From the IMG/VR virus record IMGVR_UViG_3300020213_000001: a stretch of DNA of 64,000 bases, one strand, 5' to 3'. The stretch is from a virus. Under the pieces are notes generated by a model that worked only from the letters and a program-made list of their open reading frames with translations, was not told the origin of the DNA and did not search any database. Positions 1 to 64,000 of the stretch are shown here, one piece after another. Made by a program: the position numbers and the translations under genes. Positions within the stretch are counted from its first letter, which is position 1, and the number at the start of each line of letters is the position of its first letter.

Positions 1-105
1 TATTGCCTATGAATACAAGGTTTGGCCAGTAGAGAGGTTATTGACCAGGAGTTAGCCGTTAAGCGATTGCATCAACATTAAGTTTCTAAACAGGCGATTG
101 ATTAG
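1..105 (+). pseudogene. Internally deleted remnant of the Ala-rich cassette family
   Basis: Frame 2 reads IAYEYKVWPVERLLTRS* (family: AYSDKIWVAKRVLTRSQ). It then jumps to gattgcatcaa and directly to aacattaagtttctaaacaggcgattgattag, identical to the 3' end of copy 952..1536. Confidence 0.7.
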
Positions 106-113
106 TATTTAGC

Positions 114-142
114 TTGACAAGCTTGGTTTTATATGGGATAAT
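114..142 (+). promoter_or_regulatory. sigma70-type early promoter (TTGACA-17-GATAAT, TGn extended -10)
   Basis: TTGACA 114-119, 17-bp spacer, GATAAT 137-142; the element recurs upstream of family members. Confidence 0.85.
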
Positions 143-166
143 GTACTGAGAGAGTGAGATAGAAAG

Positions 167-898
167 ATGCAAGTTAACAAAGAATTTCTGAAAAGCCTTA
201 AGCCTTGTGCTGACAGGTATAATGTTTTTCTAGAGCATAATGCTGATTTTAACGGAAGCCTTAATGATTTCCTGGACTTACCTAGTGTCAGCTATGAAGA
301 TAAGGTTTGGGTTGCAGAAAAGATTTTAACCCAAAATCAAGCTGTTAGCTGGTGTATTCTTTGTGCTGAAAGTGTGCTGTCTATTTTTGAATCAAAACAC
401 CCTGACAACCAAAGTCTTAGCAATTGCATCAATTTTCTTAAATCTATTAAGGATTTTAATAACTTGACAGATTCCCAATCATTAGAGATTAAGAGACATA
501 TAAAAGCCACCAAAGGTGCCGGCGATTTTGCCGCTGCCTGTTTTTTTGAATCTGCCACCCTTACTGACACCGATGCCACCGATGCTGCCACCGCCGATGC
601 TGCCTATGCTGTCCGCTGTGCTGCCCTTGCTGCCCGCTATGCGGCCCATGCTGCCCTTGCTGCCGCCGATGCTGTCAACTATGCCGCTCGTGCTGCCCTT
701 GCTGCCAATCACGCCACCAATGCTGCCACCGATGCCCATGCCACCCACTCATCTTCTTATGGCACTTCTGTCGCCAAGTATACCAATCACGCCACCACTC
801 TTGCTGCCGCCCGAGCTGCCAGCAATTCTATTAATGATGATGCCTTTCAAATTCAACAAGCTCTTAATCTTCAGTTTCTTAAGCAAGTGATTGATTAG
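167..898 (+). CDS. Cassette-family protein copy 1 (Imm5-like domain + Ala-rich variable region)
   Basis: Family motifs MQxNKEFLKSLxPCADRY, DKxWVA, WxxLCAESV, QQALNLQFLKQV. Confidence 0.9.
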   Translation: MQVNKEFLKSLKPCADRYNVFLEHNADFNGSLNDFLDLPSVSYEDKVWVAEKILTQNQAVSWCILCAESVLSIFESKHPDNQSLSNCINFLKSIKDFNNLTDSQSLEIKRHIKATKGAGDFAAACFFESATLTDTDATDAATADAAYAVRCAALAARYAAHAALAAADAVNYAARAALAANHATNAATDAHATHSSSYGTSVAKYTNHATTLAAARAASNSINDDAFQIQQALNLQFLKQVID

Positions 899-906
899 TA
901 TTTAGC

Positions 907-935
907 TTGACAAGTTTAGTTTTATATGGGATAAT
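907..935 (+). promoter_or_regulatory. sigma70-type early promoter
   Basis: TTGACA 907-912, 17 bp, GATAAT 930-935. Confidence 0.85.
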
Positions 936-951
936 GTACTGAGAGAGAGAG

Positions 952-1536
952 ATGAAGATTGATAAAGACGTATTGAAAGACTTAAACCCTTGCGCTGACA
1001 GATATAAGAATTTTCTAAAACACAATGCTGATTTTAGCGGAAGTCTTAGTGAATTCATGGACTTACCTACTGTTGCTTACTCTGATAAAATTTGGGTTGC
1101 AAAAAGGGTATTAAACAAGAATCAAGCTGTGAGTTGGGCAACGCTATGCGCTGAAAGTGTATTACATATGTTTGAAGAACAACACCTGGATGACAAGCGC
1201 CCTAGAGATTGCATCGATTTTCTTAAGTCTGTTAATGATTTTGATAGCTTGACAGTTGATCAAGCGTTAGGGATTAAAAGGCACGAAGAAGCCGCCAACG
1301 CTGTCCGCTTTACTGCCTTCCATGCCACCAATGCTGTCAGTGCTGCCAATGCCACCGAAGCTGCCGCCGCATGTGCTGCCAACTATGTCGACTACTTTGC
1401 CGAATATGCTGTACAGGCCGCCCATTATGCCATCGAAGCTGCCACCTATGCCAGCGATTCTATTAACAGTGCCGATAAAGAAAAACAAGAAGCTCTTAAC
1501 ATTAAGTTTCTAAACAGGCGATTGATTAGTATTTAG
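952..1536 (+). CDS. Cassette-family protein copy 2
   Basis: Same motifs; a 1-bp deletion near the end changes the tail to NRRLISI. Confidence 0.9.
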   Translation: MKIDKDVLKDLNPCADRYKNFLKHNADFSGSLSEFMDLPTVAYSDKIWVAKRVLNKNQAVSWATLCAESVLHMFEEQHLDDKRPRDCIDFLKSVNDFDSLTVDQALGIKRHEEAANAVRFTAFHATNAVSAANATEAAAACAANYVDYFAEYAVQAAHYAIEAATYASDSINSADKEKQEALNIKFLNRRLISI

Positions 1537-1537
1537 C

Positions 1538-1566
1538 TTGACATGCTTAGTTTTATATGTGATAAT
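1538..1566 (+). promoter_or_regulatory. sigma70-type early promoter
   Basis: TTGACA 1538-1543, 17 bp, GATAAT 1561-1566. Confidence 0.85.
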
Positions 1567-1586
1567 GTACCAATAGGGAGAGAGAG

Positions 1587-2195
1587 ATGAAGATTGATAA
1601 AGAATTCTTGAAAGACTTAAAGCATTGTGCTGACAGGTATGAATATTTGCTAAGGCATCACGGTGAGTTTAACGGAAGTCTTAGTGATTTCCTGGACTTA
1701 CCTAATCTTGATCTTGACTACGACGATAAAATCTGGGTTGCTATGAGAGTATTGACCAGGAGTCAAGCAATTAAATGGGCAATGCTCTGCGCTGAAAGCG
1801 TTGTTCATATTTTTGAAGATAAGCATCCCAATGATAAAAGCCTTAGAGATTGCATCGAGTTTCTTAAGAATGTTAATGATTTCGATAACTTGATAAATGC
1901 CAAGGCATTAGAATTTAAGAGACATATGAGGACTGCCTGGGTTGACACCGATTTTACCGCTGCCTGTTTTTTTGAATCTGCCGCCATAGGTGCCGCCGAT
2001 ATCGGAACCTCTGACCAAGCTGCCATCTATGCCGCTCGTGCTGCCCTTGCTGCTCGTGCTGCCCTTGCTGCCAATCACTCCACCATTGCTGCCACCCTTA
2101 CTGCCATCCGTGCTGCCAGCAATTCTATTAGTGCTGCCGCTTGGCAAAATCAAGAAGCCTTGAATCTTCAGTTTCTTAAGCAAGTGATTAATTAG
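1587..2195 (+). CDS. Cassette-family protein copy 3
   Basis: Same conserved N- and C-terminal motifs. Confidence 0.9.
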   Translation: MKIDKEFLKDLKHCADRYEYLLRHHGEFNGSLSDFLDLPNLDLDYDDKIWVAMRVLTRSQAIKWAMLCAESVVHIFEDKHPNDKSLRDCIEFLKNVNDFDNLINAKALEFKRHMRTAWVDTDFTAACFFESAAIGAADIGTSDQAAIYAARAALAARAALAANHSTIAATLTAIRAASNSISAAAWQNQEALNLQFLKQVIN

Positions 2196-2205
2196 TAGAA
2201 TTATA

Positions 2206-2234
2206 TTGACATGTCTGGTATTATATGTGATAAT
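2206..2234 (+). promoter_or_regulatory. sigma70-type early promoter
   Basis: TTGACA 2206-2211, 17 bp, GATAAT 2229-2234. Confidence 0.85.
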
Positions 2235-2258
2235 GTACTAACAGAGAGTGAGAGAGAT

Positions 2259-2813
2259 ATGAAGATTGATAAAGAATTCTTGAAAAGCCTTAGCCCTTGC
2301 ACTGACAGATATAGGCATTTCCTAGAGCATCACGCTAATTTTAGCGGAAGTCTTAATGATTTCCTTGACTTAACTAATCTTGACTACGATGATAAAATTT
2401 GGGTTGCAGAAAAGGTTTTAACCAAGAATCAAGCAATTAGCTGGGGAGTTCTTTGTGCTGAAAGCGTAGTGCATATTTTTGAAGCAAGATACCCAAAAGA
2501 CAAACGCCTTAGCAATTGTATCAATTTTCTTAAAACAGTTAAGGATTTCGATAACTTGACAAATGCTGAAAAGTCGGAGATTAAAAGACATATGAGTGAT
2601 GCCCATGCTGCCCGCCATGACGCCCATGCCTCCGACGCTGCCCGTGCTGCCCACGCTGTCTACTGTGCCGCCTATGCTGTCTACTGTGCTGCCAACTATG
2701 CCGTCTATGCTGCCCTCCTTGCAGCCGCTGATACCGGTGAAGATGCCAACGCTGCCGGGAATAACCAGCAAGAGCTTAACATTCAGTTTTTGAGAATGGC
2801 ATGTAGCCTATAA
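2259..2813 (+). CDS. Cassette-family protein copy 4
   Basis: Start moved from 2211 (inside the promoter) to MKIDKEF at 2259, matching paralogs. Confidence 0.9.
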   Translation: MKIDKEFLKSLSPCTDRYRHFLEHHANFSGSLNDFLDLTNLDYDDKIWVAEKVLTKNQAISWGVLCAESVVHIFEARYPKDKRLSNCINFLKTVKDFDNLTNAEKSEIKRHMSDAHAARHDAHASDAARAAHAVYCAAYAVYCAANYAVYAALLAAADTGEDANAAGNNQQELNIQFLRMACSL

Positions 2814-2843
2814 CCTCTTATCAACTTTAAAGGATTTTTTAAA

Positions 2844-3032
2844 ATGGAATTAGAAGCGTTTAAAAGCCGTTTAGAAGCATTCGATTGGGACTATGCTAGT
2901 ACCACTAGTCCCCAAGTCTATTGGTCAGGAGAACGCCTAGAGCAGGCCCTAAAGGACGATGCCCGTATGTTAGGTCGAGACGCTCAAATGCTTTACGTTA
3001 GATATAAAACCCAATCGACTAGTAAGGTATAG
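2844..3032 (+). CDS. Hypothetical protein inserted in the array
   Basis: 62-aa ORF with AAGGA RBS. Confidence 0.6.
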   Translation: MELEAFKSRLEAFDWDYASTTSPQVYWSGERLEQALKDDARMLGRDAQMLYVRYKTQSTSKV

Positions 3033-3045
3033 GGTAGGTTTTACA

Positions 3046-3405
3046 ATGAAAACAGTTTACCGCGTTGAACATGTTCTAAGTCGTAAGGGGCCCTATACCG
3101 GGATGAACTATTTCGACGAATATAAATGGAAAAAGGAAATGCATTGTTCTGCCACTGGTAGATCAGGGCCTATAGATGATAGTGTAATAGGAATGGGATT
3201 AGAGGAATTTTCAGAAAAGTGGGGCCGTGAAAATGTATTGTTCGGCTTTAGCTCTATAGAGCAATTAAAAAATTGGTTTACCAATGAAGAGCTGGCAGCA
3301 CTAGCTGATATGGATTATAAAATTCAGACGTATAAAACTAAATACATTAAAGCTAGTAAATTCCAAGTGGTTTTTGTTTGTCCCAAAGAAATCGAATATG
3401 ATTGA
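3046..3405 (+). CDS. Phage hypothetical protein (VYRVEH...FGFSSIEQLKNWF type)
   Basis: 119-aa ORF with a motif pattern recalled from early phage proteins. Confidence 0.7.
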   Translation: MKTVYRVEHVLSRKGPYTGMNYFDEYKWKKEMHCSATGRSGPIDDSVIGMGLEEFSEKWGRENVLFGFSSIEQLKNWFTNEELAALADMDYKIQTYKTKYIKASKFQVVFVCPKEIEYD

Positions 3406-3424
3406 TATTAAAAAGGAGGTACGT

Positions 3425-3997
3425 ATGCGAATTAATAAAGAATTCTTGAAAAGCTTAGAACCTTGCGATAATAGATATAATAATTATCTAGAACACCACT
3501 CCGATTTTGATGGTAGTTTTAGTGATTTCCTAGACTTAGACGGCATCCACTACGAAGATAACCTTTGGGTTACTAAAAAGATATTAAATAAGAATCAACT
3601 AATCAAATGGGCTATCCTCTGCGCTGAAAGTGTTGTGCCTATTTTTGAACACGAATGTCCGAATGATAACAGCGTTAGTAATTGTATCAATTATTTAAAG
3701 ACTTTTGAAGATTTTGACACACTGACTATCGATGAAAGGTTAGAAATTGAAAAACATGTAGATGCAAACAATAAACACTTCCGCGCTTTTCCCAGGACCA
3801 CCGATTATATCTACACTGCCCGTGATGCCTCCCGTGCTGCAACTTATTATGCAGCTTATTCTGCAGCTTCCTATGCATATACTAACCCGGCTTTCGATAC
3901 TGCCAGCTATACTATAGTCTCCAATACCAGCTATACTACCAAGCAAAATCAAAAAGCTCTTAACCTTCAGTTTCTTAAACAAGTAACTAGTGTTTGA
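3425..3997 (+). CDS. Cassette-family protein copy 5 (most divergent)
   Basis: AGGAGG RBS before ATG 3425 (MRINKEFLKSLEPC). Confidence 0.9.
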   Translation: MRINKEFLKSLEPCDNRYNNYLEHHSDFDGSFSDFLDLDGIHYEDNLWVTKKILNKNQLIKWAILCAESVVPIFEHECPNDNSVSNCINYLKTFEDFDTLTIDERLEIEKHVDANNKHFRAFPRTTDYIYTARDASRAATYYAAYSAASYAYTNPAFDTASYTIVSNTSYTTKQNQKALNLQFLKQVTSV

Positions 3998-4009
3998 AAA
4001 GGACTCCAT

Positions 4010-4639
4010 ATGCAAATCAATAAAGAATTCTTGAAAAGCCTTAACCCCTGTGCTGACAGGTATAAGGTTTTTCTAAAACATCACGGTAAGTTTAACGGAA
4101 GCTTTAGCGAATTCATGGACTTACCTAATCTTGACTATGAAGATAAAATCTGGGTTGCAAAAAGGGTATTAAACAAGAATCAAGCCGTTAGCTGGGCAAT
4201 TCTCTGTGCTCAAAGCGTAGTACCTGTTTTTGAGAAGGAATACCCGGATGACAAGCGCATTAGAGATTGCATCAATTTTCTTAAATCTATTGATGATTTC
4301 AATAACTTGACCTATATTGAACGGTCGGAGATTGAAAAACACTTCGATATTAGCGCAGACATTGTATCTGAATACGCCTGCGACTATGCTGTCAACTGTG
4401 CCGCCACCCATGCCTTCTATTATGTCGTCCATGCTGCCCACTATGTCGTCACCAGTGTTACCGCCAGTGCTGCCTATGTCGCCGGTGCCGAATATGCTGC
4501 CCTTGCTGCCCGCTATGCGGCCCATGCTGCCCTTGCTGCCAATGCTGTCCGCTCTGCCAGTAATTCTATTAATGATGACGCTTGGCAAAATCAACAAGCC
4601 TTGAATCTTCAGTTTTTGAGAATGGCTTCTAGTTTGTAA
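4010..4639 (+). CDS. Cassette-family protein copy 6
   Basis: Same conserved motifs. Confidence 0.9.
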   Translation: MQINKEFLKSLNPCADRYKVFLKHHGKFNGSFSEFMDLPNLDYEDKIWVAKRVLNKNQAVSWAILCAQSVVPVFEKEYPDDKRIRDCINFLKSIDDFNNLTYIERSEIEKHFDISADIVSEYACDYAVNCAATHAFYYVVHAAHYVVTSVTASAAYVAGAEYAALAARYAAHAALAANAVRSASNSINDDAWQNQQALNLQFLRMASSL

Positions 4640-4642
4640 GGG

Positions 4643-4671
4643 CTGACATGTCTGGTATTATATGTAACAAT
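4643..4671 (+). promoter_or_regulatory. Variant early promoter (CTGACA-17-AACAAT)
   Basis: Spacer identical to that of the promoter at 2206. Confidence 0.65.
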
Positions 4672-4697
4672 AGGTTAAGAGAGGCTGGGATATATTT

Positions 4698-5300
4698 ATG
4701 CAAATTAACAAAGAATTCCTGAAAAGTCTTAGACCTTGTGTTGGAATTTATAAGCGTTTTCTAAGGCATAGTGGAGATTTTGATGGAAGCTTTAGTGAAT
4801 TCCTAGACTTACCTAATCTTGACTACGACGATAAAGTTTGGGTTGCAGAAAAGGTTTTAACCAAGAATCAAGCTGTTAAGTGGGCAACGCTATGCGCTGA
4901 AAGTGTTGTACATATGTTTGAAGAACAGTGCCCAGGCAATAAATGTCTTAGTAATTGCATCGATTTTCTTAAATCTGTTAATGATTTCAATAGTTTGACT
5001 GATACTGAAAGGTTAGGGGTTGAGAGTTATGCTGCCGCTGCCTATGATGCCTATGATGCTGCCTACAGTACAGTATATGACTCTAGTGGTGCCGAATATG
5101 CTGCCCTTGCTGCCCGCTATGCGGCCCATGCTGCCCTTGCTGCCGCTGACCATTCTGCTTTCTATGCTGCCGGTGCTGCCAGCACTTCCACCTCTGCCCA
5201 TGCTACCAATTTTGCTATAGTATACGGTGACACCTATGATGGTGTTAAACAACAACAAGCCTTAAATATTAAATTTCTTAAACAAGTAACTGGTGCTTAA
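4698..5300 (+). CDS. Cassette-family protein copy 7
   Basis: Same conserved motifs. Confidence 0.9.
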   Translation: MQINKEFLKSLRPCVGIYKRFLRHSGDFDGSFSEFLDLPNLDYDDKVWVAEKVLTKNQAVKWATLCAESVVHMFEEQCPGNKCLSNCIDFLKSVNDFNSLTDTERLGVESYAAAAYDAYDAAYSTVYDSSGAEYAALAARYAAHAALAAADHSAFYAAGAASTSTSAHATNFAIVYGDTYDGVKQQQALNIKFLKQVTGA

Positions 5301-5520
5301 AAAGGAGATGCTTATGGAAACAATTATTCTGTTCTATTCTCTGAAAGAAATAGTGGAAAAACATGGAGATGGTCTAAAAATCTGTAGCAACTATATGTAT
5401 TGCAAGGGTGGTCACCTTCAAGCATATGACTTCGATCTTTTGGGTAAAGAAGAACTAGTACCTGACTATAAACTTCGCTCTATTCCTCAATGGGCCATTA
5501 AACAAAACAAAGGATTTTAA
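5293..5520 (+). CDS. Hypothetical protein (start probably slightly downstream, after AAGGAG)
   Basis: ORF packed in the + operon. Confidence 0.55.
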   Translation: MLKKEMLMETIILFYSLKEIVEKHGDGLKICSNYMYCKGGHLQAYDFDLLGKEELVPDYKLRSIPQWAIKQNKGF

Positions 5521-5521
5521 T

Positions 5522-5755
5522 ATGAACGCAAAAAAAGCCAAGAAAATTCGCAAAGCACTTAAACTTAAACTACCTGTAGTGCCTGACTATCGTGTTAGCA
5601 ATAAAGTGACTAAGCTAACCTACAATCTCACTACCGACGCTGAAGGTAAGGAAATCGTCACAACTACTCCTGTGGAGCGAATTAGTATTGTAAACGCTGC
5701 TAAAAATCAGTATCGCGCTATTAAAAAAGTTATTTCTCGTACTAATCAATTTTAA
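5522..5755 (+). CDS. Small basic hypothetical protein
   Basis: MNAKKAKKIRK N-terminus, RBS, tight packing. Confidence 0.65.
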   Translation: MNAKKAKKIRKALKLKLPVVPDYRVSNKVTKLTYNLTTDAEGKEIVTTTPVERISIVNAAKNQYRAIKKVISRTNQF

Positions 5756-5766
5756 AAGGTGTAAAG

Positions 5767-6810
5767 ATGTCTAAATGGATGACTCAGTTGAATAAAATGG
5801 AAGGTGCTGTTGACAGGGAATACAACCCGTATCTACCTGAAAACACTATCAAAACCAAGTCCCCAAGCCTTAATTGGATTTTCAGCAAAAGCGCAGGACT
5901 TCCTTTCGGGGAATTCATGCTACTTTGGGGGCCACCTAAAGCCGGTAAGTCTGTAGTGACTAACTCCTTTGTTGCCGGTCTTCACTCCATGGATAAAGAC
6001 TACATGGCACTAAAGTTTGATACAGAAATGCGTGAAATGGGTAAGATTGAACCCTTTTGGGGAATTGATGAGAATAGATTTGCCGTTCAAAACGTAAACG
6101 AGCCTGAATTTATTTTTGATCGTCTTAAGAAAGACATTTTCCCCATGGTAGAGCAGGGAATGCCTCTTAAACTCATTATCATTGACTCATTAACCGGTAT
6201 CCAAGGCGTCAAGGAGTCCAATAGGGACAGTATCACTAACCATTTGATGGGTGATCATGCCAAAACTATCCAGGACGGTCTAAAGGCTATTATGCCTTTT
6301 ATACGACGCAATAAGATCGCCCTGATCAGTACCGCGCACATTCGCGGCAACATGGAAGCTGGATCTTACGGCCCCAAAGAAAAAATGGCTGGCGGTTGGG
6401 CTCAGAAACACACTTACGAGTACTTCGTCAAAATCACTAGGGATAATTCAGCCGACGGCAAAAAAACCGCTACGGGTGAAAGCCTAGAAACCGAAATGAA
6501 AGACTTTAAGGGCAAATCGCAGCTCTCTGGTCACAAAATCTATATTGAAATGACCGAAAGCACTCGCGGTGCTGCCGGTAGGTCTGGTCAAATTACTTTT
6601 GATTACAACGCTGGTATTACGAACATGGAAGAAGAGATTTTTGAGCTATCTAAAATGCTCAGCCTGGTAGAACGTCCTAACAATAGGACATACAACTACG
6701 ATGGACAAAGCTTTACTTCTAAAAACGAATACATCGATGCAATTAAAAATAACCATGAAATGGCTGAAAAACTACTAAAACAAATCTACAGCAAACAAGG
6801 CGTAGTCTAA
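5767..6810 (+). CDS. recA: RecA/UvsX-like recombinase
   Basis: Walker A GPPKAGKS, DTE, Walker B IIIDS, AGG motif in RecA order. Confidence 0.85.
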   Translation: MSKWMTQLNKMEGAVDREYNPYLPENTIKTKSPSLNWIFSKSAGLPFGEFMLLWGPPKAGKSVVTNSFVAGLHSMDKDYMALKFDTEMREMGKIEPFWGIDENRFAVQNVNEPEFIFDRLKKDIFPMVEQGMPLKLIIIDSLTGIQGVKESNRDSITNHLMGDHAKTIQDGLKAIMPFIRRNKIALISTAHIRGNMEAGSYGPKEKMAGGWAQKHTYEYFVKITRDNSADGKKTATGESLETEMKDFKGKSQLSGHKIYIEMTESTRGAAGRSGQITFDYNAGITNMEEEIFELSKMLSLVERPNNRTYNYDGQSFTSKNEYIDAIKNNHEMAEKLLKQIYSKQGVV

Positions 6811-6820
6811 AAGGCTATAC

Positions 6821-7030
6821 ATGCTAAGACTAGTTTTAAATGTAATTCTGTTCACATTAGGAGTATACGAAACCCTAATGAGTTTAATATCACTTGATAA
6901 GTTCGGCATGTATCCCTTTGCTTTTATTAGGTTTCTTGTGTCTAGTTATATGTGTTTTATTTGTTACAATCATATCTACGCTGCATGGTTTGTTAATTCT
7001 GTTAAAAAAGAAGACTCTAACGAGGAATAG
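6821..7030 (+). CDS. Small membrane protein
   Basis: Two hydrophobic segments. Confidence 0.55.
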   Translation: MLRLVLNVILFTLGVYETLMSLISLDKFGMYPFAFIRFLVSSYMCFICYNHIYAAWFVNSVKKEDSNEE

Positions 7031-7031
7031 T

Positions 7032-7952
7032 ATGGATTTTGATAATGAATTGCCTATTGAGAAAAAAAGATACACGTACAAGGATGATTTTGAAATGCTC
7101 ATACTTAGACATGAGTATCTCGAAAAAGTAGAAAACCCAGACCCAACATGGATTGCAGAGTTTGAGCCTATCGTAAAACAAACAGCCCGTATTATGTACA
7201 ACAAACTAAAACCCAACTTTGAAAAAGTCGGATACGGGTTAGACGATATCATTGCGGTTACTAATGTTTACATGATTAGCTACATGAGTATCTATTCACT
7301 CAGGAACAACAAAGAGGCCAACCAAAAAGCCGTGGATAAACATAAGCTCAAAAACAACGAAATTCCAGACGAAATAGAGATGAAAAGAAAAGACAGGAAC
7401 AACCTGATTAGCTTCTTGCGTCAAAGGTTGTATAACACTTCAGCCGTTTGTGGTCGAAAAGCACGAAATATCACAGTAGGCAAGGACATTAAGGTTGCCT
7501 TTGCCTTTACCAATGAGTCAGTGGCGGCTTCCAGTGAGGCTATCCTAGAAAACCCTAGGAAAATGGGTTACAGGAAGGTAACAAAGCCAGAGCTAAAGGA
7601 GGCTAAAAAGCTGTCTAGAGATGCTAGCAAGAAAGAGCTATACGATGTTCAAGGATTTAAGATAATTGAAATAAACCTCCCTAACAAGGGAATTAAAGCA
7701 CAAGACTACAGATGTTTGTTTTCAGAAAACAACGAAGACATCTATCACCTAAATCCTGAAGAAAGCTTTAGTCTCTTTGAGGATAGGATGAGCCTATATG
7801 AGAACAGCGAAGACTTTGAAAAGATGAACCATAACGAAAAGAAACACAGGCTAAGGGATTTTGTAACGGTTAATAAAGAAAAACCAAGGTACAAGGAAGA
7901 AATAAAGACTGCTAGGAAAATGCTAAGAGATTTAAAAGCCGTGGTATTATAG
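7032..7952 (+). CDS. Hypothetical protein, possible divergent sigma-factor-like regulator
   Basis: GAGG RBS before ATG 7032; EFEPIVKQTAR...GYGLDDII resembles sigma region 2 (weak). Confidence 0.5.
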   Translation: MDFDNELPIEKKRYTYKDDFEMLILRHEYLEKVENPDPTWIAEFEPIVKQTARIMYNKLKPNFEKVGYGLDDIIAVTNVYMISYMSIYSLRNNKEANQKAVDKHKLKNNEIPDEIEMKRKDRNNLISFLRQRLYNTSAVCGRKARNITVGKDIKVAFAFTNESVAASSEAILENPRKMGYRKVTKPELKEAKKLSRDASKKELYDVQGFKIIEINLPNKGIKAQDYRCLFSENNEDIYHLNPEESFSLFEDRMSLYENSEDFEKMNHNEKKHRLRDFVTVNKEKPRYKEEIKTARKMLRDLKAVVL

Positions 7953-7959
7953 GTTAATC

Positions 7960-8376
7960 ATGATTATCTTCAACGACATTATCGGTAAGGGTAAGCCTAG
8001 GTCGCCCGACCTGTTGTTCAATTTAATTGACCTGTTTCAGGAATTAAAGAGGAATGAATTCAAAAAAGAACACCTTGAAGAATTTGCAATTAAAATAATT
8101 CAAAGATTTAATAGAAAATTCAAGGACGAGGGTGTTTCTCTCTCTTACGAGAGATACCTAGCTGAGAAGATTAACTATGCATTTACTGCTGTTTATAGAG
8201 ATATTGCAGAGATAGAAGAAGACAGTGTAGAGATAAATATAGTGAGCGAAATAACAGATGGTGATATCATTCCATACGATAACGAAGAGCCTGTAGTAGA
8301 CCTAAGTTCCCTTAAAGACAAGCCAATAGTCCTGGATTATGAATATATGAAACTAATGGGCTGTGAAGATGAGTGA
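7960..8376 (+). CDS. Hypothetical protein
   Basis: 138-aa ORF preceded by GTGGTATTAT. Confidence 0.65.
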   Translation: MIIFNDIIGKGKPRSPDLLFNLIDLFQELKRNEFKKEHLEEFAIKIIQRFNRKFKDEGVSLSYERYLAEKINYAFTAVYRDIAEIEEDSVEINIVSEITDGDIIPYDNEEPVVDLSSLKDKPIVLDYEYMKLMGCEDE

Positions 8377-9457
8377 GTCTACTCTAAACCCCATTCAGCA
8401 GGCAATTGAGGAAAGTGCTCTACTAAAGGAACGCGAATACGAGATTCGTAAAAATAAAGTAGACATTCAACATCAGGAGCTTACCGAACGATTAGCCAAG
8501 AAAAAAGCCTTTGGCTCTCTTCCCATTGGTAAGAACATCAGGGAAAGATCCGACAAATTAATTATAGAAAACGAAGAGTATATCAAGCTAGCCAAGGGTG
8601 CTGTTACCTTTTTGGGCATGGATGTATTTAAAGACAAAGTAGCACTGTTTCCAAGAAACATTATCCTCATAGGTGCTGAGACTGGTACTGGAAAAAGCAC
8701 AACATGTGCCAACTTTATTCGTAGCTATTTAAAAGAAGGTAGGCGAGTACTCATTGTCACAAATGAGGAAAACAGGACAGACATTTTAAATAGGGTTATA
8801 TTCCTCAATAAGGGGTGGGTTTACTCAAACCACGACGAGATTACGGAAGAACAGTTGGTGGAGTGTAAGCGACTATATCCCATCCTAATGCAACGTATTG
8901 AAATTATTGACGATATGTTTAACGGCATAGGAGGAACTACCACTACTCTAGAGGGGATAGTAAGCATCTATAAGACTCTGAAAGAACAAGCCGCTGCAGG
9001 TGAAAAGCCCTACGACGCTGTTTTAATTGATTACATTCAAAATATTAGAACTAGCGTAGATGCCCCGTCACTTGCACAGTGGCAGGTTTTGCAAAGACTT
9101 GGCTCTTTTATTGATAATTTTAAGGGTGAGTACAACGCGCCTACCATTCTTTTCTCTCAGTTAAAGGCAGCTACAGAGGCAAACGGCTCATACAAAGAAA
9201 GGATCGAGGGCTATAAGGCCATTTCTAACCATGCCACTACGGCAATGGAGGTTAAAATGGACAGAGAAAACCTTAGAACTGAGTGGATATTTAGAAAAAA
9301 TAGATTCAAAGATGCTGTTGGTATTTCTGTGATTACAGGGTACGATAGAGGTAGGTACGTGGAATACAATCAGGAATTTATGAATGTGGTTCGCCTCAAA
9401 AACGACGCAAAAAAGCACAAAGAACTGTTAAGTAAGACTTTTAATAAAAAGGAATAA
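8369..9457 (+). CDS. DnaB-like (SF4) replicative helicase
   Basis: GAETGTGKST, VLIDYIQ, FSQL, RKNRF motifs. Confidence 0.85.
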   Translation: MSESTLNPIQQAIEESALLKEREYEIRKNKVDIQHQELTERLAKKKAFGSLPIGKNIRERSDKLIIENEEYIKLAKGAVTFLGMDVFKDKVALFPRNIILIGAETGTGKSTTCANFIRSYLKEGRRVLIVTNEENRTDILNRVIFLNKGWVYSNHDEITEEQLVECKRLYPILMQRIEIIDDMFNGIGGTTTTLEGIVSIYKTLKEQAAAGEKPYDAVLIDYIQNIRTSVDAPSLAQWQVLQRLGSFIDNFKGEYNAPTILFSQLKAATEANGSYKERIEGYKAISNHATTAMEVKMDRENLRTEWIFRKNRFKDAVGISVITGYDRGRYVEYNQEFMNVVRLKNDAKKHKELLSKTFNKKE

Positions 9458-9458
9458 C

Positions 9459-9767
9459 ATGTTGAAAATTAAAGAATTTTTTCTAGTATCTACCCTTAAG
9501 TTATTGACTTTTCTACAAGTAAAGACACTTTCTTTACACAATAACAGGCTGTATTACTACCTAACATCTCTTCATTTCAAGCTATACTTTAAAAAAGAGA
9601 TTATGGAAAGTGCAGAAGAAGGTGGTGTTGAATTTGAACTAGCCGCCGTTAGACATGCCGACATGGTGGTTAGCGTTCTGTTCAAGGAACTTAAAAACAA
9701 AGAAAAACTACACAAAAGTGCGATTAGTGCCTTTAAAAGCAATTTGATTTTAAACATTTCCCTATGA
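9459..9767 (+). CDS. Hypothetical protein
   Basis: Packed ORF between helicase and primase. Confidence 0.55.
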   Translation: MLKIKEFFLVSTLKLLTFLQVKTLSLHNNRLYYYLTSLHFKLYFKKEIMESAEEGGVEFELAAVRHADMVVSVLFKELKNKEKLHKSAISAFKSNLILNISL

Positions 9768-10633
9768 AATCAACTAGTCAGCAGTTTTTAGACCTATTTT
9801 TTAAGCCAGGAGAGCAGGTTTGCGTTTCCCACGACGGCTATGGTTATAAAAGCGTTGAACAGGGTAGTTTGAATGGTGATATTGAGATGTTATCGCCAAA
9901 TGAAAATGTAAGGATTAAACACATCAAGGAAAGCCAGATTAACTTGATTTCAATTAATCCAGTTAATGGCTTTAGACGGGATGAAAACGTAACGGCATGG
10001 CGTAGTTTTATGGTGGAATTAGACGACGGTACAGCTAAAGAGCAAATGGATTATATTAAAGGTTTAGACATGCCCTATAGCATTTGTGTATTTTCGGGGA
10101 ATAAGTCCCTGCACTTTGGAATAGTTTTAGACGAAGATCTTCCTAGTGAAGGGATGTGGCGCGATGTTGCTGAGTGGATTTTAAATATTGCCAGCAAGGC
10201 AGACCAGGTTGCTAAAAACCCCACTAGGTCGATCAGATTCCCTGGTAATATAAGACTGACAGGTAAGAAAGAGATTCAGAAACTTATTGAAATTAAAGGA
10301 AAGGTTAAATACGCAGATTTAGCTAAATGGCTTCAAAAACACCCAAAACTAAACCCTGCTGAGATTAGAAAATACGTAAGAACATCGATCCCCAAGACCA
10401 TTAACGGAATTCCCGAATGGGTTTTGAATAAACTAAGCTACGGAATTGATGAGTCTAGAGGGCGAAACAATGAGTGGTTCTCTATCGGTATGGAGCTAGC
10501 CAAGTCTGGTTTTAATGACCAGGAGATTATTGACTATGCTCAGGAGTTTTTTGTTCCCGAAAGGGATTTTACTGTTAAAGAGTGGAAGTCAATCATGCAA
10601 CATGCATATAGAAGAGCACTGAGGAAAACATGA
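9764..10633 (+). CDS. AEP/RepB-like primase with PriCT-like C-terminus
   Basis: FMVELDD, SGNKSLH, NPTRSIRFPG, GRNNEWF motifs. Confidence 0.75.
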   Translation: MKSTSQQFLDLFFKPGEQVCVSHDGYGYKSVEQGSLNGDIEMLSPNENVRIKHIKESQINLISINPVNGFRRDENVTAWRSFMVELDDGTAKEQMDYIKGLDMPYSICVFSGNKSLHFGIVLDEDLPSEGMWRDVAEWILNIASKADQVAKNPTRSIRFPGNIRLTGKKEIQKLIEIKGKVKYADLAKWLQKHPKLNPAEIRKYVRTSIPKTINGIPEWVLNKLSYGIDESRGRNNEWFSIGMELAKSGFNDQEIIDYAQEFFVPERDFTVKEWKSIMQHAYRRALRKT

Positions 10634-11223
10634 AACGCACAGCAAAGCGCCTTAATACAGACAACACTGACAACTTCATAAACTCAGGTGTTAATGTTGA
10701 TGACAGGATTATTCACTTGTTTACCGACATTGACCCAGAAAGTGCTGGTGTTGTTATCAAGGGTATCCAGCTAATGATGGCTAAGACCCTAGAAAAGCCG
10801 ATTGACATCTACATTAACAGCACCGGCGGCGATCCTTATTCAAGTATTGGATTATACGACTTTATTCACTCACTATCTGGCGTTGTAATCAACACATACA
10901 ACATTGGTTGCGCTATGTCTGGTGCGTCTATTATCTTTCTAGCCGGTGATAACCGCTACATGTACGAAAACTGTGTATTCATGTTTCACTCGGTTAGCAG
11001 TTCTGCCAAGGGCAAGGTGTTTTTGGATTTAGTTGACGAAGCTGAAGAGTGTAAGCGCATACATAAGCAATTATGTGCTATTTATGCAAAACACACCAAT
11101 AAGACCGAAAAACAATGGGATCATTTGATTAAGACAAACGACCGTTTTTACAGAGCCGTAATGGCTAAGGAAATAGGAATTGTTCACAAAGTAATAGTAG
11201 ACAATTCAGACAAAGCACTATAA
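10630..11223 (+). CDS. clpP: ClpP-family serine protease
   Basis: YINSTGG, AMSGAS (Ser), MFHS (His), DRFY (Asp), GIVH. Confidence 0.85.
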   Translation: MKRTAKRLNTDNTDNFINSGVNVDDRIIHLFTDIDPESAGVVIKGIQLMMAKTLEKPIDIYINSTGGDPYSSIGLYDFIHSLSGVVINTYNIGCAMSGASIIFLAGDNRYMYENCVFMFHSVSSSAKGKVFLDLVDEAEECKRIHKQLCAIYAKHTNKTEKQWDHLIKTNDRFYRAVMAKEIGIVHKVIVDNSDKAL

Positions 11224-11233
11224 GATATAAATA

Positions 11234-11461
11234 GTGGGGAGTAAGATGAGTGGTATCCAATTAAATGTATCAATTCAAAGACTTAAGCAGTGCCTAAAGA
11301 TGGGTGTTGACGGTAGTGTTGTAGTCAATAAGAACATGATTGATCTACTGGAGTACACTTCTGCTATGTCTAGGGTTGAAATGGCTTTGCAAAATCAAGA
11401 GCTTACGGTTGAACAACTGCACGAACTTCTGGGATTTAAAGATGCTATCAAGACTGCTTAG
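11234..11461 (+). CDS. Hypothetical protein
   Basis: Packed ORF. Confidence 0.5.
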   Translation: MGSKMSGIQLNVSIQRLKQCLKMGVDGSVVVNKNMIDLLEYTSAMSRVEMALQNQELTVEQLHELLGFKDAIKTA

Positions 11462-12155
11462 GGAAACTAAAAACTCCTATAAAAGACTCCAGACTACCAT
11501 TCATAGCCCAGAGCATTTTCTTAATAAGTACAGCGGTAAAATTGTCGGAGTAGGAGATATATTTGACCTAAAAAGAAGTGCAATTGTAGGCGAATCGGAA
11601 CGTGACTATCTAAAAAGAACAGAAAAGTGGTGGAAACACATTGTTTCTTTTGTAGTTGGAAACCACGATGCCGCACTATTAAGGCGTAACTTTAGCGATA
11701 GCCAGGAATTTTACAAAAACAAAAACGTCTTAGCACTTCACGGGCATCAGCTTAAATTCACGTTTAACCAAGCCAAGATTATGGAGTATGAGAAGTACTG
11801 GGATGTACAGTTTAGCGAAGACAGTATTATGCACGATATTGAAGAGTTTGTATTCAGCGTTTTTAACAAGTTTTTTTCCTTGCACGGGAAACGAGCCTAT
11901 GCGCAGGCTCTTTCTACCCTAGAGGGAATTGACAAAAGAAACATGTTGTCAGAAGATGTAGATATCGTAATAACTGGGCATACACATTTGTCTTTTGATG
12001 AGAAAATCATATATAAAAATAAGAAATACCGAGTTATTAACTGCGGATCTTCCCTACACGGTAAGAAGTTTAACCCTGTATATGTGGAGGAAATTGACCT
12101 ATGGTTTGTGTCTGATTTGCACTTGGGAACTATAAAAAGCGTGTTTGATTACTAG
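11442..12155 (+). CDS. Circularly permuted calcineurin-like metallophosphoesterase (LpxH-like)
   Basis: GDIFD, GNHD, LHGH, GHTH, NCGS, with motif I (FVSDLHLG) at the C-terminus. Confidence 0.8.
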   Translation: MLSRLLRETKNSYKRLQTTIHSPEHFLNKYSGKIVGVGDIFDLKRSAIVGESERDYLKRTEKWWKHIVSFVVGNHDAALLRRNFSDSQEFYKNKNVLALHGHQLKFTFNQAKIMEYEKYWDVQFSEDSIMHDIEEFVFSVFNKFFSLHGKRAYAQALSTLEGIDKRNMLSEDVDIVITGHTHLSFDEKIIYKNKKYRVINCGSSLHGKKFNPVYVEEIDLWFVSDLHLGTIKSVFDY

Positions 12156-12179
12156 TGGTACAATATAAACAGGAGATAT

Positions 12180-12404
12180 ATGGCTAAAATTAAAGATTAT
12201 TTTATTGAAATTTCAGACCTAGAAAGCATTGAACGAGCCCTGATTAACGCTGAAGTTGAGTACAATATTGTTTCAAACAAAAGCAACCAGAGTGTTACTA
12301 CAGAAAACGGCATTGTCTTTAAGTTTGATAAAGATGGGCTGCTATTGGGGCTCAAGGCGATTGAACAAGATTTTGAAGACAGGGAAGAGGAATATGAAGA
12401 CTAA
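12180..12404 (+). CDS. Small acidic hypothetical protein
   Basis: AGGAG RBS; GTGGTACAAT upstream. Confidence 0.65.
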   Translation: MAKIKDYFIEISDLESIERALINAEVEYNIVSNKSNQSVTTENGIVFKFDKDGLLLGLKAIEQDFEDREEEYED

Positions 12405-12645
12405 AAAAGTCAAAATGAAGTCAATGGATTCCCTAAAACCCTATCGTCAGCATATGCCTGGACAGGGTGAAATGGATGAAAACACGTATTACGCCATCGG
12501 TATGGTTGACGGTAAGCTTATCAAAACCCATAAAACAATGAACCAGGTTGGTGGTAGCGTTGTTGTAAAGAGAGTTCACTGGTGCGACCACGGTCAAGAG
12601 TTCCTAGTGGTTGATCACCCAAACCCTATCAGCAAATCCGAATAA
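12394..12645 (+). CDS. Hypothetical protein
   Basis: GAGG RBS before MKTKKVK. Confidence 0.55.
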   Translation: MKTKKVKMKSMDSLKPYRQHMPGQGEMDENTYYAIGMVDGKLIKTHKTMNQVGGSVVVKRVHWCDHGQEFLVVDHPNPISKSE

Positions 12646-12708
12646 GAACGAACGAAGGAAATGTACGAAGAAGAGTCAGAACAACGTAGTATGAATGGAG
12701 TATGTTAG

Positions 12709-13365
12709 ATGAAAAAGGTTAAGCTAATCTCAATAACCAAGGCTGTTGGGAGTGAAGTTGAATCACTATCTGCTGAAGAATTAACAGCTTACGTAGCCCG
12801 AGTTTCAAACCCATCAAACCAGATGAACAATGAAACCGCTCCTAAGCTGCTAACCTATTGCATCAAAAAAAATCACTGGAGCGTATTTGAACATGTTAGT
12901 TTTACTGTTGAAATCAAAACATCCAGGGGTATAGCTGCTCAAATTCTTAGACACAGGAGTGCGGTATTTCAGGAATTTTCCCAACGATATTCAGGTGTTA
13001 CCAATAACGAGTTTTATCCAGCACGTAGGCAGGACTTGAAAAATCGCCAAAACTCTGTAGACGACATGCATGATGAAGATAAGGAGTGGTTTAATAATGT
13101 TCAGAGGGAAAACTGGGAAAGGTCTTTTAAGGACTACAAAGAGGCTCTTTCTAGGGGTATTGCAAAAGAGCAGGCCCGTTTTCTATTGCCGCTGTCTACT
13201 CAAACCACTATCTATATGACTAATAATATTAGAAATTGGATGCATTACATCGATCTAAGGACTAAAAACGGAACTCAATTAGAACACAAAGAAGTTGCCG
13301 ATGAAATTAAGCAGATTTTTTGTGAACAGTTTCCTACTATCGCAAAGTCTAAGGGGTGGCTGTGA
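12709..13365 (+). CDS. thyX: Flavin-dependent thymidylate synthase
   Basis: ARVS, HWSVFEH, QILRHRS, QEFSQRY, ARFLLP, TQLEH. Confidence 0.95.
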   Translation: MKKVKLISITKAVGSEVESLSAEELTAYVARVSNPSNQMNNETAPKLLTYCIKKNHWSVFEHVSFTVEIKTSRGIAAQILRHRSAVFQEFSQRYSGVTNNEFYPARRQDLKNRQNSVDDMHDEDKEWFNNVQRENWERSFKDYKEALSRGIAKEQARFLLPLSTQTTIYMTNNIRNWMHYIDLRTKNGTQLEHKEVADEIKQIFCEQFPTIAKSKGWL

Positions 13366-14359
13366 AAAAAGCCCTAACTTATTCAGACGTTCTTTTGATT
13401 CCGCAATATTCTGAAATTAAATCTCGTGCTAACGTGTCCACTCAGATTACGTCTAAATGCGGTAAGGTTACGGCTGAACTGCCCGTTTTTCCGCTAACAT
13501 GGACTCAATTTCCTCAGTAGACATGATGCAATACATCAACAGAAAGGGCGGAATTGGCTCTTTGCATAGGTTTATGACAGTTGAAGAGAATGTTGAACAA
13601 TACCTACAAAGTCCTGAGAATACCTTCTGTTCTTTAGGTCTTAATGATCAAAAACGCTTTGAAGAGCTGTACATGGCGGGTTGTAGACGGTACATGCTAG
13701 ACCTTGCTCATGGACACTCTAGTATGATGTCAGATGCCCTTAAATGGCTTAAAAACAAGGCTAATGACATTGTAATAGTAGCCGGGAACGTGTGTACAGC
13801 AGATGGAGCGGCGTTTTTAGTAGATCAAGGTGCGGACATAGTGAAAGTCGGCGTTGGTCCAGGTAGTGTTTGCACTACTAGAGATAAGACAGGCCACGGG
13901 TATCCACAATTAAGTGCTGTTATGGAGTGTTCTAGTGCTATTCCGAACAACAGTGTCATTGCCGATGGAGGGTTAAAACACCCAGGAGACATTGTTAAAG
14001 CTTTAGCCGCCGGTGCTGACTTCGTTATGCTTGGTTCTATGTTTGCTGGTAGTTACTACACACCAGGTAGGGTTTCCACCGTTAATTTTTTGGCGTATAA
14101 AACATACCGTGGGATGGCTTCAGAAGATGTATACGAAGAGTATTCTAAGGCTGGCAACTACAAATGCCCCGAGGGTGTTAGTGTAACTGTTCCCTATAAA
14201 TGCGAAGCCGAAACCGAAAAAATCGTACTTAATATTGTAGGCGGATTGCGCTCTGGACTCACCTACAGTGGTGCGAAAAACATCAAAGATCTTCAAGCAA
14301 AAGCTAAATTTGTTGAGGCTTCCTCAGGAACCAAGATTGAGAATGGGACTTTAAAGTGA
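13362..14359 (+). CDS. IMP dehydrogenase / GMP reductase family protein (no CBS domains), frameshifted near 13490
   Basis: GTG 13362 gives ALTYSDVLLIPQYSEIKSR; downstream frame has SANMD, DLAHGH, GNV, GVGPGSVCTTR, IADGG, YRGMAS, PEG, GGLRSGLTYSG. Confidence 0.9.
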
Positions 14360-14425
14360 TTTATCTTTGCGGATTTAAATTGAGAGAGTATCGAAAGTAG
14401 AAGGTTTTAAACAAAGGATTTCTTA

Positions 14426-14581
14426 ATGAAGTTGATTATTCTGCTCTTATTGTGTAGCTGTATTTCTACCTCCAAACATGCTTGCGACAACATGTTTGGG
14501 CTAGACAAGGAAACCTGTTTGAGTAACTATGATTCAAAATCTTCCCACCATAGAAAAGTCGAATCTGATATGATCAGGTAG
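14426..14581 (+). CDS. Small Cys-rich putative lipoprotein
   Basis: MKLIILLLLCSC lipobox-like start, AAGGA RBS, 51 aa. Confidence 0.5.
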   Translation: MKLIILLLLCSCISTSKHACDNMFGLDKETCLSNYDSKSSHHRKVESDMIR

Positions 14582-15545
14582 TTTTTTCGTTCAAAAGCAA
14601 TCGCATATCGCCGGTCAAAAGAGACGCTGACTCTGTAATAGTCCCAGTCATACCCTTGTATTCAGCATAAGATTTAGCGGAACCTGCGTATTTTGAAGAC
14701 ATAGCTTCTAAGAAACTCAGGAACATCTGATGTGTGGGGAATTGAATATAATCTTTACTGATGAATTTAACCTCTAGTGGGCGTTCTTTTTTAAACTTAT
14801 CAAACTCTACCGGGTTGTTTAAGAGCGATTGAATAGTGCTACTCTCTTGAATCATTCTCTTTTCGGCTTCGAGGTATCCAGATACTTCAGCTTGCGCCAT
14901 AGAGCCATTTATACCTAATTGGGTAAAATAGATCATATTGCCTTCATCAATAAACCCTTGATGCGAGCGGGCGGCGCACAATCCCTGTTCAAAAGCCTTC
15001 TGGATGTGGTATTTTTCTTCTTCTGTTTCGAAATCAATTTCGTTAAAGTCTTTGATACCGTGAGCCTTCATGATTGAATTGTACTGCTCAATGTGGTTTG
15101 TGAGGGCACGGATAGCGCCTGAAATATAAAGACCGGAATCATATGCCTGGGATCTTAGCTCTGAAACTTCAATGTCTAGAAGCTCTTTTTTTAGTTCGTC
15201 TTTTTCGTTTTCCAACTCACGTTGCTTCATTCTTACTTCTACTGATTTCTTTTGAGTCCTAAAGTGAGCCTCTTTCAAGGCACTTTTGGTTTTTTCAATC
15301 TCGGCTAGAATTTGCCTCAAATTCCTCAATGGAGTGGTATGCGTCACTGTGAGCATGTTATCCATGAACTGGGACTGGGCTTTTCCAAACAATGACGTTG
15401 CACGCTGTAATTCAGGCAGGTTAGCTTGAATAATCTCTACCATTTCCTTATGCTCAGGAGCGTAAGAGATAATGTATTTCAACGAAGAATCGTTTACTAA
15501 TTGAATTTCATTGTTTTGAGACTTACTCTCTAGATCTTTAGACAT
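14574..15545 (-). CDS. Coiled-coil protein associated with the propeller-repeat fibre genes
   Basis: Heptad-rich; directly downstream of the fibre cluster. Confidence 0.6.
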   Translation of the reverse strand: MSKDLESKSQNNEIQLVNDSSLKYIISYAPEHKEMVEIIQANLPELQRATSLFGKAQSQFMDNMLTVTHTTPLRNLRQILAEIEKTKSALKEAHFRTQKKSVEVRMKQRELENEKDELKKELLDIEVSELRSQAYDSGLYISGAIRALTNHIEQYNSIMKAHGIKDFNEIDFETEEEKYHIQKAFEQGLCAARSHQGFIDEGNMIYFTQLGINGSMAQAEVSGYLEAEKRMIQESSTIQSLLNNPVEFDKFKKERPLEVKFISKDYIQFPTHQMFLSFLEAMSSKYAGSAKSYAEYKGMTGTITESASLLTGDMRLLLNEKTT

Positions 15546-15840
15546 AATCAGGAATCCCCTGTGAAGTCAACCAAGCGTCAACGTAGTCTGCAATGTCCTG
15601 AGCGTTCATCGGTACAATCTCTTCATTGCCGGGAGAGGTTACCCTGTTTGGTGACATTGAAGTGAAACGATCAACGAGTTGTTGTTTAGTCAACCTAGAA
15701 ACGCTTGACGGCAGGTGTCTTTCGTCTTCATCAACGGAAACCCCTACAAGCTCGTGCCCAATCATAAAAAACCCGCCAGATGATACAAAAGTTGGAATAG
15801 TTCCATCTCCATCTAGTAAATACCTAATTACTTTTTTCAT
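15538..15840 (-). CDS. Hypothetical protein (possible fibre assembly chaperone)
   Basis: GGAG RBS, position after the fibre genes. Confidence 0.55.
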   Translation of the reverse strand: MKKVIRYLLDGDGTIPTFVSSGGFFMIGHELVGVSVDEDERHLPSSVSRLTKQQLVDRFTSMSPNRVTSPGNEEIVPMNAQDIADYVDAWLTSQGIPDYV

Positions 15841-15880
15841 AAAGTCTCCCTATATATCTATAATACCACGTTTTTACACT

Positions 15881-17230
15881 TTAAGACAAGCCTCCGTGGC
15901 CGTTAGAGCAACCCGCTAAACCGGCTTTTGTTACTGTTAAAGTACCAAAGCTTGTTGCTGCGCCAGTAGTAGCTATAGTTACGTAGTCTATTGTGTTGTA
16001 AGACAAAGATGCAGCGGCATTGAAACCTCCAGCCCAAACGCCTCTGACCTGACTAGAGCAGGAAGCTAAATTCCACCGTCCAAGAGTCAAGTTACCAAAA
16101 GTTGTTCCGTTTCCAAGAGTGGCTATTGTCAAATATTCTGCGGCAAGAACTACGGGGCCATTGTCACCGCCGCCAATCATTGCCCTGGTAGAAGACGAAC
16201 ATGCGGCAGAGTATGACCTAGAGTTGGCCAAAGTGCCAAAACTTATAGCATTGCCGGTAGTCGCGATGGTCACATAGTCGATCACATTCAAGACCGTCGG
16301 GGTGTTAGCACCAGAAAAGATAGCGCGTGTGGTGGAGGCACATGCTGCAACACCAGTCCTTAGACCTGTTAAATCTCCAAAATCCACAGCGTTACCTAAG
16401 GTAGCAATAGTCACATAGTCTATTATGTCTCTCCTTCCGGCATTAATACCCGCGACCACCAACCCGCGTGTGTTATTAGCTGTGGCAGATGGCTCAGACC
16501 TAGCAACTGTAAGGTCACCAAAGTCAATGGCGTTCCCAAGAGTGGAGAAGGTCACGTAGTCAATAATATTTGACGCAGACGATCCCGCCCACAAACCTCG
16601 CGTTCTATTTCCCATAGAGGCGACACTATAAGCGGTGCGAGTCAAATTTCCAAAACTAATAGCGTTACCTGTTGTTGCTATTGATATATATTCAATAGCA
16701 GATGAAGGCGCATCGCCGCCTCCAAACAAACCCCTAACAGAGGTACTATCTCCTGCAAAATTTGCAATTCTAGTCCAGGTGTTAGCTGTTGATGTATAAG
16801 ATACGGAGTTGTAGTTAGTACTGATAACATCTAAGCCAAAAGTCCCGTCTATTTCGTTTGATCCGAAAGAAACAGTTATTTTGTTAGTGGCTGAAGTTCC
16901 CATTAGATCTTTAATTGTAACTATAAAATCTATCGCAGGAGCAGGCATAGTGATCGAAATAGGACCGGAGGTTGTGTCTATGTTTATTGTTTTTCCGTTA
17001 TCGCTAGATAAAACGGTATAGTCTGCTGTTTTAGTAGAAGAAATACTTCCTGAAGTTACTCCTCCTGCCTTTCCAACTATTACCCAAGCACCACTTTTGT
17101 ATTGCCACAATCCAATTTCTCTAATGGTACCGTCAGAGAAGTAAAAAGCACCTTCAGAAGGAGAAACTGGATCTGCTGCTTGGGGAGGAAGATTAATGCC
17201 CTTGTTTATTTGTTGAAAATCTCTAGACAT
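15881..17230 (-). CDS. Fibre/receptor-binding protein paralog A with six ~50-aa propeller repeats
   Basis: RGLFGGG...IDYVTIATTGNA.xFGxLT repeats; KTADYTV fibre motif. Confidence 0.75.
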   Translation of the reverse strand: MSRDFQQINKGINLPPQAADPVSPSEGAFYFSDGTIREIGLWQYKSGAWVIVGKAGGVTSGSISSTKTADYTVLSSDNGKTINIDTTSGPISITMPAPAIDFIVTIKDLMGTSATNKITVSFGSNEIDGTFGLDVISTNYNSVSYTSTANTWTRIANFAGDSTSVRGLFGGGDAPSSAIEYISIATTGNAISFGNLTRTAYSVASMGNRTRGLWAGSSASNIIDYVTFSTLGNAIDFGDLTVARSEPSATANNTRGLVVAGINAGRRDIIDYVTIATLGNAVDFGDLTGLRTGVAACASTTRAIFSGANTPTVLNVIDYVTIATTGNAISFGTLANSRSYSAACSSSTRAMIGGGDNGPVVLAAEYLTIATLGNGTTFGNLTLGRWNLASCSSQVRGVWAGGFNAAASLSYNTIDYVTIATTGAATSFGTLTVTKAGLAGCSNGHGGLS

Positions 17231-18615
17231 TATAAGCCTCCATGACCGTTAGAGCAAGCCTTGTTGTAGCCTTTTATTACTAGAAGACTGCCGAAATTTG
17301 CGCCATTTCCTAACGTAGCTATCGTAACTTGTTCAAGAACGGCGGAGTGGCCGCCGCCGCCGGAAATACGGCCCCCAGCAAAAAAGCCCTTAATAGTGCT
17401 AGATGCTGCTGCCAAGTTCATTTTAGCTTCTGTTAGTGTTCCAAATGTGGCGGAGTTTGCAGTAGTAGCGATGGTAAGGTACTCGATGTGATTGTAATAT
17501 GTTCCGCCTGCACCCGGATCGTAATATCCACCACCTATTAGGCCTCTGGTACTTGACGAACACCCCGCCATCCAAGTTTTTATCTGAGTTATGTTTCCAA
17601 AACTTGTGGCATTTCCGGTAGTCGCAATAGTTACGTAATCAATAGTGGTGTAATAAGTAGTGTTATTCTGTCCTCCAGACCAAACACCTCTGGTTGGTGA
17701 AGCCAACGCAGCGGCAGCCTCTCTAGATACGGTCAAATCTCCAAAATCAATTGCATTTCCGGTACTAGCAATGCTTATATAGTCGATGATGTTAACATAT
17801 GTTGAGGTATAACCCCCGCCAAATAAACCTCTGGTAGAAGAGGAACAACCTCCAGCGCCTACCCTACCAACTGTAAGGTTACCGAACGAAACCGAGTTTC
17901 CGGTAATGGCGAAAGTAATGTATTCGATTAAAATCAAAGAGCCAGAACCACCGGCAGCAATTATTCCCCTAGTCCTACTTGCGCAAGTTCCGTAGTCAAA
18001 TTTTCCAGTTGTTGACAGTGCCCCAAAGCTAACAGAGCTGGCTGGAGCGGTCATGTTGAAATACTCTAAGGTGTTTTCAGTCACCCCACTATAACCAGTA
18101 CCTACCACCATTCTTGAAACGGGGGCGGCACCGTTAAAATAAGCAACACGAACCCAGTCTGTTCCATCAGATGTAAACGAAATAGAGTTATAATTGGTTT
18201 TAATAAAATCTAGACCTGCGATACCATCAATTTTAGTCGCGTCACTAGTCAAGATGATTATGTTATTAGTAGCAGAAACCCCACCGACATCTTTAATGGT
18301 GACGTTAAAATCAGCCACAACTGCTGGAAGAGTTATGGTAACAGGATTAGAAGTACTGTCAACGTTTATAACCTTACCTTTATCGCTAGATAAAACGGTA
18401 TAGTCTGCTGTTTTAGTAGAAGAAGCACCTTCAGACACTATACCACCGGAGCCGCTTCCGCCTATTACCCAAGCACCACTTTTGTATTGCCACAATCCAA
18501 CTGCACGAATGGTACCGTCAGAGAAGTAAAAATCTCCGTCTACTGGCGTAGATGGGTCTGTTGCTTGCGGAACAAGGGTTATTCCTTTATTTATTCTTTG
18601 AAAGTTATTAGCCAT
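17230..18615 (-). CDS. Fibre/receptor-binding protein paralog B
   Basis: Same N-terminal anchor and repeats as paralog A. Confidence 0.75.
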   Translation of the reverse strand: MANNFQRINKGITLVPQATDPSTPVDGDFYFSDGTIRAVGLWQYKSGAWVIGGSGSGGIVSEGASSTKTADYTVLSSDKGKVINVDSTSNPVTITLPAVVADFNVTIKDVGGVSATNNIIILTSDATKIDGIAGLDFIKTNYNSISFTSDGTDWVRVAYFNGAAPVSRMVVGTGYSGVTENTLEYFNMTAPASSVSFGALSTTGKFDYGTCASRTRGIIAAGGSGSLILIEYITFAITGNSVSFGNLTVGRVGAGGCSSSTRGLFGGGYTSTYVNIIDYISIASTGNAIDFGDLTVSREAAAALASPTRGVWSGGQNNTTYYTTIDYVTIATTGNATSFGNITQIKTWMAGCSSSTRGLIGGGYYDPGAGGTYYNHIEYLTIATTANSATFGTLTEAKMNLAAASSTIKGFFAGGRISGGGGHSAVLEQVTIATLGNGANFGSLLVIKGYNKACSNGHGGL

Positions 18616-20393
18616 TATAGTCCACCATGTACGTTAGAGCAGCCACCAAAAGCTCTTCTAGCGACGGTTAAATTTCCAAAATTAGTAGAATTTCCTAGAG
18701 AAGCAATAGTAAAAAATCCCATAGTTAACGAAGCAACTGCACCGTCAAGACCACCGGCAAATACGGCTCTTAATGGACTAGCACATCCTGCCAACTGTGT
18801 TCTTGTTGCGGACAAATTGCCAAAATTGATAGCATTTGCCGCAGTAGCTATGGTTATATAGTCTACGTTAATAACACCCGAGGCACCACCACCACCAAAT
18901 AAACCTCTGGTAGAAGAAGAAGCTCCGCACTCGTAATTTCTAGAGCCCGTCAGGTTGCCAAAGCTAATCGCGTTGCCAGTGGTAGCTATAGTAACGTAAT
19001 CCATAACTGCGGTTTCAGAACCAGCAATACCACCCGCAAATACACCGCGCGTAGTAGAGGATAATGCTCCTGTACCTGACCTAGCAAGGGTTAAGTTTCC
19101 AAAGTTAGTGGCGTTACCGACTGTAGCAAAAGTTACGTAGTCTATTGTATTCCTTACAACGGCGGCGGCATCTCCTCCACCAGCGACGCCACGAGTAGAA
19201 CTACCACACCCGGCGACATATAGCCTAGCCACAGTGAGTGTACCGAAGGAAACTGCGTTTGCTAGTGTTGCAAAAGACACATAATCTATTAAGTTTGAGT
19301 CAGAACCAGTAGAGCCGCCGATAAATAACGCACGCAATGAACTGGAATGTGCACCTAACTGTACCCTACCGGTAGATAAGGAGCCGAATGAAGTCGCATT
19401 TGAAGCCGTAGGTATAGTTATATGATCTATAACTACCGAGTTAGTTGGGATACCGCCTCCAAACAAACCTCTAGATAAGGGGCTACTACCGTTAAACCTT
19501 GCAACCCTAAACCAATTAGTTCCGTCAGAAACTAATGTTACGGCTGAAAAGTTAGTCTCTATAAGTTCAATTGTAGTTGAAATCCCGTCTAAATTTCCAG
19601 ACAGAATTACATGTATTTTGTTTGTAGCTGAAGTTCCCTTGTAGTCCTTGATAGTGGCTATGAATTTATCAGTAGGAGCCGGTAGGATCACTTCAATTGC
19701 ACCGGCAGAGGTGTCTATGTTTATAATTTTGCCATTATCTGTAGTTAAAACAGTATACGGGTTTATGGTGGTTTCTTTGATTGATATGTTGTCAAATTGC
19801 AAAGTAACAGGATCGCCGCCGTTATATAGCTGTATGAAAACATTCGAAGATAAGGCTGTAAATACACCCGTTGAAGTTACCCAGCCGGTAGTCGAATTTG
19901 TGGCAGAAAAAAGCAGAGTGCCGCTATTATTAGCACCGTTATAAACATTAATTGTCGTGTTTCCAGTTCCACTAACCATTCTAGAATCGGCAGAAAATGT
20001 GTATATTACTCCGGTTGCTAGAGAGGTAAGGGCTTGAGTAGCAGGTCCGCCGCCAGCGCTGTAGGTTTGCTGAATGACACCCGCAGTCCATGAGTTGTTA
20101 GACCCTAGAGTCCACCCGGTCGCATTGATATCTAAAGTACCGTTTGTAACTAATTCTGAACCACTGGTTACATACCCAAGAAGTGTTCGGTCTTTAGTGC
20201 TGCTAACTCCGCCGCTTCCAATGCCTCCGCTTCCAACAATAGAGGCCCAAGCACCACTTTTGTATTGCCATAGTCCAACTGCACGAATGGTACCGTCAGA
20301 GAAGTAAAAATCTCCGTCTACTGGCGTAGATGGGTCTGTTGCTTGCGGTTGCAATACAAGCCCTCTACTTCTTTGTTGAAAATCTATAGCCAT
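18615..20393 (-). CDS. Fibre/receptor-binding protein paralog C with inserted carbohydrate-binding-like domain
   Basis: Same architecture plus ELVTNGT...GW...FDNISIKE insert. Confidence 0.75.
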   Translation of the reverse strand: MAIDFQQRSRGLVLQPQATDPSTPVDGDFYFSDGTIRAVGLWQYKSGAWASIVGSGGIGSGGVSSTKDRTLLGYVTSGSELVTNGTLDINATGWTLGSNNSWTAGVIQQTYSAGGGPATQALTSLATGVIYTFSADSRMVSGTGNTTINVYNGANNSGTLLFSATNSTTGWVTSTGVFTALSSNVFIQLYNGGDPVTLQFDNISIKETTINPYTVLTTDNGKIINIDTSAGAIEVILPAPTDKFIATIKDYKGTSATNKIHVILSGNLDGISTTIELIETNFSAVTLVSDGTNWFRVARFNGSSPLSRGLFGGGIPTNSVVIDHITIPTASNATSFGSLSTGRVQLGAHSSSLRALFIGGSTGSDSNLIDYVSFATLANAVSFGTLTVARLYVAGCGSSTRGVAGGGDAAAVVRNTIDYVTFATVGNATNFGNLTLARSGTGALSSTTRGVFAGGIAGSETAVMDYVTIATTGNAISFGNLTGSRNYECGASSSTRGLFGGGGASGVINVDYITIATAANAINFGNLSATRTQLAGCASPLRAVFAGGLDGAVASLTMGFFTIASLGNSTNFGNLTVARRAFGGCSNVHGGL

Positions 20394-20431
20394 TGTTTTC
20401 CTGTAATACTATAATACCACTCATTTAAAAA

Positions 20432-22762
20432 TTAGGTCTTTATGCGCTTTACGTCTGCCCTAAGCGTTGCCGTGTTTGCTCCAGATGAGTAGCGAATATT
20501 TACGTTTGCTCCATTTACTATAGCGTCAAAGGTAACTCCAGTAGAAGCAGTTTGATTGCCGGTTTCTACTACGCTAATGTTAGTTCCATTTGTAACGACA
20601 GATATTTTAGCAATCCTAACATTGTTTGTAGTTGCCTCTTTAACCTTATAGTGCATTTCAAACCCCTCATACGATGCATGTGCAAACGTTAGTGAAGCAA
20701 TAACTGTGTTGGTCTGAGAAGCTGATAGGGCGATGCTGTGAAAATATTCTTCTTGTAGGAAGTCAGAATTTGAGGAACCTCTCTGTAACCCACCGGAACT
20801 ATGTACTAAAACATTTGCCCCAAGTGTCATATCCCCGCCTAGAGTAGCCGCCCCAATGTTTGGAGTTACTAGAGTTGGGGAGGTGTTCATTACAAAAGTG
20901 CTTCCAGTTCCTGTCTGAGCACCTACGGCCGTAGCGTTTCCTGTTGAAGTGATGGGGCCGGTTAGGTTGGCGTTGGTGGCATTGTTTCCATTGAGTTTTT
21001 CAATAGCCTGTAGAATTGTGTCTGTTGCAGCTACAGTGCCAGCACCAGATGCGTATCCTGTTAAAACCTTACCTATCACTACAGAGTTGGGGACAGTGGC
21101 AGCGTTATTTATTGTGGTTACGTCTCCCGTGAGAACTGTTAGGTAATCAGCACCCGCTGTTGCTGCAGATATAGCCGTTCCATCTCCCTTTAGAACACCA
21201 GTAATCGTTGTGGAAAGAGTTAAAGCCGGGGTTGCCCCACCAGAGCTAGATCCAGCAAAACCATTAGCGCTAGATACAGAAACAGCAGTTACCGTTCCAG
21301 TACCGGCAGGGGACCAGGACCCGTCTGCTCTTAGGAAATTAGCTGTACCACCGCCACTTAGTGGAGCGATACCAGGCTGTGTAGCTGTAAATTGCTGCAA
21401 AGCCAAAGCCTGACCTGTTAATATAGCGCCTTTTGCGTCTCCGGTGACTCCCGCTGCAGAAAGAGTGATGTCTCCGCTATTTGTACCGGATAGGTTGGCT
21501 ACCGCACCGTTTGCTAGCATAGCGTTAGAAATAGCACCGTTTGCAATATCTGTAGCGTTTCCTGTTGAGGTAACAGGGCCGGTTAGGTTGGCGTTGGTTG
21601 TAACTGTTCCAGAGGTTAGTCCAGAGGCAGTTCCAGTAATGTTGGTACCCACCAAGGCAGACGGAGTGCCAAGGTCGGGAGTTACTAGTGTAGGTGAGGT
21701 GGCAAAGACCAAAGACCCTGAGCCAGTTTCGTCGGAAATAACCCCTGCAAGCTGAGCAGATGTGGTTGCGGCAAACTGAGCTAGTGTTCCACCTGTTAGC
21801 GACCTAGTGTCAATATCACTTTGTAGTTCGTTAAGTGCTAGTTGTACAGTAATTGCTGCTAGGTTTCCAGAAGGTGCGTTTGTAATTTTTGAAGCTGTGT
21901 AGTCACCGTTTTCGGCTGTAACAACTCCCTGTCTATTAAACACAGACATAACTGCATCGGAACCAGGTGTTTTTTGCCAAACAGTGCCGGAATACATAAT
22001 AAGATCGCCAATACCAAAGTTTAGCGATATTGAATCAAAAGTTTGTGTGCCAGCTACGTTAACCCTATAGGTATCTCCTGCATTTCCAACGCCATCTGAC
22101 AAAGAAGGGCTGTTGGTGGTTGCATTCCACTGCCCTTGGAATTCCATAACAGTGTTTGGCAATTGAGAGGCCGGTACTTTGCCGCCGCCGTCTAGGGTGG
22201 CGATTCCGCTAGAAACACCTAGTTGGTCAAACCTAAGAGCGTCTCCATTAGCAGTTGGGTTTCCCAATCCAGTAAGCTTAAATCCACCCATCGACTGATT
22301 AGCAGCGAATGCGTTTACGCCGCTTGCTAAGATGGCTTGTTCGTACCTTACTGAATCACCGGCCGAAGTGCCATTGCCCAATCCAGTAAGCTTAAAAGTA
22401 CCCATCGGTTGATTAGCTGTAAAACCTCTAGAGCCGTCTTTCAAGATAGAATTATTAACATCTATTAGATTAACGTTGGCATCTGCCATTGTAACTGTTC
22501 TAGTAGTTGCTGTTGCTACGCTAGAAACATCAAACGCTAAAATTTTAGTCGCATCTGCTAGGTTTTTAACGTTAAAAGAATCATCAAAAAAACTAGAGGT
22601 TGCTGAAGCACCTGTAACTATAGTTGTAAAGGAACCGTTTTCCCTTAAGATTAGCCTGTGGGTGGAGCTATTGTAATAGATAAGTCCATTGCCGGTGTCA
22701 GAGGGGTCGGCGGCTAAAGAGCCGACTTTTATTGGACCGCTAACTTCAAATGTGCCTGACAT
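20432..22762 (-). CDS. Tail fibre / virion structural protein
   Basis: G/T/A/S-rich; internal repeats ANLTGPxTSTGNAT and ANQxMGxFKLTGLGN; SVFNRQGVV fibre motif. Confidence 0.75.
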   Translation of the reverse strand: MSGTFEVSGPIKVGSLAADPSDTGNGLIYYNSSTHRLILRENGSFTTIVTGASATSSFFDDSFNVKNLADATKILAFDVSSVATATTRTVTMADANVNLIDVNNSILKDGSRGFTANQPMGTFKLTGLGNGTSAGDSVRYEQAILASGVNAFAANQSMGGFKLTGLGNPTANGDALRFDQLGVSSGIATLDGGGKVPASQLPNTVMEFQGQWNATTNSPSLSDGVGNAGDTYRVNVAGTQTFDSISLNFGIGDLIMYSGTVWQKTPGSDAVMSVFNRQGVVTAENGDYTASKITNAPSGNLAAITVQLALNELQSDIDTRSLTGGTLAQFAATTSAQLAGVISDETGSGSLVFATSPTLVTPDLGTPSALVGTNITGTASGLTSGTVTTNANLTGPVTSTGNATDIANGAISNAMLANGAVANLSGTNSGDITLSAAGVTGDAKGAILTGQALALQQFTATQPGIAPLSGGGTANFLRADGSWSPAGTGTVTAVSVSSANGFAGSSSGGATPALTLSTTITGVLKGDGTAISAATAGADYLTVLTGDVTTINNAATVPNSVVIGKVLTGYASGAGTVAATDTILQAIEKLNGNNATNANLTGPITSTGNATAVGAQTGTGSTFVMNTSPTLVTPNIGAATLGGDMTLGANVLVHSSGGLQRGSSNSDFLQEEYFHSIALSASQTNTVIASLTFAHASYEGFEMHYKVKEATTNNVRIAKISVVTNGTNISVVETGNQTASTGVTFDAIVNGANVNIRYSSGANTATLRADVKRIKT

Positions 22763-22775
22763 AGAATTTTACCCC

Positions 22776-22817
22776 TGTTGATTATATACTTTGTTGATTA
22801 TATACTTTGTTGATTAT
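22776..22817. repeat. Tandem 16-bp repeat x2.6 (tgttgattatatactt)
   Basis: Units at 22776-22791 and 22792-22807, partial unit 22808-22817; each reads TATAAT on -. Confidence 0.9.
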
Positions 22818-25800
22818 GCCCATCTTCTCATTGAGGCCTTGAACGTTCCTGAAAAACCTGTGCTAGAAGATGTGTACTGTAAAAGAATGTCTCCCGCTGA
22901 GAAAACCGCCGTTAGTGGAATTGCTGCACCATTTATCCCCACACCGCCGGTAGGTGTAGATGTGTCTGTAAAGAATGCTGTAGCTCCATCGTGAGTGACG
23001 GTTATAGTTCCAACCCTTCTCTGTCCATTTCTTACGATTGAGTAATCAACTATTGCAAATGGATAAAGTGTGGCGTCGTAAGTAGCTAAGGTATCTGCAG
23101 CGACTTGATTGTCATTAATCGTTAGTGGAGCTGATAGTCTCCCTATATTTAGCCCGTTTAATGAAATTTGCTTTCCTGCGTTATCCCAAGTGAAATTAGA
23201 ATCAGCTTCTAGGAAACCACCGGTACCGTTAAACTGAACTTCAGTTATATTACCCGCTGCTAATGCTCCGCCTACTGCTGATCCAGAATAATTAGGCAAT
23301 CCTCCAGGACCACCAGAACTGTCTGACCATCTCTTAACAGAATAATTAATTAGCCCATCAATCCCTGAGTTGCTAGCCGTGTATCTTAGTCTTACGGTTG
23401 ATCCTGAAATATCTGCAAATAAATTAACCCCGGTATCACCGATAAATGCACTGGTTTTAGGATGGCTGATATCTGTTCCGTCAGTCGTTATTACGATACT
23501 GCCGGTTTCTTTGTTTACGCCTCTGACTACTGAGAAGTCAATAATCATGTTTTCAGAGCCAGCATAGTTAACTACAAAGATATTATCAGTTGTATTATCT
23601 ATGATATCTGTTATCTTTAAAGAACTCTGCTCGTAATAATTAGCGCCGCTGAAGTAGCGAACATAGTCGTTAAAATTAAAGGAAGATGTTGAATCGTTAT
23701 AAACACCCGCAGTTCCTTCAAACCCAGCACCTTCGGTAGCCCTAACAATCTCACCACCTACCGGGTCTATTCCGTTTTCAAAGATATCTTGAGCGGCCCA
23801 CGCAAGAGCAACACCAACTCCTGAGACTTTATAAGCACGGTTGTTATTTACAGCTAGATTAGTAAACAACACAATATCATCGTCGGCAATCGTCACGTCA
23901 TCAATTACAGCACTTACACCTGCGGGAAGGGTGGTGGAGACAGGGTCAATGAGATTTACCTTAGCTTCGCCTGAGCCGGAGCCGGAGCCGCCGGAGCCGC
24001 CTATAACACCTAGTTGAAGAATGTGATCAGATTCAATATCATCCATCACACCAGCGGTATCAGTGATTAGAACCTGACCAAGAGCAATCCCTTTGGTGTA
24101 TTTAGCTTTAGGAGCATTGGCTACAACGGCTTCAGACGTGGAGGCTGGAACTACAGAAATAGTAGCTGTTATTTCGTTTTCTGAATTTGAAATGCTTGAG
24201 GTAAGGGTGACTGCGTACCAAATCGATTCTCCTGCGGGCAAGGCGAACGGAGTAAAGTTTACACCTAAAGCGGTTACCCCGTCTGACTTGAATACATCAC
24301 CAGTTGTAAAATCAACAACAGCACCCTCAAAGGAGAGTACCAAGTTCTTCATTGACTGGGTAAGTGTGATGCCGCTAGCAAGAATCGCGTCTGCACCGCT
24401 AATACGAACGGAGTCGCTTAGGGTTTCATGAGGAGTGATGCGCAATTGAGACAAAGAAGCAGCGGCAGCAGTGGCAACGCTGTAAAGAGACTTGTCTAGA
24501 GATTTAATCCCTTTAGTTAGGTTATCACCGTCAGTTAGGTAGTGATTAACTTCAGGAACAACAGTAGCGTTTGTGTAATCTGGAGTACTGTCGCCGTCTC
24601 CTGAACTTCCAGTGTATTGAAGTACCGCTAGAGGTACTCCGTCTGAAATATGAAGGCTCTCGCCCTGTTCTAGCTCTGCACCTAGGAAACGTACATATAC
24701 CCTTGGGATACCGCCATTGTCGTCTCTGAACATTAGCCAGTAAGTATTTGCATCAAATGGAACATCTTGTCTTGCTGCAATCTTGATGTGTCGGTCAGTT
24801 GATGGAGCTGCGTTTGTGCGATAATTGCCGTATGCGTATTTAGCGTCAATACCGTTGATACCGGTAGATGTTCCAGTGAATACTGTCTTAAGGGTAACTT
24901 GACTTGTAGAGTCAATACTTAAAATCTGATAGTATTCCGTATCTTCATCAGAGCCAACCTTAATAAAATCATCTGCCTCTAGTAGGGTGGTCCAGGAGAC
25001 TGAGCCTACAGATGTTACTACTCCAGAGCCGTTTGTGAAAATAAGCTGTGGAGTTATGTCTTGATTACGAATAATATTAATATAGGCAGCTTGGCCGTCT
25101 GCTAGTGTTAGATTAGTACCGGCGGCATATGCCTCTAGCTTATACTTAAGACGAGAGGAAATAACCGTAAGGAAAATATTCTCATCCCAATTCATCTGGC
25201 CAGCGACGGATGAGCTATGGGTGATAGTTCCTTCACCTGTCATGAGAGTATTGGCTACATCGTAACGAAGCCCCGAAATAGAGCCACCAATAGCAGGAGA
25301 ATACCAATAATTAGTACCCTTGAGTAGTTTTATTTCTGTCTTAAGAGCGTCGTCGTTTTCTTTGAAAGAAAGAATCTGCTTATCTCCACCTCTAAAGGGA
25401 GAATTCAAGGAAGACGAACTTTGCCAGTAGTTTTCTACTCTGCCCTCTGAATCGTTAGTCCATGGATAATCATAAAAGGGGTCTGGAGTGCTTACACCTG
25501 CAGTTCCCAATCTGAATAGCATAGGGCGACGATCTTGGACAGATAGTACGTTGTTTGCAGTGTCAGTTTCTACTATAGAGATAGGGATAACGTTAGATGC
25601 GAACAAGGTAGAGGAGATTATGATTTGAAAATCAAGAGTCTCAAGGAAGGGAAGGGTTTTTACTATTTCAGCGCCTACGGTAGGATTCCACAAGTAGGTT
25701 TGAATAGCAGTAGAGTCGTCAACTTGACGAATAAACTCAAGCCCCACATAGTTTAGAGCACTGGGCGTAAACGCACCTACAATTTTAGAATTAGTGGTGG

Positions 25801-26095
25801 ACGATAGGGTTTCATTCGCAGTTCCCTCTCTTACTTGAAAGAATGTACCGGAAGTATTGGATTGTCCATGCAACATGGCAGAACCAGACACAATCATCTG
25901 TAGATTGGAAGCAGACGCCCCAATAGAGCCTGCCATTTCTAGCTCAAAACCGCGAATTACATAAGATTTATTTTCGTTAGTAATGAGTGAGGAGAGTAAC
26001 TCATCGAAATCGTTAGAACCTCCAGACTCAATAGCCCTCATGTGGGGAACGTCCAACCTCATTTGTCCTAAAAAATTTACTCTGGAACGAATCAT
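22814..26095 (-). CDS. Large tail/baseplate-associated structural protein
   Basis: 1093 aa, beta-rich, in the tail module, C-terminal domain resembling that of the 20432 fibre. Confidence 0.7.
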   Translation of the reverse strand: MIRSRVNFLGQMRLDVPHMRAIESGGSNDFDELLSSLITNENKSYVIRGFELEMAGSIGASASNLQMIVSGSAMLHGQSNTSGTFFQVREGTANETLSSTTNSKIVGAFTPSALNYVGLEFIRQVDDSTAIQTYLWNPTVGAEIVKTLPFLETLDFQIIISSTLFASNVIPISIVETDTANNVLSVQDRRPMLFRLGTAGVSTPDPFYDYPWTNDSEGRVENYWQSSSSLNSPFRGGDKQILSFKENDDALKTEIKLLKGTNYWYSPAIGGSISGLRYDVANTLMTGEGTITHSSSVAGQMNWDENIFLTVISSRLKYKLEAYAAGTNLTLADGQAAYINIIRNQDITPQLIFTNGSGVVTSVGSVSWTTLLEADDFIKVGSDEDTEYYQILSIDSTSQVTLKTVFTGTSTGINGIDAKYAYGNYRTNAAPSTDRHIKIAARQDVPFDANTYWLMFRDDNGGIPRVYVRFLGAELEQGESLHISDGVPLAVLQYTGSSGDGDSTPDYTNATVVPEVNHYLTDGDNLTKGIKSLDKSLYSVATAAAASLSQLRITPHETLSDSVRISGADAILASGITLTQSMKNLVLSFEGAVVDFTTGDVFKSDGVTALGVNFTPFALPAGESIWYAVTLTSSISNSENEITATISVVPASTSEAVVANAPKAKYTKGIALGQVLITDTAGVMDDIESDHILQLGVIGGSGGSGSGSGEAKVNLIDPVSTTLPAGVSAVIDDVTIADDDIVLFTNLAVNNNRAYKVSGVGVALAWAAQDIFENGIDPVGGEIVRATEGAGFEGTAGVYNDSTSSFNFNDYVRYFSGANYYEQSSLKITDIIDNTTDNIFVVNYAGSENMIIDFSVVRGVNKETGSIVITTDGTDISHPKTSAFIGDTGVNLFADISGSTVRLRYTASNSGIDGLINYSVKRWSDSSGGPGGLPNYSGSAVGGALAAGNITEVQFNGTGGFLEADSNFTWDNAGKQISLNGLNIGRLSAPLTINDNQVAADTLATYDATLYPFAIVDYSIVRNGQRRVGTITVTHDGATAFFTDTSTPTGGVGINGAAIPLTAVFSAGDILLQYTSSSTGFSGTFKASMRRWA

Positions 26096-26197
26096 GCTAT
26101 AAGTCTTTGATATTGTTGGTTTTTTGTATTAGAAGTTATTTAAAGATTACAATGAACGATATGGTAAAGATTGCGTTTTTATATGTTTATCTATTGT

Positions 26198-26226
26198 TTG
26201 ACTATTTTTTCTGTATAGGTTATAAT
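26198..26226 (+). promoter_or_regulatory. sigma70 promoter of the solo cassette
   Basis: TTGACT 26198-26203, 17 bp, TATAAT 26221-26226. Confidence 0.8.
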
Positions 26227-26247
26227 ACCACTAACAGGAGACAGTTT

Positions 26248-26868
26248 ATGCAAATTAACAAAGAATTCTTGAAAAGCCTTAAACCCTGTGCTGACAGGTA
26301 TAAGGTTTTTCTAGAACACCATGCTGATTTTAGCGGAAGTCTTAATGATTTCCTGGACTTACCTGATCTTGACTACGACGATAAAATTTGGATTGCAAGG
26401 AAGGTATTAATCAGGAATCAACTGGTTAAATGGGCAACGCTATGCGCTGAAAGTGTATTACATATGTTTGAAGATAAGCATCCAGGTGACAAACGCCTTA
26501 GTGATTGCATCAATTTTCTTAAAACCGTTAATAATTTCAATATCTTGACATATGCTCAACTATTAGAGGTTAGTAGACATATAAGCGCTACCAATAGTGC
26601 CCGCTTTGTTTCCAGTGCTGCCTGTGTTTCCAGTGATTCCGCCAGCGCTGCCCTTGCCGTCTATTTTGCCGTCTATGCCGCCAACTATGCCTATGCTACC
26701 TATGCCACCGAAGCTGACTATGCTGCAGCCTATACCGCCCATTATGCCATCGAAGCTGCCACCTATGCCACCGAATCTGCCAAGGATGCCGGTAAAGATG
26801 ATGACGCTGCTCAACAAAATCAAGAAGCTCTTAACATTAAGTTTCTTAAGCAAGTGATTAGTTTGTAA
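26248..26868 (+). CDS. Cassette-family protein copy 8 (solo, antisense to the tail module)
   Basis: AGGAG RBS, MQINKEFLKSLKPCADRY start at 26248. Confidence 0.9.
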   Translation: MQINKEFLKSLKPCADRYKVFLEHHADFSGSLNDFLDLPDLDYDDKIWIARKVLIRNQLVKWATLCAESVLHMFEDKHPGDKRLSDCINFLKTVNNFNILTYAQLLEVSRHISATNSARFVSSAACVSSDSASAALAVYFAVYAANYAYATYATEADYAAAYTAHYAIEAATYATESAKDAGKDDDAAQQNQEALNIKFLKQVISL

Positions 26869-26882
26869 AATAGGAGTTATTT

Positions 26883-27023
26883 ATGAAAGAAAACGTAAAA
26901 TCAAGCACTTACAAAGACGAATGGACAGAACGTGATGCGTTGCCAGAGAATGACGTTTATGGGGATGAAAACCCAACAAAAAACGACAATACTAGCTCAT
27001 GTCAACCGGAGAATAGGGAATAA
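26883..27023 (+). CDS. Small acidic hypothetical peptide (46 aa)
   Basis: AGGAG RBS; MKENVKSSTYKDEW...; overlaps the 3' end of the convergent gene. Confidence 0.4.
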   Translation: MKENVKSSTYKDEWTERDALPENDVYGDENPTKNDNTSSCQPENRE

Positions 27024-27417
27024 TCCCCTTAAACGTAAAAGAAAGTTTAACGGTTCCCTTTGCTTGGATACTCATTGTTTCTGCGCTAACAACACACTGT
27101 GGGATAAATATAATCTTAGTGTCAGACTGGCGCTCTCTTATTTCAAATGAAACATACGGAGCAAAAAGCTTTTGATTAATCTTTGTCAGCGCATCGTGGC
27201 CTTGAAGTCCGCCAGATAGCTTTACAAAAATACCAGAAACAGAGCCCTGAACTGACACTTTAGTGATAGCGATTTCTTGTGGAAAAAAAGAGTCAATTCC
27301 ATATATGAAATCTTGACCGTAATCAACCGTGTAAGAAATGCTTTGAGCCTCTGGGTAAAGCTTACCGCCGATATACAAACTGCACTCGGCCCCTTTTAGT
27401 ACTATTGATTGACTGAT
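26992..27417 (-). CDS. Tail-tube-like / baseplate structural protein, probable ATC start
   Basis: YGIDSFFPQEI, VQGS tube-fold-like pattern; AGGTGG RBS upstream of ATC 27417. Confidence 0.6.
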   Translation of the reverse strand: MSQSIVLKGAECSLYIGGKLYPEAQSISYTVDYGQDFIYGIDSFFPQEIAITKVSVQGSVSGIFVKLSGGLQGHDALTKINQKLFAPYVSFEIRERQSDTKIIFIPQCVVSAETMSIQAKGTVKLSFTFKGIIPYSPVDMS

Positions 27418-27457
27418 AACCCACCACCTGTATTTTTGTAAAAAATCATACTGTTCC

Positions 27458-29071
27458 CTATACTGGGTCTGGTCCGAATATCTTTGTGATTTCAGAGTTA
27501 ACAGTTCCCCAATGACCAAGTCCTGTGTCTCCGGGATAAAGAATATAAAACACTAGCTGAATACCTGTAGCAGCTACTAATCGAATAAGCTCTTCAGCGT
27601 ACAAACGTCCTGCCACTACGTCTGTAATATACGACTGATATGAAGTCCCATCCGTAGCTGGATCAAATGGGAAGTTTTGAGAAATCAAAGAAATGTTTGT
27701 CCCAGATGGGTGTGAATTCTCAAACACATAAGAAGGGTTTAGCAACAACTGAGTGCTAGAAGGACGTGCGGTGTATGGAACGGGCCCTTCTTCTCTGCTA
27801 GTCCCAAACCCAAACACCAAGTGTCCCTGCTTGTCTGGAATATCAGAGGCATTGTTTACTGTAATCAATAATTCTGCATTTCCATCTACTAATTGAGTTG
27901 TTTCGCACTCTTCTCCACCAATAACGTAAGCCTTGGTGATATCGTAAATATACGGGCCTAGTTCGTCCGGTAGTCCAGAGCCAGACGTTACAAAGTGTGT
28001 AGATCCTATTCTGTTTCTCCTAACTACCTTGGTGGTAGCTGGCATGAATACCTCTAAAAGTCTGTTTTCTGTTTGAAAAGCCGCTGCAAAAGTGTTTTTA
28101 GAAACAAGAGTCTTTCTTTCTGGGCTAAAAAATAAAATACCCTCATCATTTCCCTGAGCTGTTGTTTCAGAAACACCTGTTGGGTTTTCCCACTCAACAT
28201 AGGCTTCTCCTGAGACTCCGCCATGAGAGTTTGTTATTGTAAAAGTGCCTCTGTTTACTGCGCTAAAAGCAGTTCCATATATATTTACGTAGTCATCTTT
28301 ATTGACCTTACCTACAGAGGGGTCTGGTCCGCCAGACCATGTGGCTCTAATGATACCGCCGTTTTCAATACTGATAGTCCACTGAGTCGCGGCTAGTCCG
28401 GTAGTTTGCCTTATCTCGGCAAACCTTAATTTATTTTGAGCCTTACCTCCCAACACTCTTACTGAAGAGCTGGGTCCGTTAGTTTCAGATATTAAGACGG
28501 GATACCCACCAATACCGTCGTCTTTGGCTATTGCAGAGCCCTTTCTTCCTAGTCTTCTAGTTTCTTTAGTAATAGCGTCTGACACTTCTTGGGCTGTAGC
28601 TGAATTTATGTTAGAAAACTGAGAGGCTTTAAAGACTATTGTTACGGGTGGTTGGTCATCAAAGCTAACGATTAAGTTATCACCATTTTCTAATGCATAC
28701 GTTTCTAGCTCTTCAGCCTGTATTGAAGCCCTTACAAAATCTTCTCCATATACGATACGTAAAATTTCATGAACCAAGTCCCTAACCTGTTTCCTAGTAG
28801 AAATGGCTATCCCAATTTCCCTAAACGCTTCATCTGCCAGACCTACGTTGTCTGGCCTTGTAATGTTTCTTCCAGCTAACAGTTGGTCTAGATACTGCCC
28901 TTCAGCGGTAACTACATAAAGCATGTCATTGATTTGCTCTACATTGTTAATGAGGTAGGAAGCACCCGTAGATAGAGCGTTTAGAACTGCGTCAGTTCCT
29001 GGGCCTCTAATGCTAGGGTTTAGATAGCTTCTTAATCGCTTTTGTTCGTCTTCAATACTCATTCTATCCAA
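27458..29071 (-). CDS. Baseplate wedge protein
   Basis: TAEGQYLD...R..GL.DEAFR motif typical of wedge subunits following baseplate J. Confidence 0.7.
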   Translation of the reverse strand: MDRMSIEDEQKRLRSYLNPSIRGPGTDAVLNALSTGASYLINNVEQINDMLYVVTAEGQYLDQLLAGRNITRPDNVGLADEAFREIGIAISTRKQVRDLVHEILRIVYGEDFVRASIQAEELETYALENGDNLIVSFDDQPPVTIVFKASQFSNINSATAQEVSDAITKETRRLGRKGSAIAKDDGIGGYPVLISETNGPSSSVRVLGGKAQNKLRFAEIRQTTGLAATQWTISIENGGIIRATWSGGPDPSVGKVNKDDYVNIYGTAFSAVNRGTFTITNSHGGVSGEAYVEWENPTGVSETTAQGNDEGILFFSPERKTLVSKNTFAAAFQTENRLLEVFMPATTKVVRRNRIGSTHFVTSGSGLPDELGPYIYDITKAYVIGGEECETTQLVDGNAELLITVNNASDIPDKQGHLVFGFGTSREEGPVPYTARPSSTQLLLNPSYVFENSHPSGTNISLISQNFPFDPATDGTSYQSYITDVVAGRLYAEELIRLVAATGIQLVFYILYPGDTGLGHWGTVNSEITKIFGPDPV

Positions 29072-32000
29072 CTTTCGAGATTTGAATGTCGTTAATAGGG
29101 TCTATAATAAACGCTTTTTCTGAAGGATTTACAGCTATTACATCGTTTGTAATGTTGTAAGATGGAGAGGTAATACTAACCGCTTTTACACCGGGAATGC
29201 TGTTTACAACAGACACAATGTCTGAAATGGCAATACTAACACCAACTCCAGAAGAGTTAATCAAAGAAGAGACGTTATTCCTAACCTGTTCTGCGATTTT
29301 ACTGAAGGGTATTCCTGTATTTACCCTAACTCCAACTCCAACCCTTATCCGTCTCTTTAGAGAAGACTTAATAAAGATTTCAGCACCGGCGGCCGATGTT
29401 CCTGGATAGCTTGCATTATCTCTAGGATCTCCGTAGGTAATCCTGTTTGCCTCTGCGATTAATCCAGTGTTGAATTTATAGGAATCTAACCCTAGTTTAA
29501 CGCTAGTAGAGAAATTCAACTTTCCTATGGCATAAACAGACACTTCACCTGCGTCTCTGTTTGACTTCAAATACTGATCGTTTGTGGTGAATATAAGATC
29601 TGTCCTGCTTGAATTTCCAGGATCAACAGCCTTACTGTAGATTTGTTTATACCCAACATACTTGAGAAACTCTTCAATATATACTTGAATAAATTTATCA
29701 GCTAGTTGAACGGCTGTTTTAGAAGCCAAAATAGATCCGACTACAATAGTGTTTCTATCTAAAACTGCTACTACTGAATAATCTCCAACGTTATCCCCAT
29801 CAAATACATCGCCTGAATTGATGAATCTATCTCCGACAACGGTTGCGTCGTAATCAGAAAAAACAACAGAAGGGTTGTGGGCTTCAAATACGTCTGTTAT
29901 GGTTAGGTTGGTTTCTACTACGGCCTTTGAGTTGGCAACCTCAATGTAGTTAACCCCTGATTTCAAAACCATGAAATTACCCTGATTGTCGGCGTCAAAG
30001 TCGGTACCAAAAGTAGCCACGTCTCCAAACTTAGCAAGGCTAAGGGTTGGCTGTGTACCTACAGAGTTCCACTCAACACGCATAACGCCGCTGGACACTA
30101 CAACATCAAACTCTGTTGTTCCACTGAAACCCAATGAACGCAGGTTACTTGCAACAGTGACAACTTCTTCTACGGCATTGATATTTTCAATATAAAAACT
30201 ATTGCTATATGGTCTAATAACCCTAAAGGTACCCCTGTTTAGAGTAGCAAAAGAATCGTCTATAACTACGCTATCTCCCTCTCTAATTTTAGCTGAGATA
30301 ACAAAAGATCCAGCCGCTACGACTTGACCGACGGCATCGATGCCGTCTGGATTATCAACAACAAGTACACTTCCATCGTCCGAAACACCTACTACTGGGA
30401 ATGTTCCGTTGTTTTCAGCATTTGTGAAGTTAGTAATAACAGCAACATCACTTCTCTGAGACTCTAAAAAGTTTACGACTCCAGAAGAAACCGTGTATTC
30501 CGTATACCCAGTGGCTTCGTTATAGTTAACAGCAACAGTAGAAGATGCATCATTAATCTCTACAGTTTTAGAAAAAACGGGACTTGATCCGACTTCTGTC
30601 CATGAGATACAGACTAGTTTACCGTGCTTTTCTACCTGGAATGTTCTGTTTCTGTCCCTAAAGAAATTTCTAGGCTCTCCAAAGTAAAGGTCGGCAGAGG
30701 TTCGGCTAGAAAGTTCAATTGTAGACTGACCGGCTGTAGGTGCGTTTGCTGTAATATCTACAACGGTTGCAAACCCCATCCCAGTGTCTTTCTTCTGAGC
30801 CCTTAATGCTTCTAGTTTAACCCACTGGTTTGAATATAGCCCTTCAGAGGCAGAACGCAATATAATTGCCTTCATCATGTCAGAGTCTTCAACCTTAGAG
30901 GCTGACTGCAGTAGTGGTGCCTGAGAGCTATTCCCTCTGCCACCAGCAATCTGGACGGCTCCGTTAGATCCTAGGATATTAGTTCTTAGCTGTATCTTTC
31001 TGTCTCTAGAAGAAGTGTTAATATCTCCGAGCGTGGTAAATCCCGTAACTGCTAGGACATTTAGGAATTCAGAGAGTTGTTTTGCAGTTGTTGGGATTAG
31101 CCTGACTTCTTCACCAGTATTGAAGGCGTATGCATTAGCTGTAGAAGTATTGAACGAAGGAATAGACAACGCCTTCTTAAACCTAAACTGATAAGTAGGA
31201 GCGGCAGCGTCTAGGTCTGATATTTCAATCCAATTAATGCCGTCTAGAAGGTTAATACCGACATATGCAAAGTCAGAATCTTCTTCTGTGGATTTAGAAA
31301 TAACACCAGCTCCAGTTGTGCCACTGTCATCTACCAATACTGAAGTTAAGTAATCAGCCAAATTACTAGAACAATAGGCCACTACTTCAGCGGCAGTTGT
31401 ATTGTCGGCTAGATATAGCCTAATAGTGTTATTAGTTAGGGTAGCCTTGTTAGACTCTGCAGTAGCAGCCCCAACCTCTCTGATAGTGGTAAAAGAACTG
31501 GAAGTAGAGCTGGAAACTCTAAATGTACCTGTATTTTCCAGGGCAAATTCACCTTCTGGGATAACGGTTGCATAACCACCAGAAGAAAGTGCTGAATCAA
31601 TGCTAGGGTTAGTTCCAGTTGCATTCCATGTATATGTTACGGCATCATATGCGCCCATGTTTGTAACTGTAACATCCCACTCGGTAGTTCCATCAATAGC
31701 ATTAAGAACAGCGTTGCCGGATTTTAGTGCTATACGAATGTTAACGCTAGTACCCACAGAAACGACATGTGTCATGGGCTGATTGTCAGATGTTGGATAG
31801 ATATACCCTACGTTATATCTCTCTCCGTCGTATCCCCAATCTACAGACCTAAATATAACTGCGTCTTGGTTTGCCATTGGGTTTGTGGGGTGCAGTACAT
31901 TTCTAGCCTGCATCAATGCGCGGTAGTTTTTGAATGCAAATTCTGCACCAAAAAACTCTTCAAATTGAGTAGTAGCTCCTGAAGCGGTGTCATACGCTCT

Positions 32001-34976
32001 AAAATTGTTAGAGTTTATCCCAGTAGTGTTGTTGGTTATGGCTCTTCTATATAGAGGAATAGAAAACGTCTTGTCAGAAGAATTTGAGTCTAAAATAACA
32101 GTTAAACCATCGTTTGCCCCAAACTGATAGGTATCCGCAACATGGAATCTATCAGCTACCCTCAATCTGCGGATTAATTGACTGGAATCAATTTCAATAT
32201 TGTTTGCCGTAATTGCGTCAATCTGAACAGACTCTCCAGAAGAGATGTTGTCTGGTATTAACCCAAACGGCTCTTCCATAGTAACCTGTGCGTTTGGATT
32301 TATTCCAAGTGAGGATATGTCGGCGGCAGAATCAAAGTCCGAAACAGTAGAGTTTGGTGGGTCTGAAAAGCTATCGTCTGTAATCTTTTCGTGAATAAAC
32401 AACGGAAACTCGTTATCAGACGCTTCACTAACTTGGAATGCAAACAAGGAAACTTGGCTGGATTGACGAGTGTTTTCTTCGAAGTTAATCAATTTACCGG
32501 ACTCGTCAAAGGTTATTACGAAAACTTCGCCATCTAACCCCTCTGTCTGTGTTGTGACAGAGATGAATTCATCATTTTCAGCAACAGAAGTAGCCCCAAT
32601 GATATTCTCGGACAATGAAGCGGCAATGCTGTTTATGTTATAAGAACCTGAAGCTATTTTTACTTTCTGAATAGCTTTTTTAGTTCTAACTACTGCAATA
32701 CCTTCGCCCCAAACAATTGGACCCTCGATTACTGCAGAGCCGTATTCTGAAGGAGTTACCTTAAGTTCAATATAATTAGCTGCATTGGCGTATACTTTAG
32801 CCTCAAGCCTGTTTGCCGTAGACAAGTCTGTAGACCATAGAATTACCCAGTCTCCTACTTCAACGTTATCAAAAGCAGTGGCATCGTTTGATGTATATCT
32901 AATGACATTGACTGCTGGCTTGGTTACAGAAATTGTAGTGTCGGAAATCACACCAGTGTTTATATAAGAAGCGTCTTTATTGTCAATCAAAAACCATAGG
33001 TATGCGTCGTTGATCAGTGTTACTGTATTACTAACAAAGGGGCTACTTACGATGCTGCCTTTTGTAAATTCAGTTCCGGCAGTTAAGCTATCTCCAGCCT
33101 CAAGCGGCTCTATTAGTTTAAACTGAGCAGTGTTTCTAGACAGAATGAAGTCAGCCTCAAGACCACTTGCTTCAAGACCGATTAGGGCGGTAAATAAACC
33201 CTTGACTACTAGTGTTGAAGTGGGGTTAATAGAAAGACTTGCCCTAGAGCTTGATCCTAAATTTGAAGAAATAAAGATTTGATTGCCGTTAATGGATGCC
33301 GTAACACCTGTTATTTTTGTATTGAAAACATTAACCCAAGACTCAAGACTGTTGTTTTTAGATACAGAGGTATAGCTACCCTCTTCAAGGAAATCAGAAT
33401 TTGTAAAGGTATAGGTGATTTCTTGAGTACCATCTACAGACAATAGAATAGTGTCACCAGTTGTAATGGCGTTAGACCAATTAGACTGGTTTTCTGTAGT
33501 GATCTTAGCTGGACGGCCGTTTCTGTTTAGGGCTTTTTTGTTCTTATATAGCCGCAATGTCTGGATTTCTCCAACCGGCAACCCTAGTAGTTCACCGGCA
33601 TCGTTTCCAAAAGTAGGGACTGTTTTCTCTAGAAACTCACTCTCTTCTTCTCTAGAAAAAATAACCACTCTAGTTCTATTCTCTATAGTACTAGCTGAAT
33701 AGCTAGACGTTGGGTTTGCATTGATAGAAGATATAACCTCATCGGCAGTAGCATTTCCTGGAGATCTAAAGTCTTCATTTTCAAACGTATGTTGGGATAT
33801 TTCCCCACCAACAAGAATGGCCAACCTATCTCCGCCAGTAATCTGAAACGGTGCGGTAGCGTTGGATACTAGAAAAGCCTTAGCTACAGAAGTTTGTCTT
33901 CCGCCGGTGGCTAGTTGAAAATACTTTTCGCCACCTAGAGCGGAGTCGATGATAAACTCAAGACCCACACCATCTGTTTTTTCTTCGTAACCTTCACCAT
34001 CATCAATAAACATTGTAGTGGTAACGCCGTCTGAGAAAATCTCATTAGACTTAATTACGGCGTTTTCATCTGGAGCCTTTGCTCCCAACACTGCTGATTT
34101 TACAGCAATAGCAGTCCCCAACCCTCTAGAAATTCTGGCTAGCTTAATTCTAGTCCTAATTTCAGGATCGGTGTCTGCATTTTTTCCAGTAGTAAAGGGA
34201 CTATCGTTGGTTACACTAGCTCCCGAAAACGGGTTAGAGGAAAACTTCTTAATTCCATTTCTAGGTACGTTTCCATCCGAACCAGGATCTTGGGCGGCAA
34301 CAGGAACACTGGTGATTGAATTTTCTCCGTCTAGAATAACGGCTTGTTGAGTAAGTGTGAAATTAACATCTCCAGAAACGCCTGAAGTAGGTGATACCAC
34401 CACTTGACCAGCCGCAACAGTACGGACTCCGCCTTGAGCTAAAATAACAGACTCTGAAATATTGTGAAATTTAGAGGTAATAGATGTTAGGTTAATCTCG
34501 TAATATCCACCAACAGTTGTTATAGAGCTGTAAGCTAGCGGTCCCTCGACGTTTGGGGTACCTCGGCCGATATAGATTGATCCGGTGGCACTAAACAAGG
34601 AAGCTTCGGAAACCTTAATAACGTTAGAGCCAATATTGGGAGGATTGCCGCCTGCATAGATTTTAGTAGAAATCTTATCAAAAGATGTGTCCCTAATAGT
34701 AACAGTTCCTGTGGCTACCCTGTCTCCGTCTACTTTTACGAATTCTTCGCGGGCTATTCTTTTTAGTTTTTCACCAGAAGCCCTGTCTACGTTGAAATCC
34801 CTCAAGATAGAAAAGTTGTCGGCTGAAGCCCTATATACTGCCTGAGCCATTGCTTCAAAAAACGAAGTTACAGCAGAACCTGTATTTAGGTCTGAAATAC
34901 CTCTGGAAGCCATGTAGGAGGCTAACATGTCTGAGAGTATCTGCTCGTAACTTTTGGGTAAGGGTACACTGGCCAT
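29064..34976 (-). CDS. Giant baseplate J-like protein (1970 aa)
   Basis: N-term DLNTGSAVTSFFEA, ASGEKL, GNV, TGKNADTD.EIRTRI; C-term SDIVSVVNSIPGV. Confidence 0.8.
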   Translation of the reverse strand: MASVPLPKSYEQILSDMLASYMASRGISDLNTGSAVTSFFEAMAQAVYRASADNFSILRDFNVDRASGEKLKRIAREEFVKVDGDRVATGTVTIRDTSFDKISTKIYAGGNPPNIGSNVIKVSEASLFSATGSIYIGRGTPNVEGPLAYSSITTVGGYYEINLTSITSKFHNISESVILAQGGVRTVAAGQVVVSPTSGVSGDVNFTLTQQAVILDGENSITSVPVAAQDPGSDGNVPRNGIKKFSSNPFSGASVTNDSPFTTGKNADTDPEIRTRIKLARISRGLGTAIAVKSAVLGAKAPDENAVIKSNEIFSDGVTTTMFIDDGEGYEEKTDGVGLEFIIDSALGGEKYFQLATGGRQTSVAKAFLVSNATAPFQITGGDRLAILVGGEISQHTFENEDFRSPGNATADEVISSINANPTSSYSASTIENRTRVVIFSREEESEFLEKTVPTFGNDAGELLGLPVGEIQTLRLYKNKKALNRNGRPAKITTENQSNWSNAITTGDTILLSVDGTQEITYTFTNSDFLEEGSYTSVSKNNSLESWVNVFNTKITGVTASINGNQIFISSNLGSSSRASLSINPTSTLVVKGLFTALIGLEASGLEADFILSRNTAQFKLIEPLEAGDSLTAGTEFTKGSIVSSPFVSNTVTLINDAYLWFLIDNKDASYINTGVISDTTISVTKPAVNVIRYTSNDATAFDNVEVGDWVILWSTDLSTANRLEAKVYANAANYIELKVTPSEYGSAVIEGPIVWGEGIAVVRTKKAIQKVKIASGSYNINSIAASLSENIIGATSVAENDEFISVTTQTEGLDGEVFVITFDESGKLINFEENTRQSSQVSLFAFQVSEASDNEFPLFIHEKITDDSFSDPPNSTVSDFDSAADISSLGINPNAQVTMEEPFGLIPDNISSGESVQIDAITANNIEIDSSQLIRRLRVADRFHVADTYQFGANDGLTVILDSNSSDKTFSIPLYRRAITNNTTGINSNNFRAYDTASGATTQFEEFFGAEFAFKNYRALMQARNVLHPTNPMANQDAVIFRSVDWGYDGERYNVGYIYPTSDNQPMTHVVSVGTSVNIRIALKSGNAVLNAIDGTTEWDVTVTNMGAYDAVTYTWNATGTNPSIDSALSSGGYATVIPEGEFALENTGTFRVSSSTSSSFTTIREVGAATAESNKATLTNNTIRLYLADNTTAAEVVAYCSSNLADYLTSVLVDDSGTTGAGVISKSTEEDSDFAYVGINLLDGINWIEISDLDAAAPTYQFRFKKALSIPSFNTSTANAYAFNTGEEVRLIPTTAKQLSEFLNVLAVTGFTTLGDINTSSRDRKIQLRTNILGSNGAVQIAGGRGNSSQAPLLQSASKVEDSDMMKAIILRSASEGLYSNQWVKLEALRAQKKDTGMGFATVVDITANAPTAGQSTIELSSRTSADLYFGEPRNFFRDRNRTFQVEKHGKLVCISWTEVGSSPVFSKTVEINDASSTVAVNYNEATGYTEYTVSSGVVNFLESQRSDVAVITNFTNAENNGTFPVVGVSDDGSVLVVDNPDGIDAVGQVVAAGSFVISAKIREGDSVVIDDSFATLNRGTFRVIRPYSNSFYIENINAVEEVVTVASNLRSLGFSGTTEFDVVVSSGVMRVEWNSVGTQPTLSLAKFGDVATFGTDFDADNQGNFMVLKSGVNYIEVANSKAVVETNLTITDVFEAHNPSVVFSDYDATVVGDRFINSGDVFDGDNVGDYSVVAVLDRNTIVVGSILASKTAVQLADKFIQVYIEEFLKYVGYKQIYSKAVDPGNSSRTDLIFTTNDQYLKSNRDAGEVSVYAIGKLNFSTSVKLGLDSYKFNTGLIAEANRITYGDPRDNASYPGTSAAGAEIFIKSSLKRRIRVGVGVRVNTGIPFSKIAEQVRNNVSSLINSSGVGVSIAISDIVSVVNSIPGVKAVSITSPSYNITNDVIAVNPSEKAFIIDPINDIQISKVG

Positions 34977-35006
34977 AAAAATCCTTATCTTTTATAATAC
35001 CACAGA

Positions 35007-37673
35007 TTATACTTCGAACGTTATAGGGACTATTCCACTTCCACCAGCAATCTTTACAGACATATCAATAAATAAAGTGGGGCCGTTTAACCTGATACTG
35101 ATACTGTCAATAGCATCAAATCTGGGATCGTCTTGAACCATTTTATTCAAAGCACTGATTATTTCGCCGCTTTCTATGTCTGCTAGTGAAATACCCACAG
35201 ACAACCCTAGTCCAAACTCAAGGTGTCTTAGTAGGGTGCCCTTTTTTGTCCTAATTTTAAGCTTAAGGGCTTGAATTAGGTTTGTAAGACCGTTAGCTAG
35301 TTGAAACTCTCCAATATCATTTATAGCCAAATCGCCATTGTCGTCTAGCAAGAAATCGACCTTGGATACTTTGCTTAGATTGTCTTCGTCTAAATGACTA
35401 GGTGTTCTTATTCTGTCATCTGGGTCGGACGGGGCATCTACTGGGATATAAATTTGATTCTGACTATTTACAGTTCCCGGTAAATACCCCTGAATCTTTG
35501 CATTGCCAGCGGTAGTTAGAAGGGAAAGGTTATCCAACCCATCAAAACTAATTAAAAAATTGCCTTCACCTATCTTCTCGATATTGATGATTTTTCTAGT
35601 AAAAGCAGGCACAGTGTCACTTTTTAGGGTTATTTTCTGACCTATATAAAACCTACGTTCGGTGTCATCTACATTTATCTGCCTACCGTCTCCATTGGAT
35701 AGCAAGCTATATATAAATCCGACTTCATCTATGTAGGGAGAAGTTAGCTTGTTTAAGGTAGCTATTTCTACCCACTTGTCAGGGTTTCCTAAATATCTAG
35801 CCGCAATGGCTTCAATTGTTAATCCAAATGGAATGGGAACTAGTAGTTTTGACTCTGATTGATCAAAATCAATACCAGCTTCGCCAGCCAATCCGCCAAC
35901 GTATTCCATCGGGTCTTGTATAGACAAATCATCGAAGGCTTTTGTGGAAGTTAGTAGGTCATACATTTGAATCGTGTCAAACAATGATGCTAATAGTTCG
36001 TTTTCTTCAATAGACATCGGCAATGTTCTTGCTCTTGGGTCTGGACGACCGTAAACGTCCGAATACACTTGGCTTCCTGCTCCAAATACGTTTGACAAAT
36101 CAAGGGCAAGTGTCAATATTTCCTGTCTAAAATTTCTTAAGTCATTACTAGTAATCAACCTAGTACTGTCTATTTCGTCATCAATAGATTGCCGCTGCTC
36201 TGGAGAAATAGACAAACTATCAATGTCTACGGCATCAAATAAATCAAAATAAGTCTCTGGATTTTCAAAAAACTCATTAGTAGCACTAGTTCTTTGAGAC
36301 TGAGACGCCCCTAGCCCCAATGCGCCGCCAGAAACAGCATCGTTACTTAGACCTTCACTATATAGACTTTCAAACCTTATCTGATTGTAAGCTAGTCCAG
36401 CCTTGATTTCCTGGCTATCTGCCCGAATGGCTCCTGCTGTAAATAAACTGCCTGAAGAGCTTCCAGAACTGCCTCCAGGGCCTCTTTGAAACGAACTTCC
36501 AATGATGTTTAGAGAGTCCCTTATTGAAGACCTATAGTCACTGATAATCTGTCTAGGTAGGTCGGCAACACTTATTACCGCTCCCGACACATCCTTTATC
36601 AACAAAGCTGTTTGCCTTAGAACGTTCAAAGGAGCTTGAAAATCTGTTCTAACGGCTTTAATCAGATTAATACTATTCCCAACAAGCCTGCGACTTTCTT
36701 TAACAGTGCCCATAACTCGTTGAAATACGTTAGCATCTAGCTCGGGTAGTAGCTGTGACCCGGCGGCAGGTGCCTCTAGTTTAATTCTTTTCCAAGCCTT
36801 AAGCTGTAGATTCCACAGCATTTCCATGGGTTTCTCTTTGTTTTGCTCAAGAGAAAAACCCTGTGGAGTAACGATAAATGCTTGATTTTGCTTAGGAATA
36901 TCGAAAACTAAACGCCAATTCTTGTTTTTTGGGTTTCTTTTTGCGACAACATACCTTTCAAGGAACTGACCAAGAAGGAGTGCCTGGTAGTAACCTGTTG
37001 AAAACACTGTAGACCCATCATTAAATGGCTCAACCGCATCTGTAGTGGTAGCTGGATACGATCCAGAAAATGCCCTAGCAATTCTCTTAGAATCACCTAG
37101 AATATTGTTAAACTGACTAAGGCTTCCTGCGAATATACTGCCCAAAGAAGAGGGCGACCTGGGAATACCGCCTATAGAGGGCTTTTGGGGCCATATACCC
37201 GTGGTACCCTGAGCTGTAATGGTCTTAAACCTTACACCGCCGTGTTCTTCTACAATACCCCTCATTGTAGCGCTGGTGTTGATTGCAAATTCATCAGCAA
37301 TTCTAAGCATTTGAGGGGTTATTGGTAGGTTAAGCTCCCAAGATCCATTTCGGATTTCTTGGGTTAAAACATACTCAAAACCACCGTTTTCCTGTGGTCT
37401 GGAGGTTTTTCCTTGAGTTAAAGTACCGCGAGAAGAGCCTCCTCCTAGTATTTTATTAGGTTTAGTGATGTCTATAACCAATAGTCGGTATGGGTATAGC
37501 TTGTCCCACCTAGAAGGATCAATATCTAACGGCTTAAAAAAGGCCTCTTCTGGTTCGTTTAATTTCCAAGCAGAAGGCTGTATTCCGGTGGAATTACTGA
37601 CTTTATCACTACCCAACCCTAATTGTTTGGATACGAAATTCTGTCCGTTTTTTATCAGGCTATTGGATGCCAT
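35007..37673 (-). CDS. Baseplate protein with LysM-like segment and gp25/GPW-like C-terminus
   Basis: TIEAIAARYLGNPDKWVEIATLNKL; GLTNLIQAL..TKKGTLLRH.EFG; DPRF. Confidence 0.75.
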   Translation of the reverse strand: MASNSLIKNGQNFVSKQLGLGSDKVSNSTGIQPSAWKLNEPEEAFFKPLDIDPSRWDKLYPYRLLVIDITKPNKILGGGSSRGTLTQGKTSRPQENGGFEYVLTQEIRNGSWELNLPITPQMLRIADEFAINTSATMRGIVEEHGGVRFKTITAQGTTGIWPQKPSIGGIPRSPSSLGSIFAGSLSQFNNILGDSKRIARAFSGSYPATTTDAVEPFNDGSTVFSTGYYQALLLGQFLERYVVAKRNPKNKNWRLVFDIPKQNQAFIVTPQGFSLEQNKEKPMEMLWNLQLKAWKRIKLEAPAAGSQLLPELDANVFQRVMGTVKESRRLVGNSINLIKAVRTDFQAPLNVLRQTALLIKDVSGAVISVADLPRQIISDYRSSIRDSLNIIGSSFQRGPGGSSGSSSGSLFTAGAIRADSQEIKAGLAYNQIRFESLYSEGLSNDAVSGGALGLGASQSQRTSATNEFFENPETYFDLFDAVDIDSLSISPEQRQSIDDEIDSTRLITSNDLRNFRQEILTLALDLSNVFGAGSQVYSDVYGRPDPRARTLPMSIEENELLASLFDTIQMYDLLTSTKAFDDLSIQDPMEYVGGLAGEAGIDFDQSESKLLVPIPFGLTIEAIAARYLGNPDKWVEIATLNKLTSPYIDEVGFIYSLLSNGDGRQINVDDTERRFYIGQKITLKSDTVPAFTRKIINIEKIGEGNFLISFDGLDNLSLLTTAGNAKIQGYLPGTVNSQNQIYIPVDAPSDPDDRIRTPSHLDEDNLSKVSKVDFLLDDNGDLAINDIGEFQLANGLTNLIQALKLKIRTKKGTLLRHLEFGLGLSVGISLADIESGEIISALNKMVQDDPRFDAIDSISIRLNGPTLFIDMSVKIAGGSGIVPITFEV

Positions 37674-37774
37674 GTGGTTGAATTCTCGGGGTTTAAAAGA
37701 AGGGAAAAGAAGTGGTATTATAGGTAAAGATTGAGATTTAAAGCAATCTTTAGATAAACCATATAAAAGGCTGT

Positions 37775-37915
37775 ATGAATTTCAACTTTCTATTCGGCTC
37801 CATTATAGTCCTTGGCACTATCATTAGTGTAATTTATAACACAAAAAAAGCCATCCTAGCTAAAGAAAAGAAGTCACGACTAAAAATCGTACAAAACCAG
37901 TACAACAGGCAATGA
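37775..37915 (+). CDS. Small single-TM membrane protein (46 aa)
   Basis: MNFNFLFGSIIVLGTIISVIY + basic tail; ATGA overlap with the next gene. Confidence 0.55.
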   Translation: MNFNFLFGSIIVLGTIISVIYNTKKAILAKEKKSRLKIVQNQYNRQ

Positions 37916-38454
37916 GAACAGTTATTTTAATCCTTATCACGTTTTTCCATTCTGCATGTGTTGTACTTAGCATTGACAAACAACACCCAGACATTCACCC
38001 TGAATTAAGACCATATGTAGAGGAAATCGTAATGATGTCTAAGGGTAGGATAAGACCTATACATCTTCAAGGTCTTACAATGGGTTTTAAAAAGTTTGAT
38101 TCGAATGACAACGCCATAGGTCTGTATAAGCTCACATCTTACGAAATTGATATCAACATTGACTGGTGGATTAACACCCCTTCTCAAACAAAAAGGTTTG
38201 AGTTAATAGCTCACGAAATAGGCCACGCTGTTCTTAAAAGAGGACACACTAGTGGTACTGGTTACGAATCCATTGGTGGATGGCTGGAAAGAACATGTTT
38301 TTATTTTGGTTTTTGCAAAACAACCCCCTCTCTAGAGGACGGCTGTCCTGCATCTTTAATGCACCCGTATTCTATAGACGAACAGTGTCTTGACAGACAT
38401 CTATCTCATTACATAGAAGAGCTATTTGAAAGAGAAACAAGTGTCAATAATTGA
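37912..38454 (+). CDS. Secreted/lipoprotein zinc metallopeptidase (metzincin-like)
   Basis: Signal ending HSAC; HEIGHAVLKRGH; Met-turn SLMHP. Confidence 0.75.
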   Translation: MRTVILILITFFHSACVVLSIDKQHPDIHPELRPYVEEIVMMSKGRIRPIHLQGLTMGFKKFDSNDNAIGLYKLTSYEIDINIDWWINTPSQTKRFELIAHEIGHAVLKRGHTSGTGYESIGGWLERTCFYFGFCKTTPSLEDGCPASLMHPYSIDEQCLDRHLSHYIEELFERETSVNN

Positions 38455-38734
38455 CTTTAAAACTCACGTTGATGTAATAATGACCAGCCTAGAGTCTGTT
38501 ACTCATTATTTTGAAATCTCCACAGATGAAGTTGAAAGACGTATTCTTTTGCATCTTAAAAACGAGTATATGGGAAAGCTTAAAGAGCTAGGAACTGACG
38601 TAGATATAAATAATCCCGACATAATCCATATCTACAAACAAAAAATTGCCACTATTCAAGACTTTATCTCTGATATCTCAAGTGAGATGGCAAGGAATGG
38701 AACTGAAAAGTGTGATTACTACTACGAAGACTAG
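38426..38734 (+). CDS. Hypothetical protein
   Basis: Packed ORF; exact start uncertain. Confidence 0.5.
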   Translation: MKEKQVSIIDFKTHVDVIMTSLESVTHYFEISTDEVERRILLHLKNEYMGKLKELGTDVDINNPDIIHIYKQKIATIQDFISDISSEMARNGTEKCDYYYED

Positions 38735-40035
38735 AGAGTTTTGTAAATCCTAGCGTGGTTTTCATTTGTATATTTAGCCGGTATCTTTACATTTAAAGTA
38801 ATAGAATTACCAGCAATAGCCACAATACTTCCTGCTATTTCTTCCTGTCTTTCAGCAACAACATAGATATTGTCCGATACGCTAAATAAAGAGCCATCTG
38901 TTACATGGATTGTGGTGGAATTCAAAGCAGGAGCCCTAAATTTTGAAGATTTTAATACTAACCCATACACCTCTAGAGCGTTATCGTTAGATGCTATTAG
39001 CTCATCTTGAACTGTTTTTCCAAGTTCTAGGCTGACTACATTGTTAAGCGTTCCAGTCAAAAGATTCAATCGTAAATCAATAGCTTTAAATCTCCTATCA
39101 TAAAGCCCACTACCTGTGTTGTTAATAACACCTGTTGTAAGGTTTTGACCAATAGTTCCTAGATTGGGGCTCAACTGAGATGCTCTGGTAATGATATAGG
39201 CTTGTCTTGCAATGATTTCAGTTTTAAGAACGTTAAACTCATTACTTCTAAACTTAGAAGAAGTGAAATCTGAAGCAATTAAGGCGTTATAGGCTGCCAC
39301 TGTTGCTGGCAATACCGTAGTGGTGTCAAATGTCGGATAAGCTATCCAGGCATCTAAAATAGCTATTGTGTTGGCAATATCCGCAATGGCAATATTGTTT
39401 TGAGACTGTCTAGCAATATCTGGGTCTGAGGCCAATATCTGAGCCTGTTCTAGTATTAAGAATGCCCTTAAATCGTTTATTTTTGTAATAAACAAAGGTG
39501 CCAGTGTCTGTATTGGGGCATATGGCGTATAAACCCCGTCAACCGTAGTCTTCTGTCCAGTAGATCTTTCAGGAACAGGATACCCATCAACTGTCGCAAA
39601 ATCATTAAAAATTGGAGTTAAATGGTCATCTTCTTTTGCTGTAGAGGTGGTTGCCTCTATGTAGGTTAAACCCTTTGCTTTAGAGCCACTGAAGGAAGGG
39701 AAAAACTTCCAAACCCCGTCAGCGATACTCGGCAGAACTACCTGAAAGTTGTTCGGAAAGAAGAAATTGTTGAGGATTTTTCTTGCTGAATCAATAAAAT
39801 CCTGTTCAAGCAGTGTAGTATACACCTCACCTGTTAGAAAGGAACGTTCTGATTGATACGCATTAATAATAGGAGTAATGTCGTCGGCTATTGACTTGTT
39901 GGCATTATCTTTGACTATAGCCTTAGCCCTCTCTAATTCAATCTGGTCCTTAATCATAGAAGCAGATGTGTTTTCAACGGGAATATCGATGATTTTCCTA
40001 GAAATGGCTATTCTATCTGATTGAGTCAATGGCAT
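38731..40035 (-). CDS. Probable virion structural protein
   Basis: 434 aa, CAATCTTTG motif upstream, beta-barrel-like C-terminus. Confidence 0.55.
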   Translation of the reverse strand: MPLTQSDRIAISRKIIDIPVENTSASMIKDQIELERAKAIVKDNANKSIADDITPIINAYQSERSFLTGEVYTTLLEQDFIDSARKILNNFFFPNNFQVVLPSIADGVWKFFPSFSGSKAKGLTYIEATTSTAKEDDHLTPIFNDFATVDGYPVPERSTGQKTTVDGVYTPYAPIQTLAPLFITKINDLRAFLILEQAQILASDPDIARQSQNNIAIADIANTIAILDAWIAYPTFDTTTVLPATVAAYNALIASDFTSSKFRSNEFNVLKTEIIARQAYIITRASQLSPNLGTIGQNLTTGVINNTGSGLYDRRFKAIDLRLNLLTGTLNNVVSLELGKTVQDELIASNDNALEVYGLVLKSSKFRAPALNSTTIHVTDGSLFSVSDNIYVVAERQEEIAGSIVAIAGNSITLNVKIPAKYTNENHARIYKTL

Positions 40036-40064
40036 TGTAAGTCCTTATACCTCAAAGATTGCCC

Positions 40065-40580
40065 TTATGAGCCTGACAGGAAGCTGTCTTTGTTCCAGCT
40101 AGGCCATCCGGCTATCTCTTTAGCGTCTTTATTCAGGATAGGGCTTGCCTGCTCTTTGAGGCCCGAGGAGCCGAAACCGCCACCACCACGGTCAGTGTCA
40201 TCTAGGCTGTTTACAACTTCAATTGTGACTTCTGGCTGTTTTTGTACTACCAATTGAAATAAACGTTCACCGATAGCGGGTTTGTTTTCTTCTTTATAGC
40301 TATTAGTCTTATAAAGAAGCCCAATCACCTCTCCTGAATAGTCACGATCAATCAAACCTACTGAATTGAACAACATTAGCCCTTTCTTGTGCAGGGAAGA
40401 TCTTGCAAGCAAAAAGCTGAAATGACCAGCGTCAGGCTGTACTGAAATGCCGGTGTAGACCTTAAAGTGATCTGAAAACTCCTCCACCTTGTCTGCATAT
40501 AGGTCTAATCCCGCTGCCTCTTTGGAACCTGCGGTAGGCAAGATAGCCGTATCTGACATTTTTTTTACCTTTAGCTTCAT
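40065..40580 (-). CDS. dut: Trimeric dUTPase
   Basis: AAGLDL, ARSS, GLIDRDYSGE, ERLFQL, RGGGGFGSSG. Confidence 0.95.
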   Translation of the reverse strand: MKLKVKKMSDTAILPTAGSKEAAGLDLYADKVEEFSDHFKVYTGISVQPDAGHFSFLLARSSLHKKGLMLFNSVGLIDRDYSGEVIGLLYKTNSYKEENKPAIGERLFQLVVQKQPEVTIEVVNSLDDTDRGGGGFGSSGLKEQASPILNKDAKEIAGWPSWNKDSFLSGS

Positions 40581-41230
40581 ACTATCTCCCTGTCTAAAAT
40601 TGCTTTAACCTGTCTTTCTGTTTCACTCAAAGTTCCATTGTTATCTACCTTAAAGCACCTGTCTCTAAACTCAAAAACACATCGCTCAGACGGATGGGAG
40701 TTTTCTGTAATTACCTTTTCAGCTTCATCGCGTTGGATATAAATAGGAATGAATTTAATATCAGGCATTTTATAAAAATAATCAAACTCATTAGGGAACC
40801 TACAGTCAGAGACAATGGTGACCCCATGCTTTTTAATCTTTATTTGCCTGCAGTGGATGTCTTGATCACCACCCACCCTTAGAACTTCTGTGCCTACAAT
40901 CTGAGCGATATGGCGAGGTGAGTTTAGACTCATACCAATAAAGTCATATTTAGAGTCAATTTCTACTTTTGTCATATAGATATGAAACTCCTCTAGAACA
41001 CACTGAATATCCTCGTTAGTAAGAATCTTAGGGATTTCAAACGGAATTTCCTTAAGCTCTTGCTTGTCAAACTGATTGCGCTCTAGACCAAAGACTAAGC
41101 AGCATGTATTTTTAAGCTTATTTGCAAGGGCTGTTTCTGTAGCCTCAGGCTCAAACTCGTGAATCATATGTGAAACTGTAGACTTTCCAGAAGTTTTTAC
41201 ACCCACCAAACCAATAACAAAAGTGTTCAT
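40577..41230 (-). CDS. Deoxynucleoside monophosphate kinase
   Basis: GVKTSGKST, PRHIAQIVGTEVLR, SDCRFPNE, HPSE. Confidence 0.85.
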   Translation of the reverse strand: MNTFVIGLVGVKTSGKSTVSHMIHEFEPEATETALANKLKNTCCLVFGLERNQFDKQELKEIPFEIPKILTNEDIQCVLEEFHIYMTKVEIDSKYDFIGMSLNSPRHIAQIVGTEVLRVGGDQDIHCRQIKIKKHGVTIVSDCRFPNEFDYFYKMPDIKFIPIYIQRDEAEKVITENSHPSERCVFEFRDRCFKVDNNGTLSETERQVKAILDREIV

Positions 41231-41293
41231 CTATCCTCCCTTCTCAGTATCTTATTGCAATGCCCCACCAGACTAGGACAATCCATCTAATCA

Positions 41294-41950
41294 TCATGCG
41301 CTTTGTATAACCGTTTCTACTTCAACACTATTCTTAAAAGGCTGTACGTACATCTCATAAAGGCTTGATTTTAAACGATTTCTATAAGTAATCCCCATAG
41401 GCTGTAGTATGTCTTCGTATTTACGAATTACATTCATTGCTTCCTTTAATGTTAACTTACTAATGGTTTTCTCGTCAACCTCAATCTCAATAAAATGCTG
41501 TACAGAGTTATCTTCACCCCTAACTGTGTAGAATACCAAGGTAGTGTCGTCCTTCATCTTATAGATATGGCAGGCCTTCCAGATCGAGAAGTTGCGCTGA
41601 TACCCCATCATCTCCGCACCTGCGAAAATAGTTTCAGCGGGAGTTCCATCTACTCTCCAGTTGACTTCTTTACGTTTAATGTTAGACTTAGCACCTATGG
41701 GTTTCTCTTTCATAGTCACTTCTGCACGCTTTTCAGTTGTAGCCTTTCTAAAGCGTAGGAAAGATCCGTCTGGCTTAGTGAAATAGATATCCGGCCCTTC
41801 ACAGTAGGTAAATGTTTTATAGTCTAATTCGCTTACGATAGCCTTAAACCTGTACTGACTATCACCAGTTACTTTGTATTTTGCTTCAAACTCGGTGTGA
41901 TGTGGAAGCAATTCATTTTCTAAATTTTTCAATAACTCTTTTGAATCCAT
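41294..41950 (-). CDS. CYTH-domain (triphosphate tunnel metalloenzyme) protein
   Basis: EFEAKY (ExExK), DIYF, LRFRK, FIEIE, SLYEM. Confidence 0.8.
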   Translation of the reverse strand: MDSKELLKNLENELLPHHTEFEAKYKVTGDSQYRFKAIVSELDYKTFTYCEGPDIYFTKPDGSFLRFRKATTEKRAEVTMKEKPIGAKSNIKRKEVNWRVDGTPAETIFAGAEMMGYQRNFSIWKACHIYKMKDDTTLVFYTVRGEDNSVQHFIEIEVDEKTISKLTLKEAMNVIRKYEDILQPMGITYRNRLKSSLYEMYVQPFKNSVEVETVIQSA

Positions 41951-42314
41951 TTTCCAATACCTCAATAATTATAATCATAACGCTAGTAAAAACAGCTTCA
42001 AAATACATATTAAGAGCACATAGACAGCCTATAGCAGCGCATATCCAGATTATTGCCGCTGAATTAAGGCCCTTGACTTTATTTCTGTCAAGTATAATAG
42101 CTCCACCGCCAACAAACCCAACACCACTTACTATTTGAGAAATAACCCTTCCTGCGTCAAAAACCTGAACTCCCATCAGCGTAAAAAGAGCAGCTCCAAC
42201 ACAGATTAGTGCAGAAGTCTTTAATCCTGCGTCTTTTTGCTTATACTCACGCTCCACCCCTATCAGAGTTCCACAAAATAGCGATGTCAATATAGGCAAT
42301 ACGAAGTCATTCAT
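41913..42314 (-). CDS. MgtC/SapB family membrane protein
   Basis: IGVERE, AGLKT, RVISQIVSGVGFVGGG, GLNSAAIIW. Confidence 0.9.
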   Translation of the reverse strand: MNDFVLPILTSLFCGTLIGVEREYKQKDAGLKTSALICVGAALFTLMGVQVFDAGRVISQIVSGVGFVGGGAIILDRNKVKGLNSAAIIWICAAIGCLCALNMYFEAVFTSVMIIIIEVLENGFKRVIEKFRK

Positions 42315-42379
42315 TTACTACAGTCTCACAAGTAGTCTTTACCTAATAATACCACGGTTTTTAGATACTGGGCTCAGCT

Positions 42380-43529
42380 TCACTTAAGCTTTCCAAAGAT
42401 GAATACCCTCTCCCTGTTTTGAGCTAGTCCGAAGTTTTTACTATTTACCACTTCAAAATCTACATCATATCCCAAGCTACTCAAACCCTTCAATATTTCA
42501 ATGAAGGTTTCACCCTTATTATGGTTTAGCAGTCCTTTAACGTTTTCAGCTAAAATGTATTTTGGCTTATGTTTTTCAATAATATCAAAGACATTGAAGA
42601 TAAGCTTGCCCTTCTTCTCATCCCCAAACCCCTTACGTAGACCGGAAATTGAAAGGGCCTGACAGGGAAATCCGAACGTTAAAAGATCAAACTGTGGTAC
42701 ATCATCCCTTTCTACTAACTTGGTTGCATCGTGAAAATTGGGAATGTTTGGATAGTGGTATTTTAACACACTACTGGCATGTTTATCAAATTCACAGTGC
42801 CCAACTACCTTGAATCTATCTGTAAAGCCTAGCTCAGTCCCGCCGCACCCAGAGAAAAGAGACATAACTCTTATTTCCTCATTAGAAGGGAACATGGTTT
42901 TTAGTATGTGGGCAGATACGGGGCTGGATACGCCATTACCTGCCATTTTATATTTTTGATTATCCGAAATTTTAACTACTTCACCTTTTTGATCAATGCC
43001 ACTATCTAGATGGTTATCAGGGTAACCCTGAAGCCTACAGCATTCGGTAGGTGTAAGTTTGCGGATACGTAGTGTGTTGATTTTTAATGCTTTTTGACAG
43101 ACCTTTAACGCTGGAGCTAGATTGTTCTTATCATAGACCTGGTATCCGTCTCTATACCCGTTCCAGTTCAGGTCTTCATCGCCGTGTCTTGGGTCAACTG
43201 TTCCGGCTATCACTACCCTGGCTACAAAATTTTGAGTACTCTGGTTACTACATCCATCACCCGTACTAAGTGTGTTGGCCTCACCATTTACCTTACCTCT
43301 AACGTCTACATGCTTATCTCTAGTTGATTTAGAATAGGCTACGGTTTGCACAATATAAGCTTCTTTCGATATATTAGCACTTATGCAGTTTGAAACTTCA
43401 TCATTTCTTGGAACCAGCACCTTACCTCTTCTTGGACAAAAATCTTTGCCGTCTTTCATAGATTGTTTTCTTACTTTTTTTAGCTTCATCTGTTCTGGTT
43501 TCGGTCAATGCTTTTGACTCTACCCTCAC
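42380..43529 (-). CDS. Circularly permuted C5-cytosine DNA methyltransferase (frameshift in the A7 run at 43475-43481)
   Basis: Order TRD, IX (RKLTPTECCRLQGYP), X (YKMAGNGVS), I (FSGCGG), IV (GFPCQ), VI (ENVKG), VIII (QNRERVFI). Confidence 0.85.
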
Positions 43530-43759
43530 TTATCCTTCCTGAACGAAACCATACGCTCTTGAAATTTAGATTCTTTTATAATCTTCTCTACTACCTCATT
43601 TTTAAGGTAATATTTTTCATTAACATCAACTTCTAAGATATCCATCAACCTTGGTGTCGGTATTCCGTTGTCTAGCGGAATACTGAAATCAACTAGATTA
43701 ATTTCAGGGAAATTCTTTTTAATTTTATCTTTAATCTTTAAAACACACTTAATACTCAT
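43526..43759 (-). CDS. Small split-off methyltransferase segment
   Basis: LMDILEVDVNEKYYL resembles the segment that follows motif VIII in C5 MTases; GTGA overlap with the MTase start. Confidence 0.55.
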   Translation of the reverse strand: MSIKCVLKIKDKIKKNFPEINLVDFSIPLDNGIPTPRLMDILEVDVNEKYYLKNEVVEKIIKESKFQERMVSFRKDK

Positions 43760-43834
43760 TCATCACCATCAAGCATCAAACTAACTATACAAGCCACCAG
43801 CACAATTACAGGTGACCATAGAAGTAGAATCCAG

Positions 43835-44047
43835 TCAAAACGAGTCATTTACTTTAAATGTTGCTTGAATATTTAGGAATTTAATAGGACTATAAGATTC
43901 AAACTCAATATATAGTGTACCGTTTTCAATGTAATGTTTTTTTAAAACGCCTACTAGCTCTTCCTTATCGCCCGTACCAAAGTAAACCTTGTTTGATTTA
44001 TCACGCCTACAGCCGTTTATTTGAAGATATATATCTACTAAGTTCAT
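43835..44047 (-). CDS. Hypothetical protein
   Basis: Packed ORF. Confidence 0.5.
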   Translation of the reverse strand: MNLVDIYLQINGCRRDKSNKVYFGTGDKEELVGVLKKHYIENGTLYIEFESYSPIKFLNIQATFKVNDSF

Positions 44048-44250
44048 CTCTTTTTCCCAAATATTCTCATGATTTTACTACAAACCTTCTTATACCCAGG
44101 ATCTGGCTTGTTTTCTTCTACTGGAGTATTTTTGTACGTCCTGTGTAGTGAATCACCCAAAGATGCTGAGTTTTGAAAGAAGTCGCCTTTACCTTCAGAA
44201 GACTCTTCCTCTACTTCCTTAACTCCGTCAGCGTGTATTTCATATTTCAT
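44044..44250 (-). CDS. Hypothetical protein
   Basis: ATGA-coupled ORF. Confidence 0.5.
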   Translation of the reverse strand: MKYEIHADGVKEVEEESSEGKGDFFQNSASLGDSLHRTYKNTPVEENKPDPGYKKVCSKIMRIFGKKR

Positions 44251-44501
44251 AGATCCTCTAAATCAATTGAATAATCTTTAAGGATGTCGTGAAACTTATC
44301 CTCCAACAGTCCGATAATTGCCGCTGTTTTTTCGTCTAGGTTTTGAAGCCCGTCTTCTGAATAACCGTGCTTCCTAGCCGGACGAAATACCTGAAGAAGT
44401 ATTTCGTTTAAAGCAAAAACAAGGTCTTGAGATTTTAGGCAACGGTTTAGGTTTGCCCGGTCTTCTGAACTATCTAGGTCAAACTCAAGCTTTGATTTCA
44501 T
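44247..44501 (-). CDS. Phage hypothetical protein (KLEFDL..ED type)
   Basis: Motif recalled from small phage proteins. Confidence 0.6.
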   Translation of the reverse strand: MKSKLEFDLDSSEDRANLNRCLKSQDLVFALNEILLQVFRPARKHGYSEDGLQNLDEKTAAIIGLLEDKFHDILKDYSIDLEDL

Positions 44502-44592
44502 TGGAATACCTTAAAATTGCCAGTCTATTCCTGGCTGTCACCCCACCTACCAACAAAAATTGTAGGTGAGTATTAGTAATCGCGTTACTATT

Positions 44593-44772
44593 TTAACGAA
44601 CCGACAAGGACAAGGATAGCTTTTCGGCTTTGCGACTAACGGATTTAACAGTACGACCTAGGCGGGCGGCAATTTTCTTGCTAGTCATTTTACCGGCATT
44701 GCTGAAGATAAAATTAACTGCAGCTTTTGTAAAAGGCTTTCCAGCGTTACGAACTTGGGTGGGCTTAGACAT
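44593..44772 (-). CDS. Small basic HTH protein (Myb/GcrA-like), 59 aa, not in the ORF track
   Basis: MSKPTQVRNAGKPFTKAAVNFIFSNAGKMTSKKIAARLGRTVKSVSRKAEKLSL; AGGAG RBS. Confidence 0.7.
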   Translation of the reverse strand: MSKPTQVRNAGKPFTKAAVNFIFSNAGKMTSKKIAARLGRTVKSVSRKAEKLSLSLSVR

Positions 44773-44831
44773 GATTCTCTCCTATAAAAAAAGCCTTAAT
44801 TGGCTTTTGTTGCTATTTTTATAATACCACG

Positions 44832-45110
44832 CTATTGTGTAATACCGATGTTTTCACCAGTTTCCATGTAGAATACCATTTCACCAGTGGTTTTTAGTTG
44901 ATGCCCGTCTTTATCATAAAACCTAACGATTTTAACGTCTTGCATTAGTATTAGCTCAACCGTTACTCTGTTGTTAAAGCCCATTTTCTCGTTAATTTTA
45001 AACAAATAACTTTCTACAGCTTCCCTTGGGTTTAGACTGTTCATTGCTAGTTTAATTGATTCTGTTAGATCTCTATTCATTATCGTCTTCCTCATAAATA
45101 TGTTCGTCAA
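44832..45110 (-). CDS. Hypothetical protein
   Basis: Packed ORF; true start probably MNRDLT. Confidence 0.5.
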   Translation of the reverse strand: MTNIFMRKTIMNRDLTESIKLAMNSLNPREAVESYLFKINEKMGFNNRVTVELILMQDVKIVRFYDKDGHQLKTTGEMVFYMETGENIGITQ

Positions 45111-45288
45111 TAAGATTATTAATCAGTGCTTTAATTTCCGATTTCTGAAGATTATCAACAAAAGTTAAATCATAAATCTGTAAAAGTATAACCTTCAGCC
45201 TGTCTCCACAACGCTTTTCTAGCTTATAGTTAGAGCGGGTGTGTTTGTCGTCACCACAGGATTTTTGTTTACATACTGGACAACTCAT
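45073..45288 (-). CDS. Hypothetical Cys-containing protein
   Basis: CPVC N-terminus. Confidence 0.5.
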   Translation of the reverse strand: MSCPVCKQKSCGDDKHTRSNYKLEKRCGDRLKVILLQIYDLTFVDNLQKSEIKALINNLIDEHIYEEDDNE

Positions 45289-45451
45289 TACCGATACCTT
45301 TCGTAGATAGTGTTAATAAAAATAACACTCTTGGCGTCAAATTTCAAATCAATCATCTCTAATAGTGTCGCTTGATCTTTAAAGGACAGCTCTTCCCATT
45401 TGTTTGAAAGAATTTTATATTTCATTACATGGATGGTTTGGTTTGTTAAAA

Positions 45452-45778
45452 TCAAGACAACTTCCTGTTTTTACAGTAATCAAGGTGATAACTAGGTCTG
45501 CTGGTATACCTAGCTCCGCAAATGCAAGACACACTGTCGTTGCTGATTACTTTAGGTATTTTTGTAAATAACACCATCGGGCATTCCCCGAACACTCCCT
45601 CTAGTGTAATCATAGAGTAGTCAAAGTAGTTACCTGAGTTATTATAATACACATCTCTGCGAATTGACTCAATAATGTAAGTCATACTTTCGTCAATATT
45701 GTGAGGAACAACGCAGTCCTTAGATATAAAAACTGCGTCACCTACCTCAAACCCCTTTTCCATATAGCTGCTCTCCAA
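45452..45778 (-). CDS. Hypothetical protein with C-terminal CxCG...H...C motif
   Basis: ORF track. Confidence 0.5.
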   Translation of the reverse strand: MESSYMEKGFEVGDAVFISKDCVVPHNIDESMTYIIESIRRDVYYNNSGNYFDYSMITLEGVFGECPMVLFTKIPKVISNDSVSCICGARYTSRPSYHLDYCKNRKLS

Positions 45779-46121
45779 TTGTTTTTATTCTTTCGTCCGA
45801 ATTAATAACAGAACAGAATGAAACCGAACGAATCTCAAAAGAAGTGATTCTATTGCCTTCTTTATTTTTAATTACGCACTCAACAATGGGAGTCAAGTAT
45901 CTATAAGCTTTCATATTTTCTTTAAACATATCAATGTTTTCAATAAAAAGCTCGCTCCCTTCTTTTACCACCGTAGCGTTCCCAAGCAATTTGGGTAAAT
46001 CGCCTTTAAAGTCCTGAAAGATACAAATAGTATCGTTAACTTCGATACTTGCATTTTCAGGCAACATATCTCCATTTAAGTCAGTAAAATTATCATCTAA
46101 AATCAATACCTTAAGTCTCAC
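45747..46121 (-). CDS. Hypothetical protein
   Basis: ORF track, packed. Confidence 0.5.
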   Translation of the reverse strand: MRLKVLILDDNFTDLNGDMLPENASIEVNDTICIFQDFKGDLPKLLGNATVVKEGSELFIENIDMFKENMKAYRYLTPIVECVIKNKEGNRITSFEIRSVSFCSVINSDERIKTIGEQLYGKGV

Positions 46122-46281
46122 TTTTTCTCCGCATGTTTATGAATCTTATTAACTTTAATTCTATACCCAAGTAGCTCTACAGTCAACTGCCACATGCAAT
46201 AAAAATTAACCTTTTTAAATTTCAATAACTTACCAAAGGCTGGTTTATTGGTAGACACATAGTAACTCCCTATCCTTCTGT

Positions 46282-46599
46282 TCATTTCCTCTCCTCCCAG
46301 CAATCACCTACGTTTTCAAGAATTTCTTTATATGCTTGTTGGTATCCCATTCTGTAAGCCTTCCAGATGCTGATCTCCTCTACTTGCTTTACTTTGTGTC
46401 CATGTTTTGCCACTGTTTCTGCGTTTTTAAGTAGAAGTTTACTCCATAGGCTAGACTTTGCACTAAGCATTGCAAAAAAACGGTTTCTAGACTTCTCAAG
46501 TGTTTGCTCTGGAAACGGATCTTGAATTAGCATTGAATTCCTAATATGAGTAATCCTATCCTTTACGTTCCTTTTAGGGAGTTGTAGTAGGTTGTCCAC
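46282..46599 (-). CDS. Hypothetical protein
   Basis: ORF track, packed. Confidence 0.5.
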   Translation of the reverse strand: MDNLLQLPKRNVKDRITHIRNSMLIQDPFPEQTLEKSRNRFFAMLSAKSSLWSKLLLKNAETVAKHGHKVKQVEEISIWKAYRMGYQQAYKEILENVGDCWEERK

Positions 46600-46936
46600 C
46601 CTGTTCTCCTATAATCAAGTCGTTAATGTCATCCTCGCACTGATCTAGAGCCTGTTGATCATTTGGGAATCTATCACTGCAGTAGTTTGCAACAGCATCG
46701 GCGTCAACACCCACCTTTACTTGCAGGAAATTGCGATAATCTTTAAAACATTTCTCTGATTCCAGTGTCTTATAGCCGTATCGGTTATCACAAAATAGTG
46801 CAGCTTTTTCAAAGTCAGGGCCGACAAAGGTTTCAATCTTCCTAGGAAGGCTTTCTTTAATTTTGAAATCAATTCCGCACGCAGATGTAAGAATCAAGAC
46901 AACTAGCATTTTACAATTCATTTCCTTCTCCACCAC
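46574..46936 (-). CDS. Cys-rich putative lipoprotein
   Basis: LVVLILTSAC lipobox, paired cysteines. Confidence 0.6.
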   Translation of the reverse strand: MVEKEMNCKMLVVLILTSACGIDFKIKESLPRKIETFVGPDFEKAALFCDNRYGYKTLESEKCFKDYRNFLQVKVGVDADAVANYCSDRFPNDQQALDQCEDDINDLIIGEQGGQPTTTP

Positions 46937-47175
46937 TTAAAATCTTCAGTTTTAATAACTACGTATTCTATTTGCATAAAAGGCTTACCTATATACTGCT
47001 CTACATTATCCTTCTTCCTCAGATAGCGCACCTTGCATTTAAGGCCAGTAGAGCATGGGTAAACTGCCAATATATGCAGGTAAAGATCTGCATTTGCAGC
47101 GATGTGTACCCAGTATCCGATGCCTAAGCTACTCATCGTTTTCATCAACAAAATCCAAAGAGACTTGGAAGTCAA
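46918..47175 (-). CDS. Hypothetical protein
   Basis: ORF track; start uncertain. Confidence 0.45.
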   Translation of the reverse strand: MTSKSLWILLMKTMSSLGIGYWVHIAANADLYLHILAVYPCSTGLKCKVRYLRKKDNVEQYIGKPFMQIEYVVIKTEDFKWWRRK

Positions 47176-47488
47176 AATCAGAAGCCCTTAGAAAGGTTTC
47201 CAGTTCTTCCAACACAGTCGTTAGAGTTGTTGTCTCAAAAGAAACTTCAACTGTAGAAATTTCAAGTGGATTACTAGGCTCTTTTTTAAGCGTATACTTG
47301 GCCATTTTTTTCCTTAGCGGTTATAGTTTATTTCTGAATCAGATTCAAATTCATCGTAAATTTGATCGTCTTTTTCGTCTTCTGAAAAGGTGTCACATTC
47401 TTCTGTTTCAAGGTCATCAATAAATTTTCCATACTTCATAGTTACCCCTTATTACTATATTAAATGATCACTGAGGGTATGTCAAGCT

Positions 47489-47896
47489 TTAAATTGCAGA
47501 TAAACAGGTATCAACCACAATAACCCTTGTGCCATCTACTGAAAACGAGTTAATTCCGTTCCAAGGAGCTAGAATCACTACAGAAGTGACTCCTTCTTCA
47601 ACATACCTACGTACCTGCCTGTATACGTCTGCTAGAATTCTGTCGTATTCTTTAGATTTTTCGACTATCTGGACATATAGATTGTCTATAAAATCAACAG
47701 GGTAGCGTTCGGAAATCCATAGAATGTCCCTGCAAACGCTTAGGGTATTGGGTAGGGATATTGGTTTATGTGTAAAGAGGCCTTGAGAGCCGTAATTCCA
47801 GCCTTGTGTGAATAGAATGCGAATTCTAGCCATAACGTGAGGCTCAGCATCAATAATCAGTCTGTCTTCGTGTTTAAAAACCCTTCCTAAATTCAT
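47489..47896 (-). CDS. Hypothetical protein resembling only the N-terminus of phage SNF2-type helicases
   Basis: IIDAEPHVMARIRILF...CRDILWISERYP pattern (recalled); no ATPase motifs follow. Confidence 0.45.
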   Translation of the reverse strand: MNLGRVFKHEDRLIIDAEPHVMARIRILFTQGWNYGSQGLFTHKPISLPNTLSVCRDILWISERYPVDFIDNLYVQIVEKSKEYDRILADVYRQVRRYVEEGVTSVVILAPWNGINSFSVDGTRVIVVDTCLSAI

Positions 47897-48202
47897 ACTA
47901 AAAATGAGTTTAGGATTTCGTATGATATGTAAAACCAGTGGTGTAAAAGTTCAGTTATAAAAAAAACAAAACTCAAAAAAATGTATAAAATGATTGTCCA
48001 GTATAAAAATCTCAAAAATAGTCCCTATAGTGTTTCTCTATAGTACCACGTATTATTTTGACTCTTTTAACTGTCTCCTTACTTCTCTCTTGGCTCTTTG
48101 GCGCTCTGAAGAGTTCAGATTTTTTCTGATTTTGGTTGGTTTTTTGTCGATGGATTGCTCTTCTTTCAGACGCTTGCGCTTGTATTGTGCAGTCATAGCA
48201 GC

Positions 48203-49393
48203 CTAGCTTATTAAAACAGAACTTGAAAAGGGCCCGAGAGAAGTCGAAATAACGGGTCCGCCCAGGTTTCCAATACCGATAAACTTGGTCAACATGTTGA
48301 CGGCAGGTAGTGGGGCGGGACCTATTAAAACCGTAGACCCCTTCAAAATCATCGATCCACCTGACACTAGCTGTATTAGTCCGTCTGATTTAACATCTAC
48401 CATGCTCTGCCCGATTATTTTAACCATGCTTTGAGCCTGCATTTCTATCATTGATTTAGAGTTTAGCTTAAACCCCTGTGTTTCAACCCCCATCTTACCT
48501 TCGTTTTTGATGTCGAATGTTTGTTTCACCATGTATAAAGCTTTGCCTGTAGCCTCTACTAACCAGTCTTTAGTTATCTTAGCGTTCATTGACTCTTTAG
48601 CTGTTATGTTGAAAGACTTGTCTGTTTTGAAGGAGGTGCTATCTCTAGACTGAACATCCACTGTTTTCTTTGTCTTATCAAGCCTAATGCCTTCATATTG
48701 AATACCCTCTGGAGCGGCTTCGGCGGCTTTAATCTTTTCAGATGCTAGATTAGACTGAGACAGCTCTCCTCTTAAAATATCATTATGTACTTGAAAAGAT
48801 CCATCCTTTTCTATTTTAATTTGAGTTCCACCAGCGGTTAGATTAGACGGCTTTCCTGTATCGTCTGTAGCCGAACGATAGGTTAGCGTGAATGCCCCGT
48901 CGTTGTTTACTTCAAATCTAAGACCGTTAAACTCTCCCTCTGCGTGATTTTTTTCAAGATCCGTTAGGGTTACACGCTTATTGGGGTTTGGCATAAACCC
49001 AACAATTACAGCCTTTTCGGAGTTTTTATCTAAACATAGGATTAGTGCAAGAGTGCCATTTTGGTCTTTAAAAGATAGCTGGGTCTTTACTTTTTTGGGA
49101 TTTTTTGTTGGTCTAAGCTTAAACTGAAAATAATCGGCTACTCCGCCAAATGAGTCAAAGGCTAGGCAACTCTTATAAATACTCGAATTGATACCATTTG
49201 TTTCGGCCTGTTCAATACACATTACGTCGTATTCAGGGCCTAGTTTTGATACATTCCTTTCGTCTGTAGTTTCAATGGTTTCTAATACAACCCCCAACTT
49301 AAGACCTGTATTGTCAAATATTTTCCTACCCTGGAGAGTACTGCTCTCATCTCTAGATGAAAGTAGTGAGGAGTTTAAAGTTGGTCTATACAT
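48203..49393 (-). CDS. Baseplate spike/puncturing (gpV/gp5-like) protein
   Basis: OB-fold-like N-terminus, beta-helix-like C-terminal repeats, follows the hub gene. Confidence 0.65.
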   Translation of the reverse strand: MYRPTLNSSLLSSRDESSTLQGRKIFDNTGLKLGVVLETIETTDERNVSKLGPEYDVMCIEQAETNGINSSIYKSCLAFDSFGGVADYFQFKLRPTKNPKKVKTQLSFKDQNGTLALILCLDKNSEKAVIVGFMPNPNKRVTLTDLEKNHAEGEFNGLRFEVNNDGAFTLTYRSATDDTGKPSNLTAGGTQIKIEKDGSFQVHNDILRGELSQSNLASEKIKAAEAAPEGIQYEGIRLDKTKKTVDVQSRDSTSFKTDKSFNITAKESMNAKITKDWLVEATGKALYMVKQTFDIKNEGKMGVETQGFKLNSKSMIEMQAQSMVKIIGQSMVDVKSDGLIQLVSGGSMILKGSTVLIGPAPLPAVNMLTKFIGIGNLGGPVISTSLGPFSSSVLIS

Positions 49394-49463
49394 TTTTTAC
49401 TTTCTGTTTTTGGAGTTAGTTCGTCGTAGGTTTCTATGTAAATCTCTATTTTTTTCATTTTTC

Positions 49464-51284
49464 TCAGCTATCCTTAGAGGGCTTTTTTTCCTCTCCGGTA
49501 GGTAGTGTTGAACTTTTAGTAGCTTTCTTGTTTTTCGGGTTTAAAGTGAAAGAGTCTTGTTTGGTATTGGTAAGCTCTTCTCCACTTACCCTACCACGTA
49601 CATCCTGTGTATCTGAAAATCCTGGAAGGATTCTTTGGTTTTTCCAGTCTTCAATATCTTCTCTTAGTTGATCTGTATTTTCCATTTGAGGATAAACAGG
49701 GCGTTTACTGTTTGACCTTAGATCTACTCCAGATGATACCTGTATAGTTGTGCGCCATGTTTTAATGCCGTTAGCTCCAACAGACATCATATCCCTAACG
49801 CTTTCAATATGATATACAACGTTATCAAACTCCAGATTATCCCCAACACAAATGGGCTCCTGTATTCCCTGAAATACGAACGTTCCAGATTCCTTAAGAT
49901 GGCCGTCTATAACCCAATCAGAGACTATTTTTGCCCAGTCATTGGCTCTAAGCTTTTTATTAGTTTTAGTTGGAAAATCAAAGTTAGAGGTTACAACATA
50001 TGGTCTAAGCCCATTCCTCTGTATGTCTCCGTCGTCTACTATAAAGTTACCAGCCGCTATTTGCTGTGCAGCGTCTCCTTCAGAGCCTAGTATTTGATTG
50101 TTGGTGAATACCTGTACAAAGTTCATTCTAGCCGCTTCGTCTTTTCCTAGATCAAGCGAATAAAGGAGTGTAGGAGATACCTTCCACCTAGGTATATCGA
50201 AAAACTTAGTAGTGGAGTATCCAGCAGGTGCGTTAAAATGTTCTGTAGTGAAGGGTTTTTGTCTTAAAATAATAGTTGGCATAACATTGTTGTTTTGGTC
50301 TACCCTAAAACAAGTGTACATTTCATTCATCGTAGAGTTCATGTTGCTTTGAAGAATAGACCACGCGGTAACGTTGTTCCAAGATTCTGGCAATATTTCC
50401 TTGTTGCCCTGTATAGGGTATTTTCCTATATATGTTCCGGGTTTTTCCGTTTTAGAAAATCCGGGATTAAACAATATACCCAAATTCTTAGCATCAGTTG
50501 GTACTTCCTTAGAATTTCCCCACCCACCAATATAGTAGTTAAATAATTCTGTAGCGAATTCCATTTTTCTACCGAGCAGTGTGCTTAGTGTTTTAGGAAG
50601 TCTAAAGTGAACAGCTCCAAAGTTTTTTACTTTAACATTGTTTGATCTACGGTTTTTGCCTATTAAAATCTCAAACAGATCTTTCATAATTATCTGTACA
50701 TCTGAATTGGTTTTAATATTATCTGAATAGTAATCTCCAACCAGTGTGGGGAACATGAGTGTGCCAGCTTCCCTAAAAGCTGCGGCAATTGCTGGATTAA
50801 AATAGATAACGTTATTAAATTCAGTAAAACCGGCGGCATGGATGGTGTAGGTTAGGATTTTCTTATCTCCTGCCATTTGAAGATTTTTCCTTACGGTTTG
50901 AATCTTAAAAACACCCTTAAACCCGTCTTCATATCTATTAATTGACTGGTTATTCCCCACCCTGTCTCTAATTTTTTGAGCATCGGTTTCCCAATTTAAA
51001 AGGTTTACTAGAACAAAATCTCCAGGATGAACTGCGGTACTGTAGTTAATGTCTCCGCCCTTTAAGGTTGCGCTTAAAGTTGGACTTAGGCTACCCTTAG
51101 TGTTGCTGACAGACACATTGATTGCGTCTGAATAAACAACCATCGGTTTCCTAACATCGAGAGGGTCTTGAGATTCGTAATTATATGAACTCCTATTTTC
51201 CCAACGACAAAAAGTAAGCACGTAACCAGGGCTCGTTTGGTGAGAATCGCCTGTATTCTGTGTGATTGGTTTAACAAATCCCAT
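49464..51284 (-). CDS. Baseplate hub (gp27/gpD-like) protein
   Basis: Follows tape measure; GLRP, ESGT..G...ICVGDN...YHIESV pattern. Confidence 0.65.
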   Translation of the reverse strand: MGFVKPITQNTGDSHQTSPGYVLTFCRWENRSSYNYESQDPLDVRKPMVVYSDAINVSVSNTKGSLSPTLSATLKGGDINYSTAVHPGDFVLVNLLNWETDAQKIRDRVGNNQSINRYEDGFKGVFKIQTVRKNLQMAGDKKILTYTIHAAGFTEFNNVIYFNPAIAAAFREAGTLMFPTLVGDYYSDNIKTNSDVQIIMKDLFEILIGKNRRSNNVKVKNFGAVHFRLPKTLSTLLGRKMEFATELFNYYIGGWGNSKEVPTDAKNLGILFNPGFSKTEKPGTYIGKYPIQGNKEILPESWNNVTAWSILQSNMNSTMNEMYTCFRVDQNNNVMPTIILRQKPFTTEHFNAPAGYSTTKFFDIPRWKVSPTLLYSLDLGKDEAARMNFVQVFTNNQILGSEGDAAQQIAAGNFIVDDGDIQRNGLRPYVVTSNFDFPTKTNKKLRANDWAKIVSDWVIDGHLKESGTFVFQGIQEPICVGDNLEFDNVVYHIESVRDMMSVGANGIKTWRTTIQVSSGVDLRSNSKRPVYPQMENTDQLREDIEDWKNQRILPGFSDTQDVRGRVSGEELTNTKQDSFTLNPKNKKATKSSTLPTGEEKKPSKDS

Positions 51285-51285
51285 C

Positions 51286-53631
51286 TTAATCTTTTGGTTG
51301 AGAGGCAGGAATACCGTTTTGTTCCATCATCTTAACCACCTGCTCTAGCTGTCCATTCATTTGTTGTAATGCGTCTCCAGAACTCTTGGCTGCTTTTACG
51401 AAAAAATCAAACTGTACGTTATACATTTCAGCAGCTTGGGTATGCTTAGAAGCTGCCGCCACTAGTCCATCTAAATGTTTATTAACTGCAGACAATTTGG
51501 CGGCATCGCCGATAGCTGCCGATCCTGCTATCCGTTCTGTTGGTGTTATATTTGCACCATCATCAGACCCGAGTTGTCCTGCTAGTCTAGATGAGAAATT
51601 GGCATCAACCCCCTCGCCGCTCATGCGCCTAGCTCTACCGACTGTTGCTGACCTACGGCTATCCGCACCCTTGCTTGATTCAGCCGTGCCAAAGGAATTG
51701 ATATCCTCAATAGAGGCATCGGTAAAAAGAGAAGCTCCTTCTGCCGTCTTTAGAAACTCTGCAATCTTATTTGGGGTCATTCCCCTTATTCCCTCCCCAA
51801 GGGCGGCTGTTGCTTCAGCTTGAGAGGAGGTTCTGGTTTGTTTAAACTCATCTTTTTGTCTCATTCCTGAAATTAATTCGCCAGTGGTGATACCCATCTT
51901 ATCAGCCAAACCCCTTGCCAGTTCTGGATCTTTTTCTAAATCCTCTGCTGAGTATTGGTTAAGGGCGTTCATTAATTTGGAATCAGACTTTATTTTGTCA
52001 AAACCTTTACCGAATGCTTTTTTACCGCCCGCGCCTTGAAGGAAACCCATTCCCATCTGTCCTTCAAGCCCACTAGCCGATTTTGACCTGTCAATCATTT
52101 CTCCATAGGTATCCCTAGCACCCTGCATACCGGACTGGGTTAGACTAGTTACACCTGCGCCGAAATTAGATAAAGCTGTTTCACTAAAACCGCCGCCGGA
52201 GCTAGCCAATTCTGCGGTGATGCTAACCATGCGTTTCATTTCCTGAGGCATAGTAGAAGAGTTAATACCAAGCTTCATAGCCTCTGACATTAATTTAATT
52301 ACAGCCTGGTCTGTCTGACTGGACTCCATGCCGGTACCTGACAGTTGTCCCATAACCTCTTGAGAGTTTCCTAACCTCAAATTGCGCTGGAATTGAAGAG
52401 CCGAGCCGGCCATAGCCCTTGCACCCTGCGACGTGGCTCCTGCGCCTATCAGCGATTGTGACGATGCTGAAACCTCGTCCTGTGTAAATCCAATCTTGGT
52501 ACCATAGGGGTTCATGGCGTTTGCCATCCACCCCTCTTTTCCAGACTCTCCGTATAACCCTCTACCGGTAATCCCCAAAGAACGTTCAAGTCCTTTGTTT
52601 CTATCCATAGACCCCTGCATTGAGCTATAAGCCATTGATTTTTGTGGATTTTTAAGCTCCTCCATTGCGAGGTTTTGCTCGTATTTCTCCATACCTTCTT
52701 TAGTCATCATCTGTCGGTAAGAGTCTTTATCAAAAACACGGTTTAATAGCTTCGGGCTTGACACCATAGCAGCACCAAAACCCACGCCCGCTCCCGTTGC
52801 TGCTCCCGCTGCTGCTCCCGCTAATGTTCCCGCTCCTGGAAGTACAGAGCCAGCTACAGCACCGGTGAGCATAGATGCTCCGATTTTAGCCCAATCAAGT
52901 CTTGCTTCGTTTTTCTGTTCTTTAGCAGCCAATCCCATAGCTCTTTGGCGCTCTTCTGCAAAAAACAACCCCTTAGATCCTTGACCGGAAAACTGTTCTT
53001 GAATTCCGCGACCAGATATCCTGGCAGTGATCCCTTGAGAAGCCAAAACGTTTCTCTCGTTTTCAATACGACCTGATGCAATGTTTAAAGCGCCGTTTAT
53101 GATTGCACCAACGCCGATTGACTTTAGAATTCCTGTAAACGCCGTAACACCCTTGCTTTGTTCGTCTGGAGTGCCCATTTTTGCCGGGCGATATCCTCCC
53201 GACTGAATATCGCCAATCCTTGAATTGATATCTTGTCTAGTGCTCTCCATTCCTATAACTTTTCTAGACATTAGATTGACTTCTCTATTTAATAGGTCGA
53301 TTTGCTTTTGTTTTTCAGCAGTTATACCACCTTCAGAGGTTTTAATCTTATCCAATTGAGCTTGTTTTCGTCCCAGAGCAATTGCTTCTTTACGCTGTTC
53401 AGACTCAATCTCCTGACTTTGTTTTCTTAGAATACTCTCAGATGATTGGTTATATTTACCCTGGGCATAGGAAGCTGCTGGAGACAGTGTGGAGCCGGAA
53501 CTGGCCATGTTGGTTATTTGATTGTTAGTTTTCTGCAATTGTTGAAGACGCGCAGTCATCTTTTGAATATCTTGATCAAAAGATGAAGTATCTAGCTGTG
53601 CTCTTATTTTTATTGACTTACCGTCTGACAT
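51286..53631 (-). CDS. Tape measure protein
   Basis: Ala/Gly/Ser/Met-rich helical protein with a hydrophobic GAxxG stretch, upstream of hub and spike. Confidence 0.75.
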   Translation of the reverse strand: MSDGKSIKIRAQLDTSSFDQDIQKMTARLQQLQKTNNQITNMASSGSTLSPAASYAQGKYNQSSESILRKQSQEIESEQRKEAIALGRKQAQLDKIKTSEGGITAEKQKQIDLLNREVNLMSRKVIGMESTRQDINSRIGDIQSGGYRPAKMGTPDEQSKGVTAFTGILKSIGVGAIINGALNIASGRIENERNVLASQGITARISGRGIQEQFSGQGSKGLFFAEERQRAMGLAAKEQKNEARLDWAKIGASMLTGAVAGSVLPGAGTLAGAAAGAATGAGVGFGAAMVSSPKLLNRVFDKDSYRQMMTKEGMEKYEQNLAMEELKNPQKSMAYSSMQGSMDRNKGLERSLGITGRGLYGESGKEGWMANAMNPYGTKIGFTQDEVSASSQSLIGAGATSQGARAMAGSALQFQRNLRLGNSQEVMGQLSGTGMESSQTDQAVIKLMSEAMKLGINSSTMPQEMKRMVSITAELASSGGGFSETALSNFGAGVTSLTQSGMQGARDTYGEMIDRSKSASGLEGQMGMGFLQGAGGKKAFGKGFDKIKSDSKLMNALNQYSAEDLEKDPELARGLADKMGITTGELISGMRQKDEFKQTRTSSQAEATAALGEGIRGMTPNKIAEFLKTAEGASLFTDASIEDINSFGTAESSKGADSRRSATVGRARRMSGEGVDANFSSRLAGQLGSDDGANITPTERIAGSAAIGDAAKLSAVNKHLDGLVAAASKHTQAAEMYNVQFDFFVKAAKSSGDALQQMNGQLEQVVKMMEQNGIPASQPKD

Positions 53632-53748
53632 TTTGTTACCTAGGATCGATATTTACCAGTTAGCCTAACCCACTGAAATTAAAGGTAAATGGTTGATTTT
53701 TAAGGAGTTGATAGGCAGGAATAGCTTAAAGATTGTCATTTTAAACGG

Positions 53749-53964
53749 TTAAGGGTTGATTCTTTCCTCTAATTCACAATGATACTGTTGATATATATTA
53801 CCATCAATCAGTTTGTGGTCTATTAAAGTGCAGTTATCTCCTGAAAAATCAACATAATCGTGTGTACACGATGCGATAATCAAGAGAAACAGTGCAATTA
53901 CAAGTAGATAGGGAATTTGCTTAATCATTACCGCCTCCATAGAGTGAATTGATATTATAAACAA
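53749..53964 (-). CDS. Small putative lipoprotein
   Basis: LLVIALFLLIIASC lipobox. Confidence 0.55.
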   Translation of the reverse strand: MFIISIHSMEAVMIKQIPYLLVIALFLLIIASCTHDYVDFSGDNCTLIDHKLIDGNIYQQYHCELEERINP

Positions 53965-53979
53965 TAAAATCGTAAAAAA

Positions 53980-54255
53980 TCACATACACCCACTATAGTA
54001 ATCAAACCACATATCGCTCCAGTACTCATCCTGACTTTCTTGGCAAGTAGGACATAAAACACACCAGTTACGGCTTTCTTCTTCGTATTTAGTGTTCTGC
54101 AGTCTATTGGTGGCATTGTTGTTTCCGCAACAAATACACTCCAAGGAACCATCTTCAATTGCATCCAAAACCCTACTTGAATACCCCTTGCAAACCACGT
54201 TGGTGCACCTGCCGTCTTCCTTTATTTTTTTAGAACAAATAGGGCAACTTCTCAT
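53980..54255 (-). CDS. Small zinc-finger protein
   Basis: CPIC, CICC and CPTC motifs. Confidence 0.6.
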   Translation of the reverse strand: MRSCPICSKKIKEDGRCTNVVCKGYSSRVLDAIEDGSLECICCGNNNATNRLQNTKYEEESRNWCVLCPTCQESQDEYWSDMWFDYYSGCM

Positions 54256-54327
54256 ACCTCTTCCCTCTATATGGTTTATTTCCTAAACCAAAACCACCCA
54301 TTAGGTGTTTATTGCATTCATGGCAAT

Positions 54328-54633
54328 TCATTGTTTAACTTTAACCTCACCCTTCATCATAGCCTTGTGAGGCTGACAGTAGTATTTAAACCCCTTGTCT
54401 ACCTTTACCGTAAAAACCTGATCTTTCTTTAACATCTTTGATTCAATCTTGCCGTCTTCTGACACTACATTGTGAAGCATCGAGTCTTTATTGATGAATG
54501 TTATTGTTTCCCCCTTAGAAACCGTAATAGTAGAGGGGTTAAACTTCATGTTCTTGATTTCAACAACTTGCGAGTTTAACATAATGTAAAGCAGTAGACT
54601 AGACATTTTTAACTTCCTTTTTACTAGCGTCAA
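54328..54633 (-). CDS. Cupredoxin (plastocyanin/azurin-like type-1 copper protein)
   Basis: FNPSTITVSKGETITF, HNV, YYCQPH..MMKG copper ligands. Confidence 0.85.
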   Translation of the reverse strand: MTLVKRKLKMSSLLLYIMLNSQVVEIKNMKFNPSTITVSKGETITFINKDSMLHNVVSEDGKIESKMLKKDQVFTVKVDKGFKYYCQPHKAMMKGEVKVKQ

Positions 54634-54997
54634 TTCTCTCGTTAATCCTGATATTGTTTATATTAACAGCTTCTTCAGTGGGAACATAGTCCCTAAAAAA
54701 TCCATCTGGACAACGCTCGAAAATAGTAATATCTGTAAATTTTGGGCTATACCCACGATAGATCATCTCCTTAACTAGCATTTCAAATCTTTTCTGTAAA
54801 AACAACATTTTATTATAGAAGAACTTAACATGCCCCTTGCCTAGGGTGTAATTTTGCGGAATTTCATCAACACTAAATGGTTTTTTGCGCTTTAGAGATT
54901 TTTCAAGATTGCCAGGTAAGCGTGTGATTTCACGATACTCGGCAACAAGATGTTGTCTAATCAATTTACTTGGATCTATTACATTTATTCTGGTCAC
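54599..54997 (-). CDS. denV: Pyrimidine-dimer DNA glycosylase (T4 endonuclease V-like)
   Basis: GTG start then TRIN..QHLVAEYREITR, LGKGHVKFFYNK, EM..RG. Confidence 0.9.
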   Translation of the reverse strand: MTRINVIDPSKLIRQHLVAEYREITRLPGNLEKSLKRKKPFSVDEIPQNYTLGKGHVKFFYNKMLFLQKRFEMLVKEMIYRGYSPKFTDITIFERCPDGFFRDYVPTEEAVNINNIRINERIDASKKEVKNV

Positions 54998-55113
54998 TTT
55001 AACCTCCTGAAACACTCATAAGCATACCATGCCCAGACGATAATAGCAAGCAAAAGCAGTTTGATTTCATGGCTCATTTTGTACCTATTAGATCTACTCT
55101 AAAGACCACATAG

Positions 55114-55431
55114 CTATTCAAAGAAGTCTTCATTAACTTGCATAAGGAACTCCGAATGATCTTCCTCATGCTTTTCCTTACAGTGTGAACATCTCTTATC
55201 GTGATCCACCCCATACGGGTCTGAATTTTTATTACATCCGTCACACCCAAATACATCGCACAATTTTTCTGGAACTGGAGGAATGGTACTCTTCTCTGGC
55301 TCTGGCTCTGGCTCTTGCTTAATTATTACGTCAAAACTTTTACAGCACGTACCGCAAAAAACCCTACCGTTCTTTTTAGCCCAAGCAATGTCTATTTCTA
55401 TTAGTGAATTGCACAGCGGACACATGTTCAT
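55114..55431 (-). CDS. Zn-ribbon hypothetical protein
   Basis: CPLC...CGTC, EPEPEP linker. Confidence 0.55.
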   Translation of the reverse strand: MNMCPLCNSLIEIDIAWAKKNGRVFCGTCCKSFDVIIKQEPEPEPEKSTIPPVPEKLCDVFGCDGCNKNSDPYGVDHDKRCSHCKEKHEEDHSEFLMQVNEDFFE

Positions 55432-55816
55432 TTATAACCCCCTAAGCTCTACATAGAAACCTACTAGTCCTAAATGGATAGGATTCCCCAATAAAAACCA
55501 CTCAAGATAGAAACCGTAAAACAGATAAGCAAGATTCCTAGTGCCTTTTTTTTGCCTATCTTTTCTAGATTGTATATGAAAATAAAACCACTCAATAGAC
55601 CAGTGATAGCTGGGTGTAATATGGAAATGAGTTTCACTTTATACCTCTCCGATGCATCATCCTATATTGCCAGTCATTACAATCCCAGGCAAACCCGAGT
55701 ATTCTAAACGCCCTCTTGTATTCCCCGTCAAAACATTCCCAGGTAAGAAAGGCCCAGTGTCTAATTGAGACACACCTTTTTGGTGATATGTATTGTAGTT
55801 TCACTGTTAACCCCCG

Positions 55817-56143
55817 TTAAAAAGAATAATCATGATAAGCGTTACGAATTCCAAAAGCTACTTTTGTGTATTCACCAGATTTGCGCCACTGACCGTCTTT
55901 TCTGATAGAAACTCGAATTAGCTGAGCATCTGTATTTGCGCTATATTCGTAATCCTGACTCTCACTCATACCGTTATTATCTATACGTTTCGCTGAATCC
56001 GGCTGAATCCACGCTGTCCGCCCTGATTTAGACACTCTAACTACGGTTGCAGCGTGTCGATCCGTATATAGATAGACTGTGGCACCATCACCTACTTCCG
56101 GGGCTTTACATTTAATCTTAAGGATGTTTGCAATTTGTGTCAT
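55817..56143 (-). CDS. Phage hypothetical protein (VGDGAT...TDRHAATV...YHDYSF)
   Basis: AAGGAG RBS; GTGGTATTGT upstream. Confidence 0.7.
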   Translation of the reverse strand: MTQIANILKIKCKAPEVGDGATVYLYTDRHAATVVRVSKSGRTAWIQPDSAKRIDNNGMSESQDYEYSANTDAQLIRVSIRKDGQWRKSGEYTKVAFGIRNAYHDYSF

Positions 56144-56262
56144 AAAATCTCCTTAAACACACAATACCACATGGGAGGGTTTGTTGCAAGCTTATTGTTT
56201 ATCCCCAGAAAATCCCGTTCAGGCCCTTGGCAACTAGAAACTCATTGAATGTATGATCCATA

Positions 56263-56898
56263 CTACACCTTGCTAGTAGCACTCAGTACCCTGGCTATCC
56301 ATTTTTCAATTTGTGAAATAGATACCGGTGCATAGTTGTTTGCAGCCACACCAACGTCATATTGTCGTCCAAGTTCGCGTTTTTTATCGTTGTGGGGCCC
56401 GGAGTGTATGTGACCAGATAAATGGAATTGTCCTTCGTCCGCCACGCTATATTTACGATTCTTAATGTCACCGTGCCAGCATTCGTCACCTGTTGAATTT
56501 CTCATACCGTTGGTGTCTTCTCTAAACACGCCGGCCAATGGGCAATGACTCATTGTAATTCTATTCTCACCTAAATAGATAGTTGCGCCGTGCATTACAA
56601 CATCAAACCCCATTTCGTAGCAACTATTGTAGCCACGGTCATGGTTCCCCACTACTAGAACTTTAACCCCGTTCATTTGTGTAACCACTTCTCTAGTTAA
56701 ACTACTACTACCTAGTCCAATATCACCGAGAAAGTAGCAAATACCTCTTTCAGGTACGGTTGCGTTGTAGTTACTAATAAGAACATCGTGCATGTGTTCC
56801 AGGTCCCTAAAGGGCCGCCTATCAAACTCCAGTACGCTTTTATGCCCGATATGTAGGTCTGAGGTGAAAAATGTAGGTTTGCGTACTTCAGAAGTCAT
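56263..56898 (-). CDS. Calcineurin-like metallophosphoesterase (canonical motif order)
   Basis: TSDLHIGH, LGD, GNHD, SHCP, GHIH, DVGV. Confidence 0.9.
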   Translation of the reverse strand: MTSEVRKPTFFTSDLHIGHKSVLEFDRRPFRDLEHMHDVLISNYNATVPERGICYFLGDIGLGSSSLTREVVTQMNGVKVLVVGNHDRGYNSCYEMGFDVVMHGATIYLGENRITMSHCPLAGVFREDTNGMRNSTGDECWHGDIKNRKYSVADEGQFHLSGHIHSGPHNDKKRELGRQYDVGVAANNYAPVSISQIEKWIARVLSATSKV

Positions 56899-57127
56899 GT
56901 TTCTCACCCTGATATTTTAGCCGTTCTAAACTAATACGCTCTCCTTCACCATTCTTCAAAATAAATCCACCATCGCGCATGTCAATACGAAGCTCAATAT
57001 ATTTACATTCAGAATTTTTAAACCACTGCCAACCATCAGGGTTATCCCCCGTAGCAGTTTGAATGAAATCAAACACACCCTGTAGATTAGTATTCCATAC
57101 GTTGTCAGGTTTTAAATCTTTTTCCAT
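56888..57127 (-). CDS. Hypothetical protein
   Basis: Packed ORF. Confidence 0.55.
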   Translation of the reverse strand: MEKDLKPDNVWNTNLQGVFDFIQTATGDNPDGWQWFKNSECKYIELRIDMRDGGFILKNGEGERISLERLKYQGEKHDF

Positions 57128-57322
57128 TCAAAGCTCTCCGATGAATACGTTTTCGATGTAAAATAATGACGTGGCCGGACCTTCAAGCCAGCATCCGAAG
57201 TCCTCATCAAAATGGCAGAAGGCTGCGGTACCATTGGTTGAATGTTTAATGACGAACAAATAGTTGTCCTTGGGCACATACCAGAACCCTTCACGCGGGC
57301 GCAATGTTTGGTCATCTTTCAT
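57128..57322 (-). CDS. Hypothetical protein
   Basis: Packed ORF. Confidence 0.5.
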   Translation of the reverse strand: MKDDQTLRPREGFWYVPKDNYLFVIKHSTNGTAAFCHFDEDFGCWLEGPATSLFYIENVFIGEL

Positions 57323-57500
57323 TCACCCCCCTTTCTTGCCGCAACTCGGTCCCTCCAATCCCCCACCCAATTACGACAGTTGCAATTATTGAACCCAGGG
57401 CGACACTAAGAATAATTGTTCCAGCCACTAAGTGGCGGGGTGTGGTGAAGATCATCGCCGCGATCGCAATAACTACTTCGATGATAAGAATTGTAATCAT
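57312..57500 (-). CDS. Small two-TM membrane protein
   Basis: Two hydrophobic helices. Confidence 0.55.
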   Translation of the reverse strand: MITILIIEVVIAIAAMIFTTPRHLVAGTIILSVALGSIIATVVIGWGIGGTELRQERGVNER

Positions 57501-57643
57501 GTGCCGTCACCGCTGCCATCGCCGCCCTCGCCGCTGTGGCCATAGCCGCTACCGCTGCCGTAGCCACGGCCGTCGCCGTGCCCGATCATGCTGTGAGCGT
57601 CCTCTAGTTCTTTAGCCATTTGCTCTCCTTGGTTTTGCCGTGG

Positions 57644-57907
57644 TCATGCGCCGTCGCCGTAGCCGTCTCCATCGCCACCATCGCCGTCTCCATAACCATC
57701 CCCATCCCCATCTCCATCTCCGTCGCCTTCGCCGTCGCCGCTGTAGCCAAAGCCATAGCCGTCTCCAAAGCCGTCTCCGTAGCCGCCAAAGCCGTCTCCG
57801 CTGCCGTCGCCGTAGCGGTCGCCGTCGTCTCCGTAGCCGCGAAAGCCACTGCCCTTGCCGTCGCCGCGGCCGACAGCGCTGTAAGCGTTGTCTAGCTCTT
57901 TGGCCAC
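57644..57907 (-). CDS. Gly/Asp/Tyr low-complexity (GYGDG repeat) protein
   Basis: GDGYG repeats; follows its usual Sm-like partner gene. Confidence 0.6.
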   Translation of the reverse strand: MAKELDNAYSAVGRGDGKGSGFRGYGDDGDRYGDGSGDGFGGYGDGFGDGYGFGYSGDGEGDGDGDGDGDGYGDGDGGDGDGYGDGA

Positions 57908-58218
57908 TTGCTCTCCTCACAATCCAGCACAAGAACCTCGGCCCCCCGGTGAAAACGGCATGTGCCTGCGGGTTCCAAAATTGTGTCGTTGAGGGGGCCG
58001 CTGCTCGCCAGTTCGCCCAGGCCTTTGGTCGTGCCCCACCGGCGGATCACTGAAGAATCGAGTAACAAGCACTCGTCTCCCTCGCGCGAGTATGTGCCCA
58101 CGAGTACCCAGCCGCGCTGTAGCACTACAATTTTTCTACCCGTCGGTGACTGTGTGGGCGCAGGTGCGGATTTCTGCTGGAAGACCATCTCAATAATCGC
58201 TTTCTGAAACTCGTTCAT
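57892..58218 (-). CDS. Sm-like phage protein (IVVLQRGWVLVG...IRRWGTTKGLGELA..GP)
   Basis: Motif recalled from small phage proteins paired with GYGDG-repeat genes. Confidence 0.7.
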   Translation of the reverse strand: MNEFQKAIIEMVFQQKSAPAPTQSPTGRKIVVLQRGWVLVGTYSREGDECLLLDSSVIRRWGTTKGLGELASSGPLNDTILEPAGTCRFHRGAEVLVLDCEESKWPKS

Positions 58219-58236
58219 ATATCTCCCCTGTGGGCA

Positions 58237-58476
58237 TCATTGCCCGGTTGTTAACTTCGCAAGATAGGCCCTTGCTGCTACCGTGGGGCAAGTACCCCCA
58301 ACGCCAATCCATCCGTGTGACTGGCAGCTTCCATGATGATCGAAGTGGCATTTTGTATCCTCGGCATCAACCATCGGCCCCAGGTACTCAATGAGGCGCT
58401 TAATGGTGGCATCCCGTTCGGCAATCTTTTCGAGAAGTTTTTTAACACTTTTATCTTTCTGTTCAATCTCTCTCAC
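58237..58476 (-). CDS. Hypothetical protein (CHFDHHGSCQSH motif)
   Basis: GAGGT RBS, GTG start. Confidence 0.55.
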   Translation of the reverse strand: MREIEQKDKSVKKLLEKIAERDATIKRLIEYLGPMVDAEDTKCHFDHHGSCQSHGWIGVGGTCPTVAARAYLAKLTTGQ

Positions 58477-58503
58477 GGTTTCACCTCGGTTACGCGGTTT
58501 TAC

Positions 58504-58848
58504 TTATAGCTTCTCATAGTTTTTTTCAATGGCGTCTGCTATCTTATTGAAACTAGTAATAGCACGATCGTTTAAATTAATTAGACTAGTTTCACCATCA
58601 ACCTTCGAACCGTAACAACTAACCATTCCAGCCCACTCCATTACACTGTTTGGAAGGTGTGCAGACATTTCATCAAACCTACTAACATCGCGACTGCTAT
58701 CGTAGTCACAAACACCCTCAACCAGTGCTAGGTTGCACAGTACGCCCAAACAACAATTTGTCCCATCTTTCTCTAAGTTATTAAAACCTTGTTTAAACTC
58801 TCCAGACCTAAGAGCATCTACCCACATATCAGCAATTTGTTTTTTCAT
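58504..58848 (-). CDS. Phage hypothetical protein (WVDALRSGEF.QG...CCLGVLC family)
   Basis: Well-formed motif set incl. LNDR..SF..IADAIE. Confidence 0.75.
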   Translation of the reverse strand: MKKQIADMWVDALRSGEFKQGFNNLEKDGTNCCLGVLCNLALVEGVCDYDSSRDVSRFDEMSAHLPNSVMEWAGMVSCYGSKVDGETSLINLNDRAITSFNKIADAIEKNYEKL

Positions 58849-59242
58849 AAGCCTTCCTTATTCTATAGGTTAAATCTTTAATAGCTACCTTAGGGTCATA
58901 TCCGTAATCTATAAACAGTTGTGAGCCTTTCCTTATGTTACTATTTGCCCAGTACTCCATGCATTTGTCCTTGTAATTGCAAGAGTAGTCTATATTGCTT
59001 TTTTCTTTATGGTTAAACAAACTACCAAACCCCAATGCCAGGCACTCTTTATTACCTTTCCAGATATATACGTATAGTTCTAAATACTTACCTGCGGTAT
59101 CTTCTTGTTCTAAATACTTACCTGCGGTATCTTCTTGTTCTAATATAATAATAGGACTAGACTCAATAAGCTCTCCAGCTTTTATGTCTTTATTAGCGTA
59201 AAGACCGCGCCCATATTTTTTAGTAGTTCTAATTTCAATCAC
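58829..59242 (-). CDS. SET-domain protein-lysine methyltransferase
   Basis: GRGLYA..DIKAGE, SLFNH, IRKG.QLFIDYG. Confidence 0.9.
   Translation of the reverse strand: MIEIRTTKKYGRGLYANKDIKAGELIESSPIIILEQEDTAGKYLEQEDTAGKYLELYVYIWKGNKECLALGFGSLFNHKEKSNIDYSCNYKDKCMEYWANSNIRKGSQLFIDYGYDPKVAIKDLTYRIRKAYEKTNC
59077..59143. repeat. Perfect 30-bp tandem duplication inside the SET gene
   Basis: gttctaaatacttacctgcggtatcttctt x2, encoding LEQEDTAGKY twice. Confidence 0.95.
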
Positions 59243-59261
59243 TTACCGCTCCTCACAATAA

Positions 59262-59341
59262 TGGTACGACATCAGAGAATCGAACCCTGATTTCAAGTGT
59301 TTATAAGACACTTCCGGTAAACCACCAGCCCGCCATGTCGC
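59262..59341 (-). tRNA. tRNA-Ile (anticodon TAT)
   Basis: Acceptor GCGACAT/ATGTCGT + A-CCA; anticodon arm AGTGT-CTTATAA-ACACT; T arm CAGGG-TTCGATT-CTCTG. Confidence 0.8.
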
Positions 59342-59347
59342 ATAATC

Positions 59348-59376
59348 AGTATACCACGGTTTTAGTATTGAGTCAA
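59348..59376 (-). promoter_or_regulatory. sigma70 promoter for the tRNA
   Basis: TTGACT-17-TATACT with TGn, just upstream of the tRNA 5' end. Confidence 0.75.
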
Positions 59377-59454
59377 TTAAATCTCATATATTTTAAACAA
59401 CACAGTCAGCACAGGAAGCGTCACCAACCTCAACCGTTCTTATTCCACTTGGCA

Positions 59455-60423
59455 TTAGCTATTCCTAGTTCTTTTGCTTTTAGCGGCGACCTTTAGATCT
59501 GAAATCATCTTTTCCATTGTGCAATCCTCTGCATTTAAATCGTCACGAAAGCGGAAAAATGTAGGGTGGCGAAGTCTTGGTGGGCTGTTTTTTGTTTTTA
59601 AAACTTCCTGCGCCCAGACATCCAGAACTTTTCCTTCGTATTCATAAAAGTTTTTGCTCATTTTAATTCTTAACTCGTCGTCAAAGCCGGAGGCAAATCC
59701 CACTTCCACAAGGGAGCCATTCTGATATACCGAAAGCGCTAGTGAGCCAATCATTCCCTTGTACTTGTTGGTCCCCTCTTTCCAACCAGACACTACTACT
59801 GAAACGTCATAGGACTTCTTCATTTTTGACCAAAATTTTCCGTAACCCATTCGAATGTCTTTTATGATTAACCCTTCGCCTCCTGCTGCTACCACTTTAT
59901 TAAATTCTGCGGAGAATCCAGAAGTAATCCAAGGAATAGGCTTAACGAATTCGTTACCCATTTTTTTAACGACTGCTTCTAGTAATTTCCTGCGCTGCTC
60001 AAGTGGGAGATCTCTAACGTCTTTGCCCTGAAACATCATGATGTCGAAAACCATATAGGTTAGGTTTCCAAGTTCTTTCTGTTTACAAGACGCTTCTGCC
60101 GCGCCGGAGTTCATTATTGAATTAGTATTTAAAAAGTCGCTTGAAACTATTTCTCCATCAATCACAGTACCTTCTAGGCCCTCGTAATCAACCTTGGTGA
60201 TGTGTGGGATATTGTCAGTCTTGTCTACCAGCAAACCGTCAGACACAGAGCCGCGCCTAGAAAGAAGTGTATGTCCTGACTTTCTTCTTTCGTATGGGCA
60301 TGAGTCGAAATACATAACATATCGTGAGCCATCAATTTTTTCTTCAGCTATAAAATAAGGCTTATCAAAGTCTTCAGGAAGTTTTGCTGTACAACGGCTA
60401 GGGATACATAATTCTAATTTCAT
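59455..60423 (-). CDS. ATP-dependent DNA ligase
   Basis: EEKIDGSR (KxDG), IDGE, VFDI, EGLIIK, WSKMK, LRHPTF.RFRDD. Confidence 0.9.
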   Translation of the reverse strand: MKLELCIPSRCTAKLPEDFDKPYFIAEEKIDGSRYVMYFDSCPYERRKSGHTLLSRRGSVSDGLLVDKTDNIPHITKVDYEGLEGTVIDGEIVSSDFLNTNSIMNSGAAEASCKQKELGNLTYMVFDIMMFQGKDVRDLPLEQRRKLLEAVVKKMGNEFVKPIPWITSGFSAEFNKVVAAGGEGLIIKDIRMGYGKFWSKMKKSYDVSVVVSGWKEGTNKYKGMIGSLALSVYQNGSLVEVGFASGFDDELRIKMSKNFYEYEGKVLDVWAQEVLKTKNSPPRLRHPTFFRFRDDLNAEDCTMEKMISDLKVAAKSKRTRNS

Positions 60424-60441
60424 AGATCCATCTTTAGTTTC

Positions 60442-60513
60442 TTAAAATACACAGCGCGGCATTGGAGGCAGCCATGGGTAGAAAGAAAGATGTACGTCTT
60501 TATTATTTTGCAC
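60442..60513 (-). pseudogene. Possible collapsed remnant of the cassette family
   Basis: gtgcaaaataataaagacgta resembles family starts; followed by a gctgcctccaatgccgc variable-type fragment. Confidence 0.4.
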
Positions 60514-60514
60514 G

Positions 60515-61105
60515 TTAAACCCCACCTATTACTTGGTTGAGAAATTTAAGATTCAAGGCTTGCTGTTTAAGCTTGGCAGCAATGTAAATAGCATCTTCAA
60601 CATCACTGGAAGCATTGGCGGCAGCAAAGGCAGCTTGGGCAGCACCTTCGACGGCATAGTGGGCAGCGGCGTTGGTAAAAAAGACATAGTCGGCATTAGT
60701 GGCAATGAATGCAATGGGGGAATCATCGGCAGCATCGCGGGTATAGCAGAAGGCAACACACTTCGCTTTTACACGCTTTTTAACCTCTAATATTTGAGCA
60801 TCTGTCAAGCTATCGAAATCATTAACAGTCTTAAGAAAATTGATGCAATTGCTAAGGCTCTTATCACCTTTATATTTTTCTTCAAAAATATGTACTACGC
60901 TTTCAATGCATAGCATTGCCCATTTAACTAGTTGATTCTTGGTTAATACCCTTTTTGCAACCCAAACTTTATCGTCGTAGTTGACATTAGGTAAGTACAG
61001 GAAATCACTAAAGCTTCCGTCAAAATCAGCATTGTAATTCAGAAAATGTTCATATCTGTCAGCACAAGGCTCTAGGTTTTTCAGTACTTCTTTATTGATT
61101 TGCAT
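60515..61105 (-). CDS. Cassette-family protein copy 9
   Basis: Family motifs. Confidence 0.9.
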   Translation of the reverse strand: MQINKEVLKNLEPCADRYEHFLNYNADFDGSFSDFLYLPNVNYDDKVWVAKRVLTKNQLVKWAMLCIESVVHIFEEKYKGDKSLSNCINFLKTVNDFDSLTDAQILEVKKRVKAKCVAFCYTRDAADDSPIAFIATNADYVFFTNAAAHYAVEGAAQAAFAAANASSDVEDAIYIAAKLKQQALNLKFLNQVIGGV

Positions 61106-61116
61106 AAATATCCTGG

Positions 61117-61746
61117 TTAAGCACTGATTGCTTGTTTCAAAAACTGAAGGTTAAGGGCTTGCTGTTTAAGACTGGCAGCGGCAGCATCTTCACCGTAAAT
61201 GTCACAATAACCAAGGGTATCATCATAGGTAGCTTCGGCGGCGTAACACAAGACGTGGGAGGCAACATCGACAGCATAGGCGGCAGCATAGGAATCACAG
61301 TAGGAGACGTGGACAAGGGCGGCAACATGGGAAACATTGAGAGCGTGGGCAGCGTGGCCAACAAAGATGTCAGGGTCGGTAGAAGCACGGGCAACAGCAA
61401 GGGCGAGATCTCTGTGCTTTTTAAGCTCTAATGCTTGATCAATTGTCAAGTTATTAAAATCCTTAACTGTTTTAAGGTAATTGATACAATTAATAACATG
61501 TTTATAATCCGGGTGTTGTTCTTCAAAAATATGCACTACGCTTTCAGCGCATAGCGTTGCCCAGCTAATGGCTTGGTTCTTGTTTAATACCCTTTTTGCA
61601 ACCCAAATTTTATCGACATATTCAAGATTGGGTAATTCCATGAATTCGCTAAGACTTCCATCAAAATCAGCGTGATGTTTTAGAAAAACCTTATACCTGT
61701 AATAACAGGGTTTAAGGCTTTTCAAGAATTCTTTATTAATTTGCAT
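61117..61746 (-). CDS. Cassette-family protein copy 10
   Basis: Family motifs; start MQINKEF at 61746. Confidence 0.9.
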   Translation of the reverse strand: MQINKEFLKSLKPCYYRYKVFLKHHADFDGSLSEFMELPNLEYVDKIWVAKRVLNKNQAISWATLCAESVVHIFEEQHPDYKHVINCINYLKTVKDFNNLTIDQALELKKHRDLALAVARASTDPDIFVGHAAHALNVSHVAALVHVSYCDSYAAAYAVDVASHVLCYAAEATYDDTLGYCDIYGEDAAAASLKQQALNLQFLKQAISA

Positions 61747-61764
61747 AAATCCCTCTCTCAAGCC

Positions 61765-61793
61765 ATTATCCCATATAAGACTAAGCTTGTCAA
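61765..61793 (-). promoter_or_regulatory. sigma70-type early promoter
   Basis: TTGACA-17-GATAAT on -. Confidence 0.85.
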
Positions 61794-61801
61794 GCTAAAT
61801 A

Positions 61802-62431
61802 CTAATTAATCACTTGCTTAAGAAACTGAAGATTTAAGGCTTCTTGATTTTCAAGAGCAGCAATTTTATTAGAATCACAGACGGCATGGGTGGCATAGGA
61901 AGCATAGATGGCAGCTTGGGCAGCATGGGCGGCATAGATGACAGCTTGGAAAGAGGTGGAGGCAAAGGTGGCAGAATGGGCGGCAGCATGGGCAGAGGTG
62001 GCGGCATAGTTGGCAGCATGGGCGGTGGCATTGGTAGAAAAGAGAGTAGCACTGGCGGCTGCATGGGCAGCATCGGTGGCAGCAGAGGTGGCTATTTTAT
62101 GCTTCTTAATCTCTAATGGTTGACAATTGATCAAGCGGTCGAAATCATTAATAGATTTAAGGTAGTTGATGCAATCACTAAGGCGCTTGTCATCTGGATA
62201 TTTTGCTTCAAACATATGTACAACACTTTCAGCGCATAGCGTTGCCCATTTAACGGCTTTATTTTTGTTTAAAATCTCCCTTGCAACCCAAATTTTATCG
62301 TCGTAGTTGACATTAGGTAAGTCAAGGAATTCACTAAAGCTTCCGTTAAACTCACCGTGATGTTTTATAAAATGCTCATACCTGTCGGTAAAAAGGTTAA
62401 TACTTTTCAAGAATTCTTTGTTAATTTGCAT
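61802..62431 (-). CDS. Cassette-family protein copy 11
   Basis: Family motifs. Confidence 0.9.
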   Translation of the reverse strand: MQINKEFLKSINLFTDRYEHFIKHHGEFNGSFSEFLDLPNVNYDDKIWVAREILNKNKAVKWATLCAESVVHMFEAKYPDDKRLSDCINYLKSINDFDRLINCQPLEIKKHKIATSAATDAAHAAASATLFSTNATAHAANYAATSAHAAAHSATFASTSFQAVIYAAHAAQAAIYASYATHAVCDSNKIAALENQEALNLQFLKQVIN

Positions 62432-62459
62432 AATTCACTCCTGTTTTTACTCTTAACCC

Positions 62460-62488
62460 ATTGTTACATATAAGACTAAACTTGTCAA
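62460..62488 (-). promoter_or_regulatory. sigma70-type early promoter (variant -10)
   Basis: TTGACA-17-AACAAT on -. Confidence 0.75.
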
Positions 62489-62498
62489 TATAATTCTA

Positions 62499-63152
62499 CT
62501 AATTAATCACTTGTTTTAGAAACTTAATATTTAAGGCTTCTTGACTTTCTTGAGCAGCAATTTTATTAGAATCACTAGCATCGGTGGTGGCATAGAAGGC
62601 AGCTTGGACAGCATAGCACTCAGTATCGGCGACATCAACATCGATGTCATAGGCAGCAAGGGTGGCATAGGCGGCTTCACGGACAGCGGCACGGACAGCG
62701 GCACCGACAGCATCGGCGGCACCGGCAGCATAGGGGGCACGGGAACAATAGGCGGTAAGAGAGACAGCATAGGGGCCACCAGCGGCAACGAAACAAGCAG
62801 CTCGGGAGGCTTCTTCATGTCTCTTAATCTCTGATGCTTGATCATTTGTCAAATTATCAAAATCCTTAACTGTTTTAAGGTAGCTAATGCAATCACTAAG
62901 ACTCTGGTTATCAGGGTATTCTTTCTCAAAAATATGAACAACGCTTTCAGCGCATAGCGTTGCCCACTTAACAGCTTGATTCTTGGTTAAAACTCTCCTT
63001 GCAATCCAGATTTTATCGACATATTCAAGATTGGGTAGGTCCAGGAAATCATTAAGACTTCCGCTAAACTCACCGTGATGTTCTAGGAAATGCTTATACC
63101 TGTTGTCGCAAGGGTTTAGGCTTTTCAATACGTCTTTGTTGATCTTCATCAT
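62499..63152 (-). CDS. Cassette-family protein copy 12
   Basis: Family motifs; start MMKINKDV. Confidence 0.9.
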   Translation of the reverse strand: MMKINKDVLKSLNPCDNRYKHFLEHHGEFSGSLNDFLDLPNLEYVDKIWIARRVLTKNQAVKWATLCAESVVHIFEKEYPDNQSLSDCISYLKTVKDFDNLTNDQASEIKRHEEASRAACFVAAGGPYAVSLTAYCSRAPYAAGAADAVGAAVRAAVREAAYATLAAYDIDVDVADTECYAVQAAFYATTDASDSNKIAAQESQEALNIKFLKQVIN

Positions 63153-63161
63153 CTTTCCCTC

Positions 63162-63190
63162 ATTATCACATATAATACCAGACATGTCAA
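63162..63190 (-). promoter_or_regulatory. sigma70-type early promoter
   Basis: TTGACA-17-GATAAT, identical to the promoter at 2206-2234. Confidence 0.85.
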
Positions 63191-63200
63191 TATAATTCCA

Positions 63201-63857
63201 CTAATTAATCACTTGTTTAAGAAACTTAATGTTAAGAGCTTGTTGGTTATGCTTGGAAGCATCATCAATAGAATCCCGATCATCATAGGTGGCAGCATAG
63301 GTGGCATAGTCGGCAGCATAGTCGGCAGCATAGCTGGTAGCATAGGTGGCAACATCGACAGCATAGCGTACTTCACGAGCGGCAGCAAAGACGGCATAGT
63401 AGGCAGCACGAGCAGCATTGGTGGCACCGATGGCGGCGATGGCGGCACAACGGACAGCATAGGCAGCATCAGCGGCAGCTTCGATGGCAAAGCGGGCAGC
63501 ATGGACAGCTCGGGCATCACTTATATGTCTCTTAATCTCTGATGCTTGATCAACTGTCAAGTTATCGAAATCATTAACTGTTTTAAGGTAGTTGATGCAA
63601 TCTCTAATGCATCTTTCATCCGGGTATTCTTTTTCAAAAACATGTACTACGCTTTCAGCACAAAGAATTGCCCAGTTAATGGCTTGATTCCTTGTTAAAA
63701 CTCTCCCTGCAACCCAGATTTTATCATTGTAGTCAAGATTAGGTAAGTCAAGGAATTCACTAAAACTACCGCTAAAATCAGCGTGACGCTCTAGAAAATG
63801 CCTATATCTGTCAACACAAGGCTCTAGGTTTTTCAGTACTTCTTTGTTAATTTGCAT
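63201..63857 (-). CDS. Cassette-family protein copy 13
   Basis: Family motifs. Confidence 0.9.
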   Translation of the reverse strand: MQINKEVLKNLEPCVDRYRHFLERHADFSGSFSEFLDLPNLDYNDKIWVAGRVLTRNQAINWAILCAESVVHVFEKEYPDERCIRDCINYLKTVNDFDNLTVDQASEIKRHISDARAVHAARFAIEAAADAAYAVRCAAIAAIGATNAARAAYYAVFAAAREVRYAVDVATYATSYAADYAADYATYAATYDDRDSIDDASKHNQQALNIKFLKQVIN

Positions 63858-63866
63858 CTTTCCCTC

Positions 63867-63895
63867 ATTGTTACATATAACCCTAAGCTTGTCAA
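63867..63895 (-). promoter_or_regulatory. sigma70-type early promoter (variant -10)
   Basis: TTGACA-17-AACAAT on -. Confidence 0.75.
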
Positions 63896-63898
63896 CCT

Positions 63899-64000
63899 TT
63901 ACAAACTACATGCCATTCTCAAAAACTGAATGTTAAGCTCTTGCTGGTTATTCCCGGCAGCGTCAGCATCTTCACCGGTATCAGCGGCTGCAAGGAGGGC
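63899..64000 (-). CDS. Cassette-family copy 14 (3' end only; continues beyond the window)
   Basis: ALLAAADTGEDADAAGNNQQELNIQFLRMACSL*, nearly identical to the end of copy 4. Confidence 0.85.
   Translation of the reverse strand, partial: ALLAAADTGEDADAAGNNQQELNIQFLRMACSL

Follow-up and report, generated by a model that had tools for sequence, protein, structure and literature searches.

The locus described here raises the question of why an uncultured mat phage, to which Myxococcus phage Mx1 is distantly related, should keep so many copies of one small gene. The window, by which we mean the whole 64-kb stretch of DNA that was analysed, is part of a 155-kb contig and holds 13 complete paralogs of 184-243 amino acids. 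At least seven further copies lie outside it, complete copies on this contig number at least 21, and family genes take up over 12 kb, or no less than 8% of its length. The best reading, to which we would give an even chance of being correct, is that the copies form an early-expressed repertoire of binders neutralising toxic proteins of host defence or of competitors.

Organisation of the copies

Copies are named here by their start positions. The plus-strand group opens with a remnant (1-112) in which a degenerate N-terminal piece end is joined to the constant 3' tail, the core being absent; in sequences L007-L009 this remnant starts upstream of the window. There follow an array-type sigma70-like promoter with a TG extension (114-142, 11/12 consensus) and copy 167 (167-898, 243 aa, the longest core), whose alleles in other samples are 200 and 246 aa long; an array-type promoter (907-935) and copy 952 (952-1536, 194 aa), with a 1-nt deletion in its last codons relative to other samples; another such promoter (1538-1566) and copy 1587 (1587-2195, 202 aa); and a fourth (2206-2234) with copy 2259 (2259-2813, 184 aa). 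The final ~95 nt of copy 2259 are near-identical to the inverted edge copy and represent a crossover region. Two unrelated passenger ORFs of 62 and 119 aa (2844-3405, plus strand) move together with copy 3425 (3425-3997, 190 aa), the most diverged, which like copy 4010 (4010-4639, 209 aa) has no promoter of its own. A promoter of the CTGACA variant (4643-4671) and copy 4698 (4698-5300, 200 aa) complete the group.

A solo copy (26248-26868, plus strand, 206 aa) lies antisense within a tail-gene module, behind a promoter with a different type of spacer (26198-26226). On the minus strand are copy 61105 (60515-61105, 196 aa), which lacks its own promoter and is followed by DNA ligase, and copies 61746 (61117-61746, 209 aa, promoter 61793-61765), 62431 (61802-62431, 209 aa, promoter 62488-62460), 63149 (62499-63149, 216 aa, promoter 63190-63162) and 63857 (63201-63857, 218 aa, promoter 63895-63867), the last yielding the structural match discussed below. 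The window edge cuts a further 192-aa paralog, leaving its 3' end (63899-64000, minus strand), the protein of which is 97% identical to the tail of copy 2259. The 13 paralogs were all found where a sequence-only reading of this DNA had put them, and its edge-cut copy was confirmed, together with a remnant. Neighbouring genes are paralogs, small ORFs, RecA, ligase, SSB-region genes and tail genes.

Repeats can mislead assemblers, and an assembly artefact is one of three explanations, along with a virion structural family and a DGR target set, that we regard together as largely refuted already and very improbable. The copies are just 70-85% alike in pairwise DNA comparison and recur in independent assemblies; since such assemblies from four runs cover the whole window in pieces, the array is not an artefact of assembly, although the exact order of cassettes could still be. 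The presence of one copy within the tail module might suggest a virion protein; against this, that copy is antisense and has a sigma70-type promoter.

Promoters

Nine promoters are of the array type, with TTGACA or CTGACA, 17 nt including TTATATG, and then GATAAT or AACAAT, and a tenth of another type precedes copy 26248. The pattern matched at these 10 sites only on the two strands of the 64 kb, and all ten predicted promoters end 9-28 nt upstream of a family start codon. The earlier statement that nine copies have their own promoter holds for the array-type sites, with 26248 to be added and three copies (3425, 4010 and 61105) left without. The same promoter class precedes unrelated small genes beside the arrays, so that these promoters are not family-specific.

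In T4-type PeSL cassettes, sigma70-like promoters bound non-essential genes and mediate modular shuffling (PMC2839356). The likeness here lies in repeated strong sigma70-like promoters with shuffling between them. PeSL promoters, however, carry a stem-loop terminator, whereas no terminator was found at the promoters here (terminator-like sites numbered 5, against 5.1 in shuffles), and in the present phage recombination acts mainly on the coding regions.

Family membership

All 13 copies match the Pfam family Imm5_like (PF21805) at E<=0.05. Of eight scored singly, six exceed the curated cut-off of 25 bits (33.6, 32.0, 30.7, 28.7, 27.6 and 25.2) and two fall below it (22.0 and 18.4), which supports the earlier assignment to Imm5-like proteins. 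Shared with PF21805 is the motif W-A-x-x-C-A-E-S-V...F-E...P-x-D-K-R followed by Ala-rich helices. For Imm5 itself (PF14423) the curated 25 bits were not reached, the best score being 19.7 bits and three of the 13 copies matching at E<=0.05. Related PHROGs are 38757, 21347 and 18326, and the atlas neighbours of the copies are 88-100% viral Imm5-like clusters.

The Imm5_like family is very large and mostly viral (1,017 clusters at 50% identity). Its head-core-tail architecture is common to the whole family, with cores in relatives ranging from almost nothing to more than 100 residues. Genomes usually have one to three copies, each with a core that is simple and Ala-rich. A comparison of copy number, which had been suggested as a check, found one to three copies in each of 19 other viral records and none in Mx1, against at least 21 here. 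The mat copies form one clade (98/83), and their core entropy is 3.19 bits versus 2.15 in 99 outside relatives: one Imm5_like clade has expanded in this phage and its core has grown far more diverse. Relative to usual Imm5_like and Imm5 proteins, the present set is thus distinguished by copy number, its own promoters, a chemically richer core and scores below the Imm5 cut-off.

For Imm5 a role as a scaffold on which several toxins can be bound has been proposed (PMC3239186). In polymorphic toxin systems its gene immediately follows that of a secreted toxin (DYW deaminase/CdiAC type), unlike the window copies, which no polymorphic-type toxin gene adjoins. Polyimmunity loci, tandem immunity-type genes without toxins, have been described in bacteria (PMC3482391); the present genes are arranged likewise but belong to a phage. 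Exact look-ups of three copies gave no match, and the paralogs have none in PADLOC. Among GTDB genomes the close family profile gave no match and a wider profile two small contigs, hence no clue to the host.

Predicted fold

The model of copy 63857 has a pLDDT of 81 overall and of only 59-69 in the core. Compared with 48,161 chains, it matched the DUF416 structures 3F7C (Z 14.0, rmsd 2.8, 159 residues) and 2Q9R (Z 13.5) and the immunity protein SsdAI (7JTU_B; Z 12.3, rmsd 3.5, 157 residues, chain 2-193), the best Z thereafter being 8.5. Helical bundles can reach Z near 13 through arrangement alone. The model of copy 952, which is weaker, can also be aligned with 7JTU_B over its whole length (Z 6.1). 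With a poorly folded first model, Foldseek against the PDB returned nothing at E<=0.001 and a wide structure search was uninformative (best Z 6.7); four profiles or proteins used in PDB sequence searches likewise brought up no relative. The phage protein and SsdAI are 10% identical, and sequence searches do not connect the two. DUF416, the best fold match, has no assigned function, and literature matches for it concerned mostly other DUF416x families.

These comparisons predict that the whole protein, core included, takes the SsdAI/DUF416 helical fold, and that the variable core makes up three amphipathic helices within it rather than a loop. Within the core, Ala and aromatic residues are repeated at intervals of 3, 4, 7 and 11 and not of 2, 5 or 6, so that the pattern is helical rather than purely tandem; one face of the helices is Ala and the other rich in Tyr, His and Phe. 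Models and spacing together support the proposed folded scaffold with a helical variable part. The likeness to SsdAI and DUF416 (YjaG family), judged by model comparison, consists in an all-helical topology at Z 12-14 over ~157 residues. Identities, however, are 10-13%, the phage copies add an N-terminal beta-hairpin/helix module of ~30 residues, and the three helices are low in complexity and variable in the phage, whereas SsdAI comes from a bacterium that has it as one cognate immunity gene.

SsdAI is a solved immunity protein against a deaminase toxin (PMC7901873). The earlier suggestion of toxin neutralisation gains from a predicted fold in common with this proven neutraliser, and the fold would point to a concrete activity, SsdAI-like blocking of a toxic enzyme. 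That SsdAI contacts its toxin through a loop protrusion (PMC7901873) may count against the binder reading.

Since Imm5 and SsdAI both partner deaminases (PMC3239186, PMC7901873), the copies might instead give self- or kin-immunity against a toxin of this phage or its relatives, such as the small zinc deaminase by the third array: in sequences L004, L012, L039 and L040 only one gene separates an array from the gene for a CMP/dCMP-type deaminase of 120 aa. We find this highly improbable, as dozens of variable copies cannot be accounted for by one deaminase that is itself conserved (99% identity between samples); the enzyme is small and stand-alone, with neither secretion nor toxin architecture, and no deaminase call fell within 10 kb of any of four outside relatives. 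A predicted complex of one paralog with the deaminase scored 0.01, the partner alignment having only 3 rows, and speaks neither for nor against this reading.

Diversified early binders could also inhibit or redirect ordinary host proteins of transcription, proteolysis or signalling. Any protein target could suit a helical scaffold whose aromatic face varies, and small early-type genes with the same strong promoters surround the copies. Host takeover of this kind nevertheless appears distinctly unlikely, given that SsdAI, the one structural relative whose function has been characterised, neutralises a toxin (PMC7901873) and that there is no obvious need for 40 core types if the host targets are conserved.

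Core composition and selection

Pairwise protein identity among the window paralogs is 65% over residues 1-45, 61% over residues 46-113 and 61% in the tail, versus 30% in the core. The ends had been called constant; this is true relative to the core among paralogs, but among alleles of one paralog the head often differs more than the core. Core codons are led by GCC (20%), GCT (14%), TAT (7%), ACC (6%) and GAT (5.5%), and third positions are pyrimidines in 91% of cases (N-terminal part 60%, other genes 57%). GCT and GCC are indeed common, as expected of the GCT-GCC-NAT units once proposed, yet the core is not just that, the third-position pyrimidines being the sharper rule. Across the family, both this fixity and the GCT-type repeats arise from slippage. 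Open +1 and antisense frames over the cores were rejected as genes, being a consequence of pyrimidine-ending codons.

Per-region dN/dS, also suggested earlier as a check, was 0.29 for the head and 0.86 for the core among window paralogs. Pooled pN/pS for eight related pairs was 0.32 for the head and 1.31 for the core, the latter near 1 but inflated by third positions held to T or C, so that relaxed selection fits equally well. Values above 1 were accordingly not taken to prove that the core is under positive selection, the codon constraint biasing the ratio. The conserved head and last helix are under purifying selection.

Variation between samples

Sister samples yielded 75 distinct complete alleles with about 40 core types and few broken copies. 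Core indels between alleles are all multiples of 3 (3-138 nt), one allele being shorter by 43 core residues, and the head has none; trinucleotide-periodic DNA slips in frame anyway, and in-frame indels were rejected as proof of selection. Core changes consist of in-frame slippage of 9-27-nt units and of patch exchange with other copies. Copy 4010 has core blocks in common with copies 4698 (57 nt) and 167 (46 nt), as has copy 26248 with copy 952 (36 nt). Many core types stay unchanged across samples while heads undergo conversion, and the core of copy 3425 is the same or almost the same in four samples. Recombination in head, tail and promoter leads to whole cassettes being reordered, deleted and inverted, with putative isomers that differ by an inversion of 61 kb, and the proposed unit of promoter plus gene does get shuffled between sister metagenomes. 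Apparent joints in contigs, to which other paralogs map, were left out of this evidence.

The pyrimidine-ending codons resemble a stop-poor library, as might befit a DGR target. Allele differences nevertheless span all base types and come as indels and as patches present in other copies, with no DGR-type adenine bias, and no reverse transcriptase was recognised among the window ORFs. Diversification is not DGR-like.

A weightier alternative, though still unlikely, is that head and tail do one job against one target, that copies multiply through recombination of promoter cassettes, in the manner of a dosage accordion, and that the core drifts as a loose Ala-faced helix and does nothing particular to each copy. 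Core divergence close to neutral would fit, as would the family-wide slippage products, cores that can shrink greatly and the occurrence of broken copies; the region is recombinogenic anyway, its promoter class also flanking unrelated genes. Less easily accommodated are the maintenance of more than 12 kb as intact, mutually distinct genes, the rise in core complexity specifically in the expanded clade and the persistence of many core types while heads are converted.

Relation to known systems

The locus had been put forward as a new system. It is not one: the head-core-tail architecture is family-wide and has a published analogue in Tweety gp54 (PMC9262239), and T4-type phages provide a published analogue of the cassette shuffling (PMC2839356). 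Gp54 of mycobacteriophage Tweety (equivalent to Che8 gp57 and PMC gp51) has unique ends, an Ala-Ala-x-x core, fixed third codon positions and a repeat number that varies between isolates (PMC2884959). It has been shown to be tunable in counter-defence, being retuned to beat a prophage defence (PMC9262239). The Ala-Ala-x-x core and in-frame length change between isolates are shared; Tweety gp54, however, is encoded by one gene whose 12-nt repeats are strict, and the present phage has a multigene set with mixed three- and four-residue units and exchange between copies. Comparison with the ends of Tweety gp54 (phrog_3416) detected no homology, the hhalign probability being 3% and no PHROG or Pfam family being in common. 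New here are the model match to SsdAI and DUF416 and the predicted helical core.

A proposed binder repertoire

In the preferred reading, lineage-specific expansion of a phage Imm5-like family would have produced a repertoire of protein binders. Host RNA polymerase would transcribe the copies at the start of infection, each would show a different surface on the common scaffold, and, by analogy with SsdAI and Tweety gp54, they might bind and block a toxic host-defence effector or the toxin of a competing element. Such a library would widen coverage across host strains, recombination supplying new specificities. The fold match, PF21805, helical spacing, head and core dN/dS, core entropy, allele number and promoters speak for it; 10% identity to SsdAI, low core pLDDT, biased pN/pS, tolerated core shrinkage and the lack of an adjoining toxin speak against it. 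If binding proves copy-specific, the copies would amount to a repertoire for counter-defence and offer a binder scaffold of natural origin.

A stronger version, which we offer tentatively and think possible rather than probable, is a somatic-style, recombination-fed "antibody library": 20-odd immunity-fold scaffolds, each with its own helical binding face, would be co-expressed at entry to neutralise many bacterial defence effectors, slippage and block exchange making new specificities with no dedicated diversifying enzyme. If this is true, one of the largest phage protein families still uncharacterised would gain a function, and a natural set of toxin inhibitors would come with it. Imm5-like Ala-rich genes are widespread in phages (more than 1,000 clusters at 50% identity), and searches of the literature on Imm5-like/PF21805 in phages, Mx1, YjaG and paralog arrays returned nothing relevant, with no treatment of these genes. 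The locus makes the question testable, offering more than 20 natural variants per genome and 75 alleles in sister samples. Even if copy-specific binding fails, the copies are recombination hubs that reorder the 155-kb phage genome.

Family membership and distribution

All 13 complete paralogs, the edge copy (64000-63899, -) and the remnant (1-112, +) lie where the sequence-only reading had placed them. Its assignment to the Imm5-like proteins was also borne out: 13 of 13 copies match Pfam Imm5_like, mostly over the curated cut-off. Matches to Imm5 proper stay under the curated cut-off, and the copies are members of Imm5_like, not Imm5 proper and not toxin-linked immunity genes. The window proteins are on record in a contig of 154,932 bp where the edge copy is complete and seven further complete copies lie outside the window; the genome therefore carries at least 21. 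The window DNA is present in microbial-mat metagenomes from 2018, the JGI mat samples containing it being presumably Antarctic lake mats.

Pairwise identity among copies is 61-65% in the head (~110 residues), 30% in the core (51-117 residues) and 61% in the last helix. In the core, 91% of codons have T or C at the third position (96% at four-fold sites), compared with ~58% elsewhere.

A head profile search returned 1,017 clusters at 50% identity, and the Atlas neighbours of the copies are viral Imm5-like clusters. The head-core-tail plan recurs in outside relatives, with simple Ala/Tyr/Asp cores (codons almost all GCT-type) ranging from nearly absent to more than 100 residues; 19 other viral records hold one to three copies each, and no family copy was found in Myxococcus phage Mx1. 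The copies from the mats fall into a single clade (98/83), with a core complexity of 3.19 bits against 2.15 in outside relatives and a core Ala content of 36% against 53%. The architecture is therefore old and common, its expansion and enrichment being specific to the window phage's lineage, and what had been put forward as a new system is of a known but uncharacterised kind. Among the outside relatives, P0244 is a 2,410-aa protein carrying seven Imm5-like units, P0089 is a fusion to ankyrin repeats and P0078 is a copy almost without a core.

Predicted structure

AlphaFold2 models were made for two copies, 63857 (-) and 952, named by start position. Their heads are confident (pLDDT 85-98) and mutually agreeing. 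In 63857 three core helices (102-126, 132-157 and 163-189) are closed off by the conserved last helix, with pLDDT 59-69 in the variable part; in 952 the core is partly unresolved. Apart from any modelling, the sequences themselves show Ala and aromatic residues returning at spacings of 3, 4, 7 and 11, not 2, 5 or 6, which is an amphipathic-helix pattern and is equally present in outside relatives.

The 63857 model matches the DUF416 proteins 3F7C (Z 14.0) and 2Q9R (Z 13.5) and the immunity protein SsdAI (7JTU chain B; Z 12.3, rmsd 3.5, 157 residues, chain 2-193), the latter at 10% identity and in a class, helical bundles, that scores generously; the next match falls to Z 8.5. The all-helical SsdAI inhibits the DNA deaminase toxin SsdA by blocking its active site (PMC7901873). 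Imm5, whose definition made it the partner of the SsdA-type deaminase clade, has been proposed as a multi-toxin scaffold (PMC3239186, PMC3482391). Because the model matches this toxin-blocking protein, the variable core is predicted to stand in place of helices of an immunity-type fold.

Sequence variation and recombination

Sister samples yielded 75 distinct complete alleles with ~40 core types. In many cases the core is identical among the alleles of a paralog, with heads up to 39 nt apart; since the differing head patches are present in other paralogs, the head is homogenised and shuffled by conversion. Core changes comprise in-frame indels of 3, 9, 12, 18, 21, 24, 27 and 138 nt and block swaps, and exact blocks of 26-57 nt are common to cores of non-adjacent window copies. 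No adenine bias was found among allele differences in the sister-sample comparison, and we give almost no credence to a DGR, a structural family or an artefact as the explanation.

Per-region dN/dS is 0.29 for the head and 0.86 for the core, and pN/pS over pooled related pairs 0.32 and 1.31. The head is under constraint and the core released, in values that cannot tell drift from positive selection. A single function with dosage, the core merely drifting, fits these values and is possible, if rather doubtful. Frameshifted copies occur in the related contigs L012 (6157-7430) and L024, one of them being intact in L039 and L040; genes of the family thus arise and decay within the population.

Copy 2259 and the inverted edge copy have near-identical tails of ~95 nt (2713-2806, +; 63907-64000, -), across which all four junction types were found, spread over different samples. 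Copy 2259 is joined to the 62-aa/3425 block (copy 3425 with its passenger ORFs) in the window and L009, and the edge type to 63857 in the window, L002 and L017; 2259 to 63857 (L007) and edge-like to the 3425 block (L019) would be the expected products of a 61-kb inversion. The inverted arrangement brings back the gene order of Mx1 (polymerase, SSB, small gene, RecA) and unites nine copies, eight with promoters, in one array; the window may show an inversion isomer of an ancestral arrangement resembling that of Mx1. The chimeric allele that L007 bears at its junction speaks for real recombination, although the junctions may be short-read misjoins. Between L039 and L040, a 3.9-kb block with family copies at its ends differs in orientation, the adjoining 11.9 kb being 99.9% collinear, and one cassette is missing from L013. 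L012 has three cassettes doubled as a 1.9-kb inverted repeat on a single contig (1140-3029 and 8544-10433), either a real duplication or an assembly of mixed isomers.

Promoters and possible function

Own promoters had been claimed for nine copies; a -35/17/-10 promoter precedes ten (score 11/12 plus TG extension in four), and the 64 kb contain no further site of this kind. Because promoters of this class also stand before unrelated small genes in the DNA upstream of the window, the copies look like ordinary early cassettes in a host-polymerase-transcribed region. These promoter cassettes parallel T4-type PeSLs (PMC2839356), although PeSL terminators were not found at the copies' promoters.

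Of the early-expressed binder library envisaged from the sequence, multiplication, shuffling, a constrained head and a helical variable core are established, and the immunity-type fold is predicted. We infer, at even chances, that the copies would be expressed early in infection and each bind its own partner, neutralising toxic defence or competitor proteins. Such early cassettes might instead encode host-takeover binders, which we think unlikely. Should the inferred binding hold, the likeness to SsdAI would be one of fold and that to Tweety gp54 one of tunability. The latter has Ala-Ala-x-x repeats between unique ends, with third positions fixed (PMC2884959), and evades prophage defence through altered repeat number (PMC9262239); no homology between gp54 and the copies was detected. 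Immunity against the phage's own deaminase is highly improbable. A small zinc deaminase (PF00383) with a weak PADLOC dCTPase match (E 6.5e-4) lies one gene from the third array (L012:205-567, L004:4448-4810, L039:11152-11514).

The phage and its other genes

The window phage is large and contractile-tailed, with baseplate, tape measure, RecA, helicase, primase, ClpP, ThyX and ligase genes. Mx1 is the best cultured match for the phage's RecA (38%), its baseplate protein (32%) and its DNA polymerase III alpha (34%), the last encoded just outside the window. The kinship is distant and does not pin down the host.

Accessory genes include an MgtC family member (41913-42314), a pyrimidine-dimer glycosylase (54599-55015) and, assigned by eye, an IMPDH/GMP-reductase-like gene (13499-14359) and a cupredoxin-like small protein (54328-54633). 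A cytosine methyltransferase-like gene (42380-43759, -) has, by eye, an apparently permuted motif order, and the short ORF following it may be a split-off part. Three tandem tail-region paralogs of 449, 461 and 592 aa (15881-20393, -) have a common N-terminal block and C-terminal repeats of ~43 residues; the first is without a Pfam match. A 108-aa gene (57892-58218, -) is followed by two low-complexity ORFs (57644-57907 and 57500-57617, -), very rich in Gly/Asp/Tyr with GDG-type repeats. This block is a local GC peak with a between-sample likeness of only 85-87%, a second variable low-complexity system, and its two tested ORFs are without Pfam or PHROG matches. A SET-domain-like ORF (58829-59242, -) contains an exact 30-nt tandem duplication, and one 30-nt gap in this region distinguishes L007.

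Follow-up and report, generated by a model that had tools for sequence, protein, structure and literature searches.

How did a family of diverged genes in one phage genome come to carry patches of identical sequence within the parts that differ most between its members? The question is raised by the window analysed here, a stretch of 64,000 nucleotides of the IMG/VR record IMGVR_UViG_3300020213_000001, whose source is a large uncultured phage with a genome of probably about 155 kb. The window contains 13 complete paralogs (c1 to c13) of an Imm5-like family, together with a decayed remnant (c0) and the C-terminal end of a 14th copy that is cut by the window edge (c14); the phage carries at least 15 copies of this small helical gene. 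The first array is on the plus strand and comprises c0 (2–112), c1 (167–898; 243 aa), c2 (952–1536), c3 (1587–2195), c4 (2259–2813), c5 (3425–3997), c6 (4010–4639) and c7 (4698–5300). Immediately 3′ of it is a RecA/UvsX-like recombinase gene (5767–6810, also plus strand). A solitary copy, c8, occurs on the same strand at 26248–26868, and the remaining ones, c9 (60515–61105), c10 (61117–61746), c11 (61802–62431), c12 (62499–63152), c13 (63201–63857) and c14 (63899–64000), are all found on the minus strand.

In each copy, ∼112 aa of conserved N-terminal domain are followed by a variable, alanine-rich core (57–117 aa) and then by a C-terminal helix that is again conserved; core lengths differ by up to 60 residues. 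Matches to the Pfam Imm5_like profiles (PF21805, PF14423; gathering cut-off 25) were obtained for c2 (33.6 bits), c6 (30.7) and c13 (25.2), while c1, at 22 bits, is under that cut-off; PF21805 is also carried by many metagenomic relatives. Among the ORFs scanned, none adjoining the arrays is a toxin gene. The vocabulary of the cores is GCY-rich and strongly three-periodic, and 91% of their codons end in C or T, compared with 59% in the flanks. Due to this vocabulary, 3465 of the 3470 8-mers shared between cores (99.9%) are in the same codon phase, and nearly every join at a microhomology therefore stays in frame.

A reading made from the sequence alone had described the cores as patchworks of blocks shared between non-adjacent copies. 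The matches cited for this were recovered: 524–556 with 1950–1982 (c1 and c3; 1 mismatch in 33 nt), 620–664 with 4496–4540 and with 5100–5144 (c1, c6 and c7; 0 mismatches in 45 nt), 4484–4540 with 5088–5144 (c6 and c7; 0 in 57 nt, the c7 block reaching 5146 when compared with c1), and 1420–1453 with 26737–26770 (c2 and c8, ∼25 kb apart; 0 in 34 nt, extending to 36 nt). The peptide blocks common to c1 and c13, to c1 and c3 (with an extra AAL unit in c3) and to c11 and c12 (a block of 24 nt) were likewise found. The sharing thus stands, but the non-adjacency does not apply to c6/c7 or c11/c12, which are adjacent pairs.

Between cores, shared runs of 57, 48, 46, 36, 27, 27, 26 and 24 nt were observed, compared with longest chance runs of 22 nt when codons were shuffled within each core and 26 nt under a first-order codon Markov model (200 replicates each). 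For the larger blocks, chance is excluded by both nulls. The 20-nt match between c1 and c13, taken alone, is inside the null range; it is backed by a common peptide of 11 residues (8 of 11 codons identical) and by 25 nt that are matched in one more copy of the family, located in the strain contig L015 (L015_2383, past the window end). Over the shared peptide blocks of at least 6 residues, 174 of 201 codons are identical, where 105 would be expected from core codon usage. The c1 core (∼503–853) has blocks in common with c3, c6/c7, c13 and copies beyond the window, and its stretch 596–712 is tiled end to end by blocks from four other paralogs, adjoining tiles overlapping by 3, 6 and 19 nt. At a strict threshold, the greater part of every core occurs only once in the window, c5, c9 and c10 sharing almost nothing, and much core sequence in every copy is unmatched among the sequences compared. 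Donor and recipient are not distinguishable for most of the shared blocks.

A rival to recombination is plain vertical descent, in which all copies inherited one ancestral core and the blocks are relics lost in some of them, with no exchange. The N-terminal domains are 66–81% identical among copies (∼75%; 74% for c6/c7, 71% for c1/c3), with 66% identity at third codon positions, and give a star-like, unresolved tree with terminal branches of 0.10–0.40. It follows that the identical blocks of 45–57 nt arose later than the genes in which they sit, and descent has to account for 100% identity over such lengths beside flanks that do not align, in genes with 25% divergence. Moreover, {c1,c6,c7} and {c1,c3} can be reconciled as clades only by assuming several losses. 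In favour of descent, the shared blocks of c1, c3 and c6 are colinear, repeat-mediated deletions do happen, and at synonymous sites alone single blocks are just moderately more alike than the N-terminal domain: 19 of 19 identical codons has P∼0.003, because codons for identical residues already agree in 73% of cases in that domain. Approximately unbiased (AU) tests rejected the groupings (c1,c3) (p=0.03) and (c2,c8) (p=0.04) and left (c6,c7), (c1,c6,c7) and (c11,c12) unrejected, topology tests being weak with such a tree.

Signs of recombination extend to the N-terminal domain. A GENECONV-like test, proposed with the sequence-only reading as a check, was positive on the 336-nt N-terminal alignment, giving a conversion-like tract between c7 and c12 (global p<0.001) and further tracts between c4 and c7 (p=0.018) and c3 and c7 (p=0.04); the PHI test on the same alignment gave p=0.002. 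Descent fails on these significant tracts. When the relative L024_250 is compared with two paralogs of contig L016 (P and Q), it follows the pattern Q...Q, then P over 11 sites, then Q...Q again.

The strongest evidence for recombination between copies comes from near-identical strains, represented by short metagenome contigs in which strain-mixing assembly errors are possible. Over the 2.8 kb compared, strain L013 is 98.5–99% identical to the window, and the 12 substitutions between them are clustered (P=5e-5). In three of the four clusters, one allele is identical to another paralog, a result that random clusters give 1 time in 3000. One cluster is in the c1 promoter, which is the same as that of c2. 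Another is in the tail of c2 (1511–1519; a 1-nt indel and two substitutions) and exactly matches the tail of c0. In c0, a family tail is joined to an N-terminal fragment that contains an internal stop; this tail, together with the sequence downstream of c0, is identical to the atypical c2 tail. The third cluster, in the N-terminal part of c4 (2446–2471), equals a paralog in L014.

At the c14 tail, the window and strain L015 differ by six substitutions and one indel within 19 nt (63926–63944). The window allele has 0/29 mismatches to the c4 tail, while the L015 allele has 1/29 to the c14-type tails of other strains. Judged by these alleles, the c14 tail in the window genome has been overwritten by the tail of c4, on the inverted arm 61 kb away. 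Contig L022 is 100% identical to c13-c12 up to a 5-nt perfect overlap, located inside ∼34 nt of roughly 90% identity, and from there 100% identical to c11-c10; it thus carries a c12::c11 hybrid, with the 5′ part of c12 and the 3′ part of c11, and lacks one unit. Strain L011 has ∼99% identity to the window at 2700–4010, including c5, and only paralog-level identity (∼75%) to either side. The breaks fall inside the core/tail of c4 and exactly at the start codon of c6, and the genes flanking the c5 counterpart in L011 are different paralogs. Vertical descent fails on strain-level clusters equal to another paralog, on a c4-type c14 tail that is present in the window genome only, and on the c12::c11 hybrid. 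A single tree for the shared blocks is disfavoured, and we regard it as improbable.

The strains also differ by indels within the cores. Relative to L013 and L015, these measure 9, 9 and 138 nt, with a further 9 nt inserted in the c12 core of L015; all are in frame and bordered by direct repeats of 4–18 nt. One is a 9-nt unit of c3 (2057–2065) that varies between strains. The largest is a segment of the c1 core (575–712, plus strand) that is missing from the 99%-identical strain L013 and is bordered by direct repeats of 18 nt that differ at 1 position. The junctions sit in TGCTGCC, GCCACCA, TGCC and the 18-nt repeat. GCTGCC occurs at 31% of block ends against a background of 14%, a statistic that is biased because a common motif lengthens matches by chance; its use as microhomology for exchange is plausible.

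The identical blocks, the GENECONV-like and PHI tests, the templated strain changes, the hybrid and the in-frame indels bear out the earlier claim that segments have been exchanged between paralogs by recombination. We give a probability of roughly three in four to the reading that the variable cores are true mosaics, arising from ectopic gene conversion, unequal crossover and repeat-mediated in-frame indels. Blocks would be shared among copies because the copies recombine with each other at ectopic, non-allelic positions. Gene conversion would copy short tracts into one paralog from another or from a decayed remnant, unequal crossovers would produce hybrid genes, and recombination or slippage at short direct repeats would add or remove pieces of core in frame. 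The RecA/UvsX-like recombinase is a candidate catalyst of these exchanges, and selection may favour new cores, with proteins that would bind or block toxins or defence effectors of the host or of competitors. Exchange inside one genome and exchange with a co-infecting strain are not separable in these comparisons.

Far less probable is a dedicated diversification machine that acts on the cores, either a diversity-generating retroelement or a programmed cassette system in which silent donors feed one expressed gene. The arrays resemble the retroelement variable regions of the Bordetella phage BPP-1 Mtd type in having a phage-borne hypervariable region near the C-terminus, with a conserved stretch after it, and in codon logic, as a change at position 1 or 2 cannot turn the 91% of core codons that end in C or T (59% in flanks) into stops. 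However, no reverse-transcriptase domain was found in the ∼30 ORFs scanned in the window, nor a template repeat or other template-like core copy outside genes there. Rather than adenine-site substitutions without change of length, the variation consists of cores of differing length, with indels and paralog-templated tracts between strains.

Cassette systems are known from segmental gene conversion in antigenic variation (Neisseria pilE/pilS, Borrelia vlsE, Anaplasma msp2), to which the sequence-only reading had likened the cores. There are common features, namely mosaic variable regions drawn from several donors between conserved flanks and at least one non-functional donor-like remnant, c0, which apparently acted as a donor. 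The analogy does not hold for the layout: each of the 13 copies is a complete ORF with a start codon and is apparently expressed separately, and c1 to c4 each have their own strong promoter-like site (score 11/12, extended -10). An arrangement of a single expression site with a bank of silent donors was not seen in the window, where one decayed remnant is present, nor was any sign of programmed high-frequency switching.

Just as improbable is an assembly artefact, by which repeated low-complexity cores would have led to false joins of paralogs or strains in both the window and the contigs compared with it: the source metagenome does hold several close strains together, and one L022 junction is inside a 71-nt tract common to two paralogs, where chimeric assembly is possible, but c1-c4 recur in the independent contig L013, with the blocks of c1/c3 and that of c2 among the sequence recovered, L015 and L022 reproduce c12 and c11, the junction overlaps of 5 nt (c12::c11) and of 3 and 6 nt (c1 tiles) are far under any assembler word size, and in-frame, repeat-flanked differences fit biology and not graph errors.

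Read as recombinational mosaics, the arrays can be compared with several described systems. Multigene families shaped by ectopic gene conversion or unequal crossing-over include the surface-antigen paralogs of Plasmodium (PMC10919680) and the tandem arrays of trypanosomes (PMC1855330). They share with the phage family identical short tracts in diverged paralogs, hybrid genes, clustered templated substitutions and star-like trees. In contrast to them, the family studied here belongs to a phage, exchange involves an alanine-rich repeat whose codon phasing keeps nearly all microhomology joins in frame, and it also takes place between copies on inverted arms 61 kb apart. A second comparison is with the polyimmunity loci of polymorphic toxin systems and their Imm5 and Imm5_like immunity proteins (Zhang et al. 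2012, PMC3482391), in which small, mostly helical genes of immunity type are likewise arranged in tandem with no toxin alongside, the Imm5_like matches being those of c2, c6 and c13. Unlike these loci, the arrays are phage-borne and consist of a single family with a hypervariable repeat core, and an immunity role is putative. Lastly, relaxed (homeologous) recombination by phage recombinases yields phage mosaicism (De Paepe et al. 2014, PMC3945230; Sak/Sak4, PMC5499656). Here too, crossovers occur in short diverged homology and a phage recombinase gene adjoins the array, but the partners are paralogs in one genome rather than different phages or prophages. The recombinase is RecA/UvsX-like, not Rad52-like, and its role is a presumed one.

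A more far-reaching interpretation, which we hold only tentatively and consider doubtful, is that the arrays may be a generator of diversity that is independent of reverse transcriptase. The core vocabulary (GCY-rich, NNY) would be maintained so that microhomology joins give in-frame, stop-free helices, at least 25 expressed copies plus remnants would serve as donors, and the RecA-like recombinase would drive the process, renewing a panel of binders faster than point mutation could.

Known ways in which phages diversify their proteins include retroelements and the swapping of modules between genomes. The phage described here holds a large library of one small helical protein within its own genome, and near-identical strains, when compared, suggest that recombination rather than point mutation accounts for most recent changes in the arrays. 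New chimeric cores are predicted to arise during passage, at a rate dependent on the phage recombinase. Should the proteins inhibit toxins or defence effectors of the host, a virus would have here a simple and general route for exploring binding surfaces, and the codon-phased repeat vocabulary would illustrate how a sequence can be organised so that recombination does no harm.

The window carries 13 complete paralogs of an Imm5-like gene family, which code for proteins of 184–243 aa. Seven of these (c1–c7) lie on the plus strand at 167–5300, one (c8) is found at 26248–26868, and five (c9–c13) are on the minus strand at 60515–63857. A 14th copy (c14, 63899–64000) is cut by the end of the window, and a decayed remnant (c0, 2–112) is situated upstream of c1. 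The remnant consists of an N-terminal fragment with a stop, joined directly to a tail; this tail and the bases 3′ of it recur without change in c2, whose tail is unusual in being frameshifted and ends NRRLISI. The copies follow a three-part plan, in which a conserved N-terminal domain (~112 aa) is followed by a core rich in alanine (57–117 aa) and then by a conserved C-terminal helix. The cores cannot be aligned between most copies. The Pfam family is Imm5_like (PF21805), for which c2, c6 and c13 score above the cut-off. Imm5 is a predicted, mostly helical immunity protein of polymorphic toxin systems, and is found in polyimmunity loci as well (PMC3482391). In the AlphaFold model of c1 the N-terminal domain (pLDDT 76–94) and tail helix (87–89) are well predicted, while the core is helical yet unreliable (34–52). 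A Foldseek search of the PDB returned nothing at E below 0.001, and so no solved relative.

Genes for tail and baseplate proteins, a UvsX/RecA-like recombinase, a DnaB-like helicase, ThyX, ClpP, an ATP-dependent ligase and a C5 methylase identify the window as phage DNA. It has no close relative among the deposited phages. Neither a megablast of 1–6000 nor a tblastn with one tail-region protein gave a match to these, and the sole match of c6 to known phages is a weak one, to a Methanosarcina virus. The family alignment found no relative in bacterial and archaeal genomes, and IMG/VR yielded distant relatives only (≤44% identity). A protein search gave 52 relatives, metagenomic without exception, and suggests that the sequence of origin of the window is ~155 kb. 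A metagenome scan added 18 loci from microbial-mat samples, 3 of which are near-identical strains of parts of the window. No earlier description of such a phage array was found in the literature. The inner border of each array is a DNA-transaction gene, the ATP-dependent DNA ligase at 59455–60423 in one case and the RecA/UvsX-like recombinase at 5767–6810 in the other. A tRNA-Ile gene with a TAT anticodon (59262–59341) separates the ligase gene from a block of small genes. Between c4 and c5 the array is broken by two small unrelated ORFs (2844–3405), one matching phrog_1106 (unknown function). This insert and c5 are ~99% conserved in the metagenome contig L011, where the paralogs on either side differ.

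Comparison with near-identical strains is informative about how the copies change. Contig L013 is 98.5–99% identical to 1–2814; the two differ by 4 indels and 12 substitutions. Four of the gaps between adjacent substitutions are ≤5 nt, which shows clustering (P=5e-5). For three of the four clusters, another paralog carries exactly the sequence of one allele, whereas random two-substitution clusters found an exact copy in only 1 of 3000 control trials. The first cluster, a pair at 122/125 in the c1 promoter, equals the c2 promoter. The second (1511–1519, in the c2 tail), of which a 1-nt indel is part, is the same as the c0 tail at 77–105, and the third (2446–2471, in c4) equals a paralog in locus L014. 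Near-identical promoter-like sites, with TTGACA, 17 nt and a TG-extended GATAAT, precede c1 (114–142), c2 (907–935), c3 (1538–1566) and c4 (2206–2234). Three of the indels fall within cores; they measure 138, 9 and 9 nt, all preserve the frame, and the direct repeats at their edges are 18, 7 and 7 nt long, respectively. Locus L014 itself contains three copies twice, identical in sequence and in inverted orientation, which reflects either a genuine inverted duplication involving part of another array or a fold-back in the assembly.

Contig L015 is 98.9% identical to 62468–64000, and the differences fall mainly into one 19-nt cluster in the c14 tail, where the window allele is identical to the tail of c4 while the L015 allele matches c14-type tails of other strains. 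The cluster marks a short tract converted between two copies that lie 61 kb from each other, on inverted arms. At 63807, in the N-terminal domain of c13, one base is absent from L015; this would frameshift c13 there, and could be a true inactivation or a sequencing error. Contig L022 matches 63674–62968 at 100% identity, covering c13 and the 5′-most 200 nt of c12, and then switches to a 100% match with 62254–61423 (the rest of c11, and c10). It is a c12::c11 hybrid with one repeat unit removed. At this junction the two parts overlap perfectly over no more than 5 nt, less than a word-based assembly error would need. A second junction in L022 falls within 71 nt of shared sequence, where the assembly may be chimeric. 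Contig L011 is ~99% identical to the window across 2700–4010, with only paralog-level similarity on either side; identity breaks off within the core/tail of c4 and exactly at the start codon of c6. Among the more distant set, the core of one copy (L024_250) follows a single paralog of locus L016, except for 11 consecutive informative sites that follow another.

A sequence-only reading had described the cores as patchworks of blocks shared between copies, and the nucleotide matches it listed were all correct on re-check. Comparing all cores for maximal exact matches gave shared runs of 57 nt (c6/c7), 48 nt (c1/c7), 46 nt (c1/c6), 36 nt (c2/c8), 27, 27, 26 and 19 nt (c1/c3), 24 nt (c11/c12) and 20 nt (c1/c13). 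Because the cores have a peculiar codon composition, nulls that preserve it were used, a within-core codon shuffle and a first-order codon Markov model (200 replicates each), for which the longest runs were 22 and 26 nt. The large blocks exceed both maxima and are therefore identical by descent. Shared peptide blocks also use identical codons more often than expected (174 of 201, against 105).

These blocks appear younger than the genes that carry them. The N-terminal domains are 66–81% identical at the nucleotide level (mean 75%, third positions 66%), and block partners are no closer than average there (c6/c7 74%, c1/c3 71%, c2/c8 78%). Runs of 45–57 nt without one difference, beside unalignable flanks, do not fit the history of the genes. 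The maximum-likelihood tree of the N-terminal domain is a star with terminal branches of 0.10–0.40. AU tests on this domain marginally rejected the groups (c1,c3) and (c2,c8) but not the other block-defined groups; as the tree is unresolved these tests are weak, so little weight is placed on topology, and the disparity in depth and the strain evidence are relied on instead. A GENECONV-like permutation test (our own implementation) on the N-terminal alignment found three globally significant tracts (c7/c12, p<0.001; c4/c7, p=0.018; c3/c7, p=0.04), and PHI gave p=0.002. Exchange therefore extends beyond the cores.

Copy c1 is a mosaic. The 138-nt segment absent from L013 (575–712) holds blocks noticed in the sequence-only reading, and 596–712 is tiled without gaps by sequences of four other paralogs: 597–621 by L015_2383, a copy past the end of the window; 619–666 by c7 (c6 matching to 664); 661–697 by L023_662, a metagenomic copy; and 679–712 by c3. 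The tiles overlap by 3, 6 and 19 nt. Either c1 received these pieces or it supplied them.

The cores have a codon vocabulary of their own. Codons ending in C or T make up 91% in cores vs 59% in flanks, 337 of 352 core Ala codons are GCC or GCT, and the dicodon GCTGCC accounts for 74 of 127 Ala-Ala pairs. Synonymous choice switches between domains of one gene: core Arg codons are CGY and flank ones AGR, and Ala is written GCC/GCT in cores but GCT/GCA in flanks. The C/T-ending bias is seen at 503–853 (c1), in the cores of all other copies and in >40 metagenomic relatives (0.78–0.95). Codon phase agrees between cores for 98.8% of shared 6-mers and 99.9% of shared 8-mers. With such a three-periodic vocabulary, joins at microhomologies are nearly always in frame, which fits the in-frame core indels. 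In a distant relative from another sample series (L027:10001–10342 and downstream; N-terminal domain 51% identical), the core plainly consists of an alanine-rich unit repeated in tandem (51% Ala, 95% NNY codons), suggesting that cores were born by repeat expansion.

Diversification by a retroelement is unlikely from what the window shows: no reverse transcriptase domain turned up among the ORFs scanned there, none of the cores has a template-like copy outside the genes, and the strains do not differ by adenine-site substitutions. The likeness to cassette-type antigenic variation drawn earlier does not hold for the layout, in which all copies are full genes and c1–c4 have strong promoter-like sites. 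The proposal that GCTGCC provides the microhomology agrees with the indel junctions, but cannot be separated statistically; its frequency at block ends (31% vs 14% background) is a statistic we judged biased and do not rely on. Exchange of segments between copies is borne out by the templated strain differences, the c12::c11 hybrid, the significant N-terminal tracts and the blocks above null expectation, and a phage gene family under ongoing paralog-to-paralog exchange is a real and well-supported finding. The mechanism, in its simplest reading, combines three elements. The paralogs would recombine ectopically, by homology or homeology, within one genome or between co-infecting strains, leaving short tracts of conversion and, from time to time, unequal crossovers; the short direct repeats within the core would allow slippage or single-strand annealing; and the three-periodic vocabulary would keep microhomology joins in frame. 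Phage recombinases tolerate homology that is both short and diverged (PMC3945230, PMC5499656), and the RecA/UvsX-like gene directly 3′ of the first array may, we infer, take part in the exchanges. Overall, the evolutionary process is of a known kind, while its carrier is unusual and the sequence design is both unusual and recombination-safe.
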